Shown one piece after another: positions 1 to 63,006 of a stretch of 63,006 nucleotides of DNA. The stretch comes from a virus. Taxonomy: Duplodnaviria > Caudoviricetes. Within the stretch, counting starts at the first letter, position 1; every line of letters begins with the position of its first letter. The notes under the pieces were generated by a model, which saw only the letters and a list, made by a program, of their open reading frames with translations, ran no database searches and was not told the DNA's origin. The position numbers and the translations under genes are program-made. The stretch is taken from positions 1 to 63,006 of the IMG/VR virus record IMGVR_UViG_3300037840_000064, one strand, 5' to 3'.

Positions 1-52
1 TGATTCTTAGATTGTGCTAGACCCTGACTCCGATGGAGGGTTGCGTCAATTG

Positions 53-295
53 TTATTGTTTCGGCTCATCCTTGGGCTTCTCGGCAATCTGCTTTTGCAA
101 GTCAGCTATCGTTTTTTGCGCCTGTGCCAGTTGTGCCTCTGCCGCCGCCGCCTCATCCAAGGCGCGGTTACGTTGCGCTTGTAGAGCATTAAGCGCCTGC
201 TGTAAGAATGCTGGATCGGCACCTTGCGGGATCGGCTGCTGGGCGAGCGCCGAAGCGGCAAGCAGTGTGAGCATCATTGCGATTATGAGTTGCAT
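53..295 (-). CDS. Small signal-peptide coiled-coil protein downstream of tail fibre genes (possible fibre chaperone or spanin-like protein)
   Basis: MQLIIAMMLTLLAASALA|QQ leader, then heptad-like Ala/Gln/Leu helix; overlaps the stop of the upstream gene. Confidence 0.6.
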   Translation of the reverse strand: MQLIIAMMLTLLAASALAQQPIPQGADPAFLQQALNALQAQRNRALDEAAAAEAQLAQAQKTIADLQKQIAEKPKDEPKQ

Positions 296-1584
296 GTTCC
301 ACCCGTGAGAACGCCGAGCGTGAAAATCAAAGTTTTTGCTTGGTTGACGGTACAGGTCTGCGTCAAGCCCGGCGACAATCCCGCCTGAAATCCTGTACCC
401 ACAATGATGCCGGCACCGCCGTCCGTGGCGATATTTGCATTACCGACCGATAATCCACCGCTCGCCTGAAATCGAAACTTCTCTGTCACGGTTGGCGAGC
501 CGCCGCCAGTCACCGCTGTAAATATGGAGCAATAAGTTCCAAATGCAGTCGTGCTCCAATTTTCAGCCGCCCAACAGTTTATGCGAGCCTTGCTTGTCTC
601 AACTGCCGAGGACGATCCCGCTCCGCTGAAATTAATCCGGCCAATCTCGTCCCCGCTTACCAGCGGAGTAGGACTAGCCTGCGTGCCGTCGTAGCGGAGA
701 AAAGTATTAACGCCAAAAGAGCCAAAAGTTTGTACAGCATGACCCGCAGCGGTAGCATCCAAACCAAATATATTAACGCCCTTGCTTATGCTGGCAAGAG
801 TTAATGCCGTTGGCGTTACTGCATTCTGGTTAATCAGAAACGCGCCAGGTGCAGCATCAAGCCCACTTTGGGGAGTGTCATTGGCATAAGTGCCAAGGTA
901 AAGTGCGCCGTCGTTGAATAGGGTTAGTTGAGGGACTTGCGTAGTGGTTCCCGCCAAAGTCACCTTCATTTCCAGGCGCGTACATTCTGACGAAGTACTC
1001 CAATTGCAATCCGCATAAACCTGATAGCTACCCCGAGCCTCTATCCAGCCGGTAGTGCTGCTGCCGGTTCCGCAAAGCGCTTGATTGCAGCCGCCGCCGC
1101 CGAAGGATACAAGAGTGTCGTTAGCCAAGATTGCGGTCGGCGCTCCCAACGTCCCATTAGCGTGCGCCCCAGTAAACGCCGGAGAATTTCCAGTGCCTGC
1201 GGTATTTGTATTTGCGAGATAGACACTAATTCTCGCGCCGCCCCCGTCTGCCCCCGCCAAGATCAAAACATTGTCGGTTTGAGATATCGGCATAACGGGA
1301 GCAAAACTGATTTTTGGAATAACCGTGCTTGGAACCGAAAAACTGATGCCGCTATCGGTCAACCCCGTTCCCGTGGCGTTGTACCACGGCAAATCTTTCG
1401 GAGTTCCAAGGGTTCCGCCATTGATCGCATTGCAAGTGTACTGCGTTGATGCCGCGCGATTATCGCAAGTCGCGGCAGGCGCAGTCGGCACGATGCAATT
1501 CGGATTCGACGGCCCGCACCCCTGCGCCGCCGCCGGCAGCGCCGAGACAATCAGGAGCGCAAGCGCAAGTAGAATCTTCTTCAT
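283..1584 (-). CDS. Tail fibre/receptor-binding protein with Sec-type signal peptide
   Basis: Start moved to MKKILLALALL (TGATG overlap with upstream stop); Gly/Thr/Ser-rich internally repeated beta-type sequence; located after the main fibre gene. Confidence 0.65.
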   Translation of the reverse strand: MKKILLALALLIVSALPAAAQGCGPSNPNCIVPTAPAATCDNRAASTQYTCNAINGGTLGTPKDLPWYNATGTGLTDSGISFSVPSTVIPKISFAPVMPISQTDNVLILAGADGGGARISVYLANTNTAGTGNSPAFTGAHANGTLGAPTAILANDTLVSFGGGGCNQALCGTGSSTTGWIEARGSYQVYADCNWSTSSECTRLEMKVTLAGTTTQVPQLTLFNDGALYLGTYANDTPQSGLDAAPGAFLINQNAVTPTALTLASISKGVNIFGLDATAAGHAVQTFGSFGVNTFLRYDGTQASPTPLVSGDEIGRINFSGAGSSSAVETSKARINCWAAENWSTTAFGTYCSIFTAVTGGGSPTVTEKFRFQASGGLSVGNANIATDGGAGIIVGTGFQAGLSPGLTQTCTVNQAKTLIFTLGVLTGGTCNS

Positions 1585-1913
1585 CAGACAAATTCCAGAA
1601 TAGTGAGATTGCAGTTTCCGCTCGCGATGGCCTGCCACGCGCAATTGATCTGAAAGTTTCCCTGCGCCATGATCGGCAGCGTCGCTCCGGGGAATAAGGG
1701 AATGCCTTGATTTACGGCAATCGCGCTCCCGGCCGGCGCAAGATAGATGGTCTGCGTCGCACTCGGATTTCCAAACGTAATGCCGCGGCGCTGTGCGTTC
1801 GTCCCGATGACGCTCGCAGTAAGCGCCGTCGTCAGAGCAACCGACGTAAACACCGGACTGGCAATCGGGATTATCTGGTTTTGTTGGATCAGCGGTTCGG
1901 GCATGACGTTCAT
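1584..1913 (-). CDS. Hypothetical small virion-associated beta protein
   Basis: 109-aa ORF between two fibre genes, coupled to the downstream gene. Confidence 0.6.
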   Translation of the reverse strand: MNVMPEPLIQQNQIIPIASPVFTSVALTTALTASVIGTNAQRRGITFGNPSATQTIYLAPAGSAIAVNQGIPLFPGATLPIMAQGNFQINCAWQAIASGNCNLTILEFV

Positions 1914-1965
1914 CCGACTTTCGTTAGGAAAACTCTGTTGTTGTTTGCAGGCTTAAACGCACACA

Positions 1966-3906
1966 TCAACCCATAATTTCCGTCAGCCTCATCGTACCTA
2001 TACCGAAAGTGCCAGAACCAACGTTATTATTGCCATATACAGTGTACGCCTGGCTCGAAGAAACCCCTGGTGCATCGAGAACATCGAATACGCAAGGTGC
2101 CGATACAACACCGGCGCTGTTATTGATACCCACCGCCTGCGGCTCGCCGATAGCAGTCGATGTTCCCCGTCGAACCTGCGCACTTACTTGTGAAACGCTT
2201 GTCCCACTCACACCCGCCGCAGCAACACCGATTGCATTGATCAAAATAAGGTTTGCTGCACTGGTCGGTATAATGCTTGATGTAATGGTCGTAGCGGCCG
2301 CCGTTCCAGTGAGGCTGGTAGCACTGGCCGTCGCAAAGAAAACCGTCTGCACCGGGTCACCGGGTTTTTTGCACGAGGCCGGCGCCAAGCAAAATTGCAG
2401 CGTCGTCGGGGCGGACGCCCATGTCCCTGCCGTTCCCAAGCCCGAAGCATAGTCTGCGTAGCCGAGAATAATCACACTGTCGTTGCTGGTATTGGCCGAC
2501 GTATAAAGAACACCCGCCGTTCCTGATCCAGCGGTTATTCCCGTGCCGCTTTTCTGGATCGTCTCCCAGGCCGTGCACGGAAAGATCGCCGTCGCAGTTG
2601 AACATTTTGCAACCCCCAAAATCGGCGTGCCGCCGTTGTATGCGGCAAATATCCAGATTCGGAACGGGACATTGCTGCTCGACGTTCCGAGCGTCGCACC
2701 GGATGGAATCGTGATACCCAAAGCGCCTTGCGGTATGGCCCAAAGCGGATCGCCGTTCGCCAAGGTGGTATCCCGGAAGCGCAGCGGACCTCCTGAATAG
2801 GTGATAGTCAGTGCGCTCGCACTAGCAACCGCCGCGAGGCTTCCATTGACCGGACCATGTACGTCAAGCCACCACGTCCCCGACGACAAGGCGTTGGTGC
2901 TGATCCACACCCAAGAACCGGATGGAATCGTAATCGAGGTTCCCGACCCAACACCGGGAAAATTATCGTTGGCGTTCGGCGTAATCGTGCAGATGCCAGA
3001 GATCGCGTAAATCCAGAAACCGAATCCGGCCTGCAACGTATTGGCGCGAGGCAGCGTATAGGTGATTGGTCCCGTGCAAATCCTCTGATTCAACTGAAAC
3101 GCGGACGTAACGCTCTGGCTTGTGGAATCCGCAGTCGCAACGAACGTCTGCCGAAGTGTTCCCGCCCCATCATCAGCCAGACCATAGGAACCAACATTCT
3201 CCGTCGCCGCACTGCCCAAACCCAAGTCTGTCCGAGCCGCTGCAATCGTCGGCGCATTAACCACCGGCTGCATCGCCGACGAGACCGTTCCCGCAGGCAG
3301 CGTCGAAATCGCAACCGGAACACATCCCGTCGCATCAAATCCGAGCGCCTGGTTCGCTCGCTGTGCGGCAGCGGGTAACGGCGCGAGACTCCCACAACTA
3401 TCCGAAACCGGAATTGCAATCCCTCGCCCAAATAGCGCGTTCAACTGCTGAATCTGCATCGACAGAAGATCAAGCGCCGCTTCAACCGCAGTCGGGAATG
3501 CTTGCCCCTGATTCGAGCTTACGGTTTGCAGATAGGGCAGCGTCCGCGCGATGGTGATCGTCGTTCCAGACGCGATAGGGGAACCAACGAGAGGGTATGT
3601 GACCGAGCCGCCGAGGCCCCAGATTGCTCCCGGCAGCGGTGCGGTAAGCGTGAGCGTGTATTGCGTGTTCGGCGTAAGCGTCGTCTGGTTGCCGTTCGCG
3701 TCCGTGTAGATCACAGTAATGTCGTTGGAGGCGACGCCGATAAACGGGAACGTGAAATTCGTAATCGAGCCATTGCCGCCGATCACCACGGACGATTGCG
3801 CACTCGTAACTGTCGCGCGCACGTAACCGAGCCACGCCAAGTCGGCAATCTCGCCCAGGACAATAAGGCCGATGAACGCGAGCAGGAGGCGTGCGGCTTT
3901 TTTCAT
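1966..3906 (-). CDS. Tail fibre protein with T7 gp17-like N-terminal attachment domain, preceded by a signal peptide
   Basis: TVTS..GNGSITNFTFPF..ITVIYTD..TITIARTLPYLQ..VEAALDLLSMQIQQL is the podovirus fibre N-terminal pattern; AARTDLGLGSAAT fibre motif. Confidence 0.85.
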   Translation of the reverse strand: MKKAARLLLAFIGLIVLGEIADLAWLGYVRATVTSAQSSVVIGGNGSITNFTFPFIGVASNDITVIYTDANGNQTTLTPNTQYTLTLTAPLPGAIWGLGGSVTYPLVGSPIASGTTITIARTLPYLQTVSSNQGQAFPTAVEAALDLLSMQIQQLNALFGRGIAIPVSDSCGSLAPLPAAAQRANQALGFDATGCVPVAISTLPAGTVSSAMQPVVNAPTIAAARTDLGLGSAATENVGSYGLADDGAGTLRQTFVATADSTSQSVTSAFQLNQRICTGPITYTLPRANTLQAGFGFWIYAISGICTITPNANDNFPGVGSGTSITIPSGSWVWISTNALSSGTWWLDVHGPVNGSLAAVASASALTITYSGGPLRFRDTTLANGDPLWAIPQGALGITIPSGATLGTSSSNVPFRIWIFAAYNGGTPILGVAKCSTATAIFPCTAWETIQKSGTGITAGSGTAGVLYTSANTSNDSVIILGYADYASGLGTAGTWASAPTTLQFCLAPASCKKPGDPVQTVFFATASATSLTGTAAATTITSSIIPTSAANLILINAIGVAAAGVSGTSVSQVSAQVRRGTSTAIGEPQAVGINNSAGVVSAPCVFDVLDAPGVSSSQAYTVYGNNNVGSGTFGIGTMRLTEIMG

Positions 3907-4070
3907 TCTTTGCGATCGCTTTCAGATTTCATGCGATGGTGAGCAAGCCACCCGTGCGGGTGAGGTTCGTTCGGCAGGAAAGGCGCTTTCTCCTTGCGGC
4001 GCGGCCTTACCTTCGCTCGCTGCTTCTGCGGCGCATGGACTGGCGTAATTGGCGGGCGAATATCGGCCAC
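3903..4070 (-). CDS. 55-aa basic hypothetical protein (below ORF-track cutoff)
   Basis: GTG start overlaps the upstream TAG and its TGA overlaps the fibre ATG (MADIRPPITPVHAPQKQRAKVRPRRKEK...). Confidence 0.5.
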   Translation of the reverse strand: MADIRPPITPVHAPQKQRAKVRPRRKEKAPFLPNEPHPHGWLAHHRMKSESDRKE

Positions 4071-7000
4071 TAGTGGGCAACCGTGCTTTGCAAGATCGCG
4101 TGCTTGGCGTCCAATGCCTGTTTCATGATCTCTGGATATTGCATCAAGATCACGGTTCGCGCCATATCCCTTGAGCCGTCCACAGCCGTTTTCAACTGTT
4201 CTTGCCGGATTTGCTGCGGGATAAGATTGAAGCCCGGATTCGACACCATGGCATTGACTCGCATTTTGGCGACGCGACCGGCGATTCGGGTGAAGTCATC
4301 GTATTGCTGATCGGTCAAAGTCACGCCGCGAATCTTCCTCTCCGGCCTAGCGGGATAGTATTCGGCCTTCTGTAGCGCGATTGTTGCCGGATCGTTTACC
4401 GCAGGCGACCACGACATCATCGACCCGCCGCGCATCGGTTCCCCCCATAGGTCGCGGACAGGGAAAAGCTGCTCGCTCATGCCCGGAATATGGGCGCGTA
4501 AGGCATCCATTTCCGAGCGCACGGAACGCCATACCGGATCGGTCATGGACGCGATTTGGCGAAGGCCGATGGAGAACGGCAGAAAATCCATCGACATATT
4601 GCGCAGGTACTTCATGCCGCTGCGGTCCCAATTGCGCGCTGCATCAATAAACGAGGAAAGCCCGCGCATCCAGGTTTCGTCGGCAACAACCTCCGAGAAT
4701 CCGAACAGGAGTGCGGCAGCGCCTTGCGCCAGACCCTTCTCGCTCATCGTATGACCGATTTCGACCATATCGGCGACGCCGGCAACGAGAGGACCAAGTG
4801 CGCTCAGATATTTCCGATAGGGGATATACTCGCCGCCAATCTTGAGGCTGTACGGCTTCCACCCCGTCATTTCCATCACTTCGCGCTGCTTCGGATCGGA
4901 AGGACCGCCCCCCGTCATGATGCCTTGCATGGTGAGGCCCATCACGCTCAATCCGAGCCCGGTCCCCACCATGATCTGCCCATATTGCCGCTGCATCGCG
5001 ACCGGCCCGTTACGACCCAACAGATTATTGCGCGCGTCTGAGGACAAGAACGCCAAAGGCGTGCGCTCTACAAAGCCCTCGCGGAGAATGTTCGCACCTA
5101 TCTGCACGAACGGCATAACGAGTTTCAAGGCGATGTGGCTATTGACCCACTTCTGAAAATGGTACTGCCCCGAATCGAAGGTCGGACGCTTCATCAGCAC
5201 CATTTCGAGCGCGGTATTATGTGCTTCTGCCATCGCCGAGTCCGGCGGCTTGCTCACAAACTCGGCCATGTGCTGATTGAATTCATCGGTGCCGGGCTCG
5301 AAGTCTTCCTTTATCGCGTCGCGAAAGGCCATCGCGGAGATTTCGGATTCGTAGTTCATGCCGTAGTGCATGGTGTGGATCGCGGCGACCGAGCGCGACG
5401 GCGTTTCCAGAACGTAGCCTACCTTGCCGGGAATCTGTTGCGGACGGTAGGCGATTTCCGAATTGAAAAGATCGACGCCGGACGGATCGCCCTTCATCAC
5501 AGATACGCCGGTTTTCAGCGCACTATATGATGGCATTATTCCTTCGCGAGCGCCGTAGAGCATTCCGTAAAGTCGCGGCACAATCTCGCCTGCAACGATT
5601 CGATCTTCCGGCTTGATCGCCCCGACTGCCGAAAGCATCCGCCCCGCAAGAGCAGACGCAGCGGTTTCAGGAACGGCCCGCCATAACTGCAAAACCTGAT
5701 TGCCGATGGAGTATCCAACGTGAGTTAGTGGTCCCGAAATTAGATTGTTGATGACGTAGCTGATAACACCGTCGCGGACCTTCTGCCCGAGCAGTTTTTG
5801 CGAGTCCTGAATCCCTCGCGCGACTTGTGCCGGTGTGCTTGCAGCACGGCCTAGCGTCATTTCCTGCTGTAGTTGAAAAAGTGTCTTGCCCGTCGCATCC
5901 TTCAAAACCGCAGCGAGTTCTTCCGCGTTCTGTGTCGCGCCCTTCATCGTGCGGAACGCGCGAAGCCCACGGCCCATTTCCGCCGTAATGCCGGACAATG
6001 TTTCGTGTGCCATCAAAAATCTTTGTCGCGCTTCCGCGTAGGCGACTTCATCCGTGCCTTGCATGGTCCGGCTGACTTCGGCGGCAAGTTTGGTAAACGT
6101 ATCGCGCATTAACCAGATACGCGCGGCAAGCGGCACACCATCCTCGACGGACATCTGCCGCAGGCGGTCCATGTTGTTTGCGACGATCCGCGGATCGACG
6201 CCCATCGCGTCCGCCAAATCCATGATGGACTGATCGGACACGACGCCTCGCGTGGCGGCGTCTAACTGTGCAGCATTTTCGTGGTAGAGCGTTCGGATTG
6301 CGTCGTTGACGGCGGCGGGAGTATCGAGGTTTTCCAGCCGGATATTTCCGACCTTATCCATCTTCGCCGCCGGCAGTGTGTCCAGCGGAACGTGAGGCCC
6401 GATGGGAAGCGGCTCTATGGTTCCTGCGCTGCCTTCTCGTGTTCGTAGCCCAGCGCCTTGCGGTACAATGTTGCCGCCGCCCTGTGGCTGCGTGCCGAGT
6501 TCCGCGCTGCCAGCGCCGCCTGGACCGATAGTGTCGGGTCTGCCGCGATCTTCTCCCAATGAGATTGGTTCGCTTGCGCTAGTTCCAATTTTCTCTGCAC
6601 TTCCTCGATGCTCATCCGCTATGTCCTTGGGCAGTTCCGCTCTGGCCCTGGCATCCTCGTTACCGATACGATCCGCCGCCCGCTCCGCTTCGTGCGGCTC
6701 GGTCAGAACGGCGTCCGACTCATGAATATCCTGCAAATCGGGCCGTTTGGCAATCTCGGGCGCAATCACGGTCCTTTGAGGCTGTTCGGCAAGCATCCGG
6801 TCGAAAACACCCCGAATATCGTCACTGATCGGAGCGCCTAAGCCCCTGATGGTCTGGTAGATATTCATCATCCATTGCTTGACCTTGGCGAATACGCCGG
6901 CAAGCTGCGGAGAGGGGGCTATGCCTTCCCGAAGATATTGCTCAAATCCCCTGGCGAACTTCTCATGGGCCTTGGTTGCCTTGATCTTGGCCGCCCGTGA

Positions 7001-10000
7001 GGCATCGGCGCCTAGGGTTAAGTCCTGTGGCCCTTTGAGTCCGAGCCAATCCATGACGGTCTGTGCGTCTGCCTTAAGGTCTGCGGGCGCGGCTTCGTGG
7101 GCGGCGTCACGGACAAGTTCCGCGAGGTATTGGTGGCCGGATTCGTGAAAGAACGTCGAGGCGTTGGCCTCGGCGGTTAGCCTCATTAGAGGGCGGACGT
7201 TCTCCATGCCGATGTAGTCGTGGCCGGGGACGGCGTTGGGGTTTAGGACGATGCCGCCGCGCGCTTGTTGGAATAGTTCTTGCTGGTCTTTTTCATCCCC
7301 GAACAGCCCCACGTCCATAGGCTTCTGTTCGGCCTTTGGCTTCAACGGCTGATCGGCCGCGCGTTGCGCACGTTCGGCGTCACTGATTCTCTCGGCGCCT
7401 GGAATCTGTTGCTGACCTTCGGCCTCGCGCTCCGCGATCAAGTCGCGTTCGCGTTTCCGCTGGTAGAACTCCGTCCAAGTCTTTTCTCGATAGCCTTCGC
7501 GATCTGTTCGTGCGCCAGCGCCAGGTGTGGCTTCTTCGCCTTTAGCAGTTGCTTCGCGCGCTTCCTGTGCTGCTCCGGTGTCATCAGGTACATCCCATCC
7601 GGGGATATACTCGGCGCGTTCGGGAGCGTTTTCGGTTTCGACGGCATGATCGTCTGCCTCCATCACGGCCCGTTCGTGGGCGATGTCGGGTTCCAGTCTT
7701 TGTCTGTCCATCAGTTCGCGCATTCTCGCTGAGATGGATGGTTCGATTTCGTTGGGTTTTATTCCAACTTCTTGCAGGTAATCGGTTATGCGAGAATCAA
7801 GTTCTGCTTGTGCGGCTCTGTGCTGTTCCAGTTCGGCGGCGTCGGGCACACGCTCGCGGGCTTCCTGCGGTTCAACACCTTGGCGATAAACTTTGGTGCC
7901 GCGTTCCTCGCGGTCCATCGCCTGCAACAGCGTGTCGAGATTCGACGTGGCCTCGCCGGCACTCACACCGCTTTGGCCGTGGTCCTGAATATAACCGGCC
8001 TCGACCGCCGCCTCGCGAGCGCGATCTAGCTCCATGCCGTCTTTGCGAATCAGCGGCCCAAATCCGGGAATCCATTTCTGGTCCTTACCGAAGATCGTTC
8101 GCACGTCGCCGATGTTCTTGTCGTCGGCTTTTATTCCACCCCGATCTGCGATGAATTGAAGGAGCGACCAGCGTTCTTGCGGCACGGCGCGCGGGCCGCG
8201 TGCGGCTTTGGGGCCGACGTGGGTTGTGGTGATTTCGGATTCGGGGATGGCCTCGGCTACCGGCGTCGGCGCAATTGCTGGCGCTCCTGTGGGCGCTGGC
8301 GCTGTAGGTCCGCCCGGCCCGCGAATCTGCGCACCCTCGGCCTTGTAAAGTTCCTCCGCGCCGCCACGCGCCCCGCCAAGCCTTGCGGCTCTTGCCTCGT
8401 ACCGCGCCGCGACAAGCTGCCCCGCCGCCTGTGCTTCCGTTTCCGGCCGCCCCGCTGCGATCAACTGGCGCTTTACGTCGTTGACGATGAAATCCCGCTG
8501 TGCCTCGATTGGCTTGATAACCTGATCTGTCGGAACGCTCGGCTTGTTCTCCGACTTGTGGTGCCCAATCGCATCTTCCGGATTGATGTGCATCTGTCCG
8601 GGCGGCGGATTCGTATTAGGCTCATGCTCGATATGATCGAGATAGCCGTCCATTTCGTCGGTATAGGCTTTCCAGTTCACGCCATCGGCTTCGACTGCGG
8701 CGCGCTCTGCGGGTGTTGCAACTTTGGTATGAGCATCGTCGTAGCTCATGCCCCGCTTCATCGCTTCGGCTTCGACGGTTTCGTGAATAGCAAGATACTT
8801 GTGCAGGTTTGCCGGATTGCCGTCTTTGTCTTTGAGAGTCGGCGAGAATTCCGGGATGCTGTGATCAACGACAACCGTTCCGTCTGCGGTCGAATTTGCG
8901 CCTGAGAGAACGGTATGCGTGGCGTCGATCTTCGCTGGCACTCCCGTCACTTCCGGCGGCGGAAACATTCCCCACGACTGCGATACAGGTGGTGCCACTG
9001 TTGCCGCGTTCGTACTTGCCGCCGCTTCCTGATACGCCGCCTTGACCTGTGGCGAGAGTTCGTCGAGTTCTTTATTCACGCCATCGAGATAAGCCTTCAC
9101 GCCCGGTTCGGACTGCCCTTGCGCCTCTCGTTCGGCAAGCCACTTTTGCAAACCGTCTTGCTGCTGCTTCAACGTGTCGTAGCGCGCAAAGACATCGGGC
9201 GCGGCTTGGCGTGCTGCTGTGTGAATGTCGGGGGTGATATTCTCAGGACTCGGCATGACTGCGGCAGGCGGCGGCGTCATCGGCGACGGCTGTTCTGATT
9301 TTCCCGCTACCGGCGGCGGCGCGGTCTCAATCTTGACCGGCTCGCCCTTTGGCACTTCGACTGGCGCCGTACCAGCCCAACCACGTTCACCGGCACCAAT
9401 CACACGCATCTGCCGCGCGGTCTCAATCAGTCCCGGCGAATTACGATAGGCTTCGCTAAAACCAAGACCCGGTATCGGCATTCCACTTACAGGACCGTGC
9501 AGACCTGTCGGGAAGGCTTCCGGCAAAGCCGCAATTTCGCGGGCAATATTTGGTGCCCCGACTTCCTCACCTAATTGCTGGACAACGGCCTGACCGCCGC
9601 GAAACATTCCCGGCAAACCACGCCTGATTACGGCATCAAGAGCGACGGCGGCGGGACGTAACAGAACCTCGTTCGCGGTCTTAACGAGGCTCGCTTGCCC
9701 TTTCTGATAATCGTTGAAAATACCAATCTTTTTCAGATACTCGGTACTTTCATCGGACAATCCCAACCGATCCGTGCCCCAGCCTTGCTCGAATCCCTGC
9801 CCGAACGAGTCCAATATCCGCGCAACCGGGCTCACCGTTTTGTCGCCGAAAATTAGATCATTGACCGGCGAATGAGAGATACCAGCGGCCTTCGCCTTCC
9901 TGTCCGCCTCGACGGAAGCCGGAAACAACGAATCAACATCCTGCGCCCCGGACTTCTCCGGGAACAAAGCATCCACATCCTGCGGGGCAGGCGCGGCGGT

Positions 10001-10030
10001 TGGCTGTTGTGCTGGAACGTCCTGCATCAC
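4070..10030 (-). CDS. Giant internal virion/DNA ejection (polyvalent-type) protein, 1986 aa
   Basis: Size and position between lysozyme-bearing ejection protein and tail fibre; ASTFFHESGH...HEKFARGFEQYLREG zincin-like block typical of phage polyvalent proteins; C-terminal RDLWGEP-type region. Confidence 0.8.
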   Translation of the reverse strand: MMQDVPAQQPTAAPAPQDVDALFPEKSGAQDVDSLFPASVEADRKAKAAGISHSPVNDLIFGDKTVSPVARILDSFGQGFEQGWGTDRLGLSDESTEYLKKIGIFNDYQKGQASLVKTANEVLLRPAAVALDAVIRRGLPGMFRGGQAVVQQLGEEVGAPNIAREIAALPEAFPTGLHGPVSGMPIPGLGFSEAYRNSPGLIETARQMRVIGAGERGWAGTAPVEVPKGEPVKIETAPPPVAGKSEQPSPMTPPPAAVMPSPENITPDIHTAARQAAPDVFARYDTLKQQQDGLQKWLAEREAQGQSEPGVKAYLDGVNKELDELSPQVKAAYQEAAASTNAATVAPPVSQSWGMFPPPEVTGVPAKIDATHTVLSGANSTADGTVVVDHSIPEFSPTLKDKDGNPANLHKYLAIHETVEAEAMKRGMSYDDAHTKVATPAERAAVEADGVNWKAYTDEMDGYLDHIEHEPNTNPPPGQMHINPEDAIGHHKSENKPSVPTDQVIKPIEAQRDFIVNDVKRQLIAAGRPETEAQAAGQLVAARYEARAARLGGARGGAEELYKAEGAQIRGPGGPTAPAPTGAPAIAPTPVAEAIPESEITTTHVGPKAARGPRAVPQERWSLLQFIADRGGIKADDKNIGDVRTIFGKDQKWIPGFGPLIRKDGMELDRAREAAVEAGYIQDHGQSGVSAGEATSNLDTLLQAMDREERGTKVYRQGVEPQEARERVPDAAELEQHRAAQAELDSRITDYLQEVGIKPNEIEPSISARMRELMDRQRLEPDIAHERAVMEADDHAVETENAPERAEYIPGWDVPDDTGAAQEAREATAKGEEATPGAGARTDREGYREKTWTEFYQRKRERDLIAEREAEGQQQIPGAERISDAERAQRAADQPLKPKAEQKPMDVGLFGDEKDQQELFQQARGGIVLNPNAVPGHDYIGMENVRPLMRLTAEANASTFFHESGHQYLAELVRDAAHEAAPADLKADAQTVMDWLGLKGPQDLTLGADASRAAKIKATKAHEKFARGFEQYLREGIAPSPQLAGVFAKVKQWMMNIYQTIRGLGAPISDDIRGVFDRMLAEQPQRTVIAPEIAKRPDLQDIHESDAVLTEPHEAERAADRIGNEDARARAELPKDIADEHRGSAEKIGTSASEPISLGEDRGRPDTIGPGGAGSAELGTQPQGGGNIVPQGAGLRTREGSAGTIEPLPIGPHVPLDTLPAAKMDKVGNIRLENLDTPAAVNDAIRTLYHENAAQLDAATRGVVSDQSIMDLADAMGVDPRIVANNMDRLRQMSVEDGVPLAARIWLMRDTFTKLAAEVSRTMQGTDEVAYAEARQRFLMAHETLSGITAEMGRGLRAFRTMKGATQNAEELAAVLKDATGKTLFQLQQEMTLGRAASTPAQVARGIQDSQKLLGQKVRDGVISYVINNLISGPLTHVGYSIGNQVLQLWRAVPETAASALAGRMLSAVGAIKPEDRIVAGEIVPRLYGMLYGAREGIMPSYSALKTGVSVMKGDPSGVDLFNSEIAYRPQQIPGKVGYVLETPSRSVAAIHTMHYGMNYESEISAMAFRDAIKEDFEPGTDEFNQHMAEFVSKPPDSAMAEAHNTALEMVLMKRPTFDSGQYHFQKWVNSHIALKLVMPFVQIGANILREGFVERTPLAFLSSDARNNLLGRNGPVAMQRQYGQIMVGTGLGLSVMGLTMQGIMTGGGPSDPKQREVMEMTGWKPYSLKIGGEYIPYRKYLSALGPLVAGVADMVEIGHTMSEKGLAQGAAALLFGFSEVVADETWMRGLSSFIDAARNWDRSGMKYLRNMSMDFLPFSIGLRQIASMTDPVWRSVRSEMDALRAHIPGMSEQLFPVRDLWGEPMRGGSMMSWSPAVNDPATIALQKAEYYPARPERKIRGVTLTDQQYDDFTRIAGRVAKMRVNAMVSNPGFNLIPQQIRQEQLKTAVDGSRDMARTVILMQYPEIMKQALDAKHAILQSTVAH

Positions 10031-12708
10031 TGGCTCATCGGCACGGTTGGCATCGCAGGCGCGGGCGGCTTGCGTGTTGCCCAGCCCTTAGCAATCGCGG
10101 TCGCATCGGCGGTCGCCTTATCGACGTTGCCGGCACGATACGCCGTAACCAAATCGGCAAGCGATTTGACTTTGGTCACGTCGAAGGTTTCCGGCGACGC
10201 TTGTTCGTGAATCGTGTCGGCATACCACTGATCCATCGGTCGGCGGAATCCAGCGATGGCTTTGCCGAGATAATCGGGACTGTCGGGATTAAATAATGTC
10301 GGTGCCGACTTCCCCTCTTTCCGCGCGGCATCATACATCGGCAACACTTGCGCCAGAAACTTCAAATAAAGTTCATCGCCCTTCGGGTCTTTGATGTGCA
10401 GCCCTTCGTCCGTCCCCGTGATCTGCGCTCGCGCGTTCTTCAAAAACTGCGCCTTCATTTCGGATTCGGCGACGCCTTCGGGGGATTTGCGCGCTTGGAT
10501 TTCGGTATTCAGCTTATCGACGCCGGAAACGGTCAAATCGCCTTGCGCGGGAGGCGCGTTATATGCCTGTACGTCGCGCTCCATATAGGAATGCAAGACG
10601 TTGTATCGTTTTTCAGCCTCATCTTCGCTCGCATAGGATGGCCACTTATCCCAACCCACACCTTGAGCGCGTTTGATTGCCTCTTGCGGAGGAATAATTT
10701 TACCGTCCCACACGGTCGGAATGCTGTAAAAACGCCCGTCATGTTCGACAGATGCCTGGAACAGAGTCGATATGCTACCGTCGGCGTTTCGGACTTTCCC
10801 TGGACCAGCAAGATTATCTAGATGTCGTTGGTAGAGATTGCTTTCTTGCGGCGTCAGCGCAAGGTCGCGTTGTGCATCACTCAGAAAATTCTTCGGCGGC
10901 TGCGGTCCTACGTGGCCATACAATTGAGACGAATCCGTTATGCGATTCGGGTCGCCTTCGGGCAGATGAATGCGGCGGTACATATCGTAGAATCCCGCGC
11001 CGTAAGTTCGTTCCGTTTTCTCAGTCCCCGTCGCTTTTTCCAACTGTTCCGTCATCCTTACCTTGGCATCCTTGGTCATCGGCAATGCGTCGATCTGCGC
11101 CAAGGTCATCGTCGGCTTGTCGGAATGGATGTCCATAAACACTTTCCATTCGGTCGCGTCGGATGTGTCCTTGGCCTGCTTCGCCGCGAGCGTATCGGCG
11201 CGCGAGGCAATCGCGAGCTTCGACATGGTATCCTGCAACACCGCCTTACGCAGTTCGGGACGGTTGGCAAGCAGCGGATCGGTCGCAATCTTCCTTTCCA
11301 CATCCGCAGGATCGGGCGTTGCGCCCGCCTCCCCAGAATTGATCGCGATGTTCTTGGCAAAGCGATTCGCAAACGAAACCGTTTGTGCGTTCGGTTGAAG
11401 GCCACCCGGTAGCGAAGTCCATTCGTTGCTCAAGGCATGACCGACAGCCGATAAAAATCCAGGATTATTTTTGTTCGCCGCAAGATCGTTGTCGAGATTG
11501 CCGGTAAGATTATTGAAGCCCTTGAACGCCGCGCCGTTGAAACTTTTACCGTAGAGTTCGGACGCCTTCCGCGCCGCCCACTGATCCTGCGATTCGGCGG
11601 TAATATCCGTCAGCCCAAATCGGTCCTTGTCGGCATCCCATGTCGTCTTTGTGATCTGATAGCGACCGAACGCCGACGTAGGACCATACTGTGCCGGGAA
11701 CATCACGCGCGGATGATCGGAATAATCAAATCCCGGCCGAACCGACTGAATCGAACCGCCGCCGTACAGTGTATCGTAACCGCCGCCGGGCGTTTCGCTG
11801 CCGTGAATCGTATCCAAAAGCCCGCGCATTTCCGGGGAAAGGCTACTATCGACCGTGCGCCCCTGCGGCGCCGCGTAGTAGTCCCCGAGCCTCCCGACCG
11901 TGCGATTGAACGCGGCAGTCTTGACGTACTTATCTAGAGTCAACCGGGATGCCGGATCAATGTCCTTGCTGTATCGCTCGAAGATTTGCAGCCCATGCGT
12001 CAAGGCATCGGGGTCTTTGGTGTTTGTAACTGCGGTCTCCACCCAGTTCTTGACCGCGCTACCACGATACTTCGAGACCTCGACATCCAAGGTCTGCGGA
12101 TCGTAGCCCATCGGATCGAAATAGTTGTGAGCCTCCTTGCCGATGACATCGAATTGCTGATCGAGCTTGTTGAAATCTCCGGTTTGAATCGCGAGACCAC
12201 CGATATTCGACGCTGAGACAATATTATCGGCCGCCGTCTTGGTCGCCCACGCGGTATGCTGCGCATCGGCATGGTGCGTAGCAGCCCCGACAAGCCAATC
12301 CATCGTCCGGCGCGTATTGCCAGCGACAAGGGCTTTCGTCGGCAGATTCCCCGCCTGGGATTCGGCTGATGTTTGTAGATCGGCAATGTTCTTTTTCAGG
12401 TCCGGCAGAGCCAGTAATGCCGCGCGCCCCTGTAACTCGGAGTGCTTGGAGACCAGATCGCCGGCTTGATCGGAAAACCACGAATGCAATTCGCTGGCGT
12501 GAATCTGATTGTTGTATTCGTTCTGTTGGGTGAGATAGGACAGTCCGGCGTCCGCGCCCTTAACCAATCCTTCGCCCGTCTGCTTCAGCGCCTCGGCGCC
12601 GAATGCGCCAAATGACGCAGGCGACGACGGAATGCGCTCGTAATCGTCGGACGGGGCGCCCGAGGGATTTATCTCAGGAAAATCCACATTTAAAATGTGA
12701 CCGGCCAT
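10027..12708 (-). CDS. Internal virion/ejection protein with lambda-lysozyme-like muramidase domain
   Basis: LLDTIHGSE..YDTLYGG..DHPR..TSAFGRYQITKTTW..SQD..EWTSLPG matches lambda R-type lytic transglycosylase motifs. Confidence 0.85.
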   Translation of the reverse strand: MAGHILNVDFPEINPSGAPSDDYERIPSSPASFGAFGAEALKQTGEGLVKGADAGLSYLTQQNEYNNQIHASELHSWFSDQAGDLVSKHSELQGRAALLALPDLKKNIADLQTSAESQAGNLPTKALVAGNTRRTMDWLVGAATHHADAQHTAWATKTAADNIVSASNIGGLAIQTGDFNKLDQQFDVIGKEAHNYFDPMGYDPQTLDVEVSKYRGSAVKNWVETAVTNTKDPDALTHGLQIFERYSKDIDPASRLTLDKYVKTAAFNRTVGRLGDYYAAPQGRTVDSSLSPEMRGLLDTIHGSETPGGGYDTLYGGGSIQSVRPGFDYSDHPRVMFPAQYGPTSAFGRYQITKTTWDADKDRFGLTDITAESQDQWAARKASELYGKSFNGAAFKGFNNLTGNLDNDLAANKNNPGFLSAVGHALSNEWTSLPGGLQPNAQTVSFANRFAKNIAINSGEAGATPDPADVERKIATDPLLANRPELRKAVLQDTMSKLAIASRADTLAAKQAKDTSDATEWKVFMDIHSDKPTMTLAQIDALPMTKDAKVRMTEQLEKATGTEKTERTYGAGFYDMYRRIHLPEGDPNRITDSSQLYGHVGPQPPKNFLSDAQRDLALTPQESNLYQRHLDNLAGPGKVRNADGSISTLFQASVEHDGRFYSIPTVWDGKIIPPQEAIKRAQGVGWDKWPSYASEDEAEKRYNVLHSYMERDVQAYNAPPAQGDLTVSGVDKLNTEIQARKSPEGVAESEMKAQFLKNARAQITGTDEGLHIKDPKGDELYLKFLAQVLPMYDAARKEGKSAPTLFNPDSPDYLGKAIAGFRRPMDQWYADTIHEQASPETFDVTKVKSLADLVTAYRAGNVDKATADATAIAKGWATRKPPAPAMPTVPMSQ

Positions 12709-12714
12709 GATCGA

Positions 12715-13239
12715 TCAAGCCGTGCTTGCATATTTTGCGTAAGACCCGCCGACACTCGATGCCGAGCTTAGGAAACTCCCCAGCGCCGACCACGGCGCCG
12801 CGCTGCTCGCCTGGCTCGATTCCGATTGCAGCAATTCCGATTCCGCCGTGTCGCCGGTTGCAGCGACCGTATCGGCGTAAGCCTTCTTTGCCGCGTTGGA
12901 ACGGATGGTCAAAGCATCGAGCATCCCGAGTTCGCTTTCGGCCGCGCGCACCTTCGGGGCGGACCCCTTATTGACATCGATACCGGAAGCGCCTTGGCTC
13001 GCCAGCGTCGATCCGACCGCGGCGCGGGTCTTGAGTCCCTGATTCACCGCTCCAATCTCGCCGGACTGCGTATCCATCGCGGCATTGCTCAACGCAATCT
13101 TGGCGTTGTTCGCCGCAACTTGAGCCTGATAGGACGCATTCTTGGATGAAGCCTCCATCGAGCTATAGGAGCCGACTGCGTTAAGACCCGCACCGGCAAG
13201 TCCCGCAGCCAATGAAATCGGAAGGATTGCCGCGCCCAT
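12715..13239 (-). CDS. Small internal virion (ejection) protein
   Basis: Ala/Gly/Ser-rich with hydrophobic ends and GASGIDVNKGS motif; canonical position. Confidence 0.7.
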   Translation of the reverse strand: MGAAILPISLAAGLAGAGLNAVGSYSSMEASSKNASYQAQVAANNAKIALSNAAMDTQSGEIGAVNQGLKTRAAVGSTLASQGASGIDVNKGSAPKVRAAESELGMLDALTIRSNAAKKAYADTVAATGDTAESELLQSESSQASSAAPWSALGSFLSSASSVGGSYAKYASTA

Positions 13240-13244
13240 TTAAG

Positions 13245-13301
13245 CCCCTATGGCCGTATGAATCTCTCGGAACGGTTGAGAGATTAGGTAGCCAAGCTAA
13301 C
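13245..13301 (-). repeat. Solo copy of the 57-bp cassette-end repeat (upstream-type end)
   Basis: Minus strand GTTAGCTTGGCTACC...TACGGCCATAGGGG, same length and conserved blocks as six other copies. Confidence 0.85.
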
Positions 13302-13309
13302 CAAACATT

Positions 13310-13867
13310 CTAAGCATCGAAGCCAACATGAAACCTACAATACAGCGCACCGTTAAGTCCCACAGGCTCGGCTTTTTCCACAGCAAAGCCGAGAATCCGA
13401 AGAAACTTGATCGCCTGCGCATAGTCGGCAGCCACGAACGACTCAAGTCGCGGTCTTAACTTCCTCATGGCTGCCAACTCTGCTTTCGCTACCCTGACAA
13501 ACGAGAACGGCACAGACTCGATAGCAGCCGATGTATGCAACCACGGCACGCCAAGATCGGACAAAGGACTCACACCAGCGCGCAATCCTATTCCCAATCC
13601 CCAAATCGCCGCAACCTTGTCAGCCACCAACGCCGTCTTGCACATGATCGAATTACGATACGCCCGCCACAGTGCTTTCTTGACGCCAAATCCGAGATTG
13701 AGAATTTCCAATCGGTCCTGTTCGCGCAAGGACTCCGCGAGCGCATAGATGTGCGCGATCTCGGTCGGCTGGATAGTGTACGCTCTCGGCACGGATTGAT
13801 CGTCAAACGGTATCGCGCGGTGACCGTAGCCGTTCATCCCTATGGCCTGGTCACGCATTGGGGACAT
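13310..13867 (-). CDS. T7 gp13-like / GNAT-fold virion assembly protein
   Basis: LREQDRLEI..GVPWLHTS..AIKFLRILGF pattern; located after the nozzle gene. Confidence 0.7.
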   Translation of the reverse strand: MSPMRDQAIGMNGYGHRAIPFDDQSVPRAYTIQPTEIAHIYALAESLREQDRLEILNLGFGVKKALWRAYRNSIMCKTALVADKVAAIWGLGIGLRAGVSPLSDLGVPWLHTSAAIESVPFSFVRVAKAELAAMRKLRPRLESFVAADYAQAIKFLRILGFAVEKAEPVGLNGALYCRFHVGFDA

Positions 13868-16800
13868 CGCCTAATTCGAGTTCCGGGATGAACGCAAGGA
13901 TTTCAGCCGGGAGAGGCAGCAATTGCTGCACCGCGACCATACCCGGCGACGCCTGACGATCCGGGGTGGCAGTGGAATAATCGCCCGCGATCACTTCGTA
14001 TCGATCACCTGAGAACAATGGCACGGCGTTGCCCGCGCCCGCAAGCGCATTCGCTTCCGTGAGTTGCGTCATTAAATTCGGCGCCTGATTCCAGGGTATC
14101 TCGATCTGATTCTGTTGCTGCGCCGCAATCGGCTGATCCTGCCCGATCATGATGCCGCGCGTATTCGCCATCCGCACGGTCACACCCTGAATCCTCTTTC
14201 TCTTGCCCTGGATCGTTTCGCCCGGCATGTCGGCGTGCATCGATTGCGCCTGTGCGATGAACGGCAAGCCAATGAGAACCTGACTGGCGGGATTCGGCAG
14301 GGTCACCGAGCCATTGACCACCACAAGCCCCACGACCGGCGTCCCGTCGCAAAGGGCATTGACCGTCATCCCCTCCAAATGCTCCAAGCCCGATATGGAA
14401 CTCACAGGCTGCGTCAAGGTCCACGATCCCGCAACCGCCGGAACCGGCATATTGTTCGGATCGTTCGCAATCGTGGTCGCAATGGCTGCCTGCGGCGCCA
14501 CCTGTGCGGTTATCAGAGTCGGGGAGACGTAGAGCACGGACGTTCCAATTCCGCCTCCCACGCGCAACACAGCCCCGTTATTGCCCGATGAGAACACGGC
14601 GCCATCCGCCGTGAAGGTCACCGTATTATCGACCACAAGGGAGATATTGACCCCGGAGCCCGTCGCGTCCGTGACGATGATTCGCGGCAGCTTGTAATTG
14701 ACGCCAGGAGTGATGGTAAGGCCGGTTATGACGCCAGCAACAACGGTAAAGCCCGTCACCATCGCACCCGAACCCGTACCGGCGTCATCAACAATCTGCC
14801 CGGCCGGCGTCGCCGAATATCCACTCCCGCCGAGAATGATTGCGCCGAGCTGCACACCGCCGGCGCCATGCGCCGCGGACGCGACAAGGTTTGCATTCGG
14901 GGCCGGCTGCGGCAGCGACAAGGCGCTGTCGAGACAATAGGATTGCTCGACGTTTTGCCACAAGCGATTGTCCATGCGCTCCTGCATGTACATCCACTGG
15001 CCTCTGCCCGTCACGTACCGCTTGACGATGAAATAAGCCGCGTTCACGGGAGGCTCGGACGCAACAGCGACGGAAGCAACCAAACCGCAAGTATCGTGTC
15101 GCGCCCATCCACGCATTTCCTGTTCGGCGATATAGGTCAGAGAGAGCATCTTGCCGTCGTTACGCACGGCCCAGATCAGCCGGTACGGACTGAACGCGAG
15201 CGCCCATTGCACGAGATTCGTGTTCTGGAAAAGCTGACTGGACAAGAGCGTGATGTCCTGCCCCGTGTAGATATTGAAATAGAAATTGTAGTTGATCTCA
15301 TTCACAAACCCGTTGAGAGAATCGACGTAGAGCAGATTGTTTCGGATTCGTATCGGAGCAATCGTCGGCGACGATCCGATGCCTTCCTGCGCTTGCGCGT
15401 TCTGTTGCGATGGCGTGATAGGAGACCCCGCGCCAGCCGTTCCAGAGACTTGCCAGGTTGTGCCGCCCGTGAATGTAACCAAACCGCCCGGCATGGGCCG
15501 CATCCACTGAATACCGTCGATCTGTTCACCCCACGGCGTTCCCGTGATCGAATCGGAATCGATGGGAGGATCGGCAGAATCGAAATTAAGATACGATCCG
15601 GGTTGCGACATTTCGTAGGTATCGGGCGCCGTCAACGAATAGGCGTAAGTGCGCCGTTGCTGAAAATAAGCCGCGACTCCGGGGAAGGTCCCGGACTGAG
15701 GACCGACCGAGAGCGTTCCCGTCGCTCCCGCCCCGCTTCCACTGTCGGCAAAGACCGGCAGATCGGTTGGCAGATAACCCTGGCCTGGATTTTCTATATA
15801 GGTGCCAATCCAACCGCCGCTGCCCGTGAACGTTATGGAAGCAACATTGGTTGGGTATTCGCTATTGGTGCCATCCGTCACGGGACCGCCAGGGCTGCCG
15901 CCGCCCGATCCCGCGGATTGAATGAATTGCGTGCTACCAAATAATTGAACGTTTATAGTTGTAGAATTCGACGCAACGACAAGCCCCTGTGCCGTCGCGG
16001 TTCCTATTTGCTGCGTGACTGTTTCCCCATTCGAGAATGGGTTGCTCGCAAACGTAATTTGCTGGCCCGTGAGCGCAGCGCCGATAATCGGGACGCCCAC
16101 GAACCCTTTGCCCGTCGCGCTATTGATCGTAATGCTGGCAGTTGCCGCCGTATAGTTGGCCCCGATATTGGTCATCGGTATGTCGAGAATCTGTCCGGCA
16201 GCAAATGGATTCGTATGCAACGGCGGTGTGGTGGCGAAGTCGGCAATGATGTTGGTGTCCTGCCAACTTGTCGTGCGCGACGAACCGACATAACCGAACA
16301 ATTGCCCGGCAAAATTGCCGACATTGGTATAATCGGGCGCGGCCCGATAGATTTTATATTCCGACGCCCCCGGAACCGACGGCCAGCTTACCGTGTTGGT
16401 GCCAAACTGCCCGGCAATATCGACAACGGTTCCGACAACGCCTATGGTTGACGGTTGGCTTTCGTCTCCTGTCGCGCTGTCGATGGCCGTCACCACATAG
16501 CCATAAGCCGCCGGTCCCGGCCCGGTCGAATACGCCGTACCGACCACCGTACAGCTTCCCGGCGCCGCAATAGCTGACGCAAAAGACGGCTGTCCTATCG
16601 TCCAGTTGTTTGCAGCAAGTCTCGCCAATTCCTGCGGCGGATATTCGGTCTGCGTCGCCTGATTAACGAGAGTGAGCGACATTGTGTCGGCGCTTTGAAC
16701 GAATTTCAGATAGGGCAGATCGGCGGCGTGATAGGGAGTGACCAGCGTGTAAATGCGCGCTGCCGTGCCGCCTGCGGTAAAAGCGCCATAGGCTGTCGAA

Positions 16801-17303
16801 TTAACCGGAGTACCAAACACGTCCTGAATCGTGACGTTATTTCCGGCCACATTGCGCACGACCACAGTCCGCGCATTAAGCTGTGTCATTCCGCCGAGAC
16901 CAATCAGAAAAATCCAATCCCCCACGACATAATTGTGTCCTGGAATCGTGAGCACACAGGGATTGGCTTGCGACGCGCCAGTGATCACAAAAGCGGCCTC
17001 GGTGACATAGCCGCCGTTGGCGACCACGCGCATATATTGTTCGCCAAATTCCAGGATGTACGACTGAAAAATATTGAATGTGAATTGGATATTGCGCGGC
17101 GGATAGGAACTGGCGGAAGCCGCCTGTTTGCAGAATCCGACGAACGCAAGGCCGCCGCGACTCAGCAAGCCTCCTTTATAAGAGACAAAGAAATTTCGGG
17201 CGACCGAACAGGCTTTGTGCCAGCCCGCGAGGTCCAACCTTCCGTAGAGCGATGGCGAGACTTCGCCGCTGGAAAATGACGATTGGATGATCGGCGTGGC
17301 CAT
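13851..17303 (-). CDS. Tail nozzle (tail tubular protein B, T7 gp12-like) with inserted domains
   Basis: SFSSGEVSPSLYGRLDL start, FPGVAAYFQQR, GWARHDT and GLEHLEG motifs. Confidence 0.9.
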   Translation of the reverse strand: MATPIIQSSFSSGEVSPSLYGRLDLAGWHKACSVARNFFVSYKGGLLSRGGLAFVGFCKQAASASSYPPRNIQFTFNIFQSYILEFGEQYMRVVANGGYVTEAAFVITGASQANPCVLTIPGHNYVVGDWIFLIGLGGMTQLNARTVVVRNVAGNNVTIQDVFGTPVNSTAYGAFTAGGTAARIYTLVTPYHAADLPYLKFVQSADTMSLTLVNQATQTEYPPQELARLAANNWTIGQPSFASAIAAPGSCTVVGTAYSTGPGPAAYGYVVTAIDSATGDESQPSTIGVVGTVVDIAGQFGTNTVSWPSVPGASEYKIYRAAPDYTNVGNFAGQLFGYVGSSRTTSWQDTNIIADFATTPPLHTNPFAAGQILDIPMTNIGANYTAATASITINSATGKGFVGVPIIGAALTGQQITFASNPFSNGETVTQQIGTATAQGLVVASNSTTINVQLFGSTQFIQSAGSGGGSPGGPVTDGTNSEYPTNVASITFTGSGGWIGTYIENPGQGYLPTDLPVFADSGSGAGATGTLSVGPQSGTFPGVAAYFQQRRTYAYSLTAPDTYEMSQPGSYLNFDSADPPIDSDSITGTPWGEQIDGIQWMRPMPGGLVTFTGGTTWQVSGTAGAGSPITPSQQNAQAQEGIGSSPTIAPIRIRNNLLYVDSLNGFVNEINYNFYFNIYTGQDITLLSSQLFQNTNLVQWALAFSPYRLIWAVRNDGKMLSLTYIAEQEMRGWARHDTCGLVASVAVASEPPVNAAYFIVKRYVTGRGQWMYMQERMDNRLWQNVEQSYCLDSALSLPQPAPNANLVASAAHGAGGVQLGAIILGGSGYSATPAGQIVDDAGTGSGAMVTGFTVVAGVITGLTITPGVNYKLPRIIVTDATGSGVNISLVVDNTVTFTADGAVFSSGNNGAVLRVGGGIGTSVLYVSPTLITAQVAPQAAIATTIANDPNNMPVPAVAGSWTLTQPVSSISGLEHLEGMTVNALCDGTPVVGLVVVNGSVTLPNPASQVLIGLPFIAQAQSMHADMPGETIQGKRKRIQGVTVRMANTRGIMIGQDQPIAAQQQNQIEIPWNQAPNLMTQLTEANALAGAGNAVPLFSGDRYEVIAGDYSTATPDRQASPGMVAVQQLLPLPAEILAFIPELELGDVPNA

Positions 17304-18098
17304 TTAAACAAACGCGCCTCCGGGAAACCCCAAACTCGACCAGCCGTAATAGCACATGGCCGTATCCCAGCCGAACCCGTAGCCGGTTATTCCCCGTACC
17401 GCCATCCAATCAGGCACATGGTCGATAGATGTAATCCCCTCATTGCCATCCGAAATTCGCGCTGACTGCACAACCGATGTTGCAATCTCGATTTGCTCCT
17501 TGAGGACTTGCGCATTGCGAGCGAGAGGATTGACCAGCCATGCGCCGAGAGTCGCAATCGCCGCGTTCTGAAAATGAGCATCCCACAGATCGACATTGGT
17601 CACGCGGCACGTATAGACAATCGCTGCAAATTCCAGATCGGTCAGGATGACTTTTATCTGATTGCCCGCAGCATCGGTATCGTTTGCTACAATAAATTTG
17701 TAGCCGGGATTACCCCACGGCCACAGCGGCGTCGTCTGGACGCCAGCCGGAAACGGATTGCCGCTTCCGGTCAACGGCTGATTGCAGAGCAAATATCGCG
17801 CGAGCAAACAATCTGGCGGGTACTGATAGGCATACTGCCAGGGATAGGGAGGAATTGGCAGCGTCGTGCCGTTGGGATTTTCAGGAGTGCCTTGCGCGGC
17901 TTTGAGGACGATACCGTTTTGTTGTTTTCTTGTGAAATTCCAATGTGCTGAACGATGCAGGGCATCAATCCGAATCTGGTATTGGCGCGCAACGACTATC
18001 GCGTTCGGCGGCGGGAGCGGGGGTTGTAGTGACGTAATGGAAAATCGCGCGCCGATGTTGTCCAAACTGATGTTGGCAATATCGACATCCGAAGTCAT
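17304..18098 (-). CDS. Tail adaptor (tail tubular protein A, T7 gp11-like)
   Basis: DIANISLDNIG..HWNFTRK..WQYAYQYPPDCL..WDAHF motifs; precedes the nozzle gene. Confidence 0.85.
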   Translation of the reverse strand: MTSDVDIANISLDNIGARFSITSLQPPLPPPNAIVVARQYQIRIDALHRSAHWNFTRKQQNGIVLKAAQGTPENPNGTTLPIPPYPWQYAYQYPPDCLLARYLLCNQPLTGSGNPFPAGVQTTPLWPWGNPGYKFIVANDTDAAGNQIKVILTDLEFAAIVYTCRVTNVDLWDAHFQNAAIATLGAWLVNPLARNAQVLKEQIEIATSVVQSARISDGNEGITSIDHVPDWMAVRGITGYGFGWDTAMCYYGWSSLGFPGGAFV

Positions 18099-18133
18099 CC
18101 CCCGCCTCCCGCCGTCCAGTCATAACCGCAGCA

Positions 18134-18805
18134 TTACACCGGATTGCTCGGCTGCGGGAACGGCATCTGCCGCGGCAAATCCTGACGCGGCGGCGGCGGG
18201 TAGGTCGCATCGACCGGAGACGGCATCGGCAGGATTCCGCTATCATCTTCCCGCGCTGGATCGGCTGTGTCATCCGACGCTTCCGCTTCCGGGACAGGCT
18301 CAAGCGCCTTCTGCTCGCCTTCCTGCTTGACTTTCAGCGCCTCGGCTTCCGCCTTGTGCCGCGCTTCCAAATCTTCCTTGACGGTCTCGGCAGGCGGATT
18401 GGCGGCAGTGAGAACTTCGGCGCGCTTGTCGAAGGCGGCGACTTCGGCTTCCTGCCGATGCTGCAAGGTCTCGGCTTCGACCTTGTGCCGCGCTTCGGTT
18501 TCGGCGACCAATTGCTTGTGGCGAAGCTCGGCGGATTCCTTGGCGTGTTTCAAGGCCAATTCGCGGCGTTCCGTAGTGCCGTCCAATGCCTCGGTTTCGG
18601 CAAGGTGACGCAGGCGCATATCCTCGCGTTCTTTCTCCATTGCCTCATCGACCGGGACGTACAGCGGTTCGTCGTGAAGCACGCCGCCCACGGACACGGA
18701 ACGGTGCGGACCGCGAACGCCATCGGGCAGCGCGACCACTTCGCCGGGACCGTAGACGTGATTGCTGATCTGCGCGGAAGTGAGTAGGCGGATTCTCTGT
18801 GGCAT
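18134..18805 (-). CDS. Hypothetical protein with repeated (R/K)HxxExxxL helical units
   Basis: RHLAETEAL, KHAKESAEL, RHKVEAETL, RHKAEAEAL. Confidence 0.65.
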   Translation of the reverse strand: MPQRIRLLTSAQISNHVYGPGEVVALPDGVRGPHRSVSVGGVLHDEPLYVPVDEAMEKEREDMRLRHLAETEALDGTTERRELALKHAKESAELRHKQLVAETEARHKVEAETLQHRQEAEVAAFDKRAEVLTAANPPAETVKEDLEARHKAEAEALKVKQEGEQKALEPVPEAEASDDTADPAREDDSGILPMPSPVDATYPPPPRQDLPRQMPFPQPSNPV

Positions 18806-18862
18806 TTGATTCCTCCTGGAATCGGATTGGGATTTAGATTAACGCGGGGCGCTTCCTTTGGT

Positions 18863-19258
18863 TCACGCGGCCTTGGTCTCGCCCGAGCCATAGAAGCGGG
18901 AGCGGCGCGCTTCCTGCTCGCCTTCGTCGTCCTCGTTCTCGGTGGCCAAGTGAGTGAACTGCAATTCGATCCGGCGGCATTTCTGTTTGCTGCCGTCGCT
19001 CATTTCACGCTCGTTCTCAGAAGCGGATGTGACCTTGGCCATGCCTGCGATATGGAGCATATCCCCAACTGACGGCAGTTCGCCGTCAAGGCCGAGCTTT
19101 TCAAGCTGCTCATCTTCGAGGCTGATACAGAGGCCGTAAGGATAGACCGGCACTGACGGCTTGGCATCCGCCGGCATCGGCTCCGCCGTCTGTGCCGTTT
19201 CCTTTTTCACTTCATCGATATCCTTGGCCATATCGATCATCGCACTGAAACGAGCCAT
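18863..19258 (-). CDS. Capsid staple protein (epsilon15 gp10-like)
   Basis: YPYGLCISLEDEQLEKLGL..PSVGD..AKVTSASE..IELQFTHL pattern. Confidence 0.7.
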   Translation of the reverse strand: MARFSAMIDMAKDIDEVKKETAQTAEPMPADAKPSVPVYPYGLCISLEDEQLEKLGLDGELPSVGDMLHIAGMAKVTSASENEREMSDGSKQKCRRIELQFTHLATENEDDEGEQEARRSRFYGSGETKAA

Positions 19259-19274
19259 CTGATCTTCCTTTCCG

Positions 19275-19406
19275 AATAAGTGGCGGCTTCGCCCGATTAA
19301 GCGTTCGTCATGACCGAGGCTTGCGCCTCACCTGATTTCAGCGCCGACATCGGGCGCGTGTGTGTCCTGCGGGCCGCCGGCCGAACAGGGAGGAACTGAA
19401 ATCAGG
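19275..19406 (-). ncRNA. Candidate structured RNA in the late operon
   Basis: 11-bp perfect stem 19331-19341/19396-19406 enclosing two hairpins, plus a GAGGC-GCAA-GCCTC tetraloop hairpin on the transcribed strand. Confidence 0.4.
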
Positions 19407-19413
19407 CTGGATT

Positions 19414-19698
19414 TCATGCTGCTGCGGCTCCTGCGGCCGGGGCTGCGGCTGCCGCCGCTGCGGGTGGTCCTGCTGGTGCTGCGGCAGCGGGTGGGGCCTG
19501 TGCGGCACCTTGGTTCTCCATCGCCGCCTCCTGAGACTGCCGTTCGGCCATCTGGCCAATCTCGTCCTCGTGCTGCTTGTGCAGTGCATCGCGCATCTTC
19601 GAGTGGCGCGTGTGCATTTCCTTGCGCTCGCGGGAATGGCGCTCGTGAGTCCCTTCCCCGCCACCACCCTCTTTGCCGTACCATTTGCGTTCGGCCAT
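19414..19698 (-). CDS. Small His-rich hypothetical virion protein
   Basis: 94-aa ORF, N-terminal RKWYG, Ala-rich tail. Confidence 0.65.
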   Translation of the reverse strand: MAERKWYGKEGGGGEGTHERHSRERKEMHTRHSKMRDALHKQHEDEIGQMAERQSQEAAMENQGAAQAPPAAAAPAGPPAAAAAAAPAAGAAAA

Positions 19699-19707
19699 TT
19701 TCTTCTC

Positions 19708-19920
19708 CTATGATCGGACTGAATAAGTTTTACCGCGCAATCGCTTTTCAACTTCCACTGCCTGCGCTGCAGCAGCTTCTTCGGTTAGATCGCCGCCGTT
19801 CAAAACAATAAACGGAGGATTCGCAAGCAGTTGAAGCGTCTGTGTAATCAAGTGAAGTGAATCGCGGATTGCCGCGAAGGCTTCGACAATATCGGCATCT
19901 GATAATTGCCGTTCGGCCAT
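19708..19920 (-). CDS. Hypothetical protein
   Basis: 70-aa ORF; start region duplicated as a 15-bp direct repeat (19688-19702 and 19910-19924). Confidence 0.55.
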   Translation of the reverse strand: MAERQLSDADIVEAFAAIRDSLHLITQTLQLLANPPFIVLNGGDLTEEAAAAQAVEVEKRLRGKTYSVRS

Positions 19921-19922
19921 TT

Positions 19923-20189
19923 TCAGTCCTTTCCATACCAGCGTTCGCCGCGTGATTTCTTGCTTTTCGCCGACAATGCTAGCCCGAGGCGGCCAGCGGC
20001 GGCGAGTGACTTGTTCTTGCTGTGGCTGTCGCTTTCCATTTGTTCGTGAGTTGAAACGCCGTGTTCCTTGGCGCGGCGCGTCTCTCTGCCGGGATGCTTG
20101 ATCGCTCCCTTGATCCAGTGTTTCTTCGCCACAGCCTTATTCCCCGGCACCATCCGTCTAGCCATGTCGGCGAGCGTTAACGAGGCCAT
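19923..20189 (-). CDS. Small basic protein whose first 16 aa copy the major capsid N-terminus
   Basis: MASLTLADMARRMVPG; WIKGAIKHPG motif; TGATG-coupled start. Confidence 0.7.
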   Translation of the reverse strand: MASLTLADMARRMVPGNKAVAKKHWIKGAIKHPGRETRRAKEHGVSTHEQMESDSHSKNKSLAAAGRLGLALSAKSKKSRGERWYGKD

Positions 20190-20395
20190 CAACCGTACCA
20201 CTTCTTATGGCGGGATTGCACTCTGTCCCCCGTTTTATTTGCGACCGCAATTGCTTCGCTTTCGGGAATTCCCTTTCTAATCAAAGCTTCGGCTTGGTTC
20301 TTCGCTGTGGTCGCGGCTTCGCCTTTCAGTTTCTTGTTGTGCTTCGAGGCGAAGGCTTTGCCGGATTTCCAGGGCATGACTAAAAATTCACCCAT
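20189..20395 (-). CDS. Small basic hypothetical virion protein
   Basis: MPWKSG..GIPESEAIAVANK..KKWYG; start may be the internal MPW. Confidence 0.6.
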   Translation of the reverse strand: MGEFLVMPWKSGKAFASKHNKKLKGEAATTAKNQAEALIRKGIPESEAIAVANKTGDRVQSRHKKWYG

Positions 20396-20425
20396 TCGTC
20401 GCGCTGCGCATATTGGCGAGCATGT

Positions 20426-21265
20426 TCATGGATGATCCGTTGATTGGTTGGCCGTGGTCATATTGTTAAGCGTCCAATTATTGCCCTCGCCAGAACTATC
20501 GGCGCCGAGCGTCGCGGTAGACGTGCCATTGGAGAACGATAGGAAAAAATCGAACGTGCCAGTATAGGTGCCGCTGTACGTCTTGGGAACGCCCGGCGTC
20601 CCGGTGATGAAGCTCGTCGGCGTGAGTTGCTGGCCGTCAATGTAATAGAACATCGCCATCTTCATGTTGGCGAAGTTTGCGGGCACCTGATTGGAGCCGA
20701 TGCGATAGGTTGCGGCAAAATTGTTCGACAGATTTGCGTTTTGTGCCGGGTAGGTTGCCGTGCCGAACGCCGTAATCAGCGTGCCGTCGACATAGATTTG
20801 AACGCGATTAGCTGCCGTAGCCTGCGTCGTGTCAAAGGCTACGTGCAGATTGTGCCATGTCGTTGTGTCGGTGAAAGTCGCGGTGGTTTGCAGATTAACG
20901 ACAGTCGTGCTGGCCGTGCTGCCTAGAACTTGGACGATACCCGCGCCGAGCAAGCGAAGCGTCAATTCATTGGTTGCGGTCCCGTCGCCGGAGTAATAAA
21001 AGACCTGAGTAGCGCCGGTAGCCGTGTTTTTCCACCACAGATTGACCGTGGACTTCTGCTGGTTAATCCCGACCTTGCCGGTAGCGGAGAGACTCTGCGA
21101 CGACGCTGACGTGAAGATCAGAGAATTTGTCGCCGATGAAACAATTCCTGAGGGCAATATACAAAATCCCGCCGAACACCCGTTGAACTGCGCTTTAGAT
21201 GTATTAAGCGCGAGCAGCGAGAGTGCCACCGTCAGCCAAATGACAAGAGCGACGCGCCATGTCAT
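20426..21265 (-). CDS. LamG/concanavalin-like domain protein with signal peptide
   Basis: TVNLWWK..WHNLHVAFDTTQATAANRVQIYVDG..YYIDGQQLTPTSF..DSSGEGNNWT motifs. Confidence 0.8.
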   Translation of the reverse strand: MTWRVALVIWLTVALSLLALNTSKAQFNGCSAGFCILPSGIVSSATNSLIFTSASSQSLSATGKVGINQQKSTVNLWWKNTATGATQVFYYSGDGTATNELTLRLLGAGIVQVLGSTASTTVVNLQTTATFTDTTTWHNLHVAFDTTQATAANRVQIYVDGTLITAFGTATYPAQNANLSNNFAATYRIGSNQVPANFANMKMAMFYYIDGQQLTPTSFITGTPGVPKTYSGTYTGTFDFFLSFSNGTSTATLGADSSGEGNNWTLNNMTTANQSTDHP

Positions 21266-21777
21266 GTAAGGTCATTTCCGATCACATAGAAATCGCACGT
21301 CGCAGCGCCTCCGGTTCCTGTCGTCAATGAAAGGTAAACCGTATTGATGGTCAGCCGGGTAGTTGCAATATTCGCGGCTAGCGTTAGTCCCAAAACAACT
21401 GCTGCACCTGTCAGCGCCGTGTAGGCTTGAGCAGCCGCAACGAGTGCCGTGCCGCCTTTGCTGGTCGCAGGATAAACGCCGCCCGCAGCCAAGGTGAAGG
21501 TGCCAGAACAATTCGTTACGACGATGGATGTTGGCACCCACGCCGTGATCGAGGCCGGGATGATGCAGGATTGATCCGTCGTGATGTTGAAATTCGCCGC
21601 GCGGATCGAGCAGAGAACGCGATTGACCCCGATATGAAGATTCGTGACTTGGCACGACGTATTGAGGTCGCCAGTGCAAGGCGAAACCGAACCGCCGCCG
21701 CCGAACTGAGCATTGCTCGGAGAAATCAGCGACGATGAAAGAAGGAGCGCAGCGAGCGTCCTTTTTATGCGGCCCAT
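21262..21777 (-). CDS. Signal-peptide, Cys-paired beta protein (putative head decoration/fibre)
   Basis: MGRIKRTLAALLLSSSLISPSNA|Q; six Cys; located in the virion operon. Confidence 0.65.
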   Translation of the reverse strand: MGRIKRTLAALLLSSSLISPSNAQFGGGGSVSPCTGDLNTSCQVTNLHIGVNRVLCSIRAANFNITTDQSCIIPASITAWVPTSIVVTNCSGTFTLAAGGVYPATSKGGTALVAAAQAYTALTGAAVVLGLTLAANIATTRLTINTVYLSLTTGTGGAATCDFYVIGNDLT

Positions 21778-21779
21778 GA

Positions 21780-22595
21780 CTACCACCACGTGCACGTAAA
21801 CTTGTGGCTAGTCGTTGCCGCGATCACGGACAGTGCGTGATTGAGGCCGAAGCCCGGTGGCGCCGTGAACGAGCCGAAGCCAGCAAACGTCGTCGCCGTT
21901 GCGGCCGGCAGTGGATAGCTGCCCGCGCCGGATGCTGCCGCCGTTGTGGTGAATGAAATCCATAGCGGCTCGGTCGCGTCGATGTTGGCGATGGTGAATC
22001 CGTGCAACGTCGTCTGCGCCGTGAAGGCGTTCTGCGCGCCGCCGCCGGACGTTATCGTACCGGAGCAATCGGTCGCGGTGACATTCGAGGGGCCGGCATT
22101 TTGCACTATGCCGTTCGTCGTTCCCGGCGTCGTTTGGTCTATACCTACCTTGCCGATGATCGCCGATCCAGCAACAACACCGACCGTTGCGCCAGTCTGT
22201 TGCGCTGGTGCCGCGCCTTGTGCCGCGAGAATAGCCGCGAGCGTCGTCTGTGTTGCGGCGCCGGTCGGAAGCACGCTCGCCTTGACGTTCACCCATTGGC
22301 CGTTTGTCGTATCGCCGAGCAGCGGCTGAAAATTTCCCGATCCGTCCTTGAAACCGACCGGCGTGCCGTTGGCGCCGATTGGGCCAGCGAACGCGACCGA
22401 AAGACCACCGCCGCCCCCACCGCCAGTTTGGCAAAGGTTGCCGTTCACATCGATGGTGAAAGGTCCAGGATTTCCCGCCTTAAACGCCGTTACGACCGTT
22501 CCGCACGTCGCAACCACAAGCCCGGTTGTATTTTGCGCCCACCCTGGTACTCCCGCGAGCAACAACCACGCAAGAGCAAAGATCAATCTGCGCAT
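21780..22595 (-). CDS. Signal-peptide putative head fibre/decoration protein
   Basis: MRRLIFALAWLLLAGVPGWA|Q; AGSAIIGKVGIDQTTPGTTN fibre-like motif. Confidence 0.65.
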   Translation of the reverse strand: MRRLIFALAWLLLAGVPGWAQNTTGLVVATCGTVVTAFKAGNPGPFTIDVNGNLCQTGGGGGGGLSVAFAGPIGANGTPVGFKDGSGNFQPLLGDTTNGQWVNVKASVLPTGAATQTTLAAILAAQGAAPAQQTGATVGVVAGSAIIGKVGIDQTTPGTTNGIVQNAGPSNVTATDCSGTITSGGGAQNAFTAQTTLHGFTIANIDATEPLWISFTTTAAASGAGSYPLPAATATTFAGFGSFTAPPGFGLNHALSVIAATTSHKFTCTWW

Positions 22596-22624
22596 GGCGC
22601 CATCGCTCCAATGCTTGTCCCAGA

Positions 22625-23908
22625 TCAGAACCGCGCACTGACTTTTATACGGCCCGTGGTCGAAGAACCATTGAGAAAGGCCGCCCCGCCTGCGGTGGCC
22701 GTCACGGTATCGCCGATGGTTACGATACTCGGCGTGCTCGCGCTGTTACAGGTCAGCGTCCCTACCGCCGTATTGGTCCCTGCAAGGTTCCATTTCAGGC
22801 CGCCTGCGGTAAATGCACAGGTCGGCACGGCGCGCATGGTCACCGGCAAATGAAGAACACCCACTTCTACGTTGGTGGCAGAGACCATCCCCGCAGCCAG
22901 GTAGGCCCCGTTGGTTTCGGGAATGAGATAGTAGTAAGCCTCTTGCAGCGCCATTTCTTGGGACGCGGGACGCCGCGCAAACGACCTTGCATTTCCTGCG
23001 TTCGCCGCGAGCAACGCTCCGCTCGTTCCGGCAGCGGTCGTTAGCGACGGGTTGCGGACCAGTTGCGCGCCGGTAAACTCGAACCAGTCGGTCGCACCGC
23101 CATTCCCAACAGGGGTATAGCAGATCACGACTGCAAGCTCGGTCGCCGTTGCCGGGATCGGCGCAACAACGGTATAGCGCGTCCACGTCGTCGTGATCGG
23201 GACCGCTATATTGCTTGCCGCATTGGCTTGGCCGGCCCAGGTCGAAGAACCACCACCACCGCCGTTGAAGGCGAATGCGAGCTTGGAAATGCCTTCGTCA
23301 GTCCCGGTACCATAGACGATGGAGACATTCAGGGCAGAACCAGCAGCGGAGAATCCCGCGCCGGCCTTCACATGAAAGTCAAACTCGGCAGTCTGCGACT
23401 GAAATTTCGTGCTATCGGCGCTCGATATCTCCTGTAGGACACAGGCCGGAATCGTCCCGCCGGTCCCGGACGCTTTGTTGATTCGCAGTGAGGCTGCGTA
23501 GGAAACCGGAATATCAGCCGCGCCAGTCTGCTGGGTTCCCGTGATAACCGTCGTCGAGCCGCCCCATGCCGCCCATTGATCGGCGACATAGGTAATTGTG
23601 GTGGAGACCGAACCCACCGACGTTCCGTCCTGGAACAGATTCGTTCCAAAATCCCCGCCGATCAAAGCATTCTCGGCATTGCCGCCGGCAATCGACTGGC
23701 CGTAGGCACTCAGCGTCGCGCTTGTTGCAAAGCACGACACCGTGCAGGGGTAATTCAAGGAGACTTGCTCAGTGCCATTGAGCGTAAAAAGCTGCTGCAT
23801 CCCCTGGCCGATGGCGCGTTGCACCGGCCCGACAGTTCCGAGCGCCGCCAGAACAATCCCGGTAAGCGCGCAGAGCACCACAACACGCAGGCGAGAGAAG
23901 ATTTTCAT
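22625..23908 (-). CDS. Signal-peptide putative carbohydrate-binding head fibre protein
   Basis: Hydrophobic leader; NALIGGDF..YVADQW..TTTWTRYT..GAQL..PVTMRAVPT fibre/CBM-like pattern. Confidence 0.7.
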   Translation of the reverse strand: MKIFSRLRVVVLCALTGIVLAALGTVGPVQRAIGQGMQQLFTLNGTEQVSLNYPCTVSCFATSATLSAYGQSIAGGNAENALIGGDFGTNLFQDGTSVGSVSTTITYVADQWAAWGGSTTVITGTQQTGAADIPVSYAASLRINKASGTGGTIPACVLQEISSADSTKFQSQTAEFDFHVKAGAGFSAAGSALNVSIVYGTGTDEGISKLAFAFNGGGGGSSTWAGQANAASNIAVPITTTWTRYTVVAPIPATATELAVVICYTPVGNGGATDWFEFTGAQLVRNPSLTTAAGTSGALLAANAGNARSFARRPASQEMALQEAYYYLIPETNGAYLAAGMVSATNVEVGVLHLPVTMRAVPTCAFTAGGLKWNLAGTNTAVGTLTCNSASTPSIVTIGDTVTATAGGAAFLNGSSTTGRIKVSARF

Positions 23909-23950
23909 CGTGCTATCGCCGTTTGCTGCGGCGCTCCTGTCAGAATGCGA

Positions 23951-24634
23951 TTAGGTTGTGGTCTGTGCCGGCGCGGCAGGCACGGTATTCGGCATTGGCG
24001 GCCGGCGCTGCTGGCGTTGCGCGCGAGCGTCCATGGTTGCGCGAGCCTGCGGCTGGTGCATTGCGGGAGCGCGGCCCGGATCGGGAGCGATAGGCCCGAC
24101 CGAAGCAAACGGCATCGGCGGTGTATTCGGCGCCATCGGCCGGAAGCCGGGAGTCACGGCGGCGGGACGGCCACGCTTTTCGTCCGCCATCTTCGCGGCG
24201 AGCCGAAGCACATGCGGCCACCACTGATCCATCGGGAATTCCGGGTCGCCCTCGCGCGGGCGCAACTGGAACGCCGCTTCGGTGATGAGTTCTTGCGGGA
24301 TGTTCTTGCCGTCCAGCGGAAGCGAATTCACCCAGTTCTCGAATCGTTCACCCGCCGCGCGGTTGAGCGGCAACCACGCATGAGACGGGATAGCGTCGCT
24401 GGTGAAGATTTCGCCGACTTCAAGGAGCGTAGGCCCGGCTTGGCCGGTCTCGGCGGAAGCGAGGATCAATTGCACTTGGGCCAGTGCTTCGTAAGTCGGC
24501 GCCGTCACGCGGCGTCCGTCATCGGACACAAAGGCTTCGGGAAGCTGTTCGGTCATCGGTAACTCCAATTTTGAAAAGTCGAACAAGGTTTGCGCCGTGC
24601 CCTGAAACTTTTTTGCGGGCGGTCTCATGGACAC
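23951..24634 (-). CDS. Hypothetical protein of the head module
   Basis: 227-aa ORF in operon orientation. Confidence 0.6.
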   Translation of the reverse strand: MSMRPPAKKFQGTAQTLFDFSKLELPMTEQLPEAFVSDDGRRVTAPTYEALAQVQLILASAETGQAGPTLLEVGEIFTSDAIPSHAWLPLNRAAGERFENWVNSLPLDGKNIPQELITEAAFQLRPREGDPEFPMDQWWPHVLRLAAKMADEKRGRPAAVTPGFRPMAPNTPPMPFASVGPIAPDPGRAPAMHQPQARATMDARAQRQQRRPPMPNTVPAAPAQTTT

Positions 24635-24664
24635 GGCGCGTCACAGCACGGGGAGGCCGCGCTG

Positions 24665-25225
24665 TTAGGAGGCGACTTTGTAGTTCGAGCCGTAGAACGC
24701 CAAGGTGCTCTGCGCGTCGTCGTCGCCCAGCGTCACGTCCGAAGTCACGGTTCCGGTCGTGGCATTCGAGCCCGCGACCGCATAGTTCAACTGCACGAAT
24801 CGCGGCAATGCCTGGCCGGTCTTGCGCATCGGCCAATCGAAGGATGCGATTCGGGTATTCGCCGTGAGCAGCGCCGCGGCGATGGTGTCGGTCTGGATGT
24901 AAGTGACGAACGTCAAATCCGACCGCAGGCCGGAGACGTGAGAGGTCGCATTTTCCGGCGCACCCTGGAACTGAATCTGCAACGACGTGAGTGTTGCAAA
25001 CGCGGTCCCGACATTGACCACGACGCGGGGCGTGCCTTCGCCCTTGCCGATGCCCAAATCCTCGCCGAAGTAGGTCTCGTTGACCGAGAAGATCGCCGAA
25101 GGCGACGGCGTGTAGGTCGTCGTCAGGCTTTGCCCGGTCAACTGATCGTAGAAGTTGGTCGATTGCGCCGACGCCGTGATGGCCTGCGCGGAAGAAAACT
25201 GTAGTGCCAGATCGAGCATACCCAT
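24665..25225 (-). CDS. Capsid cement protein (BPP-1 Bbp16-like)
   Basis: MLDLALQFSSAQAITASAQSTN..DLGIG..RFVQLNYAVAG..TTGTVT pattern; directly after the capsid gene. Confidence 0.8.
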   Translation of the reverse strand: MGMLDLALQFSSAQAITASAQSTNFYDQLTGQSLTTTYTPSPSAIFSVNETYFGEDLGIGKGEGTPRVVVNVGTAFATLTSLQIQFQGAPENATSHVSGLRSDLTFVTYIQTDTIAAALLTANTRIASFDWPMRKTGQALPRFVQLNYAVAGSNATTGTVTSDVTLGDDDAQSTLAFYGSNYKVAS

Positions 25226-25256
25226 CGGGCGCTCTCCTTTCGGTTCTGAGTTGCGC

Positions 25257-26291
25257 TTAGACCACGCGGCTTTCGGTATCGAGAATCTGATCGACCACGC
25301 CGATTGCGATGTTGCGGAAGTTCACAATCGGGCGGCCGGCGTAATCTTCCGGACGCAACAATACATTTTTATCTCTGATGGCCTGGATGTCCATGTACTC
25401 CCGCGAGGTACGATCGCAGTAGAATTTCAGGCGGATCGAGGGAGCGACGCGATCCGGCGCGTCCGTCTTGACGATGCCGGAGACCATGCGGCCGGCGGTC
25501 GGAAGCCGGACAACCGACTTCGACATGATCGCGAAGATGTCCGGGGGAGTCGGGCCGGCGAGCCCTGCGGTCGTGGTGTCGAAGTTCGCCATGCGGATGA
25601 CGTAGCGCCAGTCCTCGATGGCGAGACCGCCGTTGCGCGAGAAGTAGGACGTATAGGCTTCGTAGCGCGCCGTGCCGTTCGACGTGAGGGCCGGAACCAA
25701 GTCGCCCTTGTTCTCGAAGATCAATCCGGCTTTCGTGCCATCCGGATAAATCTCGTAACAGGTCTGGTCGCCCCAGCCGATGAGCCAGATCGACGTATTC
25801 GACGATCCGGTGCCGCCGGCATCGAACACATTGACGCCGTTCGGGGTATTGGCGATTGCGGAGAAATACGTCGAGAAACCGGAGAACTGTTCCGGCGTCG
25901 TCCAGGCATTGCCGTAAACGAGGAAACCGGTCCACTGCTGGGACATGCCCTCCATATGGGCCACGTCCTCTTTCTCGCGGTTGGCGTTGGTATTGCCGCC
26001 AAGATCGGCGAGGCGCTTGTCGATCTGCGAGTAGGCGTCCAGCATTGCCATGCCGAACGTGATCTGCGCGGCACTCGACTTGGTGTAGCCGACGCCTTGG
26101 TTGAAGCGGCGCAGCGTGCCCTTGGGCAGCGCAGTGCGCAGCGTGACAACGTGGCCGGTTGTGAGGTTACCCTTGACCAGCGGGGCATCCTCGTCGATCT
26201 CGTTGCATTGAGACATCAATTCGGCCATGTCGGCGATCTTGCCGCCAGGGTCCATGCGACGGCCGACATCGGCCAGGGTCAAGGAAGCCAT
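25257..26291 (-). CDS. Major capsid protein (BPP-1 Bbp17 / epsilon15 gp7-like)
   Basis: LTLAD..AELMSQCNEI..RTALP..RRFNQG..NTSIWLIGWG..GLAIEDWRYVIRMAN..DQILDTE motifs. Confidence 0.92.
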   Translation of the reverse strand: MASLTLADVGRRMDPGGKIADMAELMSQCNEIDEDAPLVKGNLTTGHVVTLRTALPKGTLRRFNQGVGYTKSSAAQITFGMAMLDAYSQIDKRLADLGGNTNANREKEDVAHMEGMSQQWTGFLVYGNAWTTPEQFSGFSTYFSAIANTPNGVNVFDAGGTGSSNTSIWLIGWGDQTCYEIYPDGTKAGLIFENKGDLVPALTSNGTARYEAYTSYFSRNGGLAIEDWRYVIRMANFDTTTAGLAGPTPPDIFAIMSKSVVRLPTAGRMVSGIVKTDAPDRVAPSIRLKFYCDRTSREYMDIQAIRDKNVLLRPEDYAGRPIVNFRNIAIGVVDQILDTESRVV

Positions 26292-26322
26292 GGATTAGAA
26301 GCCTTTCAAACTTGGCCGTCTG

Positions 26323-27255
26323 CTACGTCGTCTTGACCGAATCGTACCAGCCGCGTTGGCCGGGTTCCTTCGAGGTCGTTGCGTGCAGAGGCAGGGTTCC
26401 GGGAACGGGTTCAGGCTCGCGCAAAAGCTCATAGATTCCATTGAGCGCCTTAATCATCAAACGATGGTGAGAAACCCCACCCGCGTCCATGACGGCAATC
26501 AAAGTGGTGGCTTCGTCTTTCGACAATCCCACCATGGTTTCCAGAGCGTACTTAGCGTTACCCAGCGTGGTTTCGATGCGGTTGCCGCCTAGCTGTGGGT
26601 CTGCTTTGAGTTCGTTGACCCGCTGCTCGACAAGTCTATTCCACACGTCATGCTGGTGCTTTGCGACCTGTTGTCCGATGCGATTGACTTCCTCGACATA
26701 GAGATTGGCCAAATCCTGCCGCATGGCACTCATGGCGGCGTGATCGGCCTTGCTGGACAGTTCGGCTTTGCCGATAAGCTCGTCGAATTTAGCGACGCGC
26801 TCCTTGTCCAACTTCACTGTGTCGGGGATTTTCAACGCTTCGTAAACAGGAGGGGCCTGCGGCGTTGCTTCCGGGGCTTCCTTGGTATCCGCCGGCTTCG
26901 TCTCAGGCTTGACTTCCCCTTCGGGCTTGGTCTCGGCCTTCGCTTCTACGGGCGGCTTGGTCTCCCCACTTTCCGTGGGGGACTTCGTTGCATCGGGCTT
27001 AGTCTCCGACGCTGAATCTGGTTTGGCTTCGGGTTTGGTCTCGACTTTGGTCTCTGCCGGCTTCGCCTCTGTGGCGGCGGCATCGTGGCCGTTGGCCTTC
27101 GGATCGGGCTTCACTTCGGCAGCAGGCGCCGCGCCTTCGTGCTTTGCCGAATCGGCGGTCGCCAAAGGCGACGCGGGCAAAGTCGGCGAATCGACAGCTT
27201 TCGTCTCCGCAGGAACAGCGGCAGCCGGATCGGGTTTTACTTCGCTATCAGCCAT
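26323..27255 (-). CDS. Capsid scaffolding protein
   Basis: Low-complexity ETKP-rich N-terminus and helical C-terminus; immediately upstream of the capsid gene. Confidence 0.8.
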   Translation of the reverse strand: MADSEVKPDPAAAVPAETKAVDSPTLPASPLATADSAKHEGAAPAAEVKPDPKANGHDAAATEAKPAETKVETKPEAKPDSASETKPDATKSPTESGETKPPVEAKAETKPEGEVKPETKPADTKEAPEATPQAPPVYEALKIPDTVKLDKERVAKFDELIGKAELSSKADHAAMSAMRQDLANLYVEEVNRIGQQVAKHQHDVWNRLVEQRVNELKADPQLGGNRIETTLGNAKYALETMVGLSKDEATTLIAVMDAGGVSHHRLMIKALNGIYELLREPEPVPGTLPLHATTSKEPGQRGWYDSVKTT

Positions 27256-27637
27256 TATCGCTGTCTTGCTTGTCGTTCTGCTTTAGCAGTTGCGCGTTGT
27301 GCGATTGACGGTCGATTTCCTGTTCCTTGAGCATCAGCATATAGAGTTCTGCGTGCCTGCGAAGCCTTTCGTCCCACCATGCACCGATATTTCTTTCGCC
27401 AAGGTCCAGATAGGTCCGGTGGGTGTCGGAGTGGCCGCTCTCATCCACGGCAACAAAGGTCCGGCCCAGGTGACAAGTCTCGTAAACGTGACGGTACAGA
27501 AGATCGCGGCCCTTTGGATGATTCATCCATACCCGGATCGTTTCGTCGTCGTCGTGGTCGCGGCGAGCGGCGTCGCTGGCCGCGGCGTCGATTGCGGCGG
27601 GGTCGGTTGAGTCGTAGATGCCTTGGGGACCGGGCAT
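27248..27637 (-). CDS. Bbp19-like protein
   Basis: WMNHPKGRDLLY..TYLDLGERNIG pattern; upstream of the scaffold gene. Confidence 0.65.
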   Translation of the reverse strand: MPGPQGIYDSTDPAAIDAAASDAARRDHDDDETIRVWMNHPKGRDLLYRHVYETCHLGRTFVAVDESGHSDTHRTYLDLGERNIGAWWDERLRRHAELYMLMLKEQEIDRQSHNAQLLKQNDKQDSDNG

Positions 27638-27889
27638 TTATGCGGCGATATTAAGCGGTTTGCCGTTTTCGTCCTTTTGCCACGCGCGATAGAGCATCGT
27701 AGCATCGAGGATGATTATCTCGTCGTATTCTGCCGCATAGGAGAATGCCGTTTTCTTGGCTTGTTCAAATTGATTGAGGCCGAAGCCGGTCAAGTAAGTT
27801 ATTTTATCGCCCTTGCGCGCGAGTAGCCAAAGAGCAACTGATCCCGGCTGCTGCACTCCTGGCATTGGCTCATCCGTTACAACGGTCAT
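27638..27889 (-). CDS. Hypothetical protein
   Basis: 83-aa ORF with AGAGGA RBS. Confidence 0.55.
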   Translation of the reverse strand: MTVVTDEPMPGVQQPGSVALWLLARKGDKITYLTGFGLNQFEQAKKTAFSYAAEYDEIIILDATMLYRAWQKDENGKPLNIAA

Positions 27890-27901
27890 TTTTTCCTCTT
27901 G

Positions 27902-28339
27902 TCAGTTGATTTCCGCCAAGTTCGTCATCACCTTGCCGCGACCGTTCTTGAATTCCGCCCATTCGACAAAGCCACGGATCATCGTCTTATCATTGGCAAA
28001 ACCCGTCAGTTCCAGCCACTTCTTGAATCCCGGCGCGGAGATTTCGAGGGCATCGACGATTTCGGCGGTCAGCGCGAGTTTCACGTCGAGTTCGGCGCCG
28101 AAGAACTTGATCGATTCGTCTGCGCCGCCGCGCGAAGGACCATTATGGAGCGCATTGCGGATATGGAAGCGCGCCGCAGCGTTGGCTTGCCGTGCCGCCG
28201 CTTCGGTCAGTATCTTGCGAAATTTCTCATCCACATCCTTGCGGATGTGGCTTTGGCCGCCTTTGACGAACGCGGAGATATTCTGCCCGATAGGAAGATT
28301 CGTCATGGCTTTCTTCGGTTGCATTAGCATCCCCGGCAA
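27902..28339 (-). CDS. Hypothetical protein, C-terminal half resembles a scaffold helical domain
   Basis: FKKWLELTGFANDKTMIRGF versus scaffold LIAVMDAGGVSHHRLMIKAL. Confidence 0.55.
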   Translation of the reverse strand: MPGMLMQPKKAMTNLPIGQNISAFVKGGQSHIRKDVDEKFRKILTEAAARQANAAARFHIRNALHNGPSRGGADESIKFFGAELDVKLALTAEIVDALEISAPGFKKWLELTGFANDKTMIRGFVEWAEFKNGRGKVMTNLAEIN

Positions 28340-28387
28340 ATTGACGGAGTTTCCCGCAGATCGGGAGGGATCGGCGCTATCTGGCTT

Positions 28388-28582
28388 TCACCGAAAGGGA
28401 CTACCTGCACCGCCTTGCAGGATGAAGCCGAAATCGTGCCAGCCCAAAAGAAAGAGTAACACGAACAGCAAGAGAAGATTGCCACCCCAGCCGTAGCTCC
28501 AAGTCGATCCGCGCTGCCACCAGATGCCGCCGAAGATCAACCAGAGAATCATCAACATCCAGAACAAAAGACCGATAGGCAT
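28388..28582 (-). CDS. Small two-TM membrane protein
   Basis: Two strongly hydrophobic segments; AGGAGG RBS. Confidence 0.7.
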   Translation of the reverse strand: MPIGLLFWMLMILWLIFGGIWWQRGSTWSYGWGGNLLLLFVLLFLLGWHDFGFILQGGAGSPFR

Positions 28583-28594
28583 CGTAGCCTCCTT

Positions 28595-29140
28595 TTAGTT
28601 CCTCGCAAACCCCGGCGGCAGAATCAAAGGCGTCCCCTTTCTACTCTGCACCACGCGCCCAAGCAATAATCCCCGGAACGTCTTTTCCTGCCGCTCAAGC
28701 CGCTGCGCCATCATTGACCACATATAATCGCCACGGAAGCACGTCGCCAGTTGGCGCATTCCGCCGGTCGTTTGTTTGATGCCGTCAAGAAACTTTTCCC
28801 GAGCAGCACGCCACGATAGCGGCTCGCCCCGCACAGCCTCAGTCTCTTGTTGCTTCATGACCAGATCGACGCCGCCCAGAGCCACGGCATCGCGGCGTAT
28901 CTTATCGAGCATCTGCGCAATCTCGTTCCACACCGAAGCAGTCAGAGGTTCCCGCTTCGCAAGGTGCACGCAAGCGTCGCTCGCCATCTTCAAGCCTTCA
29001 ACCACGCGCTCATACGATTCTTTCTCGATCATGGCCGTGCCAGACGGATGCGGAATCGGATCGCCGTCGCGCCCGCGAACAACGAGGTTGTTCGGGTTCT
29101 GCGGATCGTCGGCTTCGTAGGTTTTGACTTCTTCGGTCAT
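28595..29140 (-). CDS. Hypothetical protein with an internal helical duplication
   Basis: ESYERVVEGLKMAS and AAREKFLDGIKQTT halves. Confidence 0.65.
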   Translation of the reverse strand: MTEEVKTYEADDPQNPNNLVVRGRDGDPIPHPSGTAMIEKESYERVVEGLKMASDACVHLAKREPLTASVWNEIAQMLDKIRRDAVALGGVDLVMKQQETEAVRGEPLSWRAAREKFLDGIKQTTGGMRQLATCFRGDYMWSMMAQRLERQEKTFRGLLLGRVVQSRKGTPLILPPGFARN

Positions 29141-29519
29141 TGTTCTTCGGCAGCCGCTTTTCGTAATTCTTGCGTGAACTTCTTTAGACCGCGCCGCAAA
29201 TCCTCCAACACTTGATCGCGATATTCAACGCTCCCATCTTTCCTTTTGATTTCGTAGCAAGGAAAGAATACACCATTGCAATCAGGAGCGGTTATCAGTT
29301 TCATCGCAAACCCCTACTGCAACTGATTCTGCGGCCCAAACATTTCCAGAAACTCGTGTTGCGTCAGCATGACGCGCTCAAGGTTCGGATTGCCCGTTCC
29401 GATCATCTTGCCACTGATGACGACGAAATGCCGATGCGGATGCCTATCCTCTTTTGGACAGGTCATAAGCATGGCAACCGTGCGATCAAGCAATAGCGCC
29501 GTGATTGCACTGATCTGGT

Positions 29520-31364
29520 TCACTGCCCGCCTCCCGCTGGCGGCGCAGCGCCCGTGCCGCCGCCGCTCAGCATCAATTGCAACGCATTCTGGCCGCCGCC
29601 CGTATCCGTTTGTGACAGATTTTGTGCGGCGGATGCAATGGCCGGAGTGACCTTTTCGGCAACGTGTGCCTGTTGCGCCGCCTGTTGGGCTTGCGTTCGC
29701 TGCCCGCGAATCTGCTGGATCGTCGCCTGATCGTTCCAATCCTCCGGCGGAAACTCGACGGCCTCGCCATAGTCGCGGATGTATTTGTCTGCGTTGATGT
29801 TGTCGAGAACGCCGGGCATCGCCGCTTCCATGCGGCCCGCCATAACCATCGTGCGCTCCATGCCGGCGGTTTTTGCGGCCTGCTGGATCAATGCGAGCTT
29901 GGACACGAATTTGACCTGGATCGGAACACCTTGCAGCGAGGCCGGCTTTGGCGGGATCAATCCGCGGCGATTCATGATCGAAACGATTCGGGTAAGTCCA
30001 ATGCCATCCTCGCGAAGATTGCGCTCGATGACAGGACCAAGCCGCAACAGTTTCTCGCCGCGGCGCTCTTGCAATTCCAACTCGTTGCGCGGCTGCACGC
30101 CTTCCATCTGCGAGATCATTTCAAACACGTCGTTGGCGAACCATCGCTCGATGCGCTTCTGCAACGTGACGATCTTGTTCTCGATGAATTCCACAAAGCG
30201 CGGATCGACCGTATAAGCGGCTTTCATGCCGGCGTTCTGCGCCAGGTTCGGGACGTATGTGACCTTGCCGGGAAGCGTCGAAGCCGGTTCGTTCTTCAAC
30301 GTCGCGTCCGCGAGCATCGGCGGACGAACGCCCTTGTCGATGGCCTCGGCCTCGCGCCGCGTCATCTGGTTTAACTGACTGATGTCCGGCAGCGCATCCA
30401 TGCCGAGTCCGCGACCATAGGGCTCGCTTGATCGTTGCGTCCAAGGCGCATACATGAACGGCTTTTCGCGGTAGCCCCGCACCGACAACGGCTGTGGCGT
30501 GTTGAGACCGCGCAGCCAATACGTCTCGCGATAGGCATAACCGCCCGGCACCACGCCGAGTCTCGGCTTCTGTCCGTACTGATTCGCGGGAAAATTCGGT
30601 TCGATTGAGTGCGCGACGATGAATTCGGTTTCGAGATTCGCGCCCTTGGTATTCCAAAGTTGTGCAACGTCGCTGCCCGCGACAGCCTTTGGCCCGAATC
30701 GCTGCACGATGGAGCGCACGGTCAGAACGAATTCCCGATCAAATGTCTCAATGGAATTGTCCGACCCCGCCGCCCCAAAATATTCCCCGGCGCACGGCAC
30801 TTCGCAATTGATGATTCGCTCGCGATTCTCGTAGATCAACATCGGCGCGGTTCCGAACGTGATCTGATCCTCGTAATACTGATGTTTGCGGTCGTAGTAA
30901 TTTGATCCCGCCAGAACATCGTAAGTGATCTGCTGAAACTCGTTGAGCCATCGCTTACCGGCGGTATCCAGTTCGACGCCTTCGGGCGCTTCGAACTTGA
31001 ACCAGACTTTTGTCGGCGATGACAGGCCGTCCATCATACCGGCGGCACAGACGCCGATTGCTTGGGTCGTTGTCGAATCCACGACGTTCTGATTGATCGG
31101 CAACCCGCGCGTCATGTTGTTGGGCGTGATGACCCAATAATAGCGCCGCGGCAGCGCCTGCTCGGCTATCGCGCCCCAATGCATCCACCATGGCGTGCGC
31201 CAGTTGCGCATTCCAAGGAGCACCTGTTCGAGATAATTGCGAAAGTCCTCCCAATCCTGATTGGAAGTCCAGGTCTTGCCGTCGATGATCGCGGGCGTGA
31301 GCGCCAACAGCGACGCGCTGGCGTTCTCATAATAGACTTCGGCGCGTTCGGCGGTGAGCGCCAT
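29520..31364 (-). CDS. Portal (head-tail connector)
   Basis: VVDSTT..CAAGMMDGLSSP..WF..SNYY..FGTA..PYGRGLGMDALPD..ERRGEKLLRLGPV T7/BPP-1-type portal motifs. Confidence 0.93.
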   Translation of the reverse strand: MALTAERAEVYYENASASLLALTPAIIDGKTWTSNQDWEDFRNYLEQVLLGMRNWRTPWWMHWGAIAEQALPRRYYWVITPNNMTRGLPINQNVVDSTTTQAIGVCAAGMMDGLSSPTKVWFKFEAPEGVELDTAGKRWLNEFQQITYDVLAGSNYYDRKHQYYEDQITFGTAPMLIYENRERIINCEVPCAGEYFGAAGSDNSIETFDREFVLTVRSIVQRFGPKAVAGSDVAQLWNTKGANLETEFIVAHSIEPNFPANQYGQKPRLGVVPGGYAYRETYWLRGLNTPQPLSVRGYREKPFMYAPWTQRSSEPYGRGLGMDALPDISQLNQMTRREAEAIDKGVRPPMLADATLKNEPASTLPGKVTYVPNLAQNAGMKAAYTVDPRFVEFIENKIVTLQKRIERWFANDVFEMISQMEGVQPRNELELQERRGEKLLRLGPVIERNLREDGIGLTRIVSIMNRRGLIPPKPASLQGVPIQVKFVSKLALIQQAAKTAGMERTMVMAGRMEAAMPGVLDNINADKYIRDYGEAVEFPPEDWNDQATIQQIRGQRTQAQQAAQQAHVAEKVTPAIASAAQNLSQTDTGGGQNALQLMLSGGGTGAAPPAGGGQ

Positions 31365-31365
31365 G

Positions 31366-31581
31366 TCAGCCCAGCAATTGCGAGTTCGTCGTGGTGGGCG
31401 CTACAAGCGTACCCTGCGCGCTGGTCTTGGTCGTGGCGTCGGCAAGCGCCGCGGCTTTGCTGGTTTGATTGGTTCCGGCGGCCGTCACGGTGGCGTTCGC
31501 CATGGTGGGCGGTATTGCCGCAGCCGGAATTGCCGGCGGCGGGGGTGGCGTTTCAGAAGGAGGGGAGAGCATTGCACCCAT
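31366..31581 (-). CDS. Small Pro-rich virion assembly protein (T7 gp7.3-like position)
   Basis: MGAMLSPPSETPPPPP...LLG C-terminus; immediately upstream of the portal gene. Confidence 0.65.
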   Translation of the reverse strand: MGAMLSPPSETPPPPPAIPAAAIPPTMANATVTAAGTNQTSKAAALADATTKTSAQGTLVAPTTTNSQLLG

Positions 31582-31592
31582 TGTGATTTTCC

Positions 31593-31907
31593 TCAGATGA
31601 CGAGCAGGCTGACACCTGCCGCAAAGCCAAGTACGATGGAAGCTGCGACGAATGCGTAGATTAACGGCGTCGGCATCTTCATTAGTTGCACGTAATAGGA
31701 CAGATAGGTCATGCCCATCGCGGCGATCGAGCAACGCCAGGCGAAGGGATTGCCGACAATCAATCCAGCATACATTACAGCGACCAGATAAATCGCACTA
31801 TTGACGATGACGGCAACAACCAGCGACCAATACAGATCGCGCGCTTGCGTGGGGTGCGGGTCAACGCCCATGGCTTTTTCGTAATCGACTGGACGGTGTG
31901 CGTTCAT
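31593..31907 (-). CDS. Three-TM membrane protein
   Basis: Three hydrophobic stretches; GGAGG RBS. Confidence 0.65.
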   Translation of the reverse strand: MNAHRPVDYEKAMGVDPHPTQARDLYWSLVVAVIVNSAIYLVAVMYAGLIVGNPFAWRCSIAAMGMTYLSYYVQLMKMPTPLIYAFVAASIVLGFAAGVSLLVI

Positions 31908-31910
31908 AAT

Positions 31911-32117
31911 CTACCTCCCAAGCGGATCGTACTCGGCTGTAAACATCGGCCGCCGCGGTTTCAATTCCTGTTCGAGCATCCACAGTTGCGGGCCATTCAA
32001 GCTCTGTAACGCCTTTGACGCAACCTCGCGAGTCACATGATCGCGGCGCATGATGTAGCCGATGGCGCGCTCGCGCTGCGCTTGATCGTCATCGGGTTTG
32101 GTAGGCGAGGGGATCAT
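31911..32117 (-). CDS. Small protein ending in the same AEYDPL motif as TerL
   Basis: Start at MIPSPTK; C-terminus MFTAEYDPLGR. Confidence 0.6.
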   Translation of the reverse strand: MIPSPTKPDDDQAQRERAIGYIMRRDHVTREVASKALQSLNGPQLWMLEQELKPRRPMFTAEYDPLGR

Positions 32118-32907
32118 ATTCCGCTTGCCATGAGACTTGCGATTTCCCGGTAGTCCACTGATCGGCCGGCCGCACGCACGCAACGCTTAACCCGGACATG
32201 ATGAGGTATCTCGTGTCGTCCATCAAGTGATCGGCCTGCCCATCCTTGATCCGACCATGCTCGTCGCGCTGGTAGAACCGATATTCCTTGATCCAGTTGA
32301 CCAGGGTCCGAAAGACTTTCAGGCGTCCGGTTGTGAGTCGTTGCCACACGGCGACGATACCCGATTCAGGTCCGGTCATCGTATTATCCGCAGGCGTCAA
32401 ATTCAAGCCCAGATCGTTGACGTAGATTGAAAACAACGCCTGACCGTCCTTTTGTCCACGTCCGCGCGCTGCCGGATCGATGACTCCGGGAATCCATAAG
32501 CCACGAGCACGAATTGCTGCGGCATGGATCGGCGGTTCGGCCTGCCCCCGATAGTGTTCGCCGTACAGATACACCACATCGTTGTCGCGGTCCCACGCGC
32601 CCCACAGCGCGGCGGTTCGCTTCCAGCCCACGTCGAGCGCATAGCACTGCGGCATCCAATCGGGGATGATGAACGGATCGCAGAGGATTTCGGATTCGGG
32701 TACCGGATAGACCGCGCCTTGACCGAGGGATGGTTTTCCGAGTGAGCGCGCTTCGAATTCGTGCGGCGGGATGCGGGATTTTTCTTCCGCGATCATTTCG
32801 GGGGTTAGGTGCGGAACGTCATTCCAGCCGGCCATCACGACAAAGCGGGAACGTTTGGCGATGACTTCTTCGGCTGGGCCGGATGAGAGCGAGGGAGCGT
32901 CAGTCAT
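32089..32907 (-). CDS. terL: Terminase large subunit, C-terminal nuclease half (P22 gp2-like)
   Basis: MAGWNDVPHL..EARSLGKPSLGQGAVYP..ALDVGW..IDPAARGR..DHLMDDTRY RNase H-like motifs. Confidence 0.9.
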   Translation of the reverse strand: MTDAPSLSSGPAEEVIAKRSRFVVMAGWNDVPHLTPEMIAEEKSRIPPHEFEARSLGKPSLGQGAVYPVPESEILCDPFIIPDWMPQCYALDVGWKRTAALWGAWDRDNDVVYLYGEHYRGQAEPPIHAAAIRARGLWIPGVIDPAARGRGQKDGQALFSIYVNDLGLNLTPADNTMTGPESGIVAVWQRLTTGRLKVFRTLVNWIKEYRFYQRDEHGRIKDGQADHLMDDTRYLIMSGLSVACVRPADQWTTGKSQVSWQAEYDPLAYQTR

Positions 32908-33073
32908 GCAGTGACCGAAACAATAGCCACGTTTCATCACCGGGGCGCGATGCAGGATCGAATTTCATTTCGCACCAATGTCCGACCGGAATATCGTCAA
33001 GTTCGGGGCGATTACCGATGTGGATGCCGCATTGGAGGTTTCCCGCGCGTTCCCAATTCTCAAGACCAGCCAT
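32900..33073 (-). CDS. 57-aa hypothetical protein between the terL halves (below ORF-track cutoff)
   Basis: MAGLENWERAGNLQCGIHIG...; TGATG-coupled start; stop overlaps the terL-C start region. Confidence 0.5.
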   Translation of the reverse strand: MAGLENWERAGNLQCGIHIGNRPELDDIPVGHWCEMKFDPASRPGDETWLLFRSLHD

Positions 33074-33387
33074 CACCAAGCCTCGACTTGTAATCCGACG
33101 CGGCCATATGCAATCGCCTCAGGTGCGGTGATGATAAGAACGTTGCGAAAGTTCACGATTGGCTGGCCCGCATAGTCATCCGGGCGCAACAGTATGTTCA
33201 TATCGCGAATGGTTTTGATGTCCACAAATCGCCGAATTGTCCGATTGCTATAGAATATCGGCCGGATGACTGGCGTAAGCAGCGCTCGCACCGGCATCAA
33301 ATTTGCCGCCTTGACAAGGGCGGGTGCTGCGAGCGCTGCGCCAAGTCCAAACAAAAAACCACGACGAGAAGAAACGATTTTGCTCAT
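33073..33387 (-). CDS. Twin-arginine leader fused to a copy of the major capsid C-terminal segment
   Basis: SRRGFLFGLGAALAAP leader; 30/48 ungapped identity to the capsid C-terminus by manual count. Confidence 0.75.
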   Translation of the reverse strand: MSKIVSSRRGFLFGLGAALAAPALVKAANLMPVRALLTPVIRPIFYSNRTIRRFVDIKTIRDMNILLRPDDYAGQPIVNFRNVLIITAPEAIAYGRVGLQVEAW

Positions 33388-33734
33388 TGAGTTCCCGCCT
33401 CAAGTTTCGCCACTACCCGCCAGCCGCTAGAGTCCTCTAAGATGCTGTTGGATTCTTCAACCATTTGCGCAAACGCAGTCACGAATGGCTGGCCGTATTT
33501 TACCTCTAATTCCTCGAAAGTCGAACAGAGCGGCGGATCGATGCTTGGAATGGGATAAACATTGTAGCCGTTGACACCCGGAACTTCCGCCCAACTGATT
33601 CTCCACAAATTTCTCGAATCGCCGCCATCAAGCACATTCATGGCATTCAGTGCTTTAGCCTTCGGCAGTCCGATAAGCGCAATCGCTGCACTACCAAACA
33701 GCCAATTAAAAAACTTTCGCCGAGTTCCGTTCAT
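33384..33734 (-). CDS. Twin-arginine leader protein with weak capsid-like segments
   Basis: TRRKFFNWLFGSAAIALIGLPKAKA leader; ATG abuts the terL-N stop. Confidence 0.7.
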   Translation of the reverse strand: MNGTRRKFFNWLFGSAAIALIGLPKAKALNAMNVLDGGDSRNLWRISWAEVPGVNGYNVYPIPSIDPPLCSTFEELEVKYGQPFVTAFAQMVEESNSILEDSSGWRVVAKLEAGTQ

Positions 33735-34529
33735 CTAAAACTCCGATTCCCCCGGCAACCGCCCGCCAGGAAGGAACGCCTGCACTACATCCGACATGCC
33801 TTCGAGCGGCGTAAAGGTCAAGAGCGAGAGACCGCGTTTGGTCATGAGCCGAATCGACGCCTCAGTGTAAATTTCTAGGGGAGGTTCCTCGTCTCCCCAG
33901 AAAACGTCCTTTGCGGTTCCCTCGAACGATCCGCGTCCCTGCTCATACGATTTGATGCCGAGGCTCGACCAGCCACCAAATTGAGACTTGATCGCAGCCG
34001 TATCAATAAAATCCGGGATGCCGCGCTTCCAGGTTATGTCGCCGATGTCCTCTGCGGGAATCAGTCCCGTACCCGCGACGGTCTTAGATCGCCCGTTCCA
34101 TTTGACCGGACCAAACAACGTCTCGCGCTGAATAATATCGCGCGTCGTTTCGTTGGTCTTACCGGCGGCCCACGCCTCAATTGGTCGATCAAACCGATAG
34201 CCCGGCCACCAAACAGGATAGCGGCCAGTCAGATGCAGTGTAAGTTCGTAACCGCCGAGGCCAAAAGTTTTTCCTATTCGATTGGCGCACAGAGCTAATC
34301 TTTCACGATGCGGTGACCCATCGCAACCTTCGGGACACCATGTCTCGATTGGATCGTGCTGACCGCCTGCCGCAAAGAACGCCATGTGGCGGTCGTAAAG
34401 CTCGCGCCGCAATGGCCCATCATTAGGATAGAGGGTGTAGAGCCTACGGAACGGCGCCTGCTTCGCTATGTTCTCGCGAAGCTTCGTGCTCAATAATTTC
34501 CGGCCCTCCGGGGAGAGCGTCGAGAGCAT
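33735..34529 (-). CDS. terL: Terminase large subunit, N-terminal ATPase half
   Basis: Walker A ANRIGKT, Walker B VFWGDEEPP, motif III LTFTPLEG; start uncertain (34529 or 34613). Confidence 0.9.
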   Translation of the reverse strand: MLSTLSPEGRKLLSTKLRENIAKQAPFRRLYTLYPNDGPLRRELYDRHMAFFAAGGQHDPIETWCPEGCDGSPHRERLALCANRIGKTFGLGGYELTLHLTGRYPVWWPGYRFDRPIEAWAAGKTNETTRDIIQRETLFGPVKWNGRSKTVAGTGLIPAEDIGDITWKRGIPDFIDTAAIKSQFGGWSSLGIKSYEQGRGSFEGTAKDVFWGDEEPPLEIYTEASIRLMTKRGLSLLTFTPLEGMSDVVQAFLPGGRLPGESEF

Positions 34530-35094
34530 CGGCAAGAGCGCGTTGATCTTCGACACTGAGACCTGCGAAGAAATTGTAATTATTCGTCGTCGCTGGAACT
34601 TTATCGGGTTCATCGTCCTGCGGCAAGCCGCCGAGATTCTTCAAGAGCGTGAAATTGGCTTGATTCTTGTCGTGCAGCTTGATCTTCGGACGCCCCTCGT
34701 CGTCCCATTCGATTGAGGCCAAGGCTTCGCTCAGTTCCGGCGGCAGCGCCGTGATGTCCTTGAGGGTGTAGCGGCCAGTGCGGTTGCCGTCTTGGTCTAG
34801 GACAGGCTCGAAATAGTCGGGGAGCCGAGCCTTGCCAACGCGATCAATCCGCATCACGACAGTCGCCAAGCGCACGTCCCGGAACGCAATGGCTTCCTCG
34901 AACAGATGTTTGATGCGCTTTTTGACGACGGGAGAATTTGCCAGACGGCGCGCGTTGTGCTTGTTGCCTGGATAACCGGCTTTCTCGTAGCCTACTTTTC
35001 GGGCATTACGGCGCACATTTGGGTCGGAACTCAGCAGAGCTTCGACGACCTCTCGCGCAAAAATCTCATGCGCTGGATTGTGCAGTGCACCCAT
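34444..35094 (-). CDS. terS: Terminase small subunit
   Basis: LHNPAHEIFAR..EKAGY..ARRLANSPVVKKRI HTH; KIKLHDK motif; upstream of terL. Confidence 0.85.
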   Translation of the reverse strand: MGALHNPAHEIFAREVVEALLSSDPNVRRNARKVGYEKAGYPGNKHNARRLANSPVVKKRIKHLFEEAIAFRDVRLATVVMRIDRVGKARLPDYFEPVLDQDGNRTGRYTLKDITALPPELSEALASIEWDDEGRPKIKLHDKNQANFTLLKNLGGLPQDDEPDKVPATTNNYNFFAGLSVEDQRALADALDALPGGPEIIEHEASREHSEAGAVP

Positions 35095-35127
35095 GACGCT
35101 GATTCTTTTCGAGTCCGCTTTGCCTCA

Positions 35128-35514
35128 TTATCGCCCCGGATTATATCGTTCCCGCTGAACTCTGCGCAAGGGGATGGCGGCGGATTCTTGGGGCTGGTCG
35201 GATTCGGCTTCGTTGGCTGGCGGAAGGTTGGCTTCGGCTTCGGCGGCGCGTTGGGCGAGGATGTCGTTCGTTACGCCGTCTACTGGCGTTGATCCCTCGT
35301 TATGCGGCTGGTAGTGTGTAGGCAACGTCACTTGAGCGAGAATTTGAGACTGCATCATCCCGATCAGCGGCGCCCTGCCCTTACTCAATCGGTCGAGCAC
35401 CACGCGCACAAACGTTGCGTTGTCCATGCCTTCATCGGCCGCCATTTCGCCGATCCATGCGAGTTGTTCGTCCGTGACGCGGACCATGATTCGCTTGGTT
35501 AAGTCGGCGCTCAT
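35128..35514 (-). CDS. Ribbon-helix-helix DNA-binding protein
   Basis: KRIMVRVTDEQLAWIGEMAADEGMDNATFVRVVL. Confidence 0.7.
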   Translation of the reverse strand: MSADLTKRIMVRVTDEQLAWIGEMAADEGMDNATFVRVVLDRLSKGRAPLIGMMQSQILAQVTLPTHYQPHNEGSTPVDGVTNDILAQRAAEAEANLPPANEAESDQPQESAAIPLRRVQRERYNPGR

Positions 35515-35530
35515 TGGGCCTTTGCGGAAT

Positions 35531-35628
35531 CAGGACGGTCGCTCAGTATCCCAAACGACCGTCCTGCAAGCTGGGGGCTTATCACCACGTAACGCGCACA
35601 ATATTGCCCCTTACGCTACAACCGTCAA
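35531..35628 (-). promoter_or_regulatory. Putative late promoter followed by an 11-bp perfect hairpin
   Basis: Minus strand TTGACG-N17-AATATT (35628-35600); inverted repeat CAGGACGGTCG/CGACCGTCCTG at 35531-35566. Confidence 0.55.
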
Positions 35629-35812
35629 GAGGCTTCGCGCTCGCCGAGGATGCGCTGTGACTTGGCTTTCGAGACTTTGTCGCCTGGAATGTTGTAGTTT
35701 TGCCCACTTGGCGTGGCTTTGCGACGATTGTGGATAGTTTCGAGACCGCGCTGGCGAATCTGATCGTCGCGCTCGCGTTCGGCATCGGTGTAGGGTTGGG
35801 CTGAGGCGTATT

Positions 35813-36559
35813 TCATGCGGTTTTTCTTCGTCGGTAGACTCTTTTGGGCCTCGCGGCTTCACCGAGCCACACAAACCAATTCCCCTTACCCTCCATTCTT
35901 GTCTCAGGGAATATAGCGCTTCCCTTCACGTCGCGGTAGTCCCTCTCGAAGTCCATCCATTCCGTGGTTCCGTAGTCGAACCACACGTATTTGTGGCATT
36001 TGCTCTTGGCACCGTGGTTGGGCTTGTTCAAGAGCCGCGTTTGCGTGGCCTCTTTACCATTTAATATTGGTTGGTTATGCTGGTTAGCATCAGATTCCGC
36101 AATAATTCCGGGCAGATTCGGCATTTCTTGTCCGACTCTTTGTCCGACTCCTTGTCCCAATTTTCCGCTTCTGACGCGCGGCATTGCGTTGAATTTGTTG
36201 TAATTGCAAATGGTTATGATGGTAACCCTCTGGGAGCTTTTAATCGTGTCTTTTGTATTAATCCTTGTCCGAATCGAATTGACCACGATCATCTGGGCGT
36301 CTTGCAGGCGGCGCAGGAAATATTCGACGCTTGACTTGGGCCACCCTAAAAGCGTCGCCAGCGCTCTAATCGTGCTCGCCAATTGCCCGCGCTCAACGTG
36401 CGCTGATCCCCAGCGCCCAGCATGGGCCTGTGGCTTCCACGCGGCGGCGGCAATGAGTTTTTCCCAAGCGACGTGCCAATCGGGACGATTCTTGAATAGC
36501 GGATGGTCGAAGATGCTACGCGATACAGCGATGTAGCCTAGCTGCCGCGTGCTGCTCAC
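35813..36559 (-). CDS. Replication initiator-like HTH protein
   Basis: GYIAVSRSIFDHP..VERGQLASTIRALATLLGW..ITICNYNKF pattern of phage replisome organisers. Confidence 0.75.
   Translation of the reverse strand: MSSTRQLGYIAVSRSIFDHPLFKNRPDWHVAWEKLIAAAAWKPQAHAGRWGSAHVERGQLASTIRALATLLGWPKSSVEYFLRRLQDAQMIVVNSIRTRINTKDTIKSSQRVTIITICNYNKFNAMPRVRSGKLGQGVGQRVGQEMPNLPGIIAESDANQHNQPILNGKEATQTRLLNKPNHGAKSKCHKYVWFDYGTTEWMDFERDYRDVKGSAIFPETRMEGKGNWFVWLGEAARPKRVYRRRKTA
36128..36157. repeat. 12-bp-period tandem repeats inside the initiator gene (candidate origin iterons)
   Basis: TTGTCCGACTC at 36128 and 36140, partial TTGTCC at 36152. Confidence 0.5.
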
Positions 36560-36861
36560 CTGAACCCCCTCGGTCCCGGATGAACCGGAGTCAATGCTGT
36601 CGGCCGCGACGTACCCAGCGTCATATTGAGGCAGGCATTGGCGCTGGACGACATCGGTGAGTGTAGGAGTTGTCTGTCGAAATGAACGCCTACGAGTGGC
36701 GTTAAATCAACTTTTGGTCCGATGGTGAAATGTTCTTCGCCTCGTTCTCTTGCTTTGAGCATGGCGTGGGCGAAGTTTAGGTTCATTTCGATACATTCTC
36801 GGCGGTCGAAGAAACCTAGGGATGAGTCTGTTGGTTGGTTGGGGTCTGATGAAAATGGCAT
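36556..36861 (-). CDS. Hypothetical protein
   Basis: 101-aa ORF coupled to the initiator gene. Confidence 0.55.
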   Translation of the reverse strand: MPFSSDPNQPTDSSLGFFDRRECIEMNLNFAHAMLKARERGEEHFTIGPKVDLTPLVGVHFDRQLLHSPMSSSANACLNMTLGTSRPTALTPVHPGPRGFR

Positions 36862-36879
36862 GGGGATTCCAATTGTTTG

Positions 36880-37918
36880 GTTAGACTGGCTACCTTGGCT
36901 GTCGATTCGGTTGTTAGGACTTTACGGCCATAGAGGTTTTAGGAAACCCGTTGTATTCGACGCCATCGAGTAGACGACCAGCGATCTTTTTGCCGCCGCG
37001 CACAAGGCGATCATCTTCGTGTTTGGTACCGTGGAATTCCGCAGGCTGAGCTTGTGCGGCAGGCCACCACTCGCCCCATTGCTTGAAGAAAAATTCGACG
37101 CCTGCAGCGGCGCATTGGTCACGAATGTTGCGCGCCCATTCCGGGTGCATCGGCCGTGCGTCGTAGCCGCTTTCGCCGCCTACTATTACCCAATCAAGTT
37201 TGGTTCCATTAATGAGGCGCAGCCCATCGCGACCGTCCGAGAGATCATCTGATTCTGGAAATCCGATATGATCTTTAGGCCAACGAATGCTGCGAAGATC
37301 GATCGGCGCTAACAATGGTTCGGCCGAAATAAATCTGACCACCGCCGGAGTCTGCAATAAGAATGCGATTCGTTCGTCAGCTTCCTCTTGGCGCTCGCAC
37401 GAAACGCCAAACCACACATTCGATAATGGCCAGGATTCCGGGTGTCTATTATCGCGCGAATAGTGCAGCAATCTCTCCGCGCGCTTCGTCAGCACTTGGA
37501 ACGTATGCTGCGGACAATGTCTGATGACGGCGAAAATCTCATTGATCCATTCGTCTTTCATAAACTCCGCAAAAAGATCAGTCATCGAGCAAACGAACAC
37601 CATGCGCGGCTTTTTCCAATGGAACGGCGCCTGCAACATTTTCTCGTCAAGAAAAATCTCTATGTCTTTGCGGTGCCCAGGCTTGAACGGCAGGCCGGTG
37701 CCGAGCCGCAAATTCATTGCCTCAGAATAGCAATGGATACAGCCCGTCGTATCGTGCTCGCAGTGCCAGCCGAGTTTTCCGGTCGCAAGATTCTTGGCGC
37801 GAATCGGAGTCCAACTCGCATCGGTCCACTCAATATCGCTTTTTGCTCCCACTTTCTCAATCCTCTATGGCCGTAAGAATCTCACAGAACAATCGAGCGC
37901 CAAGGTAGCCAAGCTAAC
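36880..37918. mobile_element. Single-gene cassette 1 bounded by 57-bp inverted repeats
   Basis: IRs at 36880-36936 and 37862-37918. Confidence 0.8.
36914..37852 (-). CDS. Phage Gp37/Gp68 (DUF5131) family protein
   Basis: SDIEWTDASWTP..C..GCIHCYS..FVCSMTDLF..FQVLTKR..RFISAEPLL..WVIVGGESG..FFFKQWG. Confidence 0.92.
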   Translation of the reverse strand: MGAKSDIEWTDASWTPIRAKNLATGKLGWHCEHDTTGCIHCYSEAMNLRLGTGLPFKPGHRKDIEIFLDEKMLQAPFHWKKPRMVFVCSMTDLFAEFMKDEWINEIFAVIRHCPQHTFQVLTKRAERLLHYSRDNRHPESWPLSNVWFGVSCERQEEADERIAFLLQTPAVVRFISAEPLLAPIDLRSIRWPKDHIGFPESDDLSDGRDGLRLINGTKLDWVIVGGESGYDARPMHPEWARNIRDQCAAAGVEFFFKQWGEWWPAAQAQPAEFHGTKHEDDRLVRGGKKIAGRLLDGVEYNGFPKTSMAVKS

Positions 37919-37928
37919 AAACAAATAA

Positions 37929-39278
37929 CTAAGACACCACGCGCGCCTGCGGGTTTGTTAGATCAGTGAACGCTGCAAATTCCGCAAACGTCGGCGCCAT
38001 ACCCGGCAAGATTATCTCCGAAAGGCAAGAAGGTGAACCCGCGTCCGCCACAGGAGGGTTTGAGGACTGACGGTCAGACGCGGGTTCGGACACTGACGCT
38101 ACGGCGAGGTGAGCGTCAGTGCCAACCGAATCAGGAACGGATTTGGTATCGTGATTCGTTTCCGATTCGTCAGCGATTTGTTCTGCTGAATTTTTCGATT
38201 GGTTGCCCCAGGTGTAAAAGTTAGGTGGCAAAACGTGTTCGTCATCTTCGCGCGCAAACAATTCGAGCGCAGGGAGATTGCCCGTCATCGCATTAATCAT
38301 GTCGCGATAATAGGTCGGCTTTGCTGAGTGATCCGTGGCGCGCTCACGGTGATTCGATCCGACTTTTACGTCGGTATCCGGCTTGGGGAGGCCGCGCCCG
38401 CGTTTGAATAAGCACAGGACTTCATCCTGATCCCAAACGATAAGCCCGAGCCCATGATCTTCGGGGCATTCCTCATCGGTTTTTGTCCAGATGAAGCACG
38501 TCGAATAGGCGTCGAAGCCCCATGCTTGCGCGACCGCGTAGGCGAGCGGGAGTTTGACCTTGCAGCGGCCTAGAGGCGTATCGATTTCCGTGGGGTGGAG
38601 CGCGAGAAGGTGGGCGCGGGGTATCCAGAGGAATAGCCACGAATCAGGCAGGGCGCGATTCACGATCGGCATTGCGAGGATTTCGTCCCAAGTCTCTGTT
38701 GCGTAGTGGTTTTCGTAGGCGCGGTTGCCGATGCCGGCTTTGCGGCGCCAAGCGGGGTCGGCATAGATCACGGGGAACTTGCGGCCGGTCGGTTGGAGGG
38801 CTGTGGCATCGGAAAGGGTTTGAGCCAAGTTGCGGCGGCTTTCGGCGTTCCGTGGGCCTTCTTCATCCTCGATAATCTTGGCGCGGCCGGATGAAATTCG
38901 TTCCCGAGTCGCCTTTTTCACGTCATTTAAGGCTTCGTCGGACATTTCGGCATATCGCTGCGCTCGTGAGGATAGGTTTTTGCCCACCCCTAAATCCGCA
39001 AGGGTTGCGCTTGGAAACGGTTTTTCGGATGTACCGTTTTTCTTGGGGCGCCCTTCCCGAATTTCCCCGGCCTGTTTCGCCGCCGCTAAAATCTTACCGA
39101 GTTTCGTTTCCGTGTCGATTTGGAAAACCGTAGCCTCAGTCAGAAGCGCCCTATCCTGGATTTGCTTGGCATAGAGCTTCACATGCTCAAGCTCATCGCG
39201 AATCGAAAGAACTTCTTGGACTTCGACCGCCGCTGCCAGGGCCGTGCGCAAGCGCGCATATTGGGCGAGGCTGCTCAT
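37929..39278 (-). CDS. MT-A70 family adenine methyltransferase with N-terminal extension
   Basis: VIYADPAW..LFLW..AWGF..FIWTK..HSAKP..LELFAR. Confidence 0.85.
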   Translation of the reverse strand: MSSLAQYARLRTALAAAVEVQEVLSIRDELEHVKLYAKQIQDRALLTEATVFQIDTETKLGKILAAAKQAGEIREGRPKKNGTSEKPFPSATLADLGVGKNLSSRAQRYAEMSDEALNDVKKATRERISSGRAKIIEDEEGPRNAESRRNLAQTLSDATALQPTGRKFPVIYADPAWRRKAGIGNRAYENHYATETWDEILAMPIVNRALPDSWLFLWIPRAHLLALHPTEIDTPLGRCKVKLPLAYAVAQAWGFDAYSTCFIWTKTDEECPEDHGLGLIVWDQDEVLCLFKRGRGLPKPDTDVKVGSNHRERATDHSAKPTYYRDMINAMTGNLPALELFAREDDEHVLPPNFYTWGNQSKNSAEQIADESETNHDTKSVPDSVGTDAHLAVASVSEPASDRQSSNPPVADAGSPSCLSEIILPGMAPTFAEFAAFTDLTNPQARVVS

Positions 39279-39586
39279 ATCAGCCCCTTATCCTTCGCCA
39301 GCCATTGCGGAATCGTCAAAAGGATCACTCCGCCTTCGGCCTTGACATACTCAATCTGTGAACGGGGAAGCCAAATCCACTGCGGCTTGCCCTTTTTCGC
39401 CGGGTCGGAAACCGCAATCGCCTTCTTTTCGGGGTTGTCCATCATCAATCGCACGGTCAGATCGATCAGGTCCGAAGCGCCAGTGACGCGCGGACCGCGA
39501 CCAGGCCGATGCTGTTCCTCGTTCTCGCCGAATCGCCCGCGCTCGCGTGGAGCGAACATATCGTCGGTGCCAATTTCTCGCGGCAT
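39275..39586 (-). CDS. Hypothetical conserved phage protein
   Basis: KKAIAVSD..WIWLPRSQIE..LTIPQWLAKDKGL. Confidence 0.7.
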   Translation of the reverse strand: MPREIGTDDMFAPRERGRFGENEEQHRPGRGPRVTGASDLIDLTVRLMMDNPEKKAIAVSDPAKKGKPQWIWLPRSQIEYVKAEGGVILLTIPQWLAKDKGLI

Positions 39587-39587
39587 G

Positions 39588-40052
39588 TCATTGGCCTTTC
39601 GGGTTATGAGTTGCCAACGGCCTCAACTCCCCGCGATAGCTCGGCATGTCCTTGATGCCCAGGTGCATCCGTTCGTCGAAATGCCGATCTTCGATTCGCT
39701 TCGTCATTTTCATGCTCGCCGGGTCGAGATCGAAGATCGGTTTTTTCTCGCGCTCGAAGAACGCAATCTCATGTTTGACGCCGATGCTTTCGTGCCAGCC
39801 CTGCATGTGAGCGACGATGAGAATATCCGCGCGCTCCATCATTGCTTCGTCGAATGGGAGCCAGATTGTTAGGTCGAGCAGGTCTAAACCGCCGTAGAAT
39901 CCGATTGGGTGAGTGTGCGCGATTGGACTGTAAACTTTGATGCCGGACGTTAAGAGCTTTGCGGCGATCTGTGAGGCTTCGATGAATGCGACTTCGAGAC
40001 CGAAAGGAAAGCGGGAATAAGGAGTCGCTAAATAGGCCAATGAATTCGCCAC
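39588..40052 (-). CDS. DUF1937 / nucleoside deoxyribosyltransferase-like protein
   Basis: YLATPYS..VYSPIAHTH..GWHESIGVKHEI. Confidence 0.8.
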   Translation of the reverse strand: MANSLAYLATPYSRFPFGLEVAFIEASQIAAKLLTSGIKVYSPIAHTHPIGFYGGLDLLDLTIWLPFDEAMMERADILIVAHMQGWHESIGVKHEIAFFEREKKPIFDLDPASMKMTKRIEDRHFDERMHLGIKDMPSYRGELRPLATHNPKGQ

Positions 40053-40766
40053 TTTCTTGCCTCCCTACGAAAAGTCGAGATTATCGAACAGCGTTTCCCG
40101 CTCGTAATTAGGATACGGGTTAGGCCGTCGCGTCGTCAGGCTCTCATCAACAAAACGCCTTCTATGGGCATCGCGCAAGTCCCTTCGTTCTGAGGAAGAT
40201 AGAGCGCTGAATGTTTCCATCGTTTCCATTACGAACGCTGTGATTTGTTGGTCGGTTTTTGTTAGATCGTGACTCATGCACGCAGCACTCTGGTTTCTTT
40301 TTCCTCGGCAAGTCGAACAGCGTCTATGGCGAGAGTCAATTGTGCGACGGTTTGGAGGTACATCCTCCACCGATTATAGACGTTGAGCCATTCCTTCTTG
40401 CCTTCGAGTCGTTCAAGCGCCTTGCCGACAGTTTCGGCTCTGCGGAAGGCCCAGGCCCGCTTGCGGGTGAGGATGGTTATGGCGGGGGTTTGGGTCACGA
40501 GGGTTTGTTCCCAGCGGTTAGACCGGACTCGGTCACCGTTGCGCTGTCCAGACGAATCAGATTTTGCCGCGCCCAAGTGCGATACTTGCCCTTCCACGTG
40601 CGAACGCAGACCCATAGATCGGGGCGCCGGCCAAAGCCGGTCACTTCGGCGATTCGGTCCGCCGAAGCCTGGTTTTTGTGCATCGCGAGAGCGCCAATGG
40701 CCAAATTAGGCCCACCTGGACGCGCTTTGGCGTTCCAATTACGAGGGATTTCAACGGGGTATGGCA

Positions 40767-41156
40767 TCATTCTAACCCACTATCGAGAAGTGTTTCCCGT
40801 GAAACATTGGAATCCGGCCCTTCTGCAGCTACTTCATCCGAAAATGGCCAATCGACCTTCCGAAAGTCGGGATTATCCTTTGCCAACATAATCATAGCCC
40901 AACCGCTGCAGAGGTGGCCGGCACGGTCGGGTTGATGGCAGTGGAACTCGACACCCTCCATGAGGCATTTCAGGGCGTCCATTTGGGTCTCTGGCGATCC
41001 GTTGGCGACGTGATTACCCTTGCGGAAAGCGCAGGAATTGCAGCGGGGCGGTAGTTCCGGGAACCGCAGCCGCGCCTTTGGCTCGGCATCGTCACAAAAG
41101 CGGGCCAAGTGAACGCCAAGCTCGCGGCCTTCGTCGGTGGCGCGATTGCGAATCAT
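40767..41156 (-). CDS. Cys-rich hypothetical protein
   Basis: CNSCAFR..KC..FHCH..LCSGW. Confidence 0.65.
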   Translation of the reverse strand: MIRNRATDEGRELGVHLARFCDDAEPKARLRFPELPPRCNSCAFRKGNHVANGSPETQMDALKCLMEGVEFHCHQPDRAGHLCSGWAMIMLAKDNPDFRKVDWPFSDEVAAEGPDSNVSRETLLDSGLE

Positions 41157-41362
41157 GCTGCACCTGGAGGCGGATAAAAGTCCGGCCGCTGCTCATGCCG
41201 GGGGATTTGGAGGGCCTTTTCGATCTTAAGCACCTGCGCCACGGGGATTTGCTCCCACTGGTCCACAGCCTGGGGGGTAATCTTCAAAATCCGAGCTAGG
41301 GCGCTAGGACCGCCCGCCCGAACGATGGCCGTCTTGAGTGCCTGTTTTGTCGTCATTGCCAC
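41153..41362 (-). CDS. cro: Cro-like HTH repressor
   Basis: AGGPSALARILKITPQAVDQW..IP..RHEQRPDFY (YdaS/Cro pattern). Confidence 0.88.
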   Translation of the reverse strand: MAMTTKQALKTAIVRAGGPSALARILKITPQAVDQWEQIPVAQVLKIEKALQIPRHEQRPDFYPPPGAA

Positions 41363-41427
41363 AGGTAATCACAGTTCGAAAATAATTTCAAGTAGTGCTT
41401 GACAACATTCAAGGGCGCCTTTAATCT
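41363..41427. promoter_or_regulatory. Divergent promoters with two operator-like palindromes
   Basis: Plus strand TTGACA(41399)-N17-TAATCT; TCAAG-N5-CTTGA (41388-41402) and TCAAG-N5-CTTTA (41409-41423). Confidence 0.7.
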
Positions 41428-41455
41428 CCAATTATCGAACACAGGGGACTGAGCC

Positions 41456-41614
41456 ATGACGAAGCAGATTTACCGCGGCTACGACATCGAAGAGAGGGAC
41501 GGCAAATGGATCGTCAGCCTCGGCGGCGTGGTCAAAGCAACTGCCGATAGGGAACAGGCCGCCATCGACTTTATCAATATCGAAAAGCGCCAGCATCCCA
41601 CAGCGCAACGTTGA
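41456..41614 (+). CDS. 52-aa first early gene (below ORF-track cutoff)
   Basis: AGGGGA RBS; MTKQIYRGYDIEERDGKWIV... Confidence 0.6.
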   Translation: MTKQIYRGYDIEERDGKWIVSLGGVVKATADREQAAIDFINIEKRQHPTAQR

Positions 41615-41677
41615 CCGACATCCGGCGGCAAAGAACACTCCTATCCCTCGTGACCCAAGACATAGAGACAAAACCCC

Positions 41678-43393
41678 ATGCTCCCCGAACAAACAAAGAC
41701 GATCATCGCCAACGGCCTCAACGCCGCAGCCTTGGCACATCACTCCGATCCGATGTTCAACCACGCTAAACTGTTAGGCGCGGAGCTTCGGAGGGAACAA
41801 CTGGAACGCAGATACGAGCATATCGTCTTGGCGCTGGCGGGTCTGTTGGCGATTAGCGTCGGCATCATTGTTTGGTTCGTGTTGGATCAGGAAGGGGCTT
41901 GCCTCATTCTTGAACACGGGCTCGCGCGCTGAACGGAAAGTCACACGGGGTTTGGGAGAGTGAAATGAGAACCACCATCGCACAGTGTTGTTTAAACGCC
42001 GCCGCCATGCTCGATATAGCGGACGATGGCCAGCGGCGTGACATCAACGCCATGCAACGTTTGCAGAAAGCCAATCGCGGTCAAGCTGAGCTATTACGCG
42101 AAGCCGCACGCATTGCGGACGAACTTGCCGCAGCGCTTCTCGCACTCGCAGTATTGGGCGAACAGGGAATGAAGCCGGACTACAACGAGTGGCTGACATT
42201 TCACGACAAGGTCGCACACGTCGCCCGCGAAGCGCTTAGCAAAGTCACCATCTTTTCGGATGCAAAGGTGACCTCACCATAACCACAGAATACCCGTGAC
42301 CCAAATCGTACCTTAAAAACCAACAGGGGCTTACAATGAGCAATGACATTCTCAGGGGCTTTGAAGGCTCCGAATTCTCCGAGCCGGTGCGCAACGACCG
42401 CCAGACCTTGATCGACGTTCTCAGCAGGACGTGCCAAGCGCGCCATAACTCGATTGCGACCGTGCATCGCGAGGCCGTTCAAACGCTGGCAAGGCTTTAC
42501 ATTCCCCATATCTCGACTTCACCATCGCCGGATCAGTTCCGCGACGTTGCCGACTTTCTGCTCCATTGGGCGCGGATCGCGGATCGGGTTTTGAAGATCG
42601 TCGGCGAGGAAGCCAATTCCAACACGTCGGAAGTTCTCGATATGTCGGATTTCGACGGGTCATTCATCGGCGCCATCGAAGGCAATGCGACGTTCCAGCT
42701 TGAGAAATGCGCGCAAGCGGTCGAGGCTGAGGAAGAGTATGGCGATTATTACGCGGACGATTCCTCCTACGAGGAAAGGGCCGAGTCGTGAGCGATCACA
42801 AAGCAGCACTCATGCAAATCCAGGGCATTCTCGGCGCCTGTGTCAGACAGCGCGCGGCCTCTGACGACAAGATCATCGCCGATCATATCGAGGAAGCCTA
42901 CAAGATCGCGCTTGCGGCGCTTCACGGTCCCGATACGGCACCGCTCATGGTGAAACATACCGAAGATGTGTTGCGGTTTGTGATGTTTGGAGAACGGCCG
43001 TGAGAAACCTCAACCGTCACAACCGCCCCACGCGCTGCGTCGATGGCCGGATCATGCGCCACGATCCCCAGCCTGACGATCCGGGTTTAGAAACCGACAT
43101 TGGCGAATGTCCCGACTGTGATGGTCAAGGCTGCCAAGAGTGCGATTGCTGCGGCAAGAAAGGTTTCACGTCACGCTGTTGGCTTGGCCCACTCGAAACT
43201 TTCGCCTGCGACGCCTGCCGAAATGTGTAAAGACCTCTGGATCATCGACTATGAAAGTTGTTTCAACGATTACGGCGATCACGTCGAACGATTTGGCGAA
43301 GAAGAAGCTCGCCAGCGGTTCCGCGCCAGCCTCAAAGCCTTGGGCTTTGATCCGCACGAGATCAACGATCACTTGAACGATCTGACTTCCTAA
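41678..43393 (+). other. Run of small early hypothetical genes (41678-41932, 41965-42282, 42336-42791, 42788-43003, 43000-43230, about 43223-43393)
   Basis: Co-oriented, mostly overlapping ORFs; 43000-43230 is a CxxC-rich zinc-finger type. Confidence 0.6.
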
Positions 43394-43417
43394 CGAGCAA
43401 CACAACAGGAGCACGCA

Positions 43418-44644
43418 ATGGACCTCTTTCAACCTGCTACAAACACCGCCGCATTTGTCAAAATGGGCATCATGGGCAAGGAAGGAGCCGGCAAGACCAA
43501 GACTGCGGTTAAGGTTGCAATTGGGCTGGTACAATATCTTAAGAAACTCGGCATCAACTATGCCGACAAGCCGGTTGCCTTTTTCGATACCGAGACTGGG
43601 TCTGACTATGTCATCCCGGATTTCCAAGCCGCGGGCATTCCGTTTGTCGTCACCAAGACAAAGACGCTCGCTGACTTGGTCCAAGCAATCGATTGGGCGG
43701 AAAAGAATGCTTCCGTTCTCATCATCGATTCCATCACTCATCCCTACCGCGAAATGATAGCGGCCTATCTCAAGTCGAAGAAACGGACCTTTTTGCAAAT
43801 CGACGACTGGAATTATCTCAAGGGTGATTACGGATGGTCGATGTTTACCAAGCGCTACATCAACAGCAAGCTTCACATCATCATGTGCGGCCGAGCGGGG
43901 GATAATCTGGAACAATATACCGATGACGAAGGCAAGCGCCAGCTTGAAAAAGTTGGCACCAAAATGAAAACTGAAACCGAAACCAGTTTCGAGCCGTCGT
44001 TGTTGGTATTGATGGAACTTCTGGAACGCAACACCCGCGAGCAAGGGTCGCGTAAGCGCAAATTCATCAACCGCGCAACCATCGTCAAAGATCGCTGGGA
44101 TAAGATCAACGGCGACGAAATCGACGATCCAGACTTTGCAGATTTTCTCCCCCACATCGAGCTGCTCAACATCGGCGGCGAACACGTGGGCGTGCGCGAC
44201 ACTGGCGACAGCCAGAGCATTCTCAAGACAGAACCTCGCGATTGGGCGCCAGTGCAAAAGAGCATCGTCCTCGACGAAATCGAAACGCTGCTCACACTGA
44301 AATATCCTTCGACCGGCAAGGAGGACAAGGTTGCCAAGCTCAAGCTCATCCTCAAGCACTTCAATGCGACGTGGACCGAGATTGAGACCACCATGCAACT
44401 CATTGATCTTCGCGCCGGCTACGACAGCCTCTATCAGGAACTCGAAGGCAAGCCCTCGAAATACGCCCGCATTCTCACGGGCGAGCCGCAGGGGGACTTC
44501 ACAGTCATCACCGAGCCCGTGACACACTCGAACGCAACGCAAACCGCGCTCGCGCTCAACGACGATCTGCCGGACTTTGTGAAGGGTCCGCTGCCTCCTG
44601 GAATTCACGTCATCCAGGACAACAGCAAGGGTCTGGGCGAGTAG
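43418..44644 (+). CDS. Sak4-like / AAA_24 recombination ATPase
   Basis: GKEGAGKT Walker A, FFDTETGS, VLIIDSITH Walker B, HIIMCGRA, VKDR. Confidence 0.85.
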   Translation: MDLFQPATNTAAFVKMGIMGKEGAGKTKTAVKVAIGLVQYLKKLGINYADKPVAFFDTETGSDYVIPDFQAAGIPFVVTKTKTLADLVQAIDWAEKNASVLIIDSITHPYREMIAAYLKSKKRTFLQIDDWNYLKGDYGWSMFTKRYINSKLHIIMCGRAGDNLEQYTDDEGKRQLEKVGTKMKTETETSFEPSLLVLMELLERNTREQGSRKRKFINRATIVKDRWDKINGDEIDDPDFADFLPHIELLNIGGEHVGVRDTGDSQSILKTEPRDWAPVQKSIVLDEIETLLTLKYPSTGKEDKVAKLKLILKHFNATWTEIETTMQLIDLRAGYDSLYQELEGKPSKYARILTGEPQGDFTVITEPVTHSNATQTALALNDDLPDFVKGPLPPGIHVIQDNSKGLGE

Positions 44645-44671
44645 CAGGAACAATGCGAGGGTCAAGGATTG

Positions 44672-45068
44672 GGTAGCTTGGCTACCTTGGCCCTCGAATA
44701 TCCTGCCAGGATTTTACGGCCATAGAGGATTGAGAAAATGAGCAAAGGTCCGGCAGAAAAACTGGAAGGCGCCGCACACGCCATTTCGACGGCTGCAATG
44801 CTTCTGCGGAAGGAGGAACCAACCATCAAAGACTTTCTCAAGGAATGCCGCGACATGGAGAACTTTGGGCACGTTCTCGACCCGACGCTTTACAATAAAT
44901 CTGAGCGCCGAGCCGTTAGCGCGTTGATGGAGCCGTTGTTTAAGGCTGCGGTTGACTTCCTGACAGCTTACGACATTCATCTGAGCCAAGCCCGCGCGGC
45001 GCTCGATAAAGTCTCTATGGCGGTAAAGCCCTAACGGCACGATCGACAGCCAAGGTAGCCAGTCCAAC
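44672..45068. mobile_element. Single-gene cassette 2 bounded by 57-bp inverted repeats
   Basis: IRs at 44672-44728 and 45012-45068. Confidence 0.8.
44738..45034 (+). CDS. Hypothetical cassette passenger protein
   Basis: 98 aa; C-terminal SMAVKP and the stop codon lie inside the repeat. Confidence 0.7.
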   Translation: MSKGPAEKLEGAAHAISTAAMLLRKEEPTIKDFLKECRDMENFGHVLDPTLYNKSERRAVSALMEPLFKAAVDFLTAYDIHLSQARAALDKVSMAVKP

Positions 45069-45080
45069 AAACAAACACCC

Positions 45081-45509
45081 ATGAAGCCCGATCACCCCCA
45101 AAGATTCATGTCACTGTCAGAGCCCGGCACGCTGCTCAAGCGCGCCTTCGGCATAACGCAGCGGATCAAACTGAAAGTCGTCGGCGATTCCGATCCGATG
45201 TATTTGGCGATGGTGAGACAACTTCCGTGTTTGGGTTGTAACGATGAACCGAGTGAAGCCGCTCACGTTCGCATGCAATCTGGACCGCACAACAAACACG
45301 GCGGCATCGGCATGAAGCCTCACGATAAATGGGCGCTCCCATTGTGCCAGGACTGCCACAGAGAACAACATCGGATCGGCGAGCGCGCGTTCTGGTCAAT
45401 CGTCGGCATTCATCCACTTTTCGTCTGCGAAAGACTCTATGCGGCGCGCGGAGATTTGGTTAAGATGCGAGACGTTATCTTCAACGCCCGCGCCGGAACA
45501 CTTTCGTAG
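45081..45509 (+). CDS. DUF968/Ref-like HNH-type nuclease
   Basis: YLAMVRQLPCLGC..EAAHVR..GMKPHDKWALPLCQDCHREQH. Confidence 0.8.
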   Translation: MKPDHPQRFMSLSEPGTLLKRAFGITQRIKLKVVGDSDPMYLAMVRQLPCLGCNDEPSEAAHVRMQSGPHNKHGGIGMKPHDKWALPLCQDCHREQHRIGERAFWSIVGIHPLFVCERLYAARGDLVKMRDVIFNARAGTLS

Positions 45510-45530
45510 TCGCTTAAACAGGAGCCAACA

Positions 45531-45746
45531 ATGGCAGTCACAGGCAAGGTCAAGTTCTTCAACGAGCAAAAAGGTTACGGGTTCTTCACCCGCGACGAGG
45601 GCTCGGGCGACGTGTTCGTGCATCGTACCGATCTTCCGCCGAGTCCTGGAAATCTATACGAAGGCCAGCCTGTAACTTTCGAAATCGAGCGGACGCACCG
45701 CGGGCTGCGGGCGACCAACATCAGTTTGGGCGTGCTGCCGCTTTAG
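45531..45746 (+). CDS. csp: Cold-shock domain protein
   Basis: GKVKFFNEQKGYGF (RNP1) and DVFVH (RNP2). Confidence 0.93.
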   Translation: MAVTGKVKFFNEQKGYGFFTRDEGSGDVFVHRTDLPPSPGNLYEGQPVTFEIERTHRGLRATNISLGVLPL

Positions 45747-45981
45747 GAGGGTGGAATGGCGATGACAGCTTTTGAACGGCAAATCCTCGCTGGATTAAAG
45801 GCCTCAACGGGCAATAGAAAACTTCGAGAAAAAGACATGCTCGAATGGCGAACTGGCGGAATTAAACCACGCAGCGGTGAACAAATTATCGAATTGCCAG
45901 TTCTTGGAGTCCAGGTCGCAATTCCAGCCGAATTGATGAGTGTGAAAAAGTAACGACAGGTTAACAGGGAGATTTGAGAAA

Positions 45982-46536
45982 ATGACGACACCTGAATTTT
46001 TGGAATTTCCGAAGATCGCCCGGCTGGCCCGCGAGATCATCGTCACCGAGAAGATCGACGGCAGCAACGGCGTGATATACGTCGGCGAGGATGGCGAGGT
46101 TCTGGCTGGCTCGCGCTCGCAATGGCTTATCGGCTCCGACAATTTCGGCTTTGCCAAGTGGGTGCAAGAACATAAAGACGAACTGCGCACGCTCGGCCCC
46201 GGTCGTCACTATGGCGAGTGGTGGGGATCGGGCATCCAACGTGGCTACGGGCTTCCCAAAGGCGAGAAAAGGTTCTCCCTGTTCAATACGTCCAAGTGGT
46301 CCGACGACGCTATACGGCCGCCCTGCTGCCACCTCGTGCCTGTTCTCTACACCGGCATCTTCACCACCTACTACATCGAAGATGCATTGCAGCAATTGAA
46401 GGAAGGCGGATCGCGTGCCGCCCCTGGATTCATGAAGCCCGAGGGCGTCGTGATCTTCCATCCGCAGGGCAACGTCGGCTTCAAAAAAACTATTGAGAAA
46501 GATGAAGAGTGGAAGGGCAAATCCGCAGCGGCCTAA
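45982..46536 (+). CDS. RNA ligase (Rnl2-like nucleotidyltransferase domain only)
   Basis: Motif I TEKIDGSNG, GSR, YGEW, FSLFN, PEGVV. Confidence 0.85.
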   Translation: MTTPEFLEFPKIARLAREIIVTEKIDGSNGVIYVGEDGEVLAGSRSQWLIGSDNFGFAKWVQEHKDELRTLGPGRHYGEWWGSGIQRGYGLPKGEKRFSLFNTSKWSDDAIRPPCCHLVPVLYTGIFTTYYIEDALQQLKEGGSRAAPGFMKPEGVVIFHPQGNVGFKKTIEKDEEWKGKSAAA

Positions 46537-46870
46537 AACGGGCACTGTCAACAAGTTAACACGGAGATTCATGTGGCGAGGGGTAAGCTAGGCCAGCCTC
46601 GGTGGGGAAAGCCCCGGCAAACGACCACCGGCCACATGGATTGAAAGGGAAGAAAAAATGAATGCCAAAGTGGACGAAGCCAAAACCTACTTAGAGACAG
46701 GCGGCCTCGGCGAGGTTGTTGGTCTCGCGACCATGGCAATAGATGCCGGCCATCCGAAAGTGCAGATGGATTCGGATATGGCCCTCGCGCTTTGTTTGTT
46801 GGCGGGCGAGGCATTAAAGCGCCGTGCCGCGCACTAGCCGGCTGATACGGAATATGTCGGGAGAAACTAA

Positions 46871-47431
46871 GTGAACTTTAGCCAACCTATTGTTGCCATG
46901 AGCCGGGTGTTTGCGATGCCTAACGCAGACACGTTTTCGGTTGGGCCGATTGGCGACTTTGTGCGCGGCTATCTCGCGAAGGCGAAAGTCAGCGTCGATC
47001 CGTTTGCCCGGAATCGCGACTGGTTTACCCACACGAACGATCTAAACCCCGCGACAACAGCACACCGCCATATGGACGCCGAAGCATTTTGCAGGGCGCT
47101 GGCCTCGGAAGGTATCAAGGCTGACCTAGGCATCTTTGATCCGCCATACTCACCCCGGCAAATCAGCGAGTGCTATAAATCGATTGGGTTGAAGGTTGGC
47201 ATTGAGGAAACGCAGAACGCTCGGCTTTATAAGCGCGTGCGCGATGCACTCGACACCATCATCGTCCCTGGTGGCCTCGTGCTTTCGTTCGGCTGGCAAT
47301 CTGCCGGCATGGGCATCAAACGCAATTATGAAATGATTGCGCTTCTTCTGGTCGCCCATGGCGGCGGTCATAACGACACCATCTGCGTTGCCGAGCGAAA
47401 GCGCGGCGATTTGTTTGACCGCTCCGAGTAA
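46871..47431 (+). CDS. Short adenine-specific DNA methylase-like protein
   Basis: VDPFAR, FDPPYSPRQISECY, HGGGHNDTI. Confidence 0.8.
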   Translation: MNFSQPIVAMSRVFAMPNADTFSVGPIGDFVRGYLAKAKVSVDPFARNRDWFTHTNDLNPATTAHRHMDAEAFCRALASEGIKADLGIFDPPYSPRQISECYKSIGLKVGIEETQNARLYKRVRDALDTIIVPGGLVLSFGWQSAGMGIKRNYEMIALLLVAHGGGHNDTICVAERKRGDLFDRSE

Positions 47432-47607
47432 TGACAGATTAGCCGGGAAAAACCATGGAACCAATTTTTACCTGTTTACGCTGTGAGACGGTCTACGAAA
47501 CGCGCCATCTGCCGCAGCCGGTGACGGAATGTCCTGTGTGCGGCTGGCGCCGACCAGAAGATCGCTCACCCACCGAACGCTATCTCGACGCCACGCAGGG
47601 CGAATAG

Positions 47608-48360
47608 ATGACCAGGATTTATACAGGCGACGTTCTGGAAGTTCTCCCCCGGCTGGTGCCGAAGGAGAGCGTCGACTGTTTGATTGTTGATCCGCCCTAT
47701 GGCGAGACCAGCCTGGAATGGGACCGGCGCGTGCCGGGTTGGCCGTCCGAGGTTCGGCGCATCCTCAAGCCGACTGGCTCCATGTGGGTTTTTGGGTCCG
47801 CTCGCATGTTCCTTGAGACTGCGGCGGAATTTGAGGGCTGGCGGCTGGCGCAAGACGTGGTGTGGGAAAAGCACAACGGCGCCGGGTTCTTCGCCGACCG
47901 ATTCCGGCGTGTCCATGAGTTCGCTTGGCAGTTCTACCGCTCCGATGCACAATGGGCCGATGTCTATAAGGCCCCTCAGTTCACCAATGACGCCGCGCCG
48001 CGCACGGTGCGCCGCAAGGGGCGGCCGGCGCATTGGACTGGCGAGCGCGGGGATTCGGTCTATCGTTCCGAGGATGGCGGTCCGCGCCTGCAGCGCAGCG
48101 TCCTCTACGTCCGCAGCGAACACGGCAGCGCCGAACACCCAACACAGAAGCCGCTCGCCATCGTCGAGCCGCTGTTGCTCTATTCCTGCCCCCAGGGCGG
48201 TCATGTGCTTGATCCATTCGCCGGCAGCGGCACGGTTGGCATCCTCGCCAAACGCCACGGCATGACCTGCACATTGATCGAGGCAAATCTAAAATATCGA
48301 ACGCTGATCGAACGCCGGCTGCAGGACGATGCGCCATTGCTCGCGGAGGTCGGAACATGA
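47608..48360 (+). CDS. N4/N6 DNA methyltransferase (beta class)
   Basis: VDPPY..HPTQKP..VLDPFAGSGT. Confidence 0.92.
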   Translation: MTRIYTGDVLEVLPRLVPKESVDCLIVDPPYGETSLEWDRRVPGWPSEVRRILKPTGSMWVFGSARMFLETAAEFEGWRLAQDVVWEKHNGAGFFADRFRRVHEFAWQFYRSDAQWADVYKAPQFTNDAAPRTVRRKGRPAHWTGERGDSVYRSEDGGPRLQRSVLYVRSEHGSAEHPTQKPLAIVEPLLLYSCPQGGHVLDPFAGSGTVGILAKRHGMTCTLIEANLKYRTLIERRLQDDAPLLAEVGT

Positions 48361-48893
48361 CCGATCTTGTCGAACGTCTGCGCAGTCGTCCAGGGCCAGG
48401 GCTATGCCAGGACTGTTTCAGTACGGTCATGGAAGAAGCGGCCGACAAAATCGAAAAACTGGAAACCGAATGTTCCGACTTAGTTGTGGCGCTAGTCGCA
48501 ATGCTGGACCTATACGGCAAGCCTCATCGCGAGGCATGGCTGAGCCACAAGGGGTGGGAAGAAGCAATCATCATCACCGAACGGGCGCAGACTGCGCTCG
48601 CAAAAGCCAGTTTTGTGTGAAGTTGGCGGCTAACTTCTGCAATGTCGGAAACTTCAACCGAAAGGAACGCAACATGAAATTTCCCAAGACCCTGTACGTG
48701 AAGATCGAGAAGGATGACGCGGCGGATTATTTCGTGGCCGACGCGGCAGGTTATGGCCTCGCTGAGCATGGTCAGAAGATCAAGATCGCGACCTACAAGC
48801 TGGTCGAGATCAACGAGGCCGAGCTTCTGATGGACGTGCGCAAGGTGAAGTAGCCGACATACTGAGGTTTAGTCGGGACGGGACACAAGGGGC

Positions 48894-48922
48894 TTGACAT
48901 AGGATAAACGCAATCCTATATA
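48894..48922 (+). promoter_or_regulatory. Sigma70-type promoter
   Basis: TTGACA-N17-TATATA directly upstream of the 48929 ATG. Confidence 0.7.
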
Positions 48923-48928
48923 GGGATT

Positions 48929-49198
48929 ATGGCAATTCACCACGCAGACCGTGCCGCCGATAATCCCCGCCTCCAATGTGCTTGTTGCGGGAAGTGGAAG
49001 CGCCTGCATGGTCGCAACCCCGATGGTTCGATGTTTTATCGGTTCTTCGGCGGATGCGGCTACACGGGCGGCGATCACCTGTGCGCCAAGACCGCAGACA
49101 CGAATGATGTTTGCGACGACTGTTGCCAGACAGAATGCAAGCGAATTGCGGAGCAAAGAGCCAATGCCAAACGCGCCCAAGAAACAGCCCAAGCGTAG
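48929..49198 (+). CDS. Cys-rich hypothetical protein
   Basis: CACCG..CDDCC; near-leaderless start after the promoter. Confidence 0.6.
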   Translation: MAIHHADRAADNPRLQCACCGKWKRLHGRNPDGSMFYRFFGGCGYTGGDHLCAKTADTNDVCDDCCQTECKRIAEQRANAKRAQETAQA

Positions 49199-49334
49199 CG
49201 TCGAAACGCATATCTACATGACGCCGGCATTGAAGCGCCAGCTTGAACAGGCAGCGGAACGGGGATGCCGTAGCGTTAACGGGCAAATCCTGCATTACGT
49301 GCAGCGTGGCATCGAACAGGATGCGCGGCCATGA
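49164..49334 (+). CDS. Arc-family ribbon-helix-helix repressor
   Basis: IYMTPALKRQLEQAAERGCRSVNGQILHYV. Confidence 0.75.
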   Translation: MPNAPKKQPKRSVETHIYMTPALKRQLEQAAERGCRSVNGQILHYVQRGIEQDARP

Positions 49335-50287
49335 ACCTCACCCCCGACAAAATCCCAACCGACGCCCCGTCATTTCGGAAATGGGCCGATGCTGCCTGCC
49401 CGCAATGGCCCGGCGAACTGCAAGTCCTCGCCTATCGCGCTTGGCAAGGGCTGGAAGGCATGTCGTTTCGGTCGGCTGCGGATCATGAAGCGTTTATGAC
49501 CAAGTACAAGCAACACATCGGAGCAGTGTGATGGCGAGATCAAAAAAGAAGCCTGAGCTTCGCGAGTTCATGTTTACCGGCACGGTCGAGCTACGTGGTG
49601 TTGTGTTTTTTGTTAATGCCGAAGATGAGGATGAGGCCCGCGAAAAAGCCAAGGCTGGAGAATACGACGATTACGATTCGAACGGCGCCGAAACCGTCAA
49701 TTGGGAAATGAACCCTGACTCGTTGGAAGTGAACGAGTAATGTGCGCCAGCCGGGAGAACACCCATACCGTGCAGCGGATGCGGATGGAAAAGAGCAGCG
49801 AGAAGGTGGCGTGATGAATTTGGCGGACTACTCATCGGGAACAGAACCGCTGAAAATTTGCGGGGCGGACTCGGAGGTCATAAGTGAACCGCGGCAACGC
49901 GGCTATATCGGAATGCGAGGACGCTCGCGGCCCGCCAAACTTTCCATGCTTCTGCGTCGTTAGTCGGGAACTGAGCATGATCGCACTTTGGTTTTGGGAT
50001 TCAACCATCGCGCTAAATAAGCGGAGGTGGTGTTATGTCCAGTCTCCCGCGATCTATGAAATGGCGGGGTGTCCAATCTGTGGGCATCCAGCGAGGGCAT
50101 GGTCAGAGTACGAACGTCACCTATGGTGCGACGCATGTAAAATTGATTTCATTCCTGAACATGCTGGGGTTTTTGACGGGCCAATCCCTGTCGCTACCTG
50201 CGCCATGCTAGGCATACGGTTTGACCGGCTTAATCTCGAAACGAACGAGATTGAGCCATTTGTGGTGGATTTCGGAAGAGGATAGCT

Positions 50288-50638
50288 GTGGGGCAGAACA
50301 AGAAAAAGAAGGCTCAGCTTTGGAAGCTGTTTCGTCGCCAAGAGGGGCGATGCTGTTGGTGCGGTATGAAGATGCTCCCGCCCGGCAGCTATAACGGCAA
50401 AGGCAAGCCACCGCCGCTATTGTGCACCTACGATCACTTAGACTGCCGATTGAGTGAAGATCGAGGAAAGCACGCGGGAGAATATCGGAACTGCGCCGCC
50501 TGTTGGACCTGCAATAATAATCGAGCGCAGATGCAACAGGCAAACACGTCGAAACAAGTGCTGTGGGAGAAATCAGGTGCCTATCCCCGAGAATTACGAG
50601 CTTTGCGTCAAGGCGCGGACGGCGGGGACTCGCCATGA
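50288..50638 (+). CDS. HNH endonuclease
   Basis: RQEGRCCWCG..TYDHL..NCAACWTCNNNR. Confidence 0.8.
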   Translation: MGQNKKKKAQLWKLFRRQEGRCCWCGMKMLPPGSYNGKGKPPPLLCTYDHLDCRLSEDRGKHAGEYRNCAACWTCNNNRAQMQQANTSKQVLWEKSGAYPRELRALRQGADGGDSP

Positions 50639-50886
50639 CTGATCCAATAGAGGCGATTGTAGCCAATGCCCTTCGCGGCGCTGGTCTGGATTTCACTACC
50701 GGCGACGGCGGCGGCAACGCTGCCGACCTGGATTTCTATTTGACCGGCTACGACGTCCATATCGAGGTCAAGCAGTTTCATAGCCCGCGCATTGCTAAGC
50801 AAATGGCACGGGCGCCGAATGTGATCGCCATACAAGGCCGAGCGGCAGCGGAGTGGTTCGCCAGTCGGCTGCTTACACGGGGTTAA
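50635..50886 (+). CDS. Small PD-(D/E)XK-like protein
   Basis: LDFYL..HIEVKQF. Confidence 0.55.
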   Translation: MTDPIEAIVANALRGAGLDFTTGDGGGNAADLDFYLTGYDVHIEVKQFHSPRIAKQMARAPNVIAIQGRAAAEWFASRLLTRG

Positions 50887-51287
50887 CATGGAACCAAAAA
50901 GCAACATGGTCATACACGCTGGCGTCGCCACCAACCTCTATCCGCAAGGCCCGACATTCCATTGGCGCGACGGATGGATGTTTGCCCGCGGTGAGGGAAT
51001 GAATGTCCACGTCTGGAAAAATTCTCAGAAAGGTCCCCCTGATGTCAGCCTGTGTATCCCGCGTGGCGAATGGGATTCGATAGTGGGGTTTCTCTCTTAC
51101 CCGGAAAGTCCCCGCACCTCCAAAGCCACGAGACCGCGACGCAACTTCTTTTGGCAATGGCCGCGCGATGGAATGGTTTGGTTTGGGAATTATATACTTC
51201 ATGCTTTTCGGGTTGACACATACAGGCACTTGTGCTAGTGCCATGGGCATATCCGGGCAATCCTGCCCGGCTCCTATGGAGGGTTAG

Positions 51288-51677
51288 ATGAGTGACAGCT
51301 ATCAGGCGATTTATGATGCAGTGCGAAGCCGGATCAGCGGCGGCAACATCAGCGAGGCCGTTAGCGACGCGCTCCGCAGCGGCTTCGACTTTTCGCACGC
51401 GCGGGCCATGCTGCAAGAGCAAATCGGGGCCGTTGGCTACGAAATGGCCCGGCCATCGGCGATTTTTCGGCCGGTTTTGAGTGAAGATGGCGATCATTGG
51501 TGCGCGCTCTACGGCGCGGATATTGCATCGGGCTTGGCCGCCTACGGCAAGACGCCAGAGGCCGCAATGACGGCCTTTGACAAGGCTTGGTATTCCCAAA
51601 AGACCGGCGCAGCCATGAAGGCCGAAGAAATAGCCGAAGAACGAGCGGCCAACGGACAATTCGGGGTAGGAGCCTAG
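51288..51677 (+). CDS. IS passenger gene 1, HicB-like C-terminal pattern
   Basis: EDGDHWCALYG..GLAAYGKTPEAAM; GGAGG RBS. Confidence 0.7.
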   Translation: MSDSYQAIYDAVRSRISGGNISEAVSDALRSGFDFSHARAMLQEQIGAVGYEMARPSAIFRPVLSEDGDHWCALYGADIASGLAAYGKTPEAAMTAFDKAWYSQKTGAAMKAEEIAEERAANGQFGVGA

Positions 51678-51680
51678 GTC

Positions 51681-51989
51681 ATGGCAATCGAATTGGAGGA
51701 CGGAAAGATCGTCAAGTTGCCGCCGTTGACGATCTACCAGCACGAAGTCAACCTGGAATGTTTCCTTGGCGAAGCCGAGCACTTCGAACTGACTGATGAC
51801 AGCACAGTCGATACGACGGAAGCGTTCGCGGCCTTCGAAGCCATGAAGGCTAAGATTGCCAGTCAACGTCAAGCACTTGAAGCCGCATATCGCTTTCTGC
51901 GCAGGATCGAAGGCGATGGCTACGGCGGTATGGCGGATTTCGAGACTACCCGCCAGCTTTGCCGCGATCACGTCAGCGATAGCGATTGA
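51681..51989 (+). CDS. IS passenger gene 2, hypothetical
   Basis: 102-aa ORF with AGGAG RBS. Confidence 0.65.
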   Translation: MAIELEDGKIVKLPPLTIYQHEVNLECFLGEAEHFELTDDSTVDTTEAFAAFEAMKAKIASQRQALEAAYRFLRRIEGDGYGGMADFETTRQLCRDHVSDSD

Positions 51990-52001
51990 GGGGAAACGAT
52001 C

Positions 52002-53048
52002 ATGCCTCCCCACGCCGACGTGCTGCAATGGGAACACCTGCCGTTCCCCAAATCGCTCCGGGACTTTCAGCGGCTGTTCCCGGACGACGCGGCCTGCGCT
52101 CGCTATCTTGAGGGCGCCAAGTGGCCGAAAGGCCTTGAATGCCCGCATTGCCATGAACGCGGCGAGCCGTTCCGCATGGCGACGCGGACCAGCGTCCTGA
52201 CCTGCCGCAAGTGCCGCAAGCAAACGTCGCTGACAACCGGGACCGTGATGGCCCGGACTCACTCGCCCCTGACGACGTGGTTTTGGGGTGCCTATCTGGT
52301 CGCTACGGTTACCCCCGGCATTTCGACGGTCCAATTCGAGCGCCAGCTTGGCTTGACCCGCGAGACGGCGTTCCAAATCCTGCACAAGCTGAGGGCCGGC
52401 ATGGTGCGCCAGAACCGCGACAGGATAGGTGGCAATCTGGCGCGCGGGGATCATGTCGAAATCGACGAAACGTACATAGGCGGCAAGGTGCGGGGCGAAG
52501 GCAGCGGTCCTAAGCCCGATCATACCGTCCTGGTCTGTGCCGCCGTCGAAGTCCGCACGCGGCCAGCAAAGAAAGGCGACAAGCCCATGCGGCGCGGCGG
52601 GCGCTATGCCGGGCGCCTGCGCCTCGAAATCGTCGAAGGCCGAAGCGAGAAAGACCTGTGCGGCTTTGTCGAGCAGGCCGTAGAGCCGGGCGCCATCGTG
52701 ATTACGGACGCCTACCGGAGCTACAATTCGCTTGGCAAGCGCGGCTACCAGCATTTGCCGGTGATCGAAGGCGGCAAGCCGGAAGTGGCAGAGGAATATC
52801 TGCCAATCGTCCACTTGGTTTTCAGCAACCTCAAAAGCTGGTTGCAGGGCACGCACCACGGCCGGGTCAGCCCCAAGCATTTGCAGGCTTACCTCAATGA
52901 GTTCGTGTTCCGCTTTAACCGACGCTTCTACCCGTTCAATTCGTTCCGCAGCTTGCTCGGCATCGGCGCCAATGGCGAAGCGCCAACCTATGACGGGCTG
53001 TACGACGGAACTTGGAAGCATCCGACAATGGCTAGTCATCATGCCTGA
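52002..53048 (+). CDS. tnp: IS1595-family (ISXO2-like) DDE transposase
   Basis: Zn ribbon CPHC..CRKC, VEIDETYIGG, VITD, KHLQAYLNEFVFRFNRR. Confidence 0.95.
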   Translation: MPPHADVLQWEHLPFPKSLRDFQRLFPDDAACARYLEGAKWPKGLECPHCHERGEPFRMATRTSVLTCRKCRKQTSLTTGTVMARTHSPLTTWFWGAYLVATVTPGISTVQFERQLGLTRETAFQILHKLRAGMVRQNRDRIGGNLARGDHVEIDETYIGGKVRGEGSGPKPDHTVLVCAAVEVRTRPAKKGDKPMRRGGRYAGRLRLEIVEGRSEKDLCGFVEQAVEPGAIVITDAYRSYNSLGKRGYQHLPVIEGGKPEVAEEYLPIVHLVFSNLKSWLQGTHHGRVSPKHLQAYLNEFVFRFNRRFYPFNSFRSLLGIGANGEAPTYDGLYDGTWKHPTMASHHA

Positions 53049-53123
53049 CCATCAACCCGTGGGGCCTGTATGTGTAAAGCCGAAAAGCATGATATACTTA
53101 ACTCCCGGACCCCCTAGATGTAG

Positions 53124-53837
53124 ATGACCGCATATTACAACGAAAACGACCCCTACGCCGCGCAATGGCTGCGCAATCTCATCGCGGCCGGGCACATCGC
53201 GCCCGGCGACGTTGATGCACGCTCGATTGTGGATGTAAAGGCCGATGACCTTGAAGGATACGAGCAAGCGCATTTCTTCGCCGGTATCGGCGGATGGTCC
53301 CATGCCCTCAGACTTGCGGGCTGGCCCGACGATCGATCTGTCTGGACCGGCTCCTGCCCGTGTCAGCCGCTTTCGTGCGCGGGACAGCGAAAAGGCCATG
53401 CCGACGAACGACACCTCTGGCCCGCTTTTCACGACATCATCGCCAAGTGCGGACCTGCAATCGTGTTTGGAGAACAAGTTGCGGGCGCGGATGGGCGGGA
53501 ATGGTTCGCCGGGGTACGCGCTGACTTGGAAGCATTGGGATATGCCTGCGGGGCCGCCGATTTGTGCGCTGCGGGCGTCGGCGCGGACCATATCCGACAG
53601 CGAATTTATTGGCTGGCCCACGCCTACGGCCCCCGTCCGAACGAACGGCCATCAGGCCGGAAACAATCGCTACGTGACATGGGTGCAAAGGACTTTTGGC
53701 GGGAAAATAAACCCGGCCCGAACCCTGTGGCAGATGGGGTTTCCTGCCGCATGGATAGGGTGCGCGGCGGCGGACAGGCCATCGTCCCGCAAGTCGCATC
53801 GGAGTTCATAGGTGCCTTCATGGAGTGCCAGCCATGA
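53124..53837 (+). CDS. C5 cytosine DNA methyltransferase, large (alpha) subunit
   Basis: FFAGIGG (motif I), SCPCQP (motif IV), GEQV (motif VI variant), HIRQR (motif VIII), GQAIVPQVA (motif X). Confidence 0.88.
   Translation: MTAYYNENDPYAAQWLRNLIAAGHIAPGDVDARSIVDVKADDLEGYEQAHFFAGIGGWSHALRLAGWPDDRSVWTGSCPCQPLSCAGQRKGHADERHLWPAFHDIIAKCGPAIVFGEQVAGADGREWFAGVRADLEALGYACGAADLCAAGVGADHIRQRIYWLAHAYGPRPNERPSGRKQSLRDMGAKDFWRENKPGPNPVADGVSCRMDRVRGGGQAIVPQVASEFIGAFMECQP
53245..53811 (+). CDS. Nested alternative-frame methyltransferase small (beta) subunit
   Basis: GWPTP and KINPARTLWQMGFPAAW (motif IX-like); true start uncertain. Confidence 0.7.
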   Translation: MTLKDTSKRISSPVSADGPMPSDLRAGPTIDLSGPAPARVSRFRARDSEKAMPTNDTSGPLFTTSSPSADLQSCLENKLRARMGGNGSPGYALTWKHWDMPAGPPICALRASARTISDSEFIGWPTPTAPVRTNGHQAGNNRYVTWVQRTFGGKINPARTLWQMGFPAAWIGCAAADRPSSRKSHRSS

Positions 53838-53941
53838 CCCGTATCGACGGGCTGAATGATCGCGAAAGCAAGTTCAAGCTATTTCCCGGCGCCATGATTG
53901 CGAGCCTCGACATAACGAACAGGCACTAACCGCCGAACAGC

Positions 53942-55577
53942 ATGGAGCTTTTAATGCGTGTCGTTCGACCAATCCAATTCGACAGCACAAGAAAGCGCCG
54001 TCGAAATGAGAAGGCCGCAGCAGCTCGCAAGAAAAGAGAGGCGCGCAAGTTTTACCTGGAACGAGCGATCTGCCGAATGACATGCTTCATAGAGCCGGAA
54101 TGCCAATGGCTCGAAGGCGACGCCGCCAACGACAATCAGTGAGGCCCCGATGGTTCTCTTAGAGTGCAGCCCGCCGTTTCAATGGAAGCCGTCGCTACGA
54201 ACCGACATCGGCGACGGCTGGCGGTTCATGTGGGGATGGTTCGCTGTCGCCTATGTGCCGTATGGGTTTGGTGAATACATCGAAGGCTTGGCCCAAGCGG
54301 GAATTGAACTTTACGACAAAGGCGAAATTGAAATCAGGCGTTAACCCGTCCAAAGCATGGAGGTTCAAAGTGGAACTGACTTATCCTTCCGACATTGAAG
54401 CGGTCGCCAAAATTCCAGATGAACGCAAGGAAGCGTTTGAAAAATGGATGGCCGCGCTCGACGCCGAATACGTCAAGGCTGGATCGCCCTACGGTACAGG
54501 TCCGCTGGCAACGGTGACTGGCGTGGAGTGTTGGCTATCCTACTTCGATGACGAATACGATCCGGCCGATGCAATGGCCGACGACCTGTCCAGCGCCGAC
54601 TAAACCCCCATGAGCGCCTGTCCACACAGTTTTGATGATCGAGAGAGTTCTGTGTACACGGAAGGACTTTGCCCTCTGTGCTTATGCGCCAAGTTGGAAC
54701 GCTATCGGATAGCTTTCTCTTGGATGGAAGATCAGGACCCACAGCTTGTCGAAGCTGCCCGCGAAAAATTTGGATGTTGACGATGACAAAGCAGGAACCT
54801 CCAACCGAACTTACACTTTGGCTCACCGAGGCCATTGATAGATGGCGCAAGGTTGACCCAGATGTGAAGGTATCGGAGATTTTGGAGTCGCTTGAAGATA
54901 TTCGCTACACTCTGACGGAATCACTTACGCGGCATACGCCGAGATAACCGGGAACAACAAATGCTGAAATGGTGGTTTCTGATCTTCCTTCGTGGCATCG
55001 CCATGGGCGGCCCATACGATAATCAGCAGGAATGCCTTGATGCACTCAAGAAGGAAATGGTGCTGCCATTTGTTGATCCCGGCTTCGATAACGCCAAGCC
55101 CCACGGGCTTTGCTTCCAAGCTGCACAGCCGACTCATCCCTGAACAGCGGGCAGAATCATGAGCGAAGGCAAGCTATTGGAATCGGACGAGAGGCGCCTT
55201 GAACAGCTTCACACAAAGCTGCTCGACTACCTCGTGCGCCAGCAGATGGACGGGAAGCGCGGCATTCGCGGTCCCGGCATCGAGTTTTCAGATACCGAAC
55301 TACACGCGCTGCTACGATTGACCAGAGTGCGTGCCGCTAATGAGCAGACAGCAGGGGGAAAATCGTGAGCGAACTTGACGACACGATCAAACACTTGGAT
55401 AGGGCTTTAGAGCTTACCAAAGAAATTGATGAGCTAAACGACCGCTGCATCAAACAGGCTAGGCTTCGAGGTCTGGTCTTGGGATTTGGTACAGGCTTCG
55501 TTCTTGGCCCGATATATTTCTGGTACGTCTATCCGTTCCTATACCATATCCCAACATGGCTCGCAGGCGGCCGCTGA
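53942..55577 (+). other. Run of small early hypothetical genes
   Basis: Co-oriented short ORFs; 54961-55143 has a hydrophobic leader and two Cys. Confidence 0.55.
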
Positions 55578-55600
55578 TAAGCGAATAGCCGGAAACCGAT

Positions 55601-56056
55601 ATGCGCCAGACCATCGAAGATTTTGTCCGCGAATCGAACCGGATCGAAGGCATCACGCGCGACCCAACGCAGGATGAAATCGACGCAGCCAATCGATTCA
55701 TGATCCTATTCCAAGTCAGTCGCCATACGATCGGGCTCTATCAATCTGTGATCGCGCCGGACAAGCCACTCCGGGCCGAGAAGGGGTTTGATGTTCGCGT
55801 GGGCAACCACATTGCGCCGGCCGGCGGCCCGCAAATTGTGAAGGCCCTGGAAGCCATTCTAAAGCGCGCCAATAAGGGCGCCGAGCCGTGGCTAATCCAC
55901 ACCGAGTTTGAGAGGGTGCATCCCTACATGGACGGCAACGGCCGCACGGGGCGGATGCTGTGGGCTTGGCAGATGCGCGGGCTGGGGCGCGATCCTTTCG
56001 CGCTGCCCTTCCTGCATCGGTTCTATTATCAGACGCTCGATCACATCGGGCGCTAA
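55601..56056 (+). CDS. Fic domain protein
   Basis: HPYMDGNGRTGR canonical Fic motif; ESNRIEG. Confidence 0.92.
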   Translation: MRQTIEDFVRESNRIEGITRDPTQDEIDAANRFMILFQVSRHTIGLYQSVIAPDKPLRAEKGFDVRVGNHIAPAGGPQIVKALEAILKRANKGAEPWLIHTEFERVHPYMDGNGRTGRMLWAWQMRGLGRDPFALPFLHRFYYQTLDHIGR

Positions 56057-56335
56057 TGGCCAACAAGCAGGGGAATGAAAATGCTGCTTGAAACAATCTT
56101 CTTAGCTCAGGTGTTTGGTTGCATGGCGCCGGGCAATCCCGATCACTGCTACATTTCAGGCCATCAGAATCCGCCGACTCTTGTTGGCGATGGCACAGCT
56201 ACGACAACCTCGGCGCCCCTACCAACGTGCCCGGACGGATATACGCTGATGTCAGATTTGACGATGCACCCTAAGTGCGCCAAGGACATCATCGAGCCGT
56301 CGTACAAATAGGCACATACAAGAGATTGACCGAAG

Positions 56336-56385
56336 CATGCTTATCCGGTTTAGACACACATGCTTATCCGGGTTAGACACACAGG
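56336..56385 (+). repeat. Tandem pair of IS1595-like terminal repeats
   Basis: CATGCTTATCCGG(T/G)TTAGACACA twice (23-bp period); similar to the TIR at 51200. Confidence 0.65.
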
Positions 56386-56394
56386 AGCTACATC

Positions 56395-56733
56395 ATGACT
56401 GAGGCAACCGATCGCGATGGGGCTATCGAAATGGCTAGCGCGTTGACGATCAAAGTCGATCAGATTTACGAGCGCAACGACAGCTTGGAAGCGGAGAACG
56501 ACTCGCTCAAAACCGCATTCCAGGCAGTGTCGCAAGAGAATGAACATTTGCGCAAATACGCCGAAAAGCTGGTACGGCAACGCGACGCGGCCATGCGCAA
56601 GGTCGATCTGTACGAGTCCAAGATGAAGGTGATCTTTGCGGAAGCACAAGAGACGTTGCGCGCGACGCATCCGCCCAAACAGGACGCGGCTGTCGTTAAG
56701 TTTGCGCCGGCCAATGTTAGAAACGAAAGTTAA
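56395..56733 (+). CDS. Coiled-coil hypothetical protein
   Basis: Heptad pattern; AGGAG RBS at the end of the repeat. Confidence 0.65.
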   Translation: MTEATDRDGAIEMASALTIKVDQIYERNDSLEAENDSLKTAFQAVSQENEHLRKYAEKLVRQRDAAMRKVDLYESKMKVIFAEAQETLRATHPPKQDAAVVKFAPANVRNES

Positions 56734-57867
56734 CACGGGGTTAATGCCCATGAGCGATCCGGGAGACGAATTGTGGGACTTGGACGACTATCCAACGGAG
56801 GATTTTATGGCGGGTGGTAAAAAAGAGACTGACCCCGAAGTGCTCGCAAAGCACTGTGAACTATTTGCTCAAGGAGCGAAGCGAAAATACGACGCCGAAG
56901 CAGGTGGTGATATGTGGCTCTTTGAATTGTTCCACCATATGAACGATTGTGCAGAGGCATTGCGCAAACAGGCGCAGTTAGGACGGGAATGAAATGGGCA
57001 TTCTGACAATCACGCAAGACCTCACAAAGGCAACAAGCCGGCGCGAAGATGATGCCGCGAGTAAACTGCTCGCCGCCGCTCTGCAAAACGATGCCGAAAC
57101 TGTTGGGCATATGCTGACCAACAACCGCACAGTCATGGCGTTGGTTGATCGTGGCGTCCTGAAACTCTCTGGTATGAAAACCTAAAGGACGTATGTCACC
57201 ATGAGTAAGCAAGGAAAGATTCAAGGGCCAATGTCTGCCGATGATGCCCCGATCGTTTTAAAATGTTGGGGATGTTCCGGTGAAGGAGGCGGTCGCGTTG
57301 GAATAGTCGGCTGCAATAAATGCGCCGGAACGGGCGCTATCTTTTGGGTCGGGGGTCGCACCTTCTCCTATACGCCGGAAGGTGAAAAACGAGCGAAAAA
57401 AATTCTTAAAGTTTACGACTAACAGGACGCTAGTCGTCTTTCTTGATACCGATATCCCACACCCTGACCAGCACCGGCCCGGCATTAGGTAGCAAACTCA
57501 CCTGGTGCTGGGGGCTGGAAAGCCTTCAAAATCGGGCAAGTTTACTGACCTGGTGCCGAGGAGTTCTCGGCATGGTAGAATTTCGGACAATATGTCACCG
57601 GATAAGCCGCGCCTCGGTACGAGCGAGACAATCGCTTTTATCGCCCTCATTCTTGCGCTGCTTGGGATAGCGCCCGCGCGCCATCCGGGAGCGTCACCTG
57701 GATTTTGCGAGTATCCGGCTTAGAAGGCTTTTTTGGCACGCTCGGCTACAAGGTTCTTGGGGGTATCTCCTAGGATGCTCCAAAGAACCTTGAAGGGCGA
57801 GTCCTTCTGTGAGACTATTATGAGACTATAAGCGCGATTGATTCGCAGCCCTGAATGGGCTGCAATG

Positions 57868-57898
57868 AAAAAGGCCCCGTCCCGCGAGGGAAAGGGCC
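57868..57898 (-). terminator. Rho-independent terminator after the tRNA pair
   Basis: GGCCCTTTCCC-TCGC-GGGACGGGGCC-TTTTT on the minus strand. Confidence 0.75.
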
Positions 57899-57909
57899 AG
57901 TCTTGAAGG

Positions 57910-57983
57910 CGCGGACGGCAGGACTCGGACCTACGACCTCTGGCTTAGCAAGCCAGCGCTCTCTCCAACTGAGCTACGCCCGC
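57910..57983 (-). tRNA. Atypical tRNA, anticodon GCT (Ser) on a short-variable-loop Gly-like body
   Basis: GCGGGCG/CGTCCGC acceptor, GCTC/GAGC D stem, CTGGC-TTGCTAA-GCCAG, T loop TCCGAGT; no encoded CCA. Confidence 0.75.
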
Positions 57984-57989
57984 AAACGG

Positions 57990-58066
57990 TGGATACCGGA
58001 GTCCCGAGTTGAACGGGGGTCACGCAGTTAACAGCCACGCGCTCTACCGTTGAGCTATCTCCGGCA
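57990..58066 (-). tRNA. Atypical tRNA, anticodon GTT (Asn)
   Basis: GCTC-AACGGTA-GAGC, CGTGG-CTGTTAA-CTGCG, CCCG-TTCAACT-CGGG, encoded CCA; extended acceptor stem. Confidence 0.75.
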
Positions 58067-58245
58067 CCGACCGTCAGTCCTCACCCTGCCCTCATCCGGC
58101 AGGGTGAACTGCTTTTAAGCAGCATCGCCAAGCTAGGCGTCGCAGAGATTGTTCGTCAAGGAACAGTATTAGAATCGCGCTTAACCCACCACATTTTGGG
58201 GGTAGCGGGGATAAGCTGTGAATAGCCCGTTTTGAGCAAACAAAC

Positions 58246-58788
58246 TCAATCGTTCGGAAACCCCATAACCATCGGTATTTCTTGCCGATTCTGAGTGAGA
58301 AGGCCAATAAAGAAAGGGATTTTCTCGGCTTTGATGCTCACGTTAGCCGTAAGGCTTTGAAATAACAGCGCGACCATGTACTGGCCCGGCCCCTGGTCAG
58401 CCTTCACGACGCCCTTCTCCCGCTGGCCGCGCAGCGCGACTCCCACGCGCTTCGTCATAAGCCGTAGGAGCTTTTGATCCTCGCGGTTCAAGGCGCGCTC
58501 TGTGAGCAATTGCAGGGCAACGTCGCGGCACGTAAGCGGCTCGTTCGCTTGCCGTAGGATGGACAGGCAAATCCGGGTCATCTGGCCCCGGTTGCTCCAA
58601 TCCTTGGGCGGGCGGAACGCCTTCGGCTGGATCGTTTCGAGCTTAAAATCCGGCTCAAATTGCAGGATCGTGGCGTCGATGTTTTCCAGGTCCAGAACCA
58701 TGCGCCGTAAGGCTTCATGGGCCTTCTCAATATCGCCCGCCAGTTGGGCGCGGCGCTTGACCAGTCCTGAAACAACGAAGGCGTTCAT
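58246..58788 (-). CDS. Hypothetical protein with coiled coil and winged-HTH-like region (element passenger)
   Basis: VSGLVKRRAQLAGDI..LSILRQANEPLTCRDVA; C-terminus after GPGQYM may be read-through into unrelated sequence. Confidence 0.7.
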   Translation of the reverse strand: MNAFVVSGLVKRRAQLAGDIEKAHEALRRMVLDLENIDATILQFEPDFKLETIQPKAFRPPKDWSNRGQMTRICLSILRQANEPLTCRDVALQLLTERALNREDQKLLRLMTKRVGVALRGQREKGVVKADQGPGQYMVALLFQSLTANVSIKAEKIPFFIGLLTQNRQEIPMVMGFPND

Positions 58789-58863
58789 GCCGGAATCGGT
58801 AGCATTTCCGGTAGGATAGGCCTATAGTCTGGCAGGTGAGTTTGCTACCTAATGCCGCATTTT

Positions 58864-59376
58864 TCATTTGAGGGTATGCAAAACCAACGGCATGACGATG
58901 GAAATAATGAGTGCCAAGCCAGCAATCAGCATAGTTACGCCGCTGTTTGTGACTGCCGTCGTTTCATTCCTGACGCGCGTTGCTCCTAATTGTTGGTCAA
59001 CCTGCTTGGTCTGTCCCGCCATATTGGCAACATACGTCGAGAGAGGCTGAATCGATGCGGCAACTTCTCGCAACGCCGAAGCCAAATCTTCCTTGGTTGC
59101 GTAGCTGCCGCGCTCGCTGCTTATTTGCTCGCGGAGTTGATTGGCCTTCTCGTCCTTATAGCTTTGAATTTCGCGCGCCAGTCCAAGTGCGGCCTTGTCG
59201 GCTTCTTCCTTGATCTTTAGCGCCTTCTCACGCTCAATGTTGACTTCGGAATAGCGTCTATCGCGCTCGGCCGCGAATTTCTCATTGGCAGTCTCGAGTG
59301 CCTCCCAATGTTCTTGGAGAGTGATTGTGCCTTCTCGTTTGAGAAGGTGTTGATTATTGTCCCCGGCCCCAGCCAT
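58864..59376 (-). CDS. Coiled-coil protein with C-terminal TM segment (lysis region)
   Basis: Helical body with a single C-terminal hydrophobic segment. Confidence 0.7.
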   Translation of the reverse strand: MAGAGDNNQHLLKREGTITLQEHWEALETANEKFAAERDRRYSEVNIEREKALKIKEEADKAALGLAREIQSYKDEKANQLREQISSERGSYATKEDLASALREVAASIQPLSTYVANMAGQTKQVDQQLGATRVRNETTAVTNSGVTMLIAGLALIISIVMPLVLHTLK

Positions 59377-59378
59377 CG

Positions 59379-59798
59379 CTATGCCACCGAAGGTTTCCCA
59401 AAATGCCCGTTGACGTAGGTGTTCAGCCGCGAGTTTATTTCGTCGACGCGCCTGCCTTCGGCCATCTGCCGGTCCTCGATGCGATCGATCCGGCCGCTTT
59501 GCTGGGCGAGCGTAACGAGCACGCTGCTTAACGCTTCGATGCCTTTTTTTAATTCCTGGATTTCCTTGGATTGCTGGGCGCCGATCATTTCAAATCTGGT
59601 AGCCATGTTGGCCATGCGCCAGACAATTGCGCCTCCCCCCGCTATAACGCTGATAATTTCCAGCGCTCGCAAGATGTTTTCCAAATCCGCGCTGCTCATC
59701 CAATCCATCGTTATCCTAACAAACCCGCCAATACTTTCGCATTCATCCACAAGTCCCAAGACTAAGGTATGGCCGGCATTGTCGCGCGGCCATACCAT
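59379..59798 (-). CDS. TM plus coiled-coil protein (holin/antiholin-like)
   Basis: IISVIAGGGAIVW TM followed by heptads; start probably the internal MDWMS. Confidence 0.6.
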   Translation of the reverse strand: MVWPRDNAGHTLVLGLVDECESIGGFVRITMDWMSSADLENILRALEIISVIAGGGAIVWRMANMATRFEMIGAQQSKEIQELKKGIEALSSVLVTLAQQSGRIDRIEDRQMAEGRRVDEINSRLNTYVNGHFGKPSVA

Positions 59799-59824
59799 AC
59801 CGACTGACGCTACTCCCCCGGCGC

Positions 59825-60577
59825 TTACCAGAGAACGCTAAATCCAGCGAGCACCTGATTGGTCAAACCGCCACTGGCCACTTTGGTTGGGATAGGGCCG
59901 ACGGTGATTGATTGCTGCGAAACAACGTCTTTGATGTAGGTTCGCAGTGCGAGGCCGTTGGACAACTGCTCCATCTGAACAATGCCGAACATAGGCGCTG
60001 CCCGGAATTCCTTGTTGCTCGACAGACCTTGGAAGTTGAGAGAAACGTCATTCCAGTGTACACCGCCCATGAGACCCACCTGGATATTCGATGCAGTCAC
60101 GCCCGCCGGCAGAACATTGAACGGCGGCAGTGTGCCCAGGTTGGGAGCGTTGGGAAGCCACTGCATCAGATTGGCGGCCGGTGTATAGGCAACGACCCTG
60201 AATTCGCCTTCGAGTGGGCCGCCAATGCTAAAGCCCTGTTGCGAGCCGTTGAAGTTTGTGCCGCCGACGTCGGCTTCGACAGAGTAAGCAAAGGGGCTGT
60301 TTTTTGCGCCCCAAGCGTAGCCTACGGTCGCGCCGAACGCGGCGTTCAGTTCAACGAGGCCATTGGGATTGACGGCACCACCGGGCACCGCTGCGGCACC
60401 ATTGACGGGACCACCGCCGCCTTCGGTATAGAGACCGAAGATGACGCCCGAACTTCCGTAAGGATAGCCGGTGAAAAGCGGGCTTGGCGGATTCGCCTTG
60501 GCCGCCATATCCGCCGCCATCGCCGCCGTCGAACTCAGGAGCGCAAGCGCCCCGAGGATTCCAAACAACTTGCGCAT
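59825..60577 (-). CDS. Outer-membrane beta-barrel protein (Omp25/RopB-like)
   Basis: Signal peptide then AADMAAKA..P, GATVGYAWG, SVEADV, C-terminal aromatic residue (AGFSVLW). Confidence 0.8.
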   Translation of the reverse strand: MRKLFGILGALALLSSTAAMAADMAAKANPPSPLFTGYPYGSSGVIFGLYTEGGGGPVNGAAAVPGGAVNPNGLVELNAAFGATVGYAWGAKNSPFAYSVEADVGGTNFNGSQQGFSIGGPLEGEFRVVAYTPAANLMQWLPNAPNLGTLPPFNVLPAGVTASNIQVGLMGGVHWNDVSLNFQGLSSNKEFRAAPMFGIVQMEQLSNGLALRTYIKDVVSQQSITVGPIPTKVASGGLTNQVLAGFSVLW

Positions 60578-60680
60578 GATTCTCTCTCCACTTGTGAAGT
60601 TACGATCATACGCCTAACAGAAAATACCGTGACTTTATTACAACATCACAGATTAAACGACGGGACCGAAAAAGTTTCTG

Positions 60681-61021
60681 GTTAGACTGGCTACCTTGGC
60701 GCTCGATTTTGTTGCGAGGATTTTACGGCCATAGAGGTCAATTTCAGTAAGCCTTCGGGTTCTGAAATGGCCAATAAAGCGCATCGGCGCGGCCCGTAAA
60801 GACAGCCCAAGCATGTTTCAGTCGCGAGCCGAGTGTGAACATGCCGTAGGGTCGCGCTGGTTCATAATCCCCGCCTTTGACTTGGCACGATGGCCCTTCT
60901 TTAATGTGTTTTATCAATTGCCGGATTGTCCATCCGTAAGGAGCTTGGTTCAACATTTTTCCACTCTCTATGGCCGTAAGAATCCCAAAGAACAATCGCA
61001 CGCCAAGGTAGCCAAGCTAAC
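60681..61021. mobile_element. Single-gene cassette 3 bounded by 57-bp inverted repeats
   Basis: IRs at 60681-60737 and 60965-61021. Confidence 0.8.
60744..60956 (-). CDS. Hypothetical cassette passenger protein
   Basis: Start MLNQAPY 8 nt after the repeat; YEPARP..RLKHAWAVFTGRADALYW. Confidence 0.7.
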   Translation of the reverse strand: MLNQAPYGWTIRQLIKHIKEGPSCQVKGGDYEPARPYGMFTLGSRLKHAWAVFTGRADALYWPFQNPKAY

Positions 61022-61178
61022 AAACAAACTTACTTTCCTGTCGGCGGCGCTTCCTGCACCGTTTTCAGAATGTTCATGAAGTTCGGGACCAGCGCCAAAA
61101 GAGTTGGCATCCCTATCTTTGGCACGATGGCTTCGATGTCTGCCGCATTCTTTTGCAGGACCAATGCGATTGTCGGAT

Positions 61179-61520
61179 TCATGCTGCCACCTTTGCGGCG
61201 ACCGCCTGCGCCGCCTGGATCGTAGGGACCACCTTATCGCTTGGCGCGGCAGATGCCTCGGCAGCAGTGGTCACGATGGCCTTGACGGAAGGATCGGCCG
61301 CCGCGCTCGCCAACCGGCTCTGCGTAGTCATGCCCATGCCGCTCAAGGTGCTCATGACGGCCGAGCCAACAAAAGCGATGATGCCGCACCATGCCGTGAT
61401 CGGCTTGATGAGTTCGGGCGGGACGGCATTGGTCAAGACCAGCGTGCCGCTGGAAATACCGATAGCGACGGTCACAAGAATGCTGATCCAAAAGCGTACA
61501 GTCGGGTCAATGTGAGGCAT
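61179..61520 (-). CDS. Putative holin (two TM)
   Basis: Two hydrophobic segments; downstream of the endolysin; AGGAG RBS. Confidence 0.6.
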   Translation of the reverse strand: MPHIDPTVRFWISILVTVAIGISSGTLVLTNAVPPELIKPITAWCGIIAFVGSAVMSTLSGMGMTTQSRLASAAADPSVKAIVTTAAEASAAPSDKVVPTIQAAQAVAAKVAA

Positions 61521-61773
61521 TGCGATCTCCTGTCATAGTGCAGCCAATTTCAACCCACTCCGATCCTTCGACCGCATACGGCTTGTGCCGGTCGAATTCG
61601 AGCGGGATAGCATTCATGCAATCGCCGGGATTATCAAACACCAAAGGCGGCGACGGGACGGTGTATCTGAGATCGGTCACGCGCATGGGTTGGTCGAACA
61701 CAACGCGCGTGCAGTCTGTCGGCGCATTGACCATGCAAGCCACGCCGAAGAAAAACCAGTGTAGCGGAGTCAT
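61507..61773 (-). CDS. Small Cys-containing hypothetical protein
   Basis: 88-aa ORF with four Cys in the lysis region. Confidence 0.55.
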   Translation of the reverse strand: MTPLHWFFFGVACMVNAPTDCTRVVFDQPMRVTDLRYTVPSPPLVFDNPGDCMNAIPLEFDRHKPYAVEGSEWVEIGCTMTGDRNASH

Positions 61774-61901
61774 CTAGCTGCATCCCGTCGTCAAACAATC
61801 AAGGTGAAGTTTTATCACGTAGAGCAGCCCAAGGCCAATGACGGGCATAGCGAGCTCGTAGATTGCAAAGGCAACGATGCCAATTACAGCGGCAACGGCG
61901 C

Positions 61902-62543
61902 CTAAACGCCAAGCTCGCGCTTCCAAAGTGCCGTCCATCGTTCCCGCTCCGCAAGGCCATTGAGACCGCCATTGAGCCGTTTGGTGGTATTGATGATGTC
62001 GCCCTTCTCCGCGAACGGCAGACAGCCGCACAGCACGAAATCCGCGACGCCACATTCGAGCGCGTGTTCGGGTGACGATAGGAGCCCTGGATCGGCGATC
62101 ACGTCAAGGCCAGTCGCTTCCTTGACTTTCTGATAGCCTTCCTTGCCGGTGCATTGAGATAGCCCGCGGCCCTGGAAATTGTAGCCATCGTCGGAGGGCG
62201 GCGGCGCATTGCCCATGCGGCCTCCATAGGCCACGTCGCAGATCATGCGCGGGTTATGCGCGTAGCGTTGTGCCATCGTGCCGGTGAAATGCGACGGCCA
62301 CAACCGCAGCAATTGCTCGGCGGTGAAGTTGTCGTTCTCCACCATTTCGAGGCCGGCGCCGCATTCCTCGCTGAATTGGCCAAACATCATGGCGACGGTC
62401 AGCGGCGCTTCAATCTTGTATTTCTCGAATACCGCGGGCGCGCTCGCCGCCATTCCCTCAATCAAACCGGGGACATGCTGGTCGCCGTGGGGCCAGAGCT
62501 TTTGAAGATGAAGCAGAAGTTCGATTGTCATTGGAGCATCCAT
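61902..62543 (-). CDS. Endolysin, glycoside hydrolase family 19
   Basis: GQFSEEC..VENDNF..YGGRMGN..DGYNFQGRGLSQCTGKEGY..TKRLNGGLNGLAER; start 62543 or 62531. Confidence 0.9.
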   Translation of the reverse strand: MDAPMTIELLLHLQKLWPHGDQHVPGLIEGMAASAPAVFEKYKIEAPLTVAMMFGQFSEECGAGLEMVENDNFTAEQLLRLWPSHFTGTMAQRYAHNPRMICDVAYGGRMGNAPPPSDDGYNFQGRGLSQCTGKEGYQKVKEATGLDVIADPGLLSSPEHALECGVADFVLCGCLPFAEKGDIINTTKRLNGGLNGLAERERWTALWKRELGV

Positions 62544-63006
62544 ACATAATACCAGTGAGCCACCATGAAGGAGAATCCACCCGCAGCAACGATGCAAACA
62601 CCGAGAATGACTTGCTGGCCGCGCGTCAGTTTCTCCGACTCATCCAATAACCGAAATGGAACCTCGCACGGATATTCTCTCTGATATTCGTCGGGAGGTT
62701 TGCGCATTGTCTCCTACCAGATGGTTGAACGTGAGACCGTGACCGCTCGTTCGGATTCTAATGACCCAGACAACCTAACGATCATTGCATTTCCGTCCTG
62801 GCCGGAATGTCCTTTTCAATCGCAGGTACGAGCCCCTCACTTTTCTTAATCAGAATACTCGCACGCCGCACAGATTCAACCCCTGCGTCCAGTGCTGTCC
62901 ACATCGGAACCGATATAATCAGTTCGGTCGGTTCTCCCTTGTTCACGATCCAGCATACCCCTTCGACGCCATCCATGAAGCCTACAACAACTTTTTGAGC
63001 GGAAAG

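What the first reader, a model, noticed from the sequence alone, without database searches (positions are those of the whole stretch)
53..3906. Tail fibres with cleavable Sec-type signal peptides: virion appendages apparently routed through the periplasm
Seen: the T7-gp17-like fibre starts MKKAARLLLAFIGLIVLGEIADLAWLGYVRA|TVTS, a basic/hydrophobic leader placed exactly before the residues where such fibres normally begin. The second fibre starts MKKILLALALLIVSALPAAA|Q and has 12 Cys in six local pairs. The 80-aa gene starts ...ASALA|Q. Established: tailed-phage virions assemble in the reducing cytoplasm and fibres normally lack export signals. Inference: these proteins are exported, disulfide-bonded, and join the particle only after the inner membrane is breached, or have a second role at the cell envelope. 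That would be a two-compartment assembly route.
Basis: partly seen in the sequence, partly recalled or inferred. Interest (0 to 1): 0.9.

Follow-up and report, generated by a model that had tools for sequence, protein, structure and literature searches.

The report
Phage tail fibres carrying export signals
Two receptor-binding fibres of an uncultured short-tailed phage, and many of their relatives, start with what look like genuine cleavable secretion signals, so these virion parts probably mature outside the cytoplasm where the rest of the particle is built.

Summary
Both leaders are translated: differences from two relatives are mostly synonymous.

Fibre 2 (283-1584, minus strand):
- All 46 aligned relatives have a variable hydrophobic leader, then Ala at -1 (44 of 46).
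- An invariant mature start QGCG follows, with both Cys of a loop always present.

Fibre 1 (1966-3906, minus strand):
- It is the genome's only copy of the podovirus tail-anchor domain.
- 48 of 118 homologues carry a leader ending exactly where the 70 leaderless ones begin. Position -1 is Ala in 48 of 48; -3 is Ala, Val or Ser.

Context:
- All 15 usable leader-bearing fibre-1 loci have a signal-bearing second fibre, against 3 of 34 leaderless ones.
- Leader-bearing forms carry more, mostly paired, cysteines. A kinship-controlled test was underpowered.

Export is well supported. Joining of the fibres to particles at lysis is inferred, not shown. The window's fibre-1 leader is atypically long and conserved. 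The 80-aa protein is not shown to be an appendage. Five completed literature searches found no description of this.

The parts
1966..3906 (-). Fibre 1 gene (646 aa). N-terminal leader, then the podovirus tail-fibre/tailspike anchor domain (about residues 32-200), then a conserved middle part to about residue 350 and a variable distal part. 9 Cys.
   Evidence: PHROG tail families phrog_1640, 13893, 1171, 6518 and 5662 (E 6e-18 to 1e-8) from residues 37-43. PDB profile hit to Dpo31/Dpo36 tailspike residues 1-128, E 1e-24. It is the only match to the anchor-domain HMM in six frames of the window.
3814..3906 (-). Leader of fibre 1 (codons 1-31). n-region MKKAAR, hydrophobic core LLLAFIGLIVLG, conserved segment EIADLAWLGYVRA, presumed signal-peptidase site VRA|T.
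   Evidence: Against L004 and L005, 11 codons are identical, 14 differ only synonymously and 6 are replaced; 5 of the 6 are hydrophobic for hydrophobic. In the family, -1 is Ala in 48 of 48 leader-bearing homologues. Residues 19-31 are as conserved as the mature domain: 0.60 against 0.60.
1584..1913 (-). 109-aa gene between the two fibres. No leader. One conserved local Cys pair (91/101). Member of a small viral protein family of unknown function.
   Evidence: Homologues sit in the same position in L004 and L005. phrog_30212, E 7e-5.
283..1584 (-). Fibre 2 gene (433 aa). Canonical signal peptide, invariant mature N-module QGCGPxNPNCIVPTAPxxxxxNxAAST, and a tail-fibre-like beta-rich C-terminal part. 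12 Cys in six local pairs.
   Evidence: AlphaFold2 model with mean pLDDT 72.7. Foldseek top matches are the T5 L-shaped tail fibre 4UW7 (E 1e-10) and Bdellovibrio fibres 8OML and 8ONF. BFVD top matches are phage tail fibres. C-terminal parts differ in L004 (747 aa) and L005 (586 aa) behind the same N-module.
1525..1584 (-). Signal peptide of fibre 2 (codons 1-20, MKKILLALALLIVSALPAAA), with cleavage expected before Q21.
   Evidence: Conservation starts at the A20/Q21 boundary. No position in 1-19 except M1 is 90% conserved, while 22 of positions 20-47 are. -1 is Ala in 44 of 46, -3 is Ala in 37 of 46, +1 is Gln in 46 of 46. Of 20 leader codons, 8 differ only synonymously and 6 are replaced.
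53..295 (-). 80-aa ORF: hydrophobic N-terminus without a basic residue, then an Ala/Gln-rich helical segment. Accessory gene of unknown role, not shown to be a virion part.
   Evidence: Weak phrog_89 Rz-like hit, E 0.0055. Pfam BTAD is barely over its cut-off and probably compositional. No reliable atlas hit, best 0.78. Absent at this position in L004 and L005.
20426..23908 (-). Four consecutive genes (279, 177, 271, 427 aa) with hydrophobic or signal-like N-termini, between the capsid gene and the tail genes. Outside the finding's coordinates but probably part of the same exported set.
   Evidence: The 279-aa protein matches phrog_27411 and phrog_19943 'virion structural protein'. It also matches ConA-like lectin/SPRY 'virion structural proteins' of marine podophages. 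Homologues of three of them lie directly downstream of a leader-bearing fibre 1 in L063.

Best explanation
The window is a complete genome of a podovirus whose capsid resembles phiV10-type phages.

Its single tail-anchoring fibre (fibre 1) and its second, swappable receptor-binding fibre (fibre 2) are made as preproteins with Sec-type signal peptides. I propose the following route.
1. Both are translocated across the inner membrane.
2. Signal peptidase I cuts them: fibre 2 before Q21, fibre 1 most likely before T32.
3. They fold and trimerise in the periplasm, with local disulfide bonds.
4. Capsid, portal, adaptor, nozzle and internal virion proteins have no export signal, so fibreless particles are built in the cytoplasm.
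5. The fibres can reach these particles only when holin lesions and lysis merge the two compartments. Fibre attachment would then be a spontaneous last step.
6. While waiting in the envelope, the fibres may also bind or cut the receptor glycan.

Shown: the leaders are translated, conserved as signal peptides across families, linked between the two fibres, and associated with paired cysteines.

Inferred: actual export, cleavage, disulfides, presence on the virion, and the timing of attachment.
For: 1. Translation. Leader codons differ from two relatives mostly synonymously: fibre 1 has 14 synonymous-only and 6 replaced of 31; fibre 2 has 8 and 6 of 20.

2. Fibre 2 family. All 47 clusters found with residues 1-75 have leaders that vary in length and sequence, then QGCG. 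In the 46-row alignment, +1 is Gln in 46 of 46, -1 is Ala in 44 of 46, and -3 is Ala in 37 of 46. Conservation begins exactly at the presumed cleavage site.

3. Fibre 1 family. Of the 120 listed homologues, 2 truncated ones were dropped. Of the remaining 118, 48 carry a leader of 19-33 residues (two read longer). -1 is Ala in 48 of 48, and -3 is Ala 32, Val 13, Ser 3. The leader ends exactly where the 70 leaderless proteins have their start codon. The solved Dpo31/Dpo36 tailspike chain also starts at that point.

4. Linkage. All 15 leader-bearing fibre-1 loci with at least 2.5 kb downstream carry a signal-bearing large fibre-like gene, against 3 of 34 leaderless loci. 12 were called by the heuristic; L012, L010 and L015 by inspection. 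Fisher p = 5e-10, uncorrected for kinship.

5. Cysteines.
- Fibre 2 has six local pairs.
- C23/C30 are both present in 46 of 46. C40/C51 are both present in 4 and both absent in 42, never one alone.
- In the first 340 mature residues of fibre 1 homologues, leader forms have mean 2.9 Cys (mostly 2 or 4) and leaderless forms 1.0.
- The pairs C171/C195 and C277/C306 occur in 19 and 10 leader forms and in no leaderless form.
- The three internal virion proteins of 1986, 893 and 174 aa have no Cys.

6. Virion role. Fibre 1 is the only anchor-domain gene in the genome. The domain's invariant residues are shared by leader and leaderless forms. Fibre 2 keeps one N-module while its C-terminal parts are exchanged between close relatives. 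It has a tail-fibre fold.

7. Feasibility. Bdellovibrio tail-fibre-like trimers carry signal peptides, and one was produced as fibres behind a PelB leader (passages of PMC10769870). Recalled, not from a call: fibreless T7 and tailspike-less P22 particles can be completed in vitro.

8. The leader state changes at least 11 times on the anchor-domain tree. Adding or losing the signal is therefore evolutionarily easy, as expected if attachment is a late, compartment-independent step.
Against: - No experiment and no SignalP run. My signal test is a crude heuristic.
- The kinship-controlled test of Cys enrichment was not significant: 7 independent pairs, 2.9 in the same direction against 0.3 opposite, median p 0.25. 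The raw tests ignore relatedness.
- Three leaderless fibre-1 loci (L027, L035, L054) still have a signal-bearing second fibre. The two fibres therefore need not share a compartment, and fibre 2 may have a role off the virion.
- The window's fibre-1 leader is atypical. It has a 12-residue core followed by a 13-residue segment with two acidic residues, as conserved as the mature protein. It could be an uncleaved anchor or be cut elsewhere, for example after G18.
- The 109-aa protein encoded between the fibres has no leader.
- 64 of 142 homologues of the fibre-2 C-terminal part look signal-bearing by the same heuristic, so some may be cellular proteins. The fold alone therefore does not prove virion membership.
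- Joining at lysis has to beat dilution. Nothing here bears on that.
- The host is unknown. A diderm host is inferred only from names on homologues and from an outer-membrane-protein-like gene.
Confidence: 0.5

Rival explanations
1. The exported fibre-like proteins work at the cell envelope and are not virion parts, or not only virion parts. They could be cell-surface adhesins or glycan-binding or glycan-cutting proteins that mask or destroy the receptor. That would give superinfection exclusion or keep progeny from sticking to debris, in the manner of the exported tail-fibre-like MAT trimers of Bdellovibrio.
For: - Foldseek places fibre 2 next to Bdellovibrio fibres 8OML, 8ONF and 8OL4 (E 2e-7 to 5e-6). 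These have signal peptides and sit on the cell surface.
- L027 and L035 combine a leaderless fibre 1 with a signal-bearing QGCG-type protein.
- 64 of 142 homologues of the C-terminal part look signal-bearing.
- Exported accessory genes lie in this genome too: an outer-membrane-protein-like gene at 59825-60577.
Against: - Fibre 1 is the only anchor-domain gene in the genome, so a virion without it would have no recognisable fibre.
- The leader is cut, by the -3/-1 pattern, exactly at the canonical start of the anchor domain. That domain stays strongly conserved: 89-93% identity over residues 1-200 in the six closest clusters.
- Fibre 2 shows the conserved-N, swapped-C pattern typical of proteins docked on a conserved partner.
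- The MAT family's conserved N-domain of about 130 aa has no visible counterpart here.
Confidence: 0.25
2. In the window's subtype, the fibre-1 leader is not a cleaved signal peptide. It would be a signal anchor, or a releasable anchor, that tethers the fibre to the inner membrane with its body in the periplasm until membrane depolarisation or lysis. Alternatively it is cut after G18, so that EIADLAWLGYVRA stays as a functional N-terminal extension.
For: - The leader is 31 residues long. Residues 7-29 could form one long helix with E19 and D22.
- Residues 19-31 have pairwise identity 0.60 among 15 proteins with 30-31-residue leaders (14 of this subtype), equal to the mature domain. In 30 short-leader forms the values are 0.31 against 0.52.
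- My heuristic's first acceptable site is VLG|E.
Against: - The subtype still ends in [VAS]-[RY]-A before T, like the 30 short canonical leaders of the same family.
- The core is strongly hydrophobic, mean Kyte-Doolittle about 3.2 over 9-11 residues. As I recall, releasable anchors are weakly hydrophobic.
Confidence: 0.15
3. The leaders are annotation artefacts. Translation would start downstream (for example at GTG codon 29 of fibre 1), or both a long exported form and a short cytoplasmic form would be made from internal starts.
For: - A GTG lies three codons before the junction in the window and in L004.
- Shine-Dalgarno-like motifs are rare in this genome, found at 6 of 20 gene starts checked, so start calls are weakly constrained.
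Against: - That codon is GTT in L005.
- 9 of 18 leader-bearing loci have no ATG, GTG or TTG from -8 to +2. The starts in the other 9 are not conserved in position and none has a Shine-Dalgarno-like motif.
- The leader codons evolve under purifying selection in frame.
- Leaders with perfect -3/-1 residues in 48 of 48 cases are not expected from untranslated DNA.
Confidence: 0.04
4. Fibre 2 is a lipoprotein, cut by signal peptidase II before Cys23 and lipid-anchored.
For: - A Cys follows the leader closely.
- One homologue (P0040) is named 'Lipoprotein' by a source and has an LASC motif inside its own longer leader.
Against: - The residues before Cys23 are invariably A-Q-G. They do not fit the lipobox as I recall it: Leu/Val/Ile at -3 and a small residue at -2.
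- Q21 and G22 are invariant like the mature protein, while everything before them varies.
- Cys23 always has its partner Cys30 (46 of 46).
Confidence: 0.03

Closest known systems
N-terminal particle-binding (anchor) domain of podovirus tail fibres and tailspikes: BcepC6B gp18, Pelagibacter phage HTVC010P tail fibre, Dpo31/Dpo36 tailspikes
   Same: Fibre 1 residues 32-200 are homologous: tblastn 33-38% identity for those named, PDB profile E 1e-24, PHROG tail families. The gene sits after the internal virion protein genes and before lysis genes, as in BcepC6B.
   Different: The known members listed start with Met directly at the domain. BcepC6B gp18 residue 2 equals window residue 32, and the Dpo31 chain starts at the junction. 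The window's protein, and 48 of 118 metagenomic homologues, carry a signal-type leader in front and more cysteines.
Bdellovibrio bacteriovorus MAT (mosaic adhesive trimer) fibres (PMC10769870; passages read)
   Same: Tail-fibre-like trimers made with a signal peptide, a conserved N-terminal part and exchangeable C-terminal tips. There is fold similarity to fibre 2 (8OML, 8ONF). They show that such fibres can mature after export.
   Different: MATs are cellular surface adhesins of a predator with a conserved N-domain of about 130 aa. Here the genes lie in a phage structural operon, the conserved N-module of fibre 2 is about 30 residues with a Cys loop, and fibre 1 keeps a phage tail-anchor domain.
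[quoted passage not shown]
   Same: Best solved fold match of the fibre 2 model: E 1e-10, probability 1.0.
   Different: TM-scores are low (0.27 and 0.39). No Peptidase_S74 chaperone domain is detected in the window's fibre 2. As far as I recall, T5 pb1 has no signal peptide.
Exported accessory (moron) proteins encoded beside tail-fibre genes, such as lambda Lom, T5 Llp and Cor (recalled, no call)
   Same: Signal-bearing proteins encoded in or next to the tail-fibre region of phages, acting at the envelope.
   Different: Those are small outer-membrane or lipoproteins unrelated to fibres. Here the fibres themselves carry the signal.
Signal-anchor-release endolysins (recalled, no call)
   Same: Phage late proteins exported by Sec ahead of lysis and activated or released when the membrane is depolarised. 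This is a precedent for phage proteins waiting in the periplasm.
   Different: Those are enzymes, not virion parts, with an uncleaved weakly hydrophobic anchor. Here the sites look like signal-peptidase-I sites.

Membership tests
Sec-type signal peptide cut by signal peptidase I | Basic n-region, hydrophobic core of about 10-15 residues, small residues at -3 and -1 | tested here: met
   Fibre 2 has MKK, a 13-residue core, and AAA|Q. Fibre 1 has MKKAAR, a 12-residue core, and VRA|T, but 13 residues lie between the core and the site. Family-wide, -1 is Ala in 48 of 48 (fibre 1) and 44 of 46 (fibre 2). This uses my own heuristic only; SignalP was not available.
Sec-type signal peptide cut by signal peptidase I | The leader varies freely while the mature N-terminus is conserved from the cleavage site | tested here: met
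   Fibre 2: no position in 1-19 except M1 is 90% conserved, against 22 of positions 20-47. Fibre 1 short-leader forms: 0.31 against 0.52 identity. Not met by the window's long-leader subtype in its second half: 0.60 against 0.60.
Sec-type signal peptide cut by signal peptidase I | Actual translocation and cleavage | not testable with these tools
   Needs PhoA fusions or N-terminal proteomics.
Podovirus tail-fibre/tailspike anchor domain | Sequence homology of the N-terminal domain of about 130-170 aa | tested here: met
   phrog_1640 E 6e-18 and others. Dpo31/Dpo36 residues 1-128, E 1e-24. BcepC6B gp18.
T7 gp17 tail fibre (Pfam Phage_T7_tail; accession recalled) | Match to the Pfam family or to solved T7 gp17 | tested here: not met
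   No Pfam family at E 0.01 or better. No T7 chain among the PDB profile hits at E 1 or better. A distant relationship is not excluded.
Tail-fibre distal fold (T5 pb1-like, MAT-like) | Fold similarity of the C-terminal part | tested here: inconclusive
   Foldseek E 1e-10 and probability 1.0, but TM 0.27 and 0.39, on a model of mean pLDDT 72.7. 128 BFVD matches at E 0.001 or better, led by tail fibres.
Tail-fibre distal fold (T5 pb1-like, MAT-like) | Peptidase_S74 intramolecular chaperone at the C-terminus | tested here: not met
   No Pfam hit in the window's fibre 2. Present in 4 of 53 aligned homologues and in P0014.
Bdellovibrio MAT family | Conserved beta-rich domain of about 130 aa right after the signal peptide; cell-surface location | not tested
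   Definition taken from PMC10769870. Here the conserved module is about 30 residues. No direct comparison with the MAT N-domain was made.
Bacterial lipoprotein (signal peptidase II) | Lipobox before the Cys (consensus recalled) | tested here: not met
   A-Q-G-C is invariant and Gln at -2 does not fit.
Rz-like i-spanin (80-aa protein) | N-terminal membrane anchor, periplasmic coiled coil, and a partner outer-membrane lipoprotein gene embedded in or next to it | tested here: not met
   Only a weak phrog_89 hit, E 0.0055. The one ORF of 50 aa or more nested wholly within the gene has no lipobox-like start. The protein is about half the usual length (recalled).

The most novel reading that the evidence does not exclude
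A whole clade of podoviruses, probably of soil proteobacteria, builds its virions in two compartments. Heads and tails are made in the cytoplasm. Receptor-binding fibres are exported by Sec, trimmed by signal peptidase, disulfide-bonded in the periplasm, and snapped onto the particles only when lysis merges the compartments. The switch between the cytoplasmic and periplasmic fibre route has been made at least about ten times, simply by gaining or losing a signal peptide.
Probability: 0.45. Interest if true: 0.9.

Novelty: new variant of a known kind. Interest (0 to 1): 0.8.

Why it matters
Textbook assembly of tailed phages is wholly cytoplasmic.

If receptor-binding proteins of a large phage group mature in the periplasm, several things follow:
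- The last step of virion assembly is coupled to lysis.
- Host factors become phage dependency factors that nobody screens for: Sec, signal peptidase I, the disulfide-bond machinery and periplasmic chaperones.
- Disulfide-rich fibres become possible, which may matter for stability in soil.
- The infected cell carries receptor-binding or receptor-cutting proteins in its own envelope before it bursts.

It also links phage fibres to the exported fibre adhesins of predatory bacteria.

In practice, fibre genes of this kind would need periplasmic expression to fold. Gene callers and annotators should not trim such leaders as wrong starts.

Tried and rejected
Searches and models that gave nothing or little:
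- Near-identity DNA search of window 1-20000 against cultured phages found no match.
- tblastn of the fibre-2 N-module (75 aa) against cultured phages found no match, so no cultured model phage was found.
- A viral-contig scan with whole fibre 2 found no relative. The family was found only through the protein search.
- Pfam and NCBIfam gave nothing for either fibre, the 109-aa protein or the four signal-bearing proteins.
- The first AlphaFold2 run on alignment A4 gave mean pLDDT 46 and was discarded. The second, on A5, was used.
- The atlas search gave no usable hit for the 80-aa protein, best 0.78. For the 109-aa protein it gave only unnamed viral clusters.
- The promoter and terminator scan of 1-4300 found nothing above the shuffles.
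- Shine-Dalgarno motifs do not discriminate starts in this genome.

Complex prediction was run with fibre 1 residues 195-350 in three copies and fibre 2 residues 21-80 in three copies. The verdict was 'no answer' (score 0.00), and the controls were not run. This says nothing for or against docking of fibre 2 on fibre 1.

My first regex-based locus classifier missed many fibre-1 genes. It was replaced by an HMM-anchored one. The earlier regex classing of proteins (46 leader, 67 leaderless, 7 unclassed) was superseded.

Considered and rejected: internal start, lipoprotein and spanin readings (see rivals and membership rows).

Literature: six searches were made (one search failed). In listings and abstracts I saw no paper describing Sec signal peptides on tail fibres of tailed phages. 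I read passages of PMC3556154 (not relevant) and of PMC10769870. Supplementary files were not requested; those of PMC10769870 may list the MAT signal peptides.

Full report
**What the window is.** The window is a whole IMG/VR virus record of 63006 bases, linear, rated 100% complete.
- The minus strand carries a podovirus structural operon. It holds the portal (29520-31364, phrog_332), the major capsid protein (25257-26291, Pfam GP7, E 1e-90) and a Gp10-like protein (18863-19258).
- Next come the tail adaptor-like and nozzle-like proteins (17304-18098, phrog_394; 13851-17303, phrog_376).
- Four internal virion proteins follow: 185, 174, 893 and 1986 aa.
- The operon ends with fibre 1, a 109-aa gene, fibre 2 and the 80-aa ORF.
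- The capsid protein is 38-40% identical to those of phiV10-type and related enterobacterial podophages in the 15 records listed. That these are epsilon15-like is recalled.
- Gene order continues across the record ends. The gene that follows fibre 2 in relatives L004 and L005 lies at 62782-62976 in the window. It is followed by an endolysin (phrog_181, E 6e-41) and small membrane proteins.

**The observation.** The three quoted N-termini are there.
- Fibre 1 has about 31 residues in front of the point where family profiles and cultured-phage homologues begin.
- Fibre 2 starts at the ATG at 1584. It has 12 Cys in six consecutive local pairs, a pattern reached by 763 of 200000 random placements.
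- Fibre 1 has 9 Cys (four local pairs and one). The three internal virion proteins of 1986, 893 and 174 aa have none.
- The 80-aa ORF has a hydrophobic N-terminus but no basic residue before it.

**Are the leaders translated?** Two relatives with 73-74% identical fibre 1 keep both leaders (L004 and L005).
- In the 31 leader codons of fibre 1, 11 are identical, 14 differ only synonymously and 6 are replaced. Five of the six replacements are hydrophobic for hydrophobic.
- In the 20 leader codons of fibre 2 the numbers are 6, 8 and 6.
- The possible internal start of fibre 1 (GTG, codon 29) is GTT in L005.
- Among 18 leader-bearing loci, 9 have no start codon from -8 to +2 around the junction. 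None of the others has a Shine-Dalgarno-like motif.
- The window has only one match to the anchor-domain HMM in six frames, so no leaderless copy exists.

**Fibre 2 family.** A search with residues 1-75 found 47 clusters among 1187 candidates.
- All begin with a leader of differing length and sequence, followed by QGCG(P)xNPxC and a PTAP...AAST.F segment.
- In the 46-row alignment (P0035 was left out because its called start lies far upstream), Q21, G22, C23, G24, N27, C30, T34 and A45 are invariant. 14 further positions between 20 and 47 are at least 90% conserved. No position in 1-19 except M1 is.
- Position -1 is Ala in 44 of 46, -3 is Ala in 37 of 46, and +1 is Gln in 46 of 46.
- C23 and C30 are both present in 46 of 46. 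C40 and C51 are both present in 4 and both absent in 42.
- Lengths run from 280 to 753 aa. The C-terminal parts include pectate-lyase-like (PF12708), Peptidase_S74 and PF27114 domains.
- The window, L004 and L005 carry three different C-terminal parts.
- This is the pattern of a cleaved signal peptide in front of a conserved docking module with exchangeable receptor-binding tips.
- The residues A-Q-G before Cys23 do not fit a lipobox (consensus recalled).

**What fibre 2 looks like.**
- A whole-library search found 718 proteins at E 0.001 or better, mostly through residues about 245-430.
- With these in the alignment, AlphaFold2 gave mean pLDDT 72.7.
[quoted passage not shown] TM-scores are low at 0.22-0.39.
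- In BFVD the top matches are phage tail fibres.
- Of 53 aligned homologues, 4 carry Peptidase_S74, and one each carries Mtd_N, the endosialidase catalytic domain and collagen repeats.
- By my heuristic, 64 of the 142 new homologues among the 150 listed start with a signal-like leader. These have 1.18 Cys per 100 aa against 0.47 in the rest.
- Exported proteins with this fold are therefore common, and not all need be viral.

**Fibre 1 family.** A search with residues 1-200 gave 134 proteins at E 0.001 or better among 4182 candidates, of which 120 were listed.
- I anchored each on an HMM of the domain (residues 32-200) and dropped two truncated ones. That left 48 with a hydrophobic leader and 70 without.
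- In all 48, -1 is Ala. Position -3 is Ala (32), Val (13) or Ser (3). Leader lengths are 19-33, with two longer that probably reflect upstream start calls.
- The 70 leaderless proteins have their start codon at that same position. So does the solved Dpo31/Dpo36 tailspike, whose residues 1-128 match at E 1e-24.
- On a quick maximum-likelihood tree of the domain, the leader state changes at least 11 times.

**Cysteines in fibre 1 homologues.**
- Mature Cys counts are higher with a leader: median 6.5 against 3, Mann-Whitney p = 1e-6. Even counts make up 83% against 63% (earlier classing).
- In the homologous first 340 residues, the mean is 2.9 (mostly 2 or 4) with a leader, against 1.0 (mostly 0 or 1) without.
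- The pairs C171/C195 and C277/C306 occur in 19 and 10 leader forms and in no leaderless form.
- The kinship-controlled test had only 7 independent pairs. The trait went the same way in 2.9 and the other way in 0.3, with median p 0.25. The direction holds, but significance is not reached.

**Linkage of the two fibres.**
- Scans with the family alignment returned 79 viral loci and 3 genome loci. 80 of the 83 sources scanned, the window included, had the domain.
- I kept loci with at least 2.5 kb downstream and dropped exact duplicates. That left 15 leader-bearing and 34 leaderless loci.
- A signal-bearing gene of at least 300 aa downstream was called in 13 of the 15. One of these (L012) was entered by hand. 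It was called in 3 of the 34 leaderless loci.
- Inspection showed that the two remaining leader-bearing loci also have one: L010, with an internal start before QGCGP, and L015, with a QNIVCPT-type start.
- The final count is 15 of 15 against 3 of 34, Fisher p = 5e-10, uncorrected for kinship.
- The exceptions L027 and L035 pair a leaderless fibre 1 with a QGCG-type protein. L054 has another signal-bearing protein.

**More exported proteins in the operon.** Between the capsid and tail genes lie four genes with signal-like or hydrophobic N-termini (20426-23908).
- The 279-aa one resembles ConA-like lectin/SPRY 'virion structural proteins' of marine podophages.
- In L063, homologues of three of these lie directly after a leader-bearing fibre 1.

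**The window's own fibre-1 leader is special.**
- 15 proteins have a 30-31-residue leader and 14 of them share this subtype; P0136 is unrelated in sequence.
- Its second half ([GA]E-x-x-[DN][LF]-x-[WY]L-x-x-[VAS][RY]A in 13 of the 14) is as conserved as the mature domain: 0.60 against 0.60. In 30 short canonical leaders the values are 0.31 against 0.52.
- The subtype still ends in the family's -3/-1 pattern. A tether, a pro-segment or a second site after G18 cannot be excluded.

**Interpretation.**
- Export by Sec and cleavage by signal peptidase I is the simplest reading of the family-wide patterns. I put it at about 0.9 for fibre 2 and about 0.8 for export of fibre 1, with about 0.6 for cleavage at T32 in this subtype.
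- Fibre 1 is the only anchor-domain protein, and its mature form equals a canonical fibre. It is therefore most likely still the virion's fibre.
- The tail it docks on has no export signal, so the two can meet only when the inner membrane is breached.
- Fibre or tailspike addition is a spontaneous last step in T7 and P22 (recalled).
- Tail-fibre-like trimers fold after export in Bdellovibrio and behind a PelB leader.
- The route is therefore feasible, but nothing here shows it.
- The main rival is a role at the envelope, alone or in addition.

**The 80-aa protein.** It is an accessory gene of unknown role.

**Host.** The host is unknown. Names on homologues point to Hyphomicrobiales such as Pseudolabrys, Bradyrhizobium and Xanthobacteraceae, and for other members to Steroidobacteraceae.

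Six searches were made and one of them failed. None surfaced a description of Sec signal peptides on tail fibres of tailed phages.

Noticed in passing
window 20426-23908 (minus strand); L063 downstream of its fibre 1: Four consecutive genes with signal-like or hydrophobic N-termini sit between the capsid and tail genes. The 279-aa one is a ConA-like lectin/SPRY homologue of 'virion structural proteins' of marine podophages. In L063, homologues of three of them directly follow a leader-bearing fibre 1.
   Followed up: partly
window 33073-33387 and 33384-33734 (minus strand): Two small ORFs (104 and 116 aa) begin with twin-arginine-like leaders (..SSRRGFLFG....TRRKFFNWLFG..). They lie between two ORFs that each match terminase large-subunit families (33735-34613 and 32089-32940), as if the terminase gene were split around them.
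   Followed up: no
window 3814-3870 (codons 19-31 of fibre 1): The second half of the fibre-1 leader is as conserved as the mature domain in the 15 proteins with 30-31-residue leaders (14 of them this subtype), unlike ordinary signal peptides of the same family. This is unexplained.
   Followed up: partly
L012, L015, L016; proteins P0185, P0282: The fibre-2 N-module has a second version. After the signal peptide comes QN-x-x-CPT...C-AST-x-FV, with the Cys pair placed differently from QGCGPxNPNC.
   Followed up: no
window 1584-1913 (minus strand): The 109-aa gene between the two exported fibres has no leader but has a conserved local Cys pair (91/101). It belongs to unnamed small protein clusters that are mostly viral.
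   Followed up: partly
window 59825-60577 (minus strand); L004 12527-13411; L005 12877-13698: An outer-membrane-protein-like gene with a canonical signal peptide (MRKLFGILGALALLSSTAAMA|AD) is conserved in the relatives. It is probably a moron, and a hint that the host is a diderm, perhaps an alphaproteobacterium. No Pfam family matched.
   Followed up: no
window 4070-13239 (minus strand): The three internal virion proteins of 1986, 893 and 174 aa together contain no cysteine, in contrast to the fibres.
   Followed up: yes
window 3907-4069: The 163-base spacer upstream of fibre 1 is largely conserved in L004 and L005, with one 6-base indel, but has no promoter-like or terminator-like match above shuffles.
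   Followed up: partly
L010 9082-13703: A more distant leader-bearing relative carries several further signal-bearing genes after fibre 1 (182 and 219 aa) and a QGCGP-type fibre whose start lies inside a longer open frame. Automatic gene calls would therefore miss its leader.
   Followed up: partly

Follow-up and report, generated by a model that had tools for sequence, protein, structure and literature searches.

Candidate exported fibre-type proteins with paired cysteines in the late operon of an uncultured soil podophage

In the textbook view, all assembly of tailed phages takes place in the cytoplasm. The locus analyzed here raises the question of what role four consecutive late genes with N-terminal secretion leaders could have among the structural genes of such a phage. 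The window (the whole analyzed stretch of DNA, 63,006 nucleotides) is a complete 63-kb genome of an uncultured, short-tailed soil phage, an epsilon15/BPP-1-like podophage, in which the four genes, called here SP1 to SP4, are tightly packed on the minus strand in the order SP1, SP2, SP3, SP4.

Operon layout and leaders

The features used in the analysis are given by coordinates and strand (an arrow denotes the predicted cleavage site).

283..1584, minus strand: 433-aa protein, encoded 3' of the tailspike gene; predicted leader MKKILLALALLIVSALPAAA↓QGCGPSNPNC, 12 Cys in the mature part
1966..3906, minus strand: tailspike, 646 aa; leader-like N-terminus MKKAARLLLAFIGLIVLG...VRA↓TVTS, particle-docking domain at residues 41-158
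13851..17303, minus strand: tail nozzle, 1150 aa, leaderless; PDB 8ck1_A 'Tail Nozzle', E 2e-71; phrog_376
20426..21265, minus strand: SP4, 279 aa; leader residues 1-25 (21191-21265), cleavage SKA↓Q; phrog_27411, phrog_19943
21262..21777, minus strand: SP3, 171 aa; leader residues 1-23 (21709-21777), cleavage SNA↓Q, 6 Cys
21780..22595, minus strand: SP2, 271 aa; leader residues 1-20 (22536-22595), cleavage GWA↓Q, 4 Cys; phrog_22789
22625..23908, minus strand: SP1, 427 aa; leader, variable short N-terminal segment, CBM4-like beta-sandwich, swappable C-terminal domain
23807..23908, minus strand: part of SP1 that encodes the leader; cleavage at RAIG↓Q would give residues 1-34, the alternative ALG↓T residues 1-24 (23837-23908)
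23951..24634, minus strand: gene of unknown function between the cement gene and SP1; leader and Cys absent
24665..25225, minus strand: capsid cement protein; Pfam PF21190 Bbp16, 28.1 bits versus a cut-off of 27.1; phrog_427
25257..26291, minus strand: major capsid protein of the epsilon15 gp7 type; Pfam PF20911, E 1e-90

In both the window and its relatives, the SP block lies 3' of the capsid and cement genes and before the adaptor and nozzle genes. The earlier note had placed it just after the cement gene, which is correct as to the neighborhood, but one gene (47% identity of its product to a homologue in the relative L001) intervenes before SP1. The major capsid protein is approximately 40% identical to those of epsilon15/phiV10-like phages, the highest value for any capsid in the phage collection, in which a close cultured relative is absent. 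The particle core, comprising the capsid, the nozzle and internal proteins, is leaderless and made in the cytoplasm from parts of HK97 and podophage type.

The intergenic gaps between SP1 and SP4 are 29 nt and 2 nt, followed by an ATGA overlap, and this packing offers no space for later starts. The start of SP3 is the ATG at 21777, 2 nt past the SP2 stop, and not the GTG at 21795, in agreement with the ESM Atlas record. The earlier note had named ordinary morons, that is, host-derived secreted accessory cargo unrelated to the phage life cycle, as one finding that would overturn its interpretation. Relatives differ in how many leader-bearing genes they have and of what kind (the window has four, L001 seven), which would fit such cargo, but the SP genes recur in conserved, syntenic positions in the closest relatives, have translationally coupled starts and ordinary G+C, belong to viral families homologous to fibre parts, and show no excess of promoter-like sites (5 versus 3.4 expected) or terminator-like sites (6 versus 13.3 expected). 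Integrase and repressor PHROGs were absent among the ORFs scanned. The moron explanation was therefore rejected, and we consider it extremely improbable.

Leaders were called by a home-made n/h/c rule, which also flags membrane proteins; a Sec/signal peptidase I leader was expected to have a positively charged n-region, an uncharged hydrophobic h-region spanning some 10-20 residues, small amino acids at -3/-1 and a residue other than Cys at +1. Applied to 400 kb sampled from a Hyphomicrobiales chromosome, used as a host-type control, the rule flagged 62 of 315 ORFs. All four open reading frames and their Sec-type leaders described in the earlier note were recovered, and each N-terminus, with a positive n-region, fits the rule: MKIFSRLRVVVLCALTGIVLAALGTVGPVQRAIG↓QGMQQ in SP1, MRRLIFALAWLLLAGVPGWA↓QNTTG in SP2, MGRIKRTLAALLLSSSLISPSNA↓QFGGG in SP3 and MTWRVALVIWLTVALSLLALNTSKA↓QFNGC in SP4. 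The accompanying claim that all four proteins mature to N-terminal Gln stands for SP2, SP3 and SP4, where an AxA↓Q-type site is clear; in SP1 the site is ambiguous, AALG↓TVGPVQ being equal to RAIG↓QGM by the -3/-1 rule. The segment GPVQRAxxQGM, conserved in a subfamily, is unusual for a c-region, and the SP1 hydrophobic stretch is long (~21 residues).

Conservation of the leaders was assessed in homologues. Among the matches listed, 119 of 120 SP1 homologues carry a leader by the n/h rule, the exception being an incomplete call of the protein encoded by the window itself. Relatives of SP2, SP3 and SP4 in close phages retain leaders despite differing leader sequences, and the combination of positive n-region, h-region and small -3/-1 site recurs across families with unrelated leaders. 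That the leaders of SP1-SP4 are real and conserved is thus well supported by sequence comparison. The structural operon encodes six Sec-type leaders in total (SP1-SP4, the tailspike and the 433-aa protein), as well as two Tat-like small ORFs; the tailspike is predicted to mature to Thr. The previous count of seven exported-looking proteins, six of them starting with Gln, was not reproduced.

Cysteine parity and the leader

The mature parts of SP1, SP2, SP3 and SP4 contain 6, 4, 6 and 2 Cys, respectively, exactly the even counts reported before. Even counts were also found in 117 of 119 SP1 homologues among the matches listed. Related phages were surveyed at 23 loci, where 40 leader-bearing protein clusters comprised 37 with even, one with odd and two with zero Cys, versus 32 even, 40 odd and 29 zero among leaderless clusters (Fisher p 5e-9). 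The exported-looking, disulfide-type character of the set is thereby supported, with Cys parity tracking the leader. The same dependence is seen within individual families: proteins with the SP2 motif split into 20 even, 0 odd and 1 zero when leader-bearing and 15, 23 and 11 when leaderless, and Cys pairs are present in all 11 leader-bearing members of the SP3 family and in none of its six leaderless members. Cys pairs are thus gained and lost together with the leader, a pattern of the disulfide type.

No parity bias was observed in either control. The leader-like ORFs of the host-type chromosome, selected by the same rule, included 20 even, 20 odd and 22 zero counts, and the bias was also absent from leaderless virion proteins of the same phages. 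The tailspike, with 9 Cys after the predicted site, is odd.

These data make export and disulfide folding of SP1-SP4 well supported at the level of sequence. Because they combine secretion signals with paired cysteines, the four proteins probably fold extracytoplasmically, whereas the remainder of the particle is built in the cytoplasm. Alternatively, the hydrophobic N-termini could be uncleaved membrane anchors or assembly and targeting segments, or the proteins could simply stay cytoplasmic; the long h-stretch and ambiguous cleavage of SP1 and the atypical leader of the tailspike, which has charged residues after the h-region, would be compatible with this. However, the recurrence of the complete leader pattern with unrelated sequences argues against such roles, near-absolute even Cys tracking the leader is hard to explain for cytoplasmic proteins, and even an anchor with a positive N-terminus would still put the protein body in the periplasm. 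We regard this alternative as very unlikely.

Fibre-type domains of the SP proteins and the tailspike

The earlier note suggested CBM, fibre or LamG folds for the four mature proteins. This agrees with a CBM4-like domain in SP1, a knob in SP3 and lectin-type homologues of SP4, but does not extend to SP2, for which the model had a pLDDT of 52 and no fold was obtained.

In SP1, the CBM4-like beta-sandwich occupies approximately residues 64-290 and the C-terminal domain residues 300-427. The mature part has six Cys, two of which (Cys156 and Cys263) do not vary in the homologue alignment, and the number of homologues exceeds 207. The AF2 model (pLDDT 83) matches CBM4-2 (4bj0_A; Z 14.9, rmsd 2.6 over 161 residues), the tailspike TSP4 of phage CBA120 (Z 13.6) and the Kp7 tail fibre gp52 (Z 12.8); Foldseek returned CBM4, CBM22 and CBM16 (E 4e-5 to 4e-4), and the whole protein is similar to BFVD tail fibre models of BcepNazgul, Xanthomonas phages FoX4/OP1 and cyanophages (E 4e-30 to 1e-13, TM 0.5-0.7). 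In Pfam, SP1 matched no family at E <= 0.1; judged from its model, it is CBM4-like at the fold level and not a member of a Pfam CBM family. TSP4 (PDB 5w6h) and gp52 (PDB 7xyc) share this CBM4-type sandwich, and the SP1 C-terminal domain is variable and swapped among relatives, as in receptor-binding proteins. Fibres of the TSP4/gp52 type are made in the cytoplasm and have long N-terminal shafts or docking parts that lack a leader, whereas in SP1 a Sec-type leader is followed by only a short N-terminal segment.

SP3 is predicted to form a homotrimeric knob domain. The trimer score was 0.87 versus 0.00 for the best control (pLDDT at least 83), with at least 48% of contacts shared between runs; in calibration, the mark was reached by 20 of 30 solved pairs and one of 23 single chains. 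The same domain constitutes the C-terminal end of a 692-aa protein matching tail and tailspike PHROGs and terminates tailspike-like and pectate-lyase-like proteins elsewhere, with pectate-lyase or beta-helix Pfam matches in five of the ten long representatives tested.

The first residues of mature SP4 make up the disulfide-loop cassette QFNGCSAGFC, and a lectin-type domain comes next; proteins that differ in their distal domains share the leader with a QFNGCxAGFC cassette. Homologues of SP4 include lectin-type virion and fibre proteins from marine podophages, and the domain of SP4 heads proteins of 774-1062 aa that match virion-structural and tail-fibre PHROGs. Homologue records read 'concanavalin A-like lectin/glucanase', 'SPRY' or 'fiber'; SP4 itself had no Pfam match, and by the annotation of its homologues the domain is predicted to be ConA/LamG-like. 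The center of SP2 contains the motif IIGKVGIDQTTPGTTN, common to many phage proteins, and its C-terminal ~100 aa are conserved in close relatives; the motif is the sole link of SP2 to the distal domains of fibres and tailspikes. Searches by tblastn with SP1, SP2 and SP3 gave no matches in 50,697 phage records.

The tailspike matches tail and tailspike N-terminal domains in PHROG and residues 11-123 of the Dpo31/Dpo36 tailspike in PDB (E 1e-10). Its homologue in a related complete phage starts with MRRVIFAFLAFAFAFAPCANA↓TITSS, so that the docking domain stands behind a leader in tailspikes of two divergent phages. Profile searches with the 433-aa protein returned no family matches. None of the window's fibre or spike candidates lacks a leader.

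A possible site of action

Sequence and model comparisons thus point to fibre-type domains in SP1, SP3 and SP4, which may be attached to the particle. We give an even chance to the interpretation that SP1-SP4 are host-recognition gear, made as exported proteins and displayed on the particle. From the above features we infer export, leader cleavage, disulfide formation, joining to the particle and a location on either head or tail. The four genes would be transcribed late, together with the head and tail genes, and a cleavable leader would send each product through the host Sec system to fold in the oxidising periplasm with all cysteines paired. The SP proteins and the leader-bearing tailspike would then most likely reach the cytoplasm-built capsid and tail at holin opening or after lysis. 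There they could dock via short conserved N-terminal segments and expose variable sugar-binding or knob domains; docking fibres are suggested because post-leader cassettes are conserved while distal domains swap.

The earlier note proposed a different placement, with the four proteins as head fibres or decorations added outside the cytoplasm and possibly capped with pyroglutamate; such proteins would sit on the outer face of the cement or capsid lattice. The position of the SP genes after the capsid and cement genes is the sole hint for head binding. A cap would suit the clear cleavage before Gln in three of the four proteins and the SP3 family, where 10 of the 11 members with a leader have Gln at +1. 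On the other hand, similar leader-bearing proteins are found among the tail genes in L004, L005 and L008, and all domain relatives found are parts of tail fibres or tailspikes. We consider the head-decoration proposal improbable.

The cap itself is speculation. Gln is the most frequent polar +1 residue also in the host-type leader-like ORFs (9 of 62), so that Gln in the SP leaders may mirror the leader-peptidase context of the host. According to Bochtler et al. 2018 (PMC5837995), the Q-rule with a dedicated cyclase is specific to Bacteroidetes; the rule is also treated in PMC10653852. The present phage resembles this system in the Gln predicted to be exposed in SP2, SP3, SP4, the 433-aa protein and perhaps SP1, but it uses Shine-Dalgarno-like motifs (upstream of 15 of 38 valid starts versus a 7.6% background), which argues against a Bacteroidota host, and its nearest genome-binned relative, a 62.6-kb contig, is labelled Hyphomicrobiales.

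An exported last step would have to bridge two compartments. The filamentous Ff phages provide a precedent for virion proteins with signal peptides: the host machinery inserts or exports g8p and g3p, and the latter acquires its disulfide bonds in the periplasm. Ff particles form at the membrane and leave the cell by extrusion. The SP proteins as proposed here resemble the Ff coat proteins in being virion proteins with signal peptides, whereas the capsid and nozzle of the present phage are leaderless and cytoplasm-made. Our literature search found no published account of a periplasmic route for tailed-phage fibres, and we know of no documented route that takes periplasmic proteins to cytoplasmic particles.

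More tentatively, and with somewhat less than an even chance, the whole clade may build capsid and tail in the cytoplasm and mature all host-recognition appendages in the periplasm via the host Sec and disulfide machinery, in which case a particle would become infectious only once the holin merges both compartments. This would constitute an extracytoplasmic last step of tailed-phage assembly, shared by many other soil and aquatic phages, given thousands of leader-bearing relatives. If receptor-binding parts are routinely exported and folded oxidatively, such fibres would misfold when produced in the cytoplasm, with consequences for host-range engineering; the coupling of lysis timing to particle maturation and the recognition of fibre genes in metagenomes would change as well, and Sec, Dsb and leader peptidase would become phage dependency factors or resistance targets. 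A leader combined with strictly paired Cys on fibre-type domains is a simple signature, accessible to surveys and to tests in cultured systems, for instance Cellulophaga phages.

Alternatively, the SP proteins could be exported late and never join the particle, binding instead to glycans of infected cells and cell debris, at the surface or in the periplasm. In this case they would mask receptors, so that progeny is not wasted on dead cells or superinfection is blocked, or help release, an effect resembling that of T5 Llp or of enzymes that destroy receptors. Export and folds of the sugar-binding type are consistent with this explanation, as is the abundance of stand-alone leader-bearing SP3 knobs (46 flagged among the best 150 representatives), and it dispenses with a periplasm-to-particle route. 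It is at odds with the particle-docking domain retained behind the tailspike leader and with the docking-fibre pattern of conserved cassettes and swapped distal domains, and it would leave the virion without a fibre or spike. We consider action on glycans alone rather unlikely.

Signal peptides also occur on phage proteins with a role in the host envelope, such as lambda Bor and Lom, T5 Llp and Cor. Each of these is encoded by one small gene, in many cases under its own promoter, and is unrelated to fibres, whereas SP1-SP4 constitute a conserved fibre-type block in a late operon. For P. gingivalis phages, PMC10367356 interprets five genes that have leaders but no known function as likely host-envelope modifiers, in line with the glycan-binding explanation, and notes that phage genes copy the leader style of the host, namely Q-rule leaders.

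A further comparison is provided by the cultured Cellulophaga phage phi18:3 (NC_021794), a podovirus of the Pachyviridae. Its gp085, gp086 and gp087 are, like SP1-SP4, products of consecutive late genes with Sec-type leaders followed by Gln, and the record annotates them as virion/tail proteins 'based on experimental MS/MS', an annotation that argues against purely envelope-directed roles. The phi18:3 proteins differ in having few Cys (0, 1 and 3), no sequence relation to SP1-SP4 and a Bacteroidota host, where Gln at +1 is a general rule. The MS/MS detection could reflect co-purifying material; by analogy, the record is the only experimental hint that leader-bearing proteins of this kind reach particles.

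The tail nozzle of the present phage is approximately 300 aa longer than its solved homologue. Its 1150 aa could include a receptor-binding function, which makes the argument for a leader-bearing virion protein less compelling.

Late operon and its leader-bearing genes

The IMG/VR record of the window is complete at 63,006 bp, and its minus-strand late genes follow the order terminase, portal, scaffold, major capsid protein, cement protein. After the cement gene come a 227-aa gene of unassigned function, the four consecutive genes SP1 to SP4, several small genes and the tail genes, and the operon ends with four internal-virion proteins followed by a 646-aa tailspike and a 433-aa protein. The capsid protein is at most ~40% identical to those of epsilon15/phiV10-like and other cultured phages, and thus the window phage has no close cultured relative. 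A blastn search of the SP block against phage records gave 0 matches, and no integrase or repressor PHROG was found among the ORFs scanned, which included 20 further ORFs.

Features of the late operon and of the record end
33735-34613, minus strand: terminase ATPase part (phrog_31467, phrog_2)
32089-32940, minus strand: terminase nuclease part (Pfam Terminase_6C)
29520-31364, minus strand: portal
25257-26291, minus strand: major capsid protein (Pfam GP7 of epsilon15, E 1e-90)
24665-25225, minus strand: cement protein (Pfam Bbp16, barely over threshold)
22625-23908, minus strand: SP1
21780-22595, minus strand: SP2
21262-21777, minus strand: SP3
20426-21265, minus strand: SP4
17304-18098, minus strand: adaptor-like tail protein
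13851-17303, minus strand: tail nozzle, 1150 aa (PDB 8ck1_A, E 2e-71)
1966-3906, minus strand: 646-aa tailspike
283-1584, minus strand: 433-aa protein with 12 Cys, leader ending AAA|Q, mature start QGCGPSNPNC
62528-62707, minus strand: small ORF upstream of the endolysin, with a C-terminal hydrophobic stretch
61902-62597, minus strand: GH19-type endolysin
61507-61773, minus strand: 88-aa ORF downstream of the endolysin, with lipobox-like FGVAC and a proline-rich tail

The large terminase subunit is apparently split within 32089-34613 (minus strand). Between its parts lie two small ORFs, 33384-33734 and 33073-33387, with twin-arginine (Tat)-like N-termini (TRRKFF... and SRRGFLFG...); a search of 5 related complete phages gave no counterpart of the former, bar one weak match (E 6e-4), and the latter has a weak, sub-threshold match to capsid family GP7. 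Elsewhere the window carries four separate DNA methyltransferase-family genes (37929-39278, 46871-47431, 47608-48360 and 53124-53837).

The ORFs and N-termini of SP1 to SP4 agree, with small corrections only, with an earlier note that described four exported-looking proteins predicted to mature to Gln. SP3 starts with the ATG at 21777, 2 bases past the SP2 stop, and has the N-terminus MGRIKRTLAALLLSSSLISPSNA|QFGGG (the bar marks cleavage); its ESM Atlas record has the same first residue. With an ATGA overlap of SP3 and SP4 and 29 nt between SP1 and SP2, the leader-coding stretches lie within the genes, and the block looks translationally coupled. Neither an excess of promoter-like or terminator-like sites nor a G+C anomaly was detected at the block. 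By a home-made rule for the n-, h- and c-regions, the structural operon encodes six Sec-type leaders (SP1 to SP4, the tailspike and the 433-aa protein), and the same rule flags two Tat-like small ORFs. The ATG of the 433-aa gene overlaps the stop of an upstream 109-aa gene by one base; a family search with this protein gave no match.

The leaders extend beyond the window. The SP1 family exceeds 207 proteins, many of them encoded on 57-68 kb contigs, and a charged n-region with a hydrophobic h-region is present in 119 of the 120 homologues listed, the lone leaderless entry being a truncated call of the window's own protein. Leader sequences are highly divergent across the family, which has the look of selection for function rather than for sequence. 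Close relatives retain the order SP1, SP2, SP3 and a gene in the SP4 position, with leaders on every one, and in the related locus L001 (capsid 83% identical) seven leader-bearing genes stand in a row between the cement gene and the tail genes. The observation is confirmed, and the pattern covers a whole clade.

Cysteine pairing in the mature proteins

The pairing of cysteines is the strongest result of the analysis. The counts given previously for the mature parts of SP1 to SP4 (6, 4, 6 and 2) were reproduced, and the count is even (2, 4, 6, 8 or 10) for 117 of the 119 mature parts of SP1-family proteins. We counted parity in ORFs of at least 120 aa from 23 related loci: 76 distinct leader-bearing ORFs divide into 69 even, 5 odd and 2 without Cys, as against 54, 63 and 51 among 168 leaderless ORFs. 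Several of the odd leader-bearing cases are evident cleavage miscalls, in which a leader Cys was left in the mature part. After single-linkage clustering the difference persists (37/1/2 for 40 leader-bearing clusters, 32/40/29 for 101 leaderless ones; Fisher p 5e-9). As a control, the rule was applied to 400 kb of a Hyphomicrobiales chromosome, where it flagged 62 of 315 ORFs (parity 20/20/22), including many membrane proteins; hence the rule itself creates no bias.

The same contrast is seen within single families. In the SP3 alignment each of the 11 leader-bearing members has the Cys pair of NCS...TCD and 8 have a second pair, while the six members without a leader all show Ala, Gly or Ile at the corresponding columns. 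Proteins sharing a motif with SP2 show parity 20/0/1 with leaders and 15/23/11 without. The window's leaderless structural proteins are Cys-poor, those of 1986 and 893 aa having none. Since leaderless virion proteins also reach the cell exterior and yet are unpaired, the pairing points to oxidative folding in the periplasm and not to later oxidation. Export and disulfide folding of the SP proteins are predicted with high probability. The two Cys-free proteins are large internal-virion or ejection proteins (4070-12708, minus strand); the clade's leader-bearing proteins contain 1.8% Cys.

Fibre-type and lectin-like modules behind the predicted leaders

Pfam searches assigned SP1 to SP4 to no family, and tblastn searches of phage records with SP1, SP2 or SP3 gave no match. 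The SP1 model (pLDDT 83, pTM 0.78) predicts a CBM4-type beta-sandwich at residues ~64-290 (4bj0_A, Z 14.9), similar to the C-terminal domain of CBA120 tailspike 4 (Z 13.6) and to Klebsiella phage Kp7 tail fibre gp52 (Z 12.8). The whole chain resembles predicted structures named tail fibre from many phages (E 4e-30 to 1e-13, TM 0.5-0.7), and its last ~100 residues are exchanged among relatives. An outer-membrane beta-barrel, suggested by the C-terminal ...SARF, was rejected on the model, which is a soluble beta-sandwich with a small domain.

The SP1 profile gave 16 matches in 301 Hyphomicrobiales genomes. The eight loci examined encode leaderless proteins of 277-537 aa with only the CBM-like or the C-terminal part in common, and were rejected as orthologous prophages. 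Five of the Hyphomicrobiales loci (L120-L122, L126 and L127) encode leaderless 488-537-aa proteins that start ...QAQKHVTHNEAL... and match parts of the profile: for L120-L122 the match covers the CBM-like region, for L126 and L127 the C-terminal part alone. The L127 gene adjoins a lysozyme-like gene. All five seem to be prophage fibres of the cytoplasmic type.

The mature part of SP3 is predicted to form a homotrimer (score 0.87, best control 0.00), with at least 48% of contacts in common between runs and pLDDT of at least 83; in the calibration, made with two copies and not three, 20 of 30 solved pairs reached the mark, as did 1 of 23 single chains. The SP3 profile retrieved 2014 representative clusters (E <= 0.001). 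In many carriers of 400-1113 aa the domain forms the extreme C-terminus; five of ten long carriers scanned have pectate-lyase or beta-helix families, and one of 692 aa matches tail and tailspike PHROGs. SP4 matches phrog_27411 and phrog_19943 ('virion structural protein') and, by tblastn, proteins of Pelagibacter, cyanobacterial and Roseobacter podophages annotated as virion structural, SPRY, concanavalin A-like lectin or fibre; the putative 'LamG' label derives from such annotation of relatives and has no Pfam match. In leaderless SP4 relatives of 774-1062 aa the SP4 domain precedes tail-fibre PHROG regions.

The SP2 prediction (pLDDT 52, pTM 0.32) is too poor for fold use, and the Atlas model has pLDDT 0.61. 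SP2 residues ~140-167 (22100-22180) contain the motif IIGKVGIDQTTPGTTN, nearly identical in 141 confirmed IMG/VR stretches (loci L027-L096), with or without leaders, in otherwise unrelated proteins of 197-1316 aa. It has the appearance of a portable element for junction or docking in phage fibres. For a neighbouring cluster, the Atlas gave the PRD1 P5 spike (score 0.82), a lead only.

Residues 41-158 of the tailspike correspond to the docking domain found at the N-terminus of tail and tailspike PHROGs, and to residues 11-123 of the solved Dpo31/Dpo36 tailspike (E 1e-10), whose entry set includes a tail complex containing the nozzle homologue (8ck1). This domain is preceded in the window by MKKAARLLLAFIGLIVLG...VRA|TVTS, and the homologue from a related complete phage starts MRRVIFAFLAFAFAFAPCANA|TITSS and has no later start codon; the conserved leader thus sits on a genuine particle-docking protein. 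Relatives encode additional leader-bearing proteins that match tail-fibre PHROGs. Short segments directly after the leader are conserved and the remainder is variable: QFNGCxAGFC is shared by SP4 and at least five proteins with other distal domains, and QCNGVFPAxTxCGN by three other proteins. This is the pattern of fibres that dock N-terminally and vary distally. Another such cassette, Q(T/G/S)(V/S)(I/L)LQGGP(T/W)TPGH, begins the mature parts of leader-bearing 167-1084-aa proteins in four loci (L003, L005, L008 and L104); some of these proteins match tail-fibre PHROGs in the C-terminal half.

Proposed attachment to the particle, N-terminal glutamine and host

Leaders, Cys parity and domain matches bear out the earlier view of these proteins as exported, disulfide-stabilised fibres, and suggest that phage fibre and lectin modules are made here as exported, disulfide-paired proteins. 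That they join the particle is the best reading, at about even chances; they might attach to the head, as the earlier note proposed, or equally to the tail. All fibre and spike candidates of the window have leaders, and if the enlarged nozzle is not itself the receptor binder, infectious particles must carry at least one exported protein. The main rival explanation, in which the proteins stay apart from virions and bind glycans on the envelope of a dying cell, is less likely; the carbohydrate-binding and lectin-like folds would suit it, and the docking domain behind the tailspike leader favours attachment. Holin-mediated lysis involves a break of the inner membrane. Assuming attachment, particles and periplasmic proteins would meet at that moment, within the still-closed outer membrane. 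The bolder reading, that the last assembly step of a tailed phage takes place in the periplasm, is offered tentatively.

The nozzle has 1150 aa, compared with 830 aa in the solved homologue (8ck1_A) and 988 aa in L001; the additional stretch precedes residue ~535 and may represent a further binding domain.

Our literature search yielded no account of tailed-phage fibres or spikes with Sec leaders; the relevant passages of PMC13001222, PMC9144972 and PMC10975493 concern spanins or a single esterase. A similar arrangement is found in Cellulophaga phage phi18:3 (NC_021794), whose record annotates gp085 (MKNKITIIMILMSISFGYS|Q) as a virion structural, gp086 (MKKTIYILSILLLTISGVSA|Q) as a structural and gp087 (MKHTFSIVLFFILSIGLNA|Q) as a tail protein, 'based on experimental MS/MS proteomics analysis' in the words of the annotation. 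Seven other MS/MS-annotated proteins of this phage were translated, and all lack a leader.

The proposed Gln at the mature end follows a clear -3/-1 site in SP2 (GWA|Q), SP3 (SNA|Q) and SP4 (SKA|Q). In SP1 cleavage is possible at ALG|T or AIG|Q, and the intervening GPVQRAxxQGM is conserved in one subfamily, which makes Gln uncertain for this protein. Gln occupies the first mature position in 10 of 11 leader-bearing SP3 relatives, and the home-made rule, which favours a polar residue there, calls it in 70 of 119 relatives of SP1 and in 32 of the clade's 76 proteins; it is also the commonest polar residue at this position in the Hyphomicrobiales sample (9 of 62). Pyroglutamate capping of the exposed Gln is possible. 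The closest known parallel is the Q-rule of Bacteroidetes (PMC5837995, PMC10653852), and a paper on P. gingivalis phages reports five Q-rule leader genes with function unassigned (PMC10367356).

A Bacteroidota host, suggested by the Q-rule, was rejected on ribosome-binding-site use: of 38 valid starts, 15 have a Shine-Dalgarno-like motif in front, the background being 7.6%. By this and by the Hyphomicrobiales label of the sole genome-binned near relative, the window phage does not look like a Bacteroidota phage. A scan of genome contigs gave three loci, all on MAG contigs with conflicting labels (Hyphomicrobiales, Patescibacteria and Terracidiphilus), and thus the host assignment is weak. Finally, the record end (61507-62707, minus strand) likely holds a lysis cassette, in which the 88-aa ORF could encode an outer-membrane spanin, and such a spanin would imply a two-membrane host.

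Follow-up and report, generated by a model that had tools for sequence, protein, structure and literature searches.

A Tat-type leader joined to a major capsid protein fragment, encoded in the gap of a split phage terminase

The window analysed here, a whole Caudoviricetes record of 63,006 nt, carries ORF1 and ORF2, two real accessory genes lodged as cargo between the halves of a terminase gene that is naturally split. ORF1 joins a leader from a family of small proteins to a piece homologous to the C-terminal part of the major capsid protein (MCP); the same joining recurs in other phages, and the genes are under selection. Our preferred reading, to which we give a probability of roughly 35%, is that ORF1-type proteins are envelope-targeted, putative capsid mimics that would act as decoy or competitor and are carried as terminase-gap cargo. 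Both ORFs were found on the minus strand exactly where the first-pass annotation had placed them (Table 1).

Table 1. Positions in the window of the capsid, terminase and gap-encoded features.
Feature	Coordinates	Strand	Basis
MCP, 344 aa, GP7 (epsilon15/BPP-1) type	25257..26291	-	Pfam, PDB, AlphaFold2
MCP aa 282-330, segment copied in ORF1	25302..25448	-	BLASTP and model
TerL nuclease half (C-terminal), 283 aa	32089..32940	-	Pfam, PHROG, alignment
ORF3, 59 aa, no assigned function; runs into the ORF1 stop on one side and the nuclease-half start on the other	32900..33079	-	
ORF1, 104 aa, family leader and MCP C-terminal fragment	33073..33387	-	BLASTP, profiles
ORF1 aa 37-85, homologous to MCP aa 282-330	33133..33279	-	BLASTP
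ORF1 leader, aa 1-27 SRRGFLFGLGAALAAPALVKA, then ANLMPV	33307..33387	-	Leave-out leader profile
ORF2, 116 aa, generic Tat-like leader and mature part with marginal MCP match	33384..33734	-	
ORF2 aa 24-63, possible MCP-like stretch (MCP aa 147-187)	33546..33665	-	hhalign, profile
ORF2 leader, aa 1-28	33651..33734	-	Read from sequence
TerL-N, terminase large subunit N-terminal ATPase half, 292 aa	33735..34613	-	PHROG and alignment

A split terminase with a variable gap

ORF1, ORF2 and the 59-aa ORF3 are tightly packed between the ATPase and nuclease halves of the terminase large subunit (TerL), and occupy this gap with starts and stops that overlap or abut. This setting between two terminase halves had escaped the first-pass annotation. 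The C-terminal end of TerL-N reads ...FLPGGRLPGESEF-stop, with the stop codon abutting the ATG of ORF2, while at the next junction the ORF1 start codon overlaps the ORF2 stop (ATGA). TerL-N matched PHROG 31467 (E 6e-66) and PHROG 2, the terminase large subunit (E 3e-6), and aligns with residues 1-238 of the unsplit TerL of EBPR podovirus 1. The nuclease half, which matched Pfam Terminase_6C (E 2.5e-7) and PHROG 5653 (E 2e-15), aligns with residues 235-467 of the same protein. ORF3 gave no Pfam or PHROG match; its one homologue occupies the equivalent place in locus L017 (E 1e-7 at 38% identity, from a small database).

The terminase is split throughout the clade, with a gap that serves as a site for variable cargo. 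Both TerL halves were present in 76 of the 80 loci with TerL-N. Gaps of 215-4167 nt with unrelated ORFs were seen in 13 of the TerL-N loci, none of which carried ORF1 or ORF2, and in many relatives TerL is split with a gap that is without any cargo. Relatives with a 99% identical MCP lack both ORF1 and ORF2, one contig has kept ORF2 with ORF1 and ORF3 replaced, and replacement joints at the gap are visible in contigs of runs X3 and X5. Presence/absence turnover of this kind is typical of accessory or counter-defence cargo. The nrdA gene of Aeromonas phage Aeh1 is a gene in pieces, split by the insertion of a homing endonuclease. It shares with the TerL described here an essential enzyme split at a domain linker with unrelated ORFs in between; in this window, however, the cargo consists of leader proteins, with no endonuclease. 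In some relatives, ORFs of 180-194 aa in the TerL gap look HNH-like by eye. Nothing specific on this split terminase was found in the literature searched.

A self-splicing intron or an intein in the terminase gene, which would need a ribozyme structure or an in-frame Hint domain, was rejected: no Rfam match was obtained at E 1 within 32000-35000, and stop codons separate the ORFs. A diversity-generating retroelement was likewise rejected: the whole record gave no RVT_1 match, the nucleotide identity of ORF1 and MCP is 65%, and of 51 mismatches just 11 fall on adenines in MCP. Between 31500 and 35600, promoter-like sites (2, shuffle mean 2.0) and terminator-like sites (4, against 4.4 in shuffles) stayed at shuffle level. 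A tyrosine integrase was not found in this phage, and blastn of 32000-34700 against 50,697 phage records returned two short terminase matches and nothing else.

ORF1: a family leader followed by a capsid protein fragment

The MCP of this phage was identified by its matches (Pfam GP7, E 1e-90; PDB 3J4U, E 1.4e-91; PDB 3J40, E 1.2e-84); a 186-aa protein is encoded beside its gene, at 24665-25225. In its AlphaFold2 model (mean pLDDT 79.6), the segment copied in ORF1 is predicted to comprise a strand (287-292), a helix (294-306), a long loop and a second strand (328-332). The gapless match of ORF1 to the capsid C-terminus, given as 30/48 in the first-pass annotation, was recovered by BLASTP as 30 identical residues of 49 (E 4e-20), and a profile of 28 clade MCPs also matched ORF1 at E 7e-20; by these scores the likeness is far beyond chance. 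Against Pfam GP7, ORF1 scored 22.9 bits (E 4.5e-5), below the 27-bit cut-off, and spanned just positions 241-299 of the 313-position profile. Longer proteins matching ORF1 were not found at E 0.001. Judged from these alignments, ORF1 is a fragment homologue of the MCP and no capsid protein itself. Its aa 37-85 share with the epsilon15 gp7 and BPP-1 MCPs (PF20911; 3J40, 3J4U) the C-terminal strand-helix-loop-strand and the invariant residues, but ORF1 holds about 50-65 of the 344 residues and could not form an HK97-like fold or a shell.

The fragment had been taken to come from the phage's own capsid protein. Homology to the MCP held up, whereas a particular closeness to this phage's MCP did not: the ORF1 piece is 49-62% identical to every sampled clade MCP, and its own MCP, at 61%, is not specially close. 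Since synonymous sites between ORF1 and its own MCP gene are also saturated (DNA identity 65%), the piece is an old copy and no fresh duplicate. Three homologues (P0002-P0004) share 88-92% identity with ORF1, each intact at 104 aa. No match to ORF1 was obtained by tblastn against 50,697 phage records, and IMG/VR pattern scans with ORF1 and ORF2, from which records very close to the window were possibly excluded, returned no relatives. The best ESM Atlas scores of 0.80-0.82 lie under the useful range, and when MCP, represented by an alignment of 28 rows, was paired with the mature part of ORF1 (aa 28-104) in a complex prediction, the score was 0.00, which is no answer either way.

At its N-terminus, ORF1 has an SSRRGFLF motif followed by a hydrophobic stretch (best 13-aa Kyte-Doolittle window 1.92) and the AxA-like site VKA. 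When ORF1, ORF2 and the close homologues of both were left out of the leader profile, it still picked up ORF1 at E 2.5e-14 (52 bits) among 13,328 six-frame segments. Against Pfam TAT_signal, ORF1 scored 15.5 bits (E 0.017), below the 22.7-bit cut-off.

ORF2: a generic leader and a marginal capsid likeness

ORF2 has GTRRKFFN (containing TRRKFF) near its N-terminus, followed by the hydrophobic window WLFGSAAIALIGL (Kyte-Doolittle 2.01, best 13-aa window) and the AxA-like site AKA. It did not match Pfam TAT_signal and was not reported even at E 10 by the leader profile built without it; a value of E 1e-8 was obtained while ORF2 was itself among the sequences of the profile. The leader of ORF2 is Tat-like in a generic sense only. 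The proposal that both ORFs start with Tat-like leaders stands as regards the motifs, the hydrophobic stretch and the AxA-like sites, and ORF1 belongs to a leader family; the leave-out family profile does not detect ORF2, and neither protein passes the Pfam model.

The two echoes of the capsid protein reported for ORF2 fared less well. The first (NVLDGG..NLWRISW..YNVYP) is marginal, with BLASTP E 0.007, hhalign probability 48% (E 1.9e-4, 39 columns) and E 2.5e-3 against the clade MCP profile, and the second (AQMVEESNSILED) was reported by no tool. P0007, a 93% homologue of ORF2 that occurs on 4 contigs, matched the same profile at E 2.5e-4, and contigs of runs X3, X5 and X6 carry ORF2 at roughly 91-99% identity. 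The MCP-like stretch of ORF2 has a rival match as well, to a W..W..G.GY.VY repeat of giant repeat proteins; we take this repeat to be fibronectin-III-like. The architecture of leader plus capsid piece is accordingly upheld for ORF1, a real selected gene, and is marginal for ORF2.

The leader family

The ORF1 leader belongs to a family of small ORFs with the pattern RRxFLxGL..APAIVRA-xSLMPV, in which an RR motif and a moderately hydrophobic stretch are followed by a basic residue before an AxA-like VRA or VKA, and then by xSLMPV. Of 561 pattern matches in metagenome contigs, leader-seeded scans confirmed 222 as relatives, and 80 of these were kept; in species genomes they confirmed 17 of 97. 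The RR pair is invariant in 92/92 aligned family proteins, a set chosen partly via leader patterns; PF10518 was reached at E 0.05 by 11 of the 92, and TIGR01409 by four. With the Tat signals that these two models describe, the family shares S/T-R-R-x-F-L, a stretch of mild hydrophobicity, a basic c-region residue and an AxA-like site. It scores below the curated cut-offs, however, and its conserved xSLMPV, right after the predicted cleavage site, is absent from the generic signal.

Among 75 distinct DNA versions of the motif P-A-I-V-R-A-x-S-L-M-P-V, 60% of identical residues differ in codon and every synonymous codon is represented. Such varied codons for the same residues show that selection acts on the leader peptide, not on the DNA, and a DNA-level repeat element was for this reason rejected as the source of the leader conservation. 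A chromosomal subfamily has cellular neighbours and is without a longer relative in five genomes. No curated family was found that covers the leader family or the capsid-fragment proteins, nor did the literature searched yield anything on capsid fragments tagged with a signal peptide or a Tat signal.

Recurrence, origin and selection

Further genes with a leader and a capsid fragment, for which the first-pass annotation had suggested a search, do exist in other phages and in a second capsid family. The clade MCP profiles matched 17 of 94 family proteins, 12 with pieces of GP7 type and five of P22-coat type; the other 77 showed no MCP piece with the two profiles used. The pieces derive from the MCP N-terminus, aa 106-131, aa 147-187 and the C-terminus, and in P0005 and L150 they stand in non-colinear order. 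At loci L098/99/100 and L140/144/146, which were located by the leader alone, the leader ORF lies directly upstream of an MCP of P22-coat type (Pfam E 7e-28 and 8e-29) and carries the N-terminal 57-63 residues of that adjoining MCP, at 51-63% identity (E 2e-17 to 1e-23). Comparison of the mature parts with their own locus in six frames gave strong matches to the MCP gene in L086, L098-100 and L140/144/146. The sole strong non-MCP match, in L158, was to a second copy of the same small-protein type, and the portal and other genes of the same loci were not matched.

In a tree of MCPs and fragments, the ORF1 group forms a separate clade (support 99/99), and the L204 fragment nests within the subclade that holds its own phage's MCP (support 100/96). 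The fragments have at least two origins within the GP7 type, and two MCP families are involved overall.

The check on selection against neutral decay gave a pN well below a saturated pS. For the aligned piece of ORF1 and MCP these were 0.229 and 0.727, and for the L098 and L140 family orthologues 0.30 and 0.79, compared with 0.077 and 0.645 for the MCPs of these two loci. Between ORF1 and the L086 fragment pN was 0.164, while the same MCP block between both phages gave 0.244 (24 codons). The MCP-invariant residues R294, D301, R306, D307, N309 and L311 are kept in all six aligned fragment proteins, as are the near-invariant R297 and L312. By these substitution patterns, the capsid fragments evolve under purifying selection.

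Proposed role and alternative explanations

The first-pass annotation had put forward three possible roles: a decoy for capsid-sensing defences, a tether for proheads and interference with rival phages. Under the capsid-mimic reading, the family leader would deliver the mature peptide, which is short, to the Tat translocon, and its destination would be the inner membrane or the periplasm. In phage-borne members, this mature part is built from MCP pieces that retain residues invariant in real capsid proteins, and the peptide may then compete, as a capsid mimic, for whatever normally recognises the MCP. The likeliest target would be a host defence that senses capsids, or else some component of a related phage, and the leader would place or sequester this contact at the envelope. 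The Gol peptide of T4 gp23 activates Lit, and CapRel senses the MCP; as defences thus recognise short pieces or domains of the MCP, a decoy made from an MCP piece is conceivable. However, these and the other known capsid sensors act, as far as is known, in the cytoplasm, which makes a periplasmic location of the mimic hard to reconcile, and no such defence is linked to these phages. MCP pieces from many parts of the protein, some buried-looking in the model, are also a poor fit to the mimicry of one surface. The Tat scores under the Pfam cut-off, the leave-out result and marginal MCP likeness of ORF2, the 77 family proteins in which the two profiles detect no MCP piece and the chromosomal subfamily count against this reading too.

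HK97 gp15 and lambda Bor and Lom are envelope-located superinfection-exclusion proteins encoded by moron-type genes, and we know of no such protein, or of any moron, that is built from capsid protein pieces. What ORF1 and ORF2 share with morons, including Ltp of Streptococcus phage TP-J34, is that they are short, encode a signal or membrane segment, lie amid essential late genes and are patchily present among close relatives. The present phage differs in having no integrase that we could find, and an exclusion role is putative here. Packing among late packaging genes, together with the lack of a detected integrase, argues against expression from a prophage.

The genes could instead belong to a family of fast-evolving small exported proteins that patch their mature parts from any DNA, with the MCP pieces as still recognisable remains and a function unrelated to capsids. 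The 77 of 94 family proteins without an MCP piece by the two profiles would fit this, as would the ordinary cellular genes next to chromosomal members, the non-colinear pieces in P0005 and L150 and the fast turnover of cargo in the TerL gap. We nevertheless regard it as rather unlikely: apart from L158, every strong match of a mature part to its own locus (L086, L098-100, L140/144/146) is to the MCP and none is to the portal or other genes, the fragments retain MCP-invariant residues, and they are no less constrained than the matching MCP block. A role in the phage's own head assembly, which we judge unlikely, would have the fragment pair with full-length MCP or a decoration protein before or without export; the leader might in that case hold capsomers or proheads at the inner membrane, or the partner might cross as a Tat hitchhiker. 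Translational packing with head and packaging genes, by which ORF1 and ORF2 would be co-produced with the MCP, agrees with such a role, as does the position of the family gene beside the coat gene in L098 and L140. In the homologous BPP-1 capsid, moreover, the N- and C-terminal parts of the MCP are external and contact the cement protein (PMC3863775). Relatives with a 99% identical MCP manage without these genes, however, which makes them dispensable for assembly.

The remaining possibility, that these are decaying, non-functional capsid-gene remnants with leader-like starts by chance, is very improbable. Although ORF1 was not found in IMG/VR relatives and the closest TerL relatives lack both ORF1 and ORF2, decay would sit badly with intact 104-aa orthologues at 88-92% identity, a leader selected at the protein level and a pN far below the saturated pS. 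Nor would it explain the recurrence of leader-fragment fusions across two MCP families, or the close packing of ORF1-ORF3 in the gap, where starts and stops overlap or abut. A bolder extension of the capsid-mimic reading, which we consider a long shot, is that many phages of soil Alphaproteobacteria export short peptides of their own capsid as a self-derived identity tag, and so disarm capsid-recognising immunity or exclude or signal to kin phages. One route of disarming immunity would be that the sensor is dragged to the Tat translocon, and most of the hypervariable leader-family proteins would in that case be pieces of further capsid families.

Significance

The combination of a Tat-type leader and a capsid fragment turns up repeatedly in unrelated phages, and the literature searched describes no function for it. 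Even on the dullest reading, an unannotated small leader-bearing family with a protein-selected motif still stands, together with a clear case of gene birth from pieces of a capsid gene and a two-piece terminase clade whose gap is a cargo hotspot. If the mature peptides act by capsid mimicry, they would form a new class of phage accessory protein, in which pieces of the most conserved virion protein are used, compactly and recurrently, against its recognisers. The fragments would then amount to a catalogue of the capsid segments that matter to the recognising partner, and the Tat leader would tie late functions of the phage to the host Tat pathway, a connection so far unexplored.

The split terminase gene and its cargo

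The window record was estimated by CheckV to be a complete virus (100%, 63,006 bases). Two of its ORFs, of 292 and 283 aa, are the two halves of a single terminase large subunit: TerL of EBPR podovirus 1, which is unsplit, matches the ATPase half (TerL-N) over residues 1-238 and the nuclease half (TerL-C) over residues 235-467, with no residues absent at the junction. Among 80 IMG/VR loci carrying a TerL-N relative, TerL-C was also present in 76. The clade-wide split point lies in the linker between 'FLPGG' and 'RFVVMAGW' (window 32089-34613; loci L006-L085). In many loci each half has an ORF of its own, the two lying in different frames and nearly abutting, in some they share a single frame, and in 13 of the 76 loci showing both halves a gap of 215-4167 nt is filled with unrelated ORFs, some of them 180-194 aa long and by eye similar to HNH proteins.

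Features of the terminase and head region of the viral record
Feature	Position	Strand	Remarks
Terminase small subunit	34444-35094	-	Pfam Terminase_2, E 2.7e-6
TerL-N, 292-aa ORF	33735-34613	-	ATPase half of terminase large subunit
ORF2	33384-33734	-	
ORF1	33073-33387	-	
ORF3, 59 aa	32900-33079	-	
TerL-C, 283-aa ORF	32089-32940	-	Nuclease half of terminase large subunit
Portal	29520-31364	-	Beyond TerL-C in gene order
Major capsid protein (MCP)	25257-26291	-	Pfam GP7, E 1e-90; beyond TerL-C in gene order

The stop codon of TerL-N directly abuts the ATG of ORF2, an ATGA overlap joins ORF2 to ORF1, and ORF3 overlaps ORF1 on one side and the start of TerL-C on the other. ORF3 had no family match; its one homologue (38% identity) sits at the equivalent site of a phage with otherwise different cargo (L017 1440-1625). 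The sole match of a 186-aa gene adjoining the MCP gene was PHROG 427, of unknown function.

ORF1 and ORF2 were absent from all 80 IMG/VR TerL-N loci. Two phages lacking them carry an MCP 99% identical to that of the window (L006/L183, L008/L184), against just 87-88% identity for their TerL-N, a case of mosaicism between packaging and head modules. Among metagenome contigs, one variant kept ORF2 (42 differences in 473 nt) and had 32890-33399, comprising ORF1 and ORF3, swapped for 566 letters; a second had 578 letters instead of 32812-33909. Since gap cargo is varied, absent or replaced among relatives and contigs, the terminase gap is a hotspot for cargo, with ORF1 and ORF2 as modules separable from each other. 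An intron in the terminase gene was rejected because 32000-35000 gave no Rfam match at E 1, and an intein because stop codons lie between the ORFs. The window's split terminase is akin to the genes in pieces that homing-endonuclease insertion makes.

The largest cargo in the gap (4.2 kb; L009 5819-9986) holds several ORFs, by eye including transposase-like and HNH-like ones. More than 4 kb follows TerL-N in L012 (2228-6531), with two paralogous 83-aa ORFs, ORFs of 690 and 374 aa that by eye are glycosyltransferase-like and DNA methyltransferase-like, and an ORF bearing the ORF1-type leader with 'SLWEIGW' (compare 'SIWLIGW' in the MCP). The annotated 623-aa terminase of a related phage (L001 2468-4339; MW202478.1) has about 140 extra residues in its nuclease half, a block that is intein-like by eye, with Cys at its start and 'HNC' at its end.

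Capsid protein fragments in ORF1 and ORF2

The first-pass annotation had read both ORFs as Tat-like leaders fused to pieces of the phage's own capsid protein. For ORF1 the capsid C-terminus is indeed present without gaps: residues 37-85 match MCP aa 282-330 (30/49 identities, BLASTP E 4e-20), a profile of 28 clade MCPs matched at E 7e-20, and Pfam GP7 matched below its cut-off (E 4.5e-5). ORF1 is a fragment homologue of the GP7-type capsid proteins and is not functionally a member of that family. The first of two echoes proposed for ORF2 is weaker, with E 0.007 by BLASTP, a probability of 48% (E 1.9e-4) in hhalign of aa 23-64 with an MCP profile (aa 146-188), and E 2.5e-3 with the clade MCP profile (2.5e-4 for P0007, its 93% homologue). 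The same stretch resembles a short repeat of giant repeat proteins (44 proteins, E <=0.001), which we take to be fibronectin-III-like, and the second echo was reported by no tool. The capsid relationship thus holds for ORF1 and in part for ORF2, and is broader than was noticed at first.

Both N-termini combine an RR motif with a hydrophobic stretch and a site of AxA type, making them signal-peptide-like, of the twin-arginine type and similar in look to Tat substrates; Pfam TAT_signal matched ORF1 below cut-off and ORF2 not at all.

The window MCP is closely homologous to the capsid proteins of BPP-1 (PDB 3J4U, E 1.4e-91) and epsilon15 (3J40, E 1.2e-84); an AlphaFold2 model of it (mean pLDDT 79.6) shows aa 282-330 as a strand followed by a helix (294-306), then a long loop and a second strand. 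The BPP-1 structure study (PMC3863775) places both MCP termini on the capsid exterior, where the N-terminal loop augments a sheet of the cement protein and the C-terminal loop of the cement protein contacts the two terminal loops of an MCP; order in the C-terminal proximal loop is described for hexamers, and disorder for the penton channel. Such exposure and cement contacts are features of BPP-1 itself.

Elsewhere, a leaderless 98-aa ORF downstream of a portal gene (L194 5388-5684) closes with a segment sharing 42% identity with the MCP C-terminus (E 7e-4), and the C-terminal module may be fused to other N-termini too.

A leader family with recurrent capsid pieces

ORF1 has three homologues, each of 104 aa (88-92% identity), and two shorter relatives, P0005 and P0006, with the same leader and different capsid pieces. 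Seeding a metagenome contig scan with ORF1 and its relatives confirmed 222 of 561 pattern matches, the best 80 of which form the metagenome set, and a species-genome scan confirmed 17 of 97, 13 of them labelled Alphaproteobacteria or an order or genus thereof. Nearly all of these ORFs are of ~50-150 aa, start with xRRxFLxGLxxLxAAPAIVRA-xSLMPV(K/R) and then diverge completely. As the set was picked through two leader patterns, motif frequency within it says little. Codon evidence is free of this bias: across 75 distinct DNA versions of the leader's 12-residue motif all synonymous codons occur and 60% of identical residues are encoded differently, and the motif is conserved as peptide. With ORF1, ORF2 and their close homologues withheld from its construction, a leader profile detected ORF1 at E 2.5e-14 and missed ORF2, whose leader is therefore Tat-like only generically.

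Besides weak TAT_signal matches (11/92 and 4/92), the leader group matched no Pfam or NCBIfam family, and its members are annotated at source as 'hypothetical protein'. A chromosomal subfamily (100-114 aa, motif ..FYHSLD..AQGWLPPY..) occurs on alphaproteobacterial MAG chromosomes (L135, L157, L166-L172, L175, L179 and others), with 1-3 copies per genome in five genomes and ordinary cellular genes as neighbours; its mature part matched nothing, and no longer relative was found. The same leader on much longer proteins (L104 2327-3397, 356 aa; L115 1854-2414), excluded from the family counts, shows that it is not confined to small ones.

When each mature part was compared with its own locus in six frames, strong matches (E <1e-8) to the MCP gene were obtained for L086, L098/99/100 and L140/144/146; one other strong match, in L158, was to an additional copy of this small-protein type, and the rest did not rise above noise (E 0.02-0.04). 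L098 and L140 have MCPs of the P22-coat type (Pfam E 7e-28, 8e-29), with no resemblance in sequence to the GP7 type, and there the leader ORF lies immediately upstream of the coat gene and contains the coat protein's N-terminal 57-63 residues (51-63% identity). Comparable genes thus exist elsewhere, including in a second capsid family.

Two clade MCP profiles were tested against 94 family proteins, with identical copies removed and six loci left out (two because they were MCP genes, two for the length of their proteins and two because the start was unclear), giving 12 GP7-type and five P22-type matches. Pieces derive from the MCP C-terminus (ORF1 group, L086, L204), the N-terminus (L102, P0005, P0006, L098, L140, L112, L131), aa 106-131 (L088) and aa 147-187 (ORF2, P0007), and L150 and P0005 carry two pieces in non-colinear order. 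L102 exceeds Pfam GP7's own cut-off (29.5 bits). The other 77 matched neither profile and may come from other capsid families or have no capsid origin. A literature search, covering few subscription journals, found nothing on export-tagged capsid fragments and nothing specific on this split terminase; the design of leader plus capsid piece is recurrent and apparently undescribed.

Origins and selection

In a tree of the MCP C-terminal block (53 columns, weakly resolved), the L204 fragment is nested in the MCP subclade containing its own phage's MCP (support 100/96), and ORF1 and its three homologues group apart as a clade (99/99), on a long branch that falls outside the MCP subclade of the window. 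These well-supported branches force at least two origins, and with the P22-type cases therefore at least three. Identity of the ORF1 piece to the clade MCPs sampled, 40-odd in all, is 49-62% (61% to its own). Against its own MCP gene the piece has 65% DNA identity, pS 0.727 (saturated) and pN 0.229, with no adenine bias among mismatches; it is an old copy.

The L098 and L140 family genes differ by pN 0.30 and pS 0.79 (mature part 0.35, 0.81) and the neighbouring MCPs by 0.077 and 0.645, so the family gene evolves faster than the MCP yet is far from neutral. Over 24 codons, pN was 0.164 between ORF1 and the L086 fragment and 0.244 between the two MCPs in that block. Each of the six fragment proteins in the alignment retains the MCP-invariant R294, D301, R306, D307, N309 and L311 as well as the near-invariant R297 and L312.

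Possible roles

The neutral decay expected of dead remnants was not seen, pN being well under pS, and that explanation is very improbable; ORF1 and ORF2 are real, selected genes that behave as cargo, like morons in structural operons. A reading in which the MCP merely supplied material for a family of exported peptides that evolves fast is one we consider possible but doubtful. That the proteins serve the assembly of the phage itself, by tethering or as a Tat hitchhiker adaptor, is unlikely. An explanation outside all of these is less probable again, although more so than dead remnants.

If the leader engages the Tat pathway, the short mature peptide would end at the inner membrane or in the periplasm, and at the envelope it could mimic part of the capsid protein. 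Capsid-triggered immunity is exemplified by Lit/Gol and CapRel, and topology is the weak point of such mimicry because these capsid sensors are cytoplasmic. Mimicry fits the quick turnover, the hotspot site, the variety of pieces and the keeping of MCP-invariant residues, and we tentatively give a probability of about 0.35 to a mimic that would compete for an MCP-recognising factor, either a capsid-sensing defence of the host or some component of a related phage.
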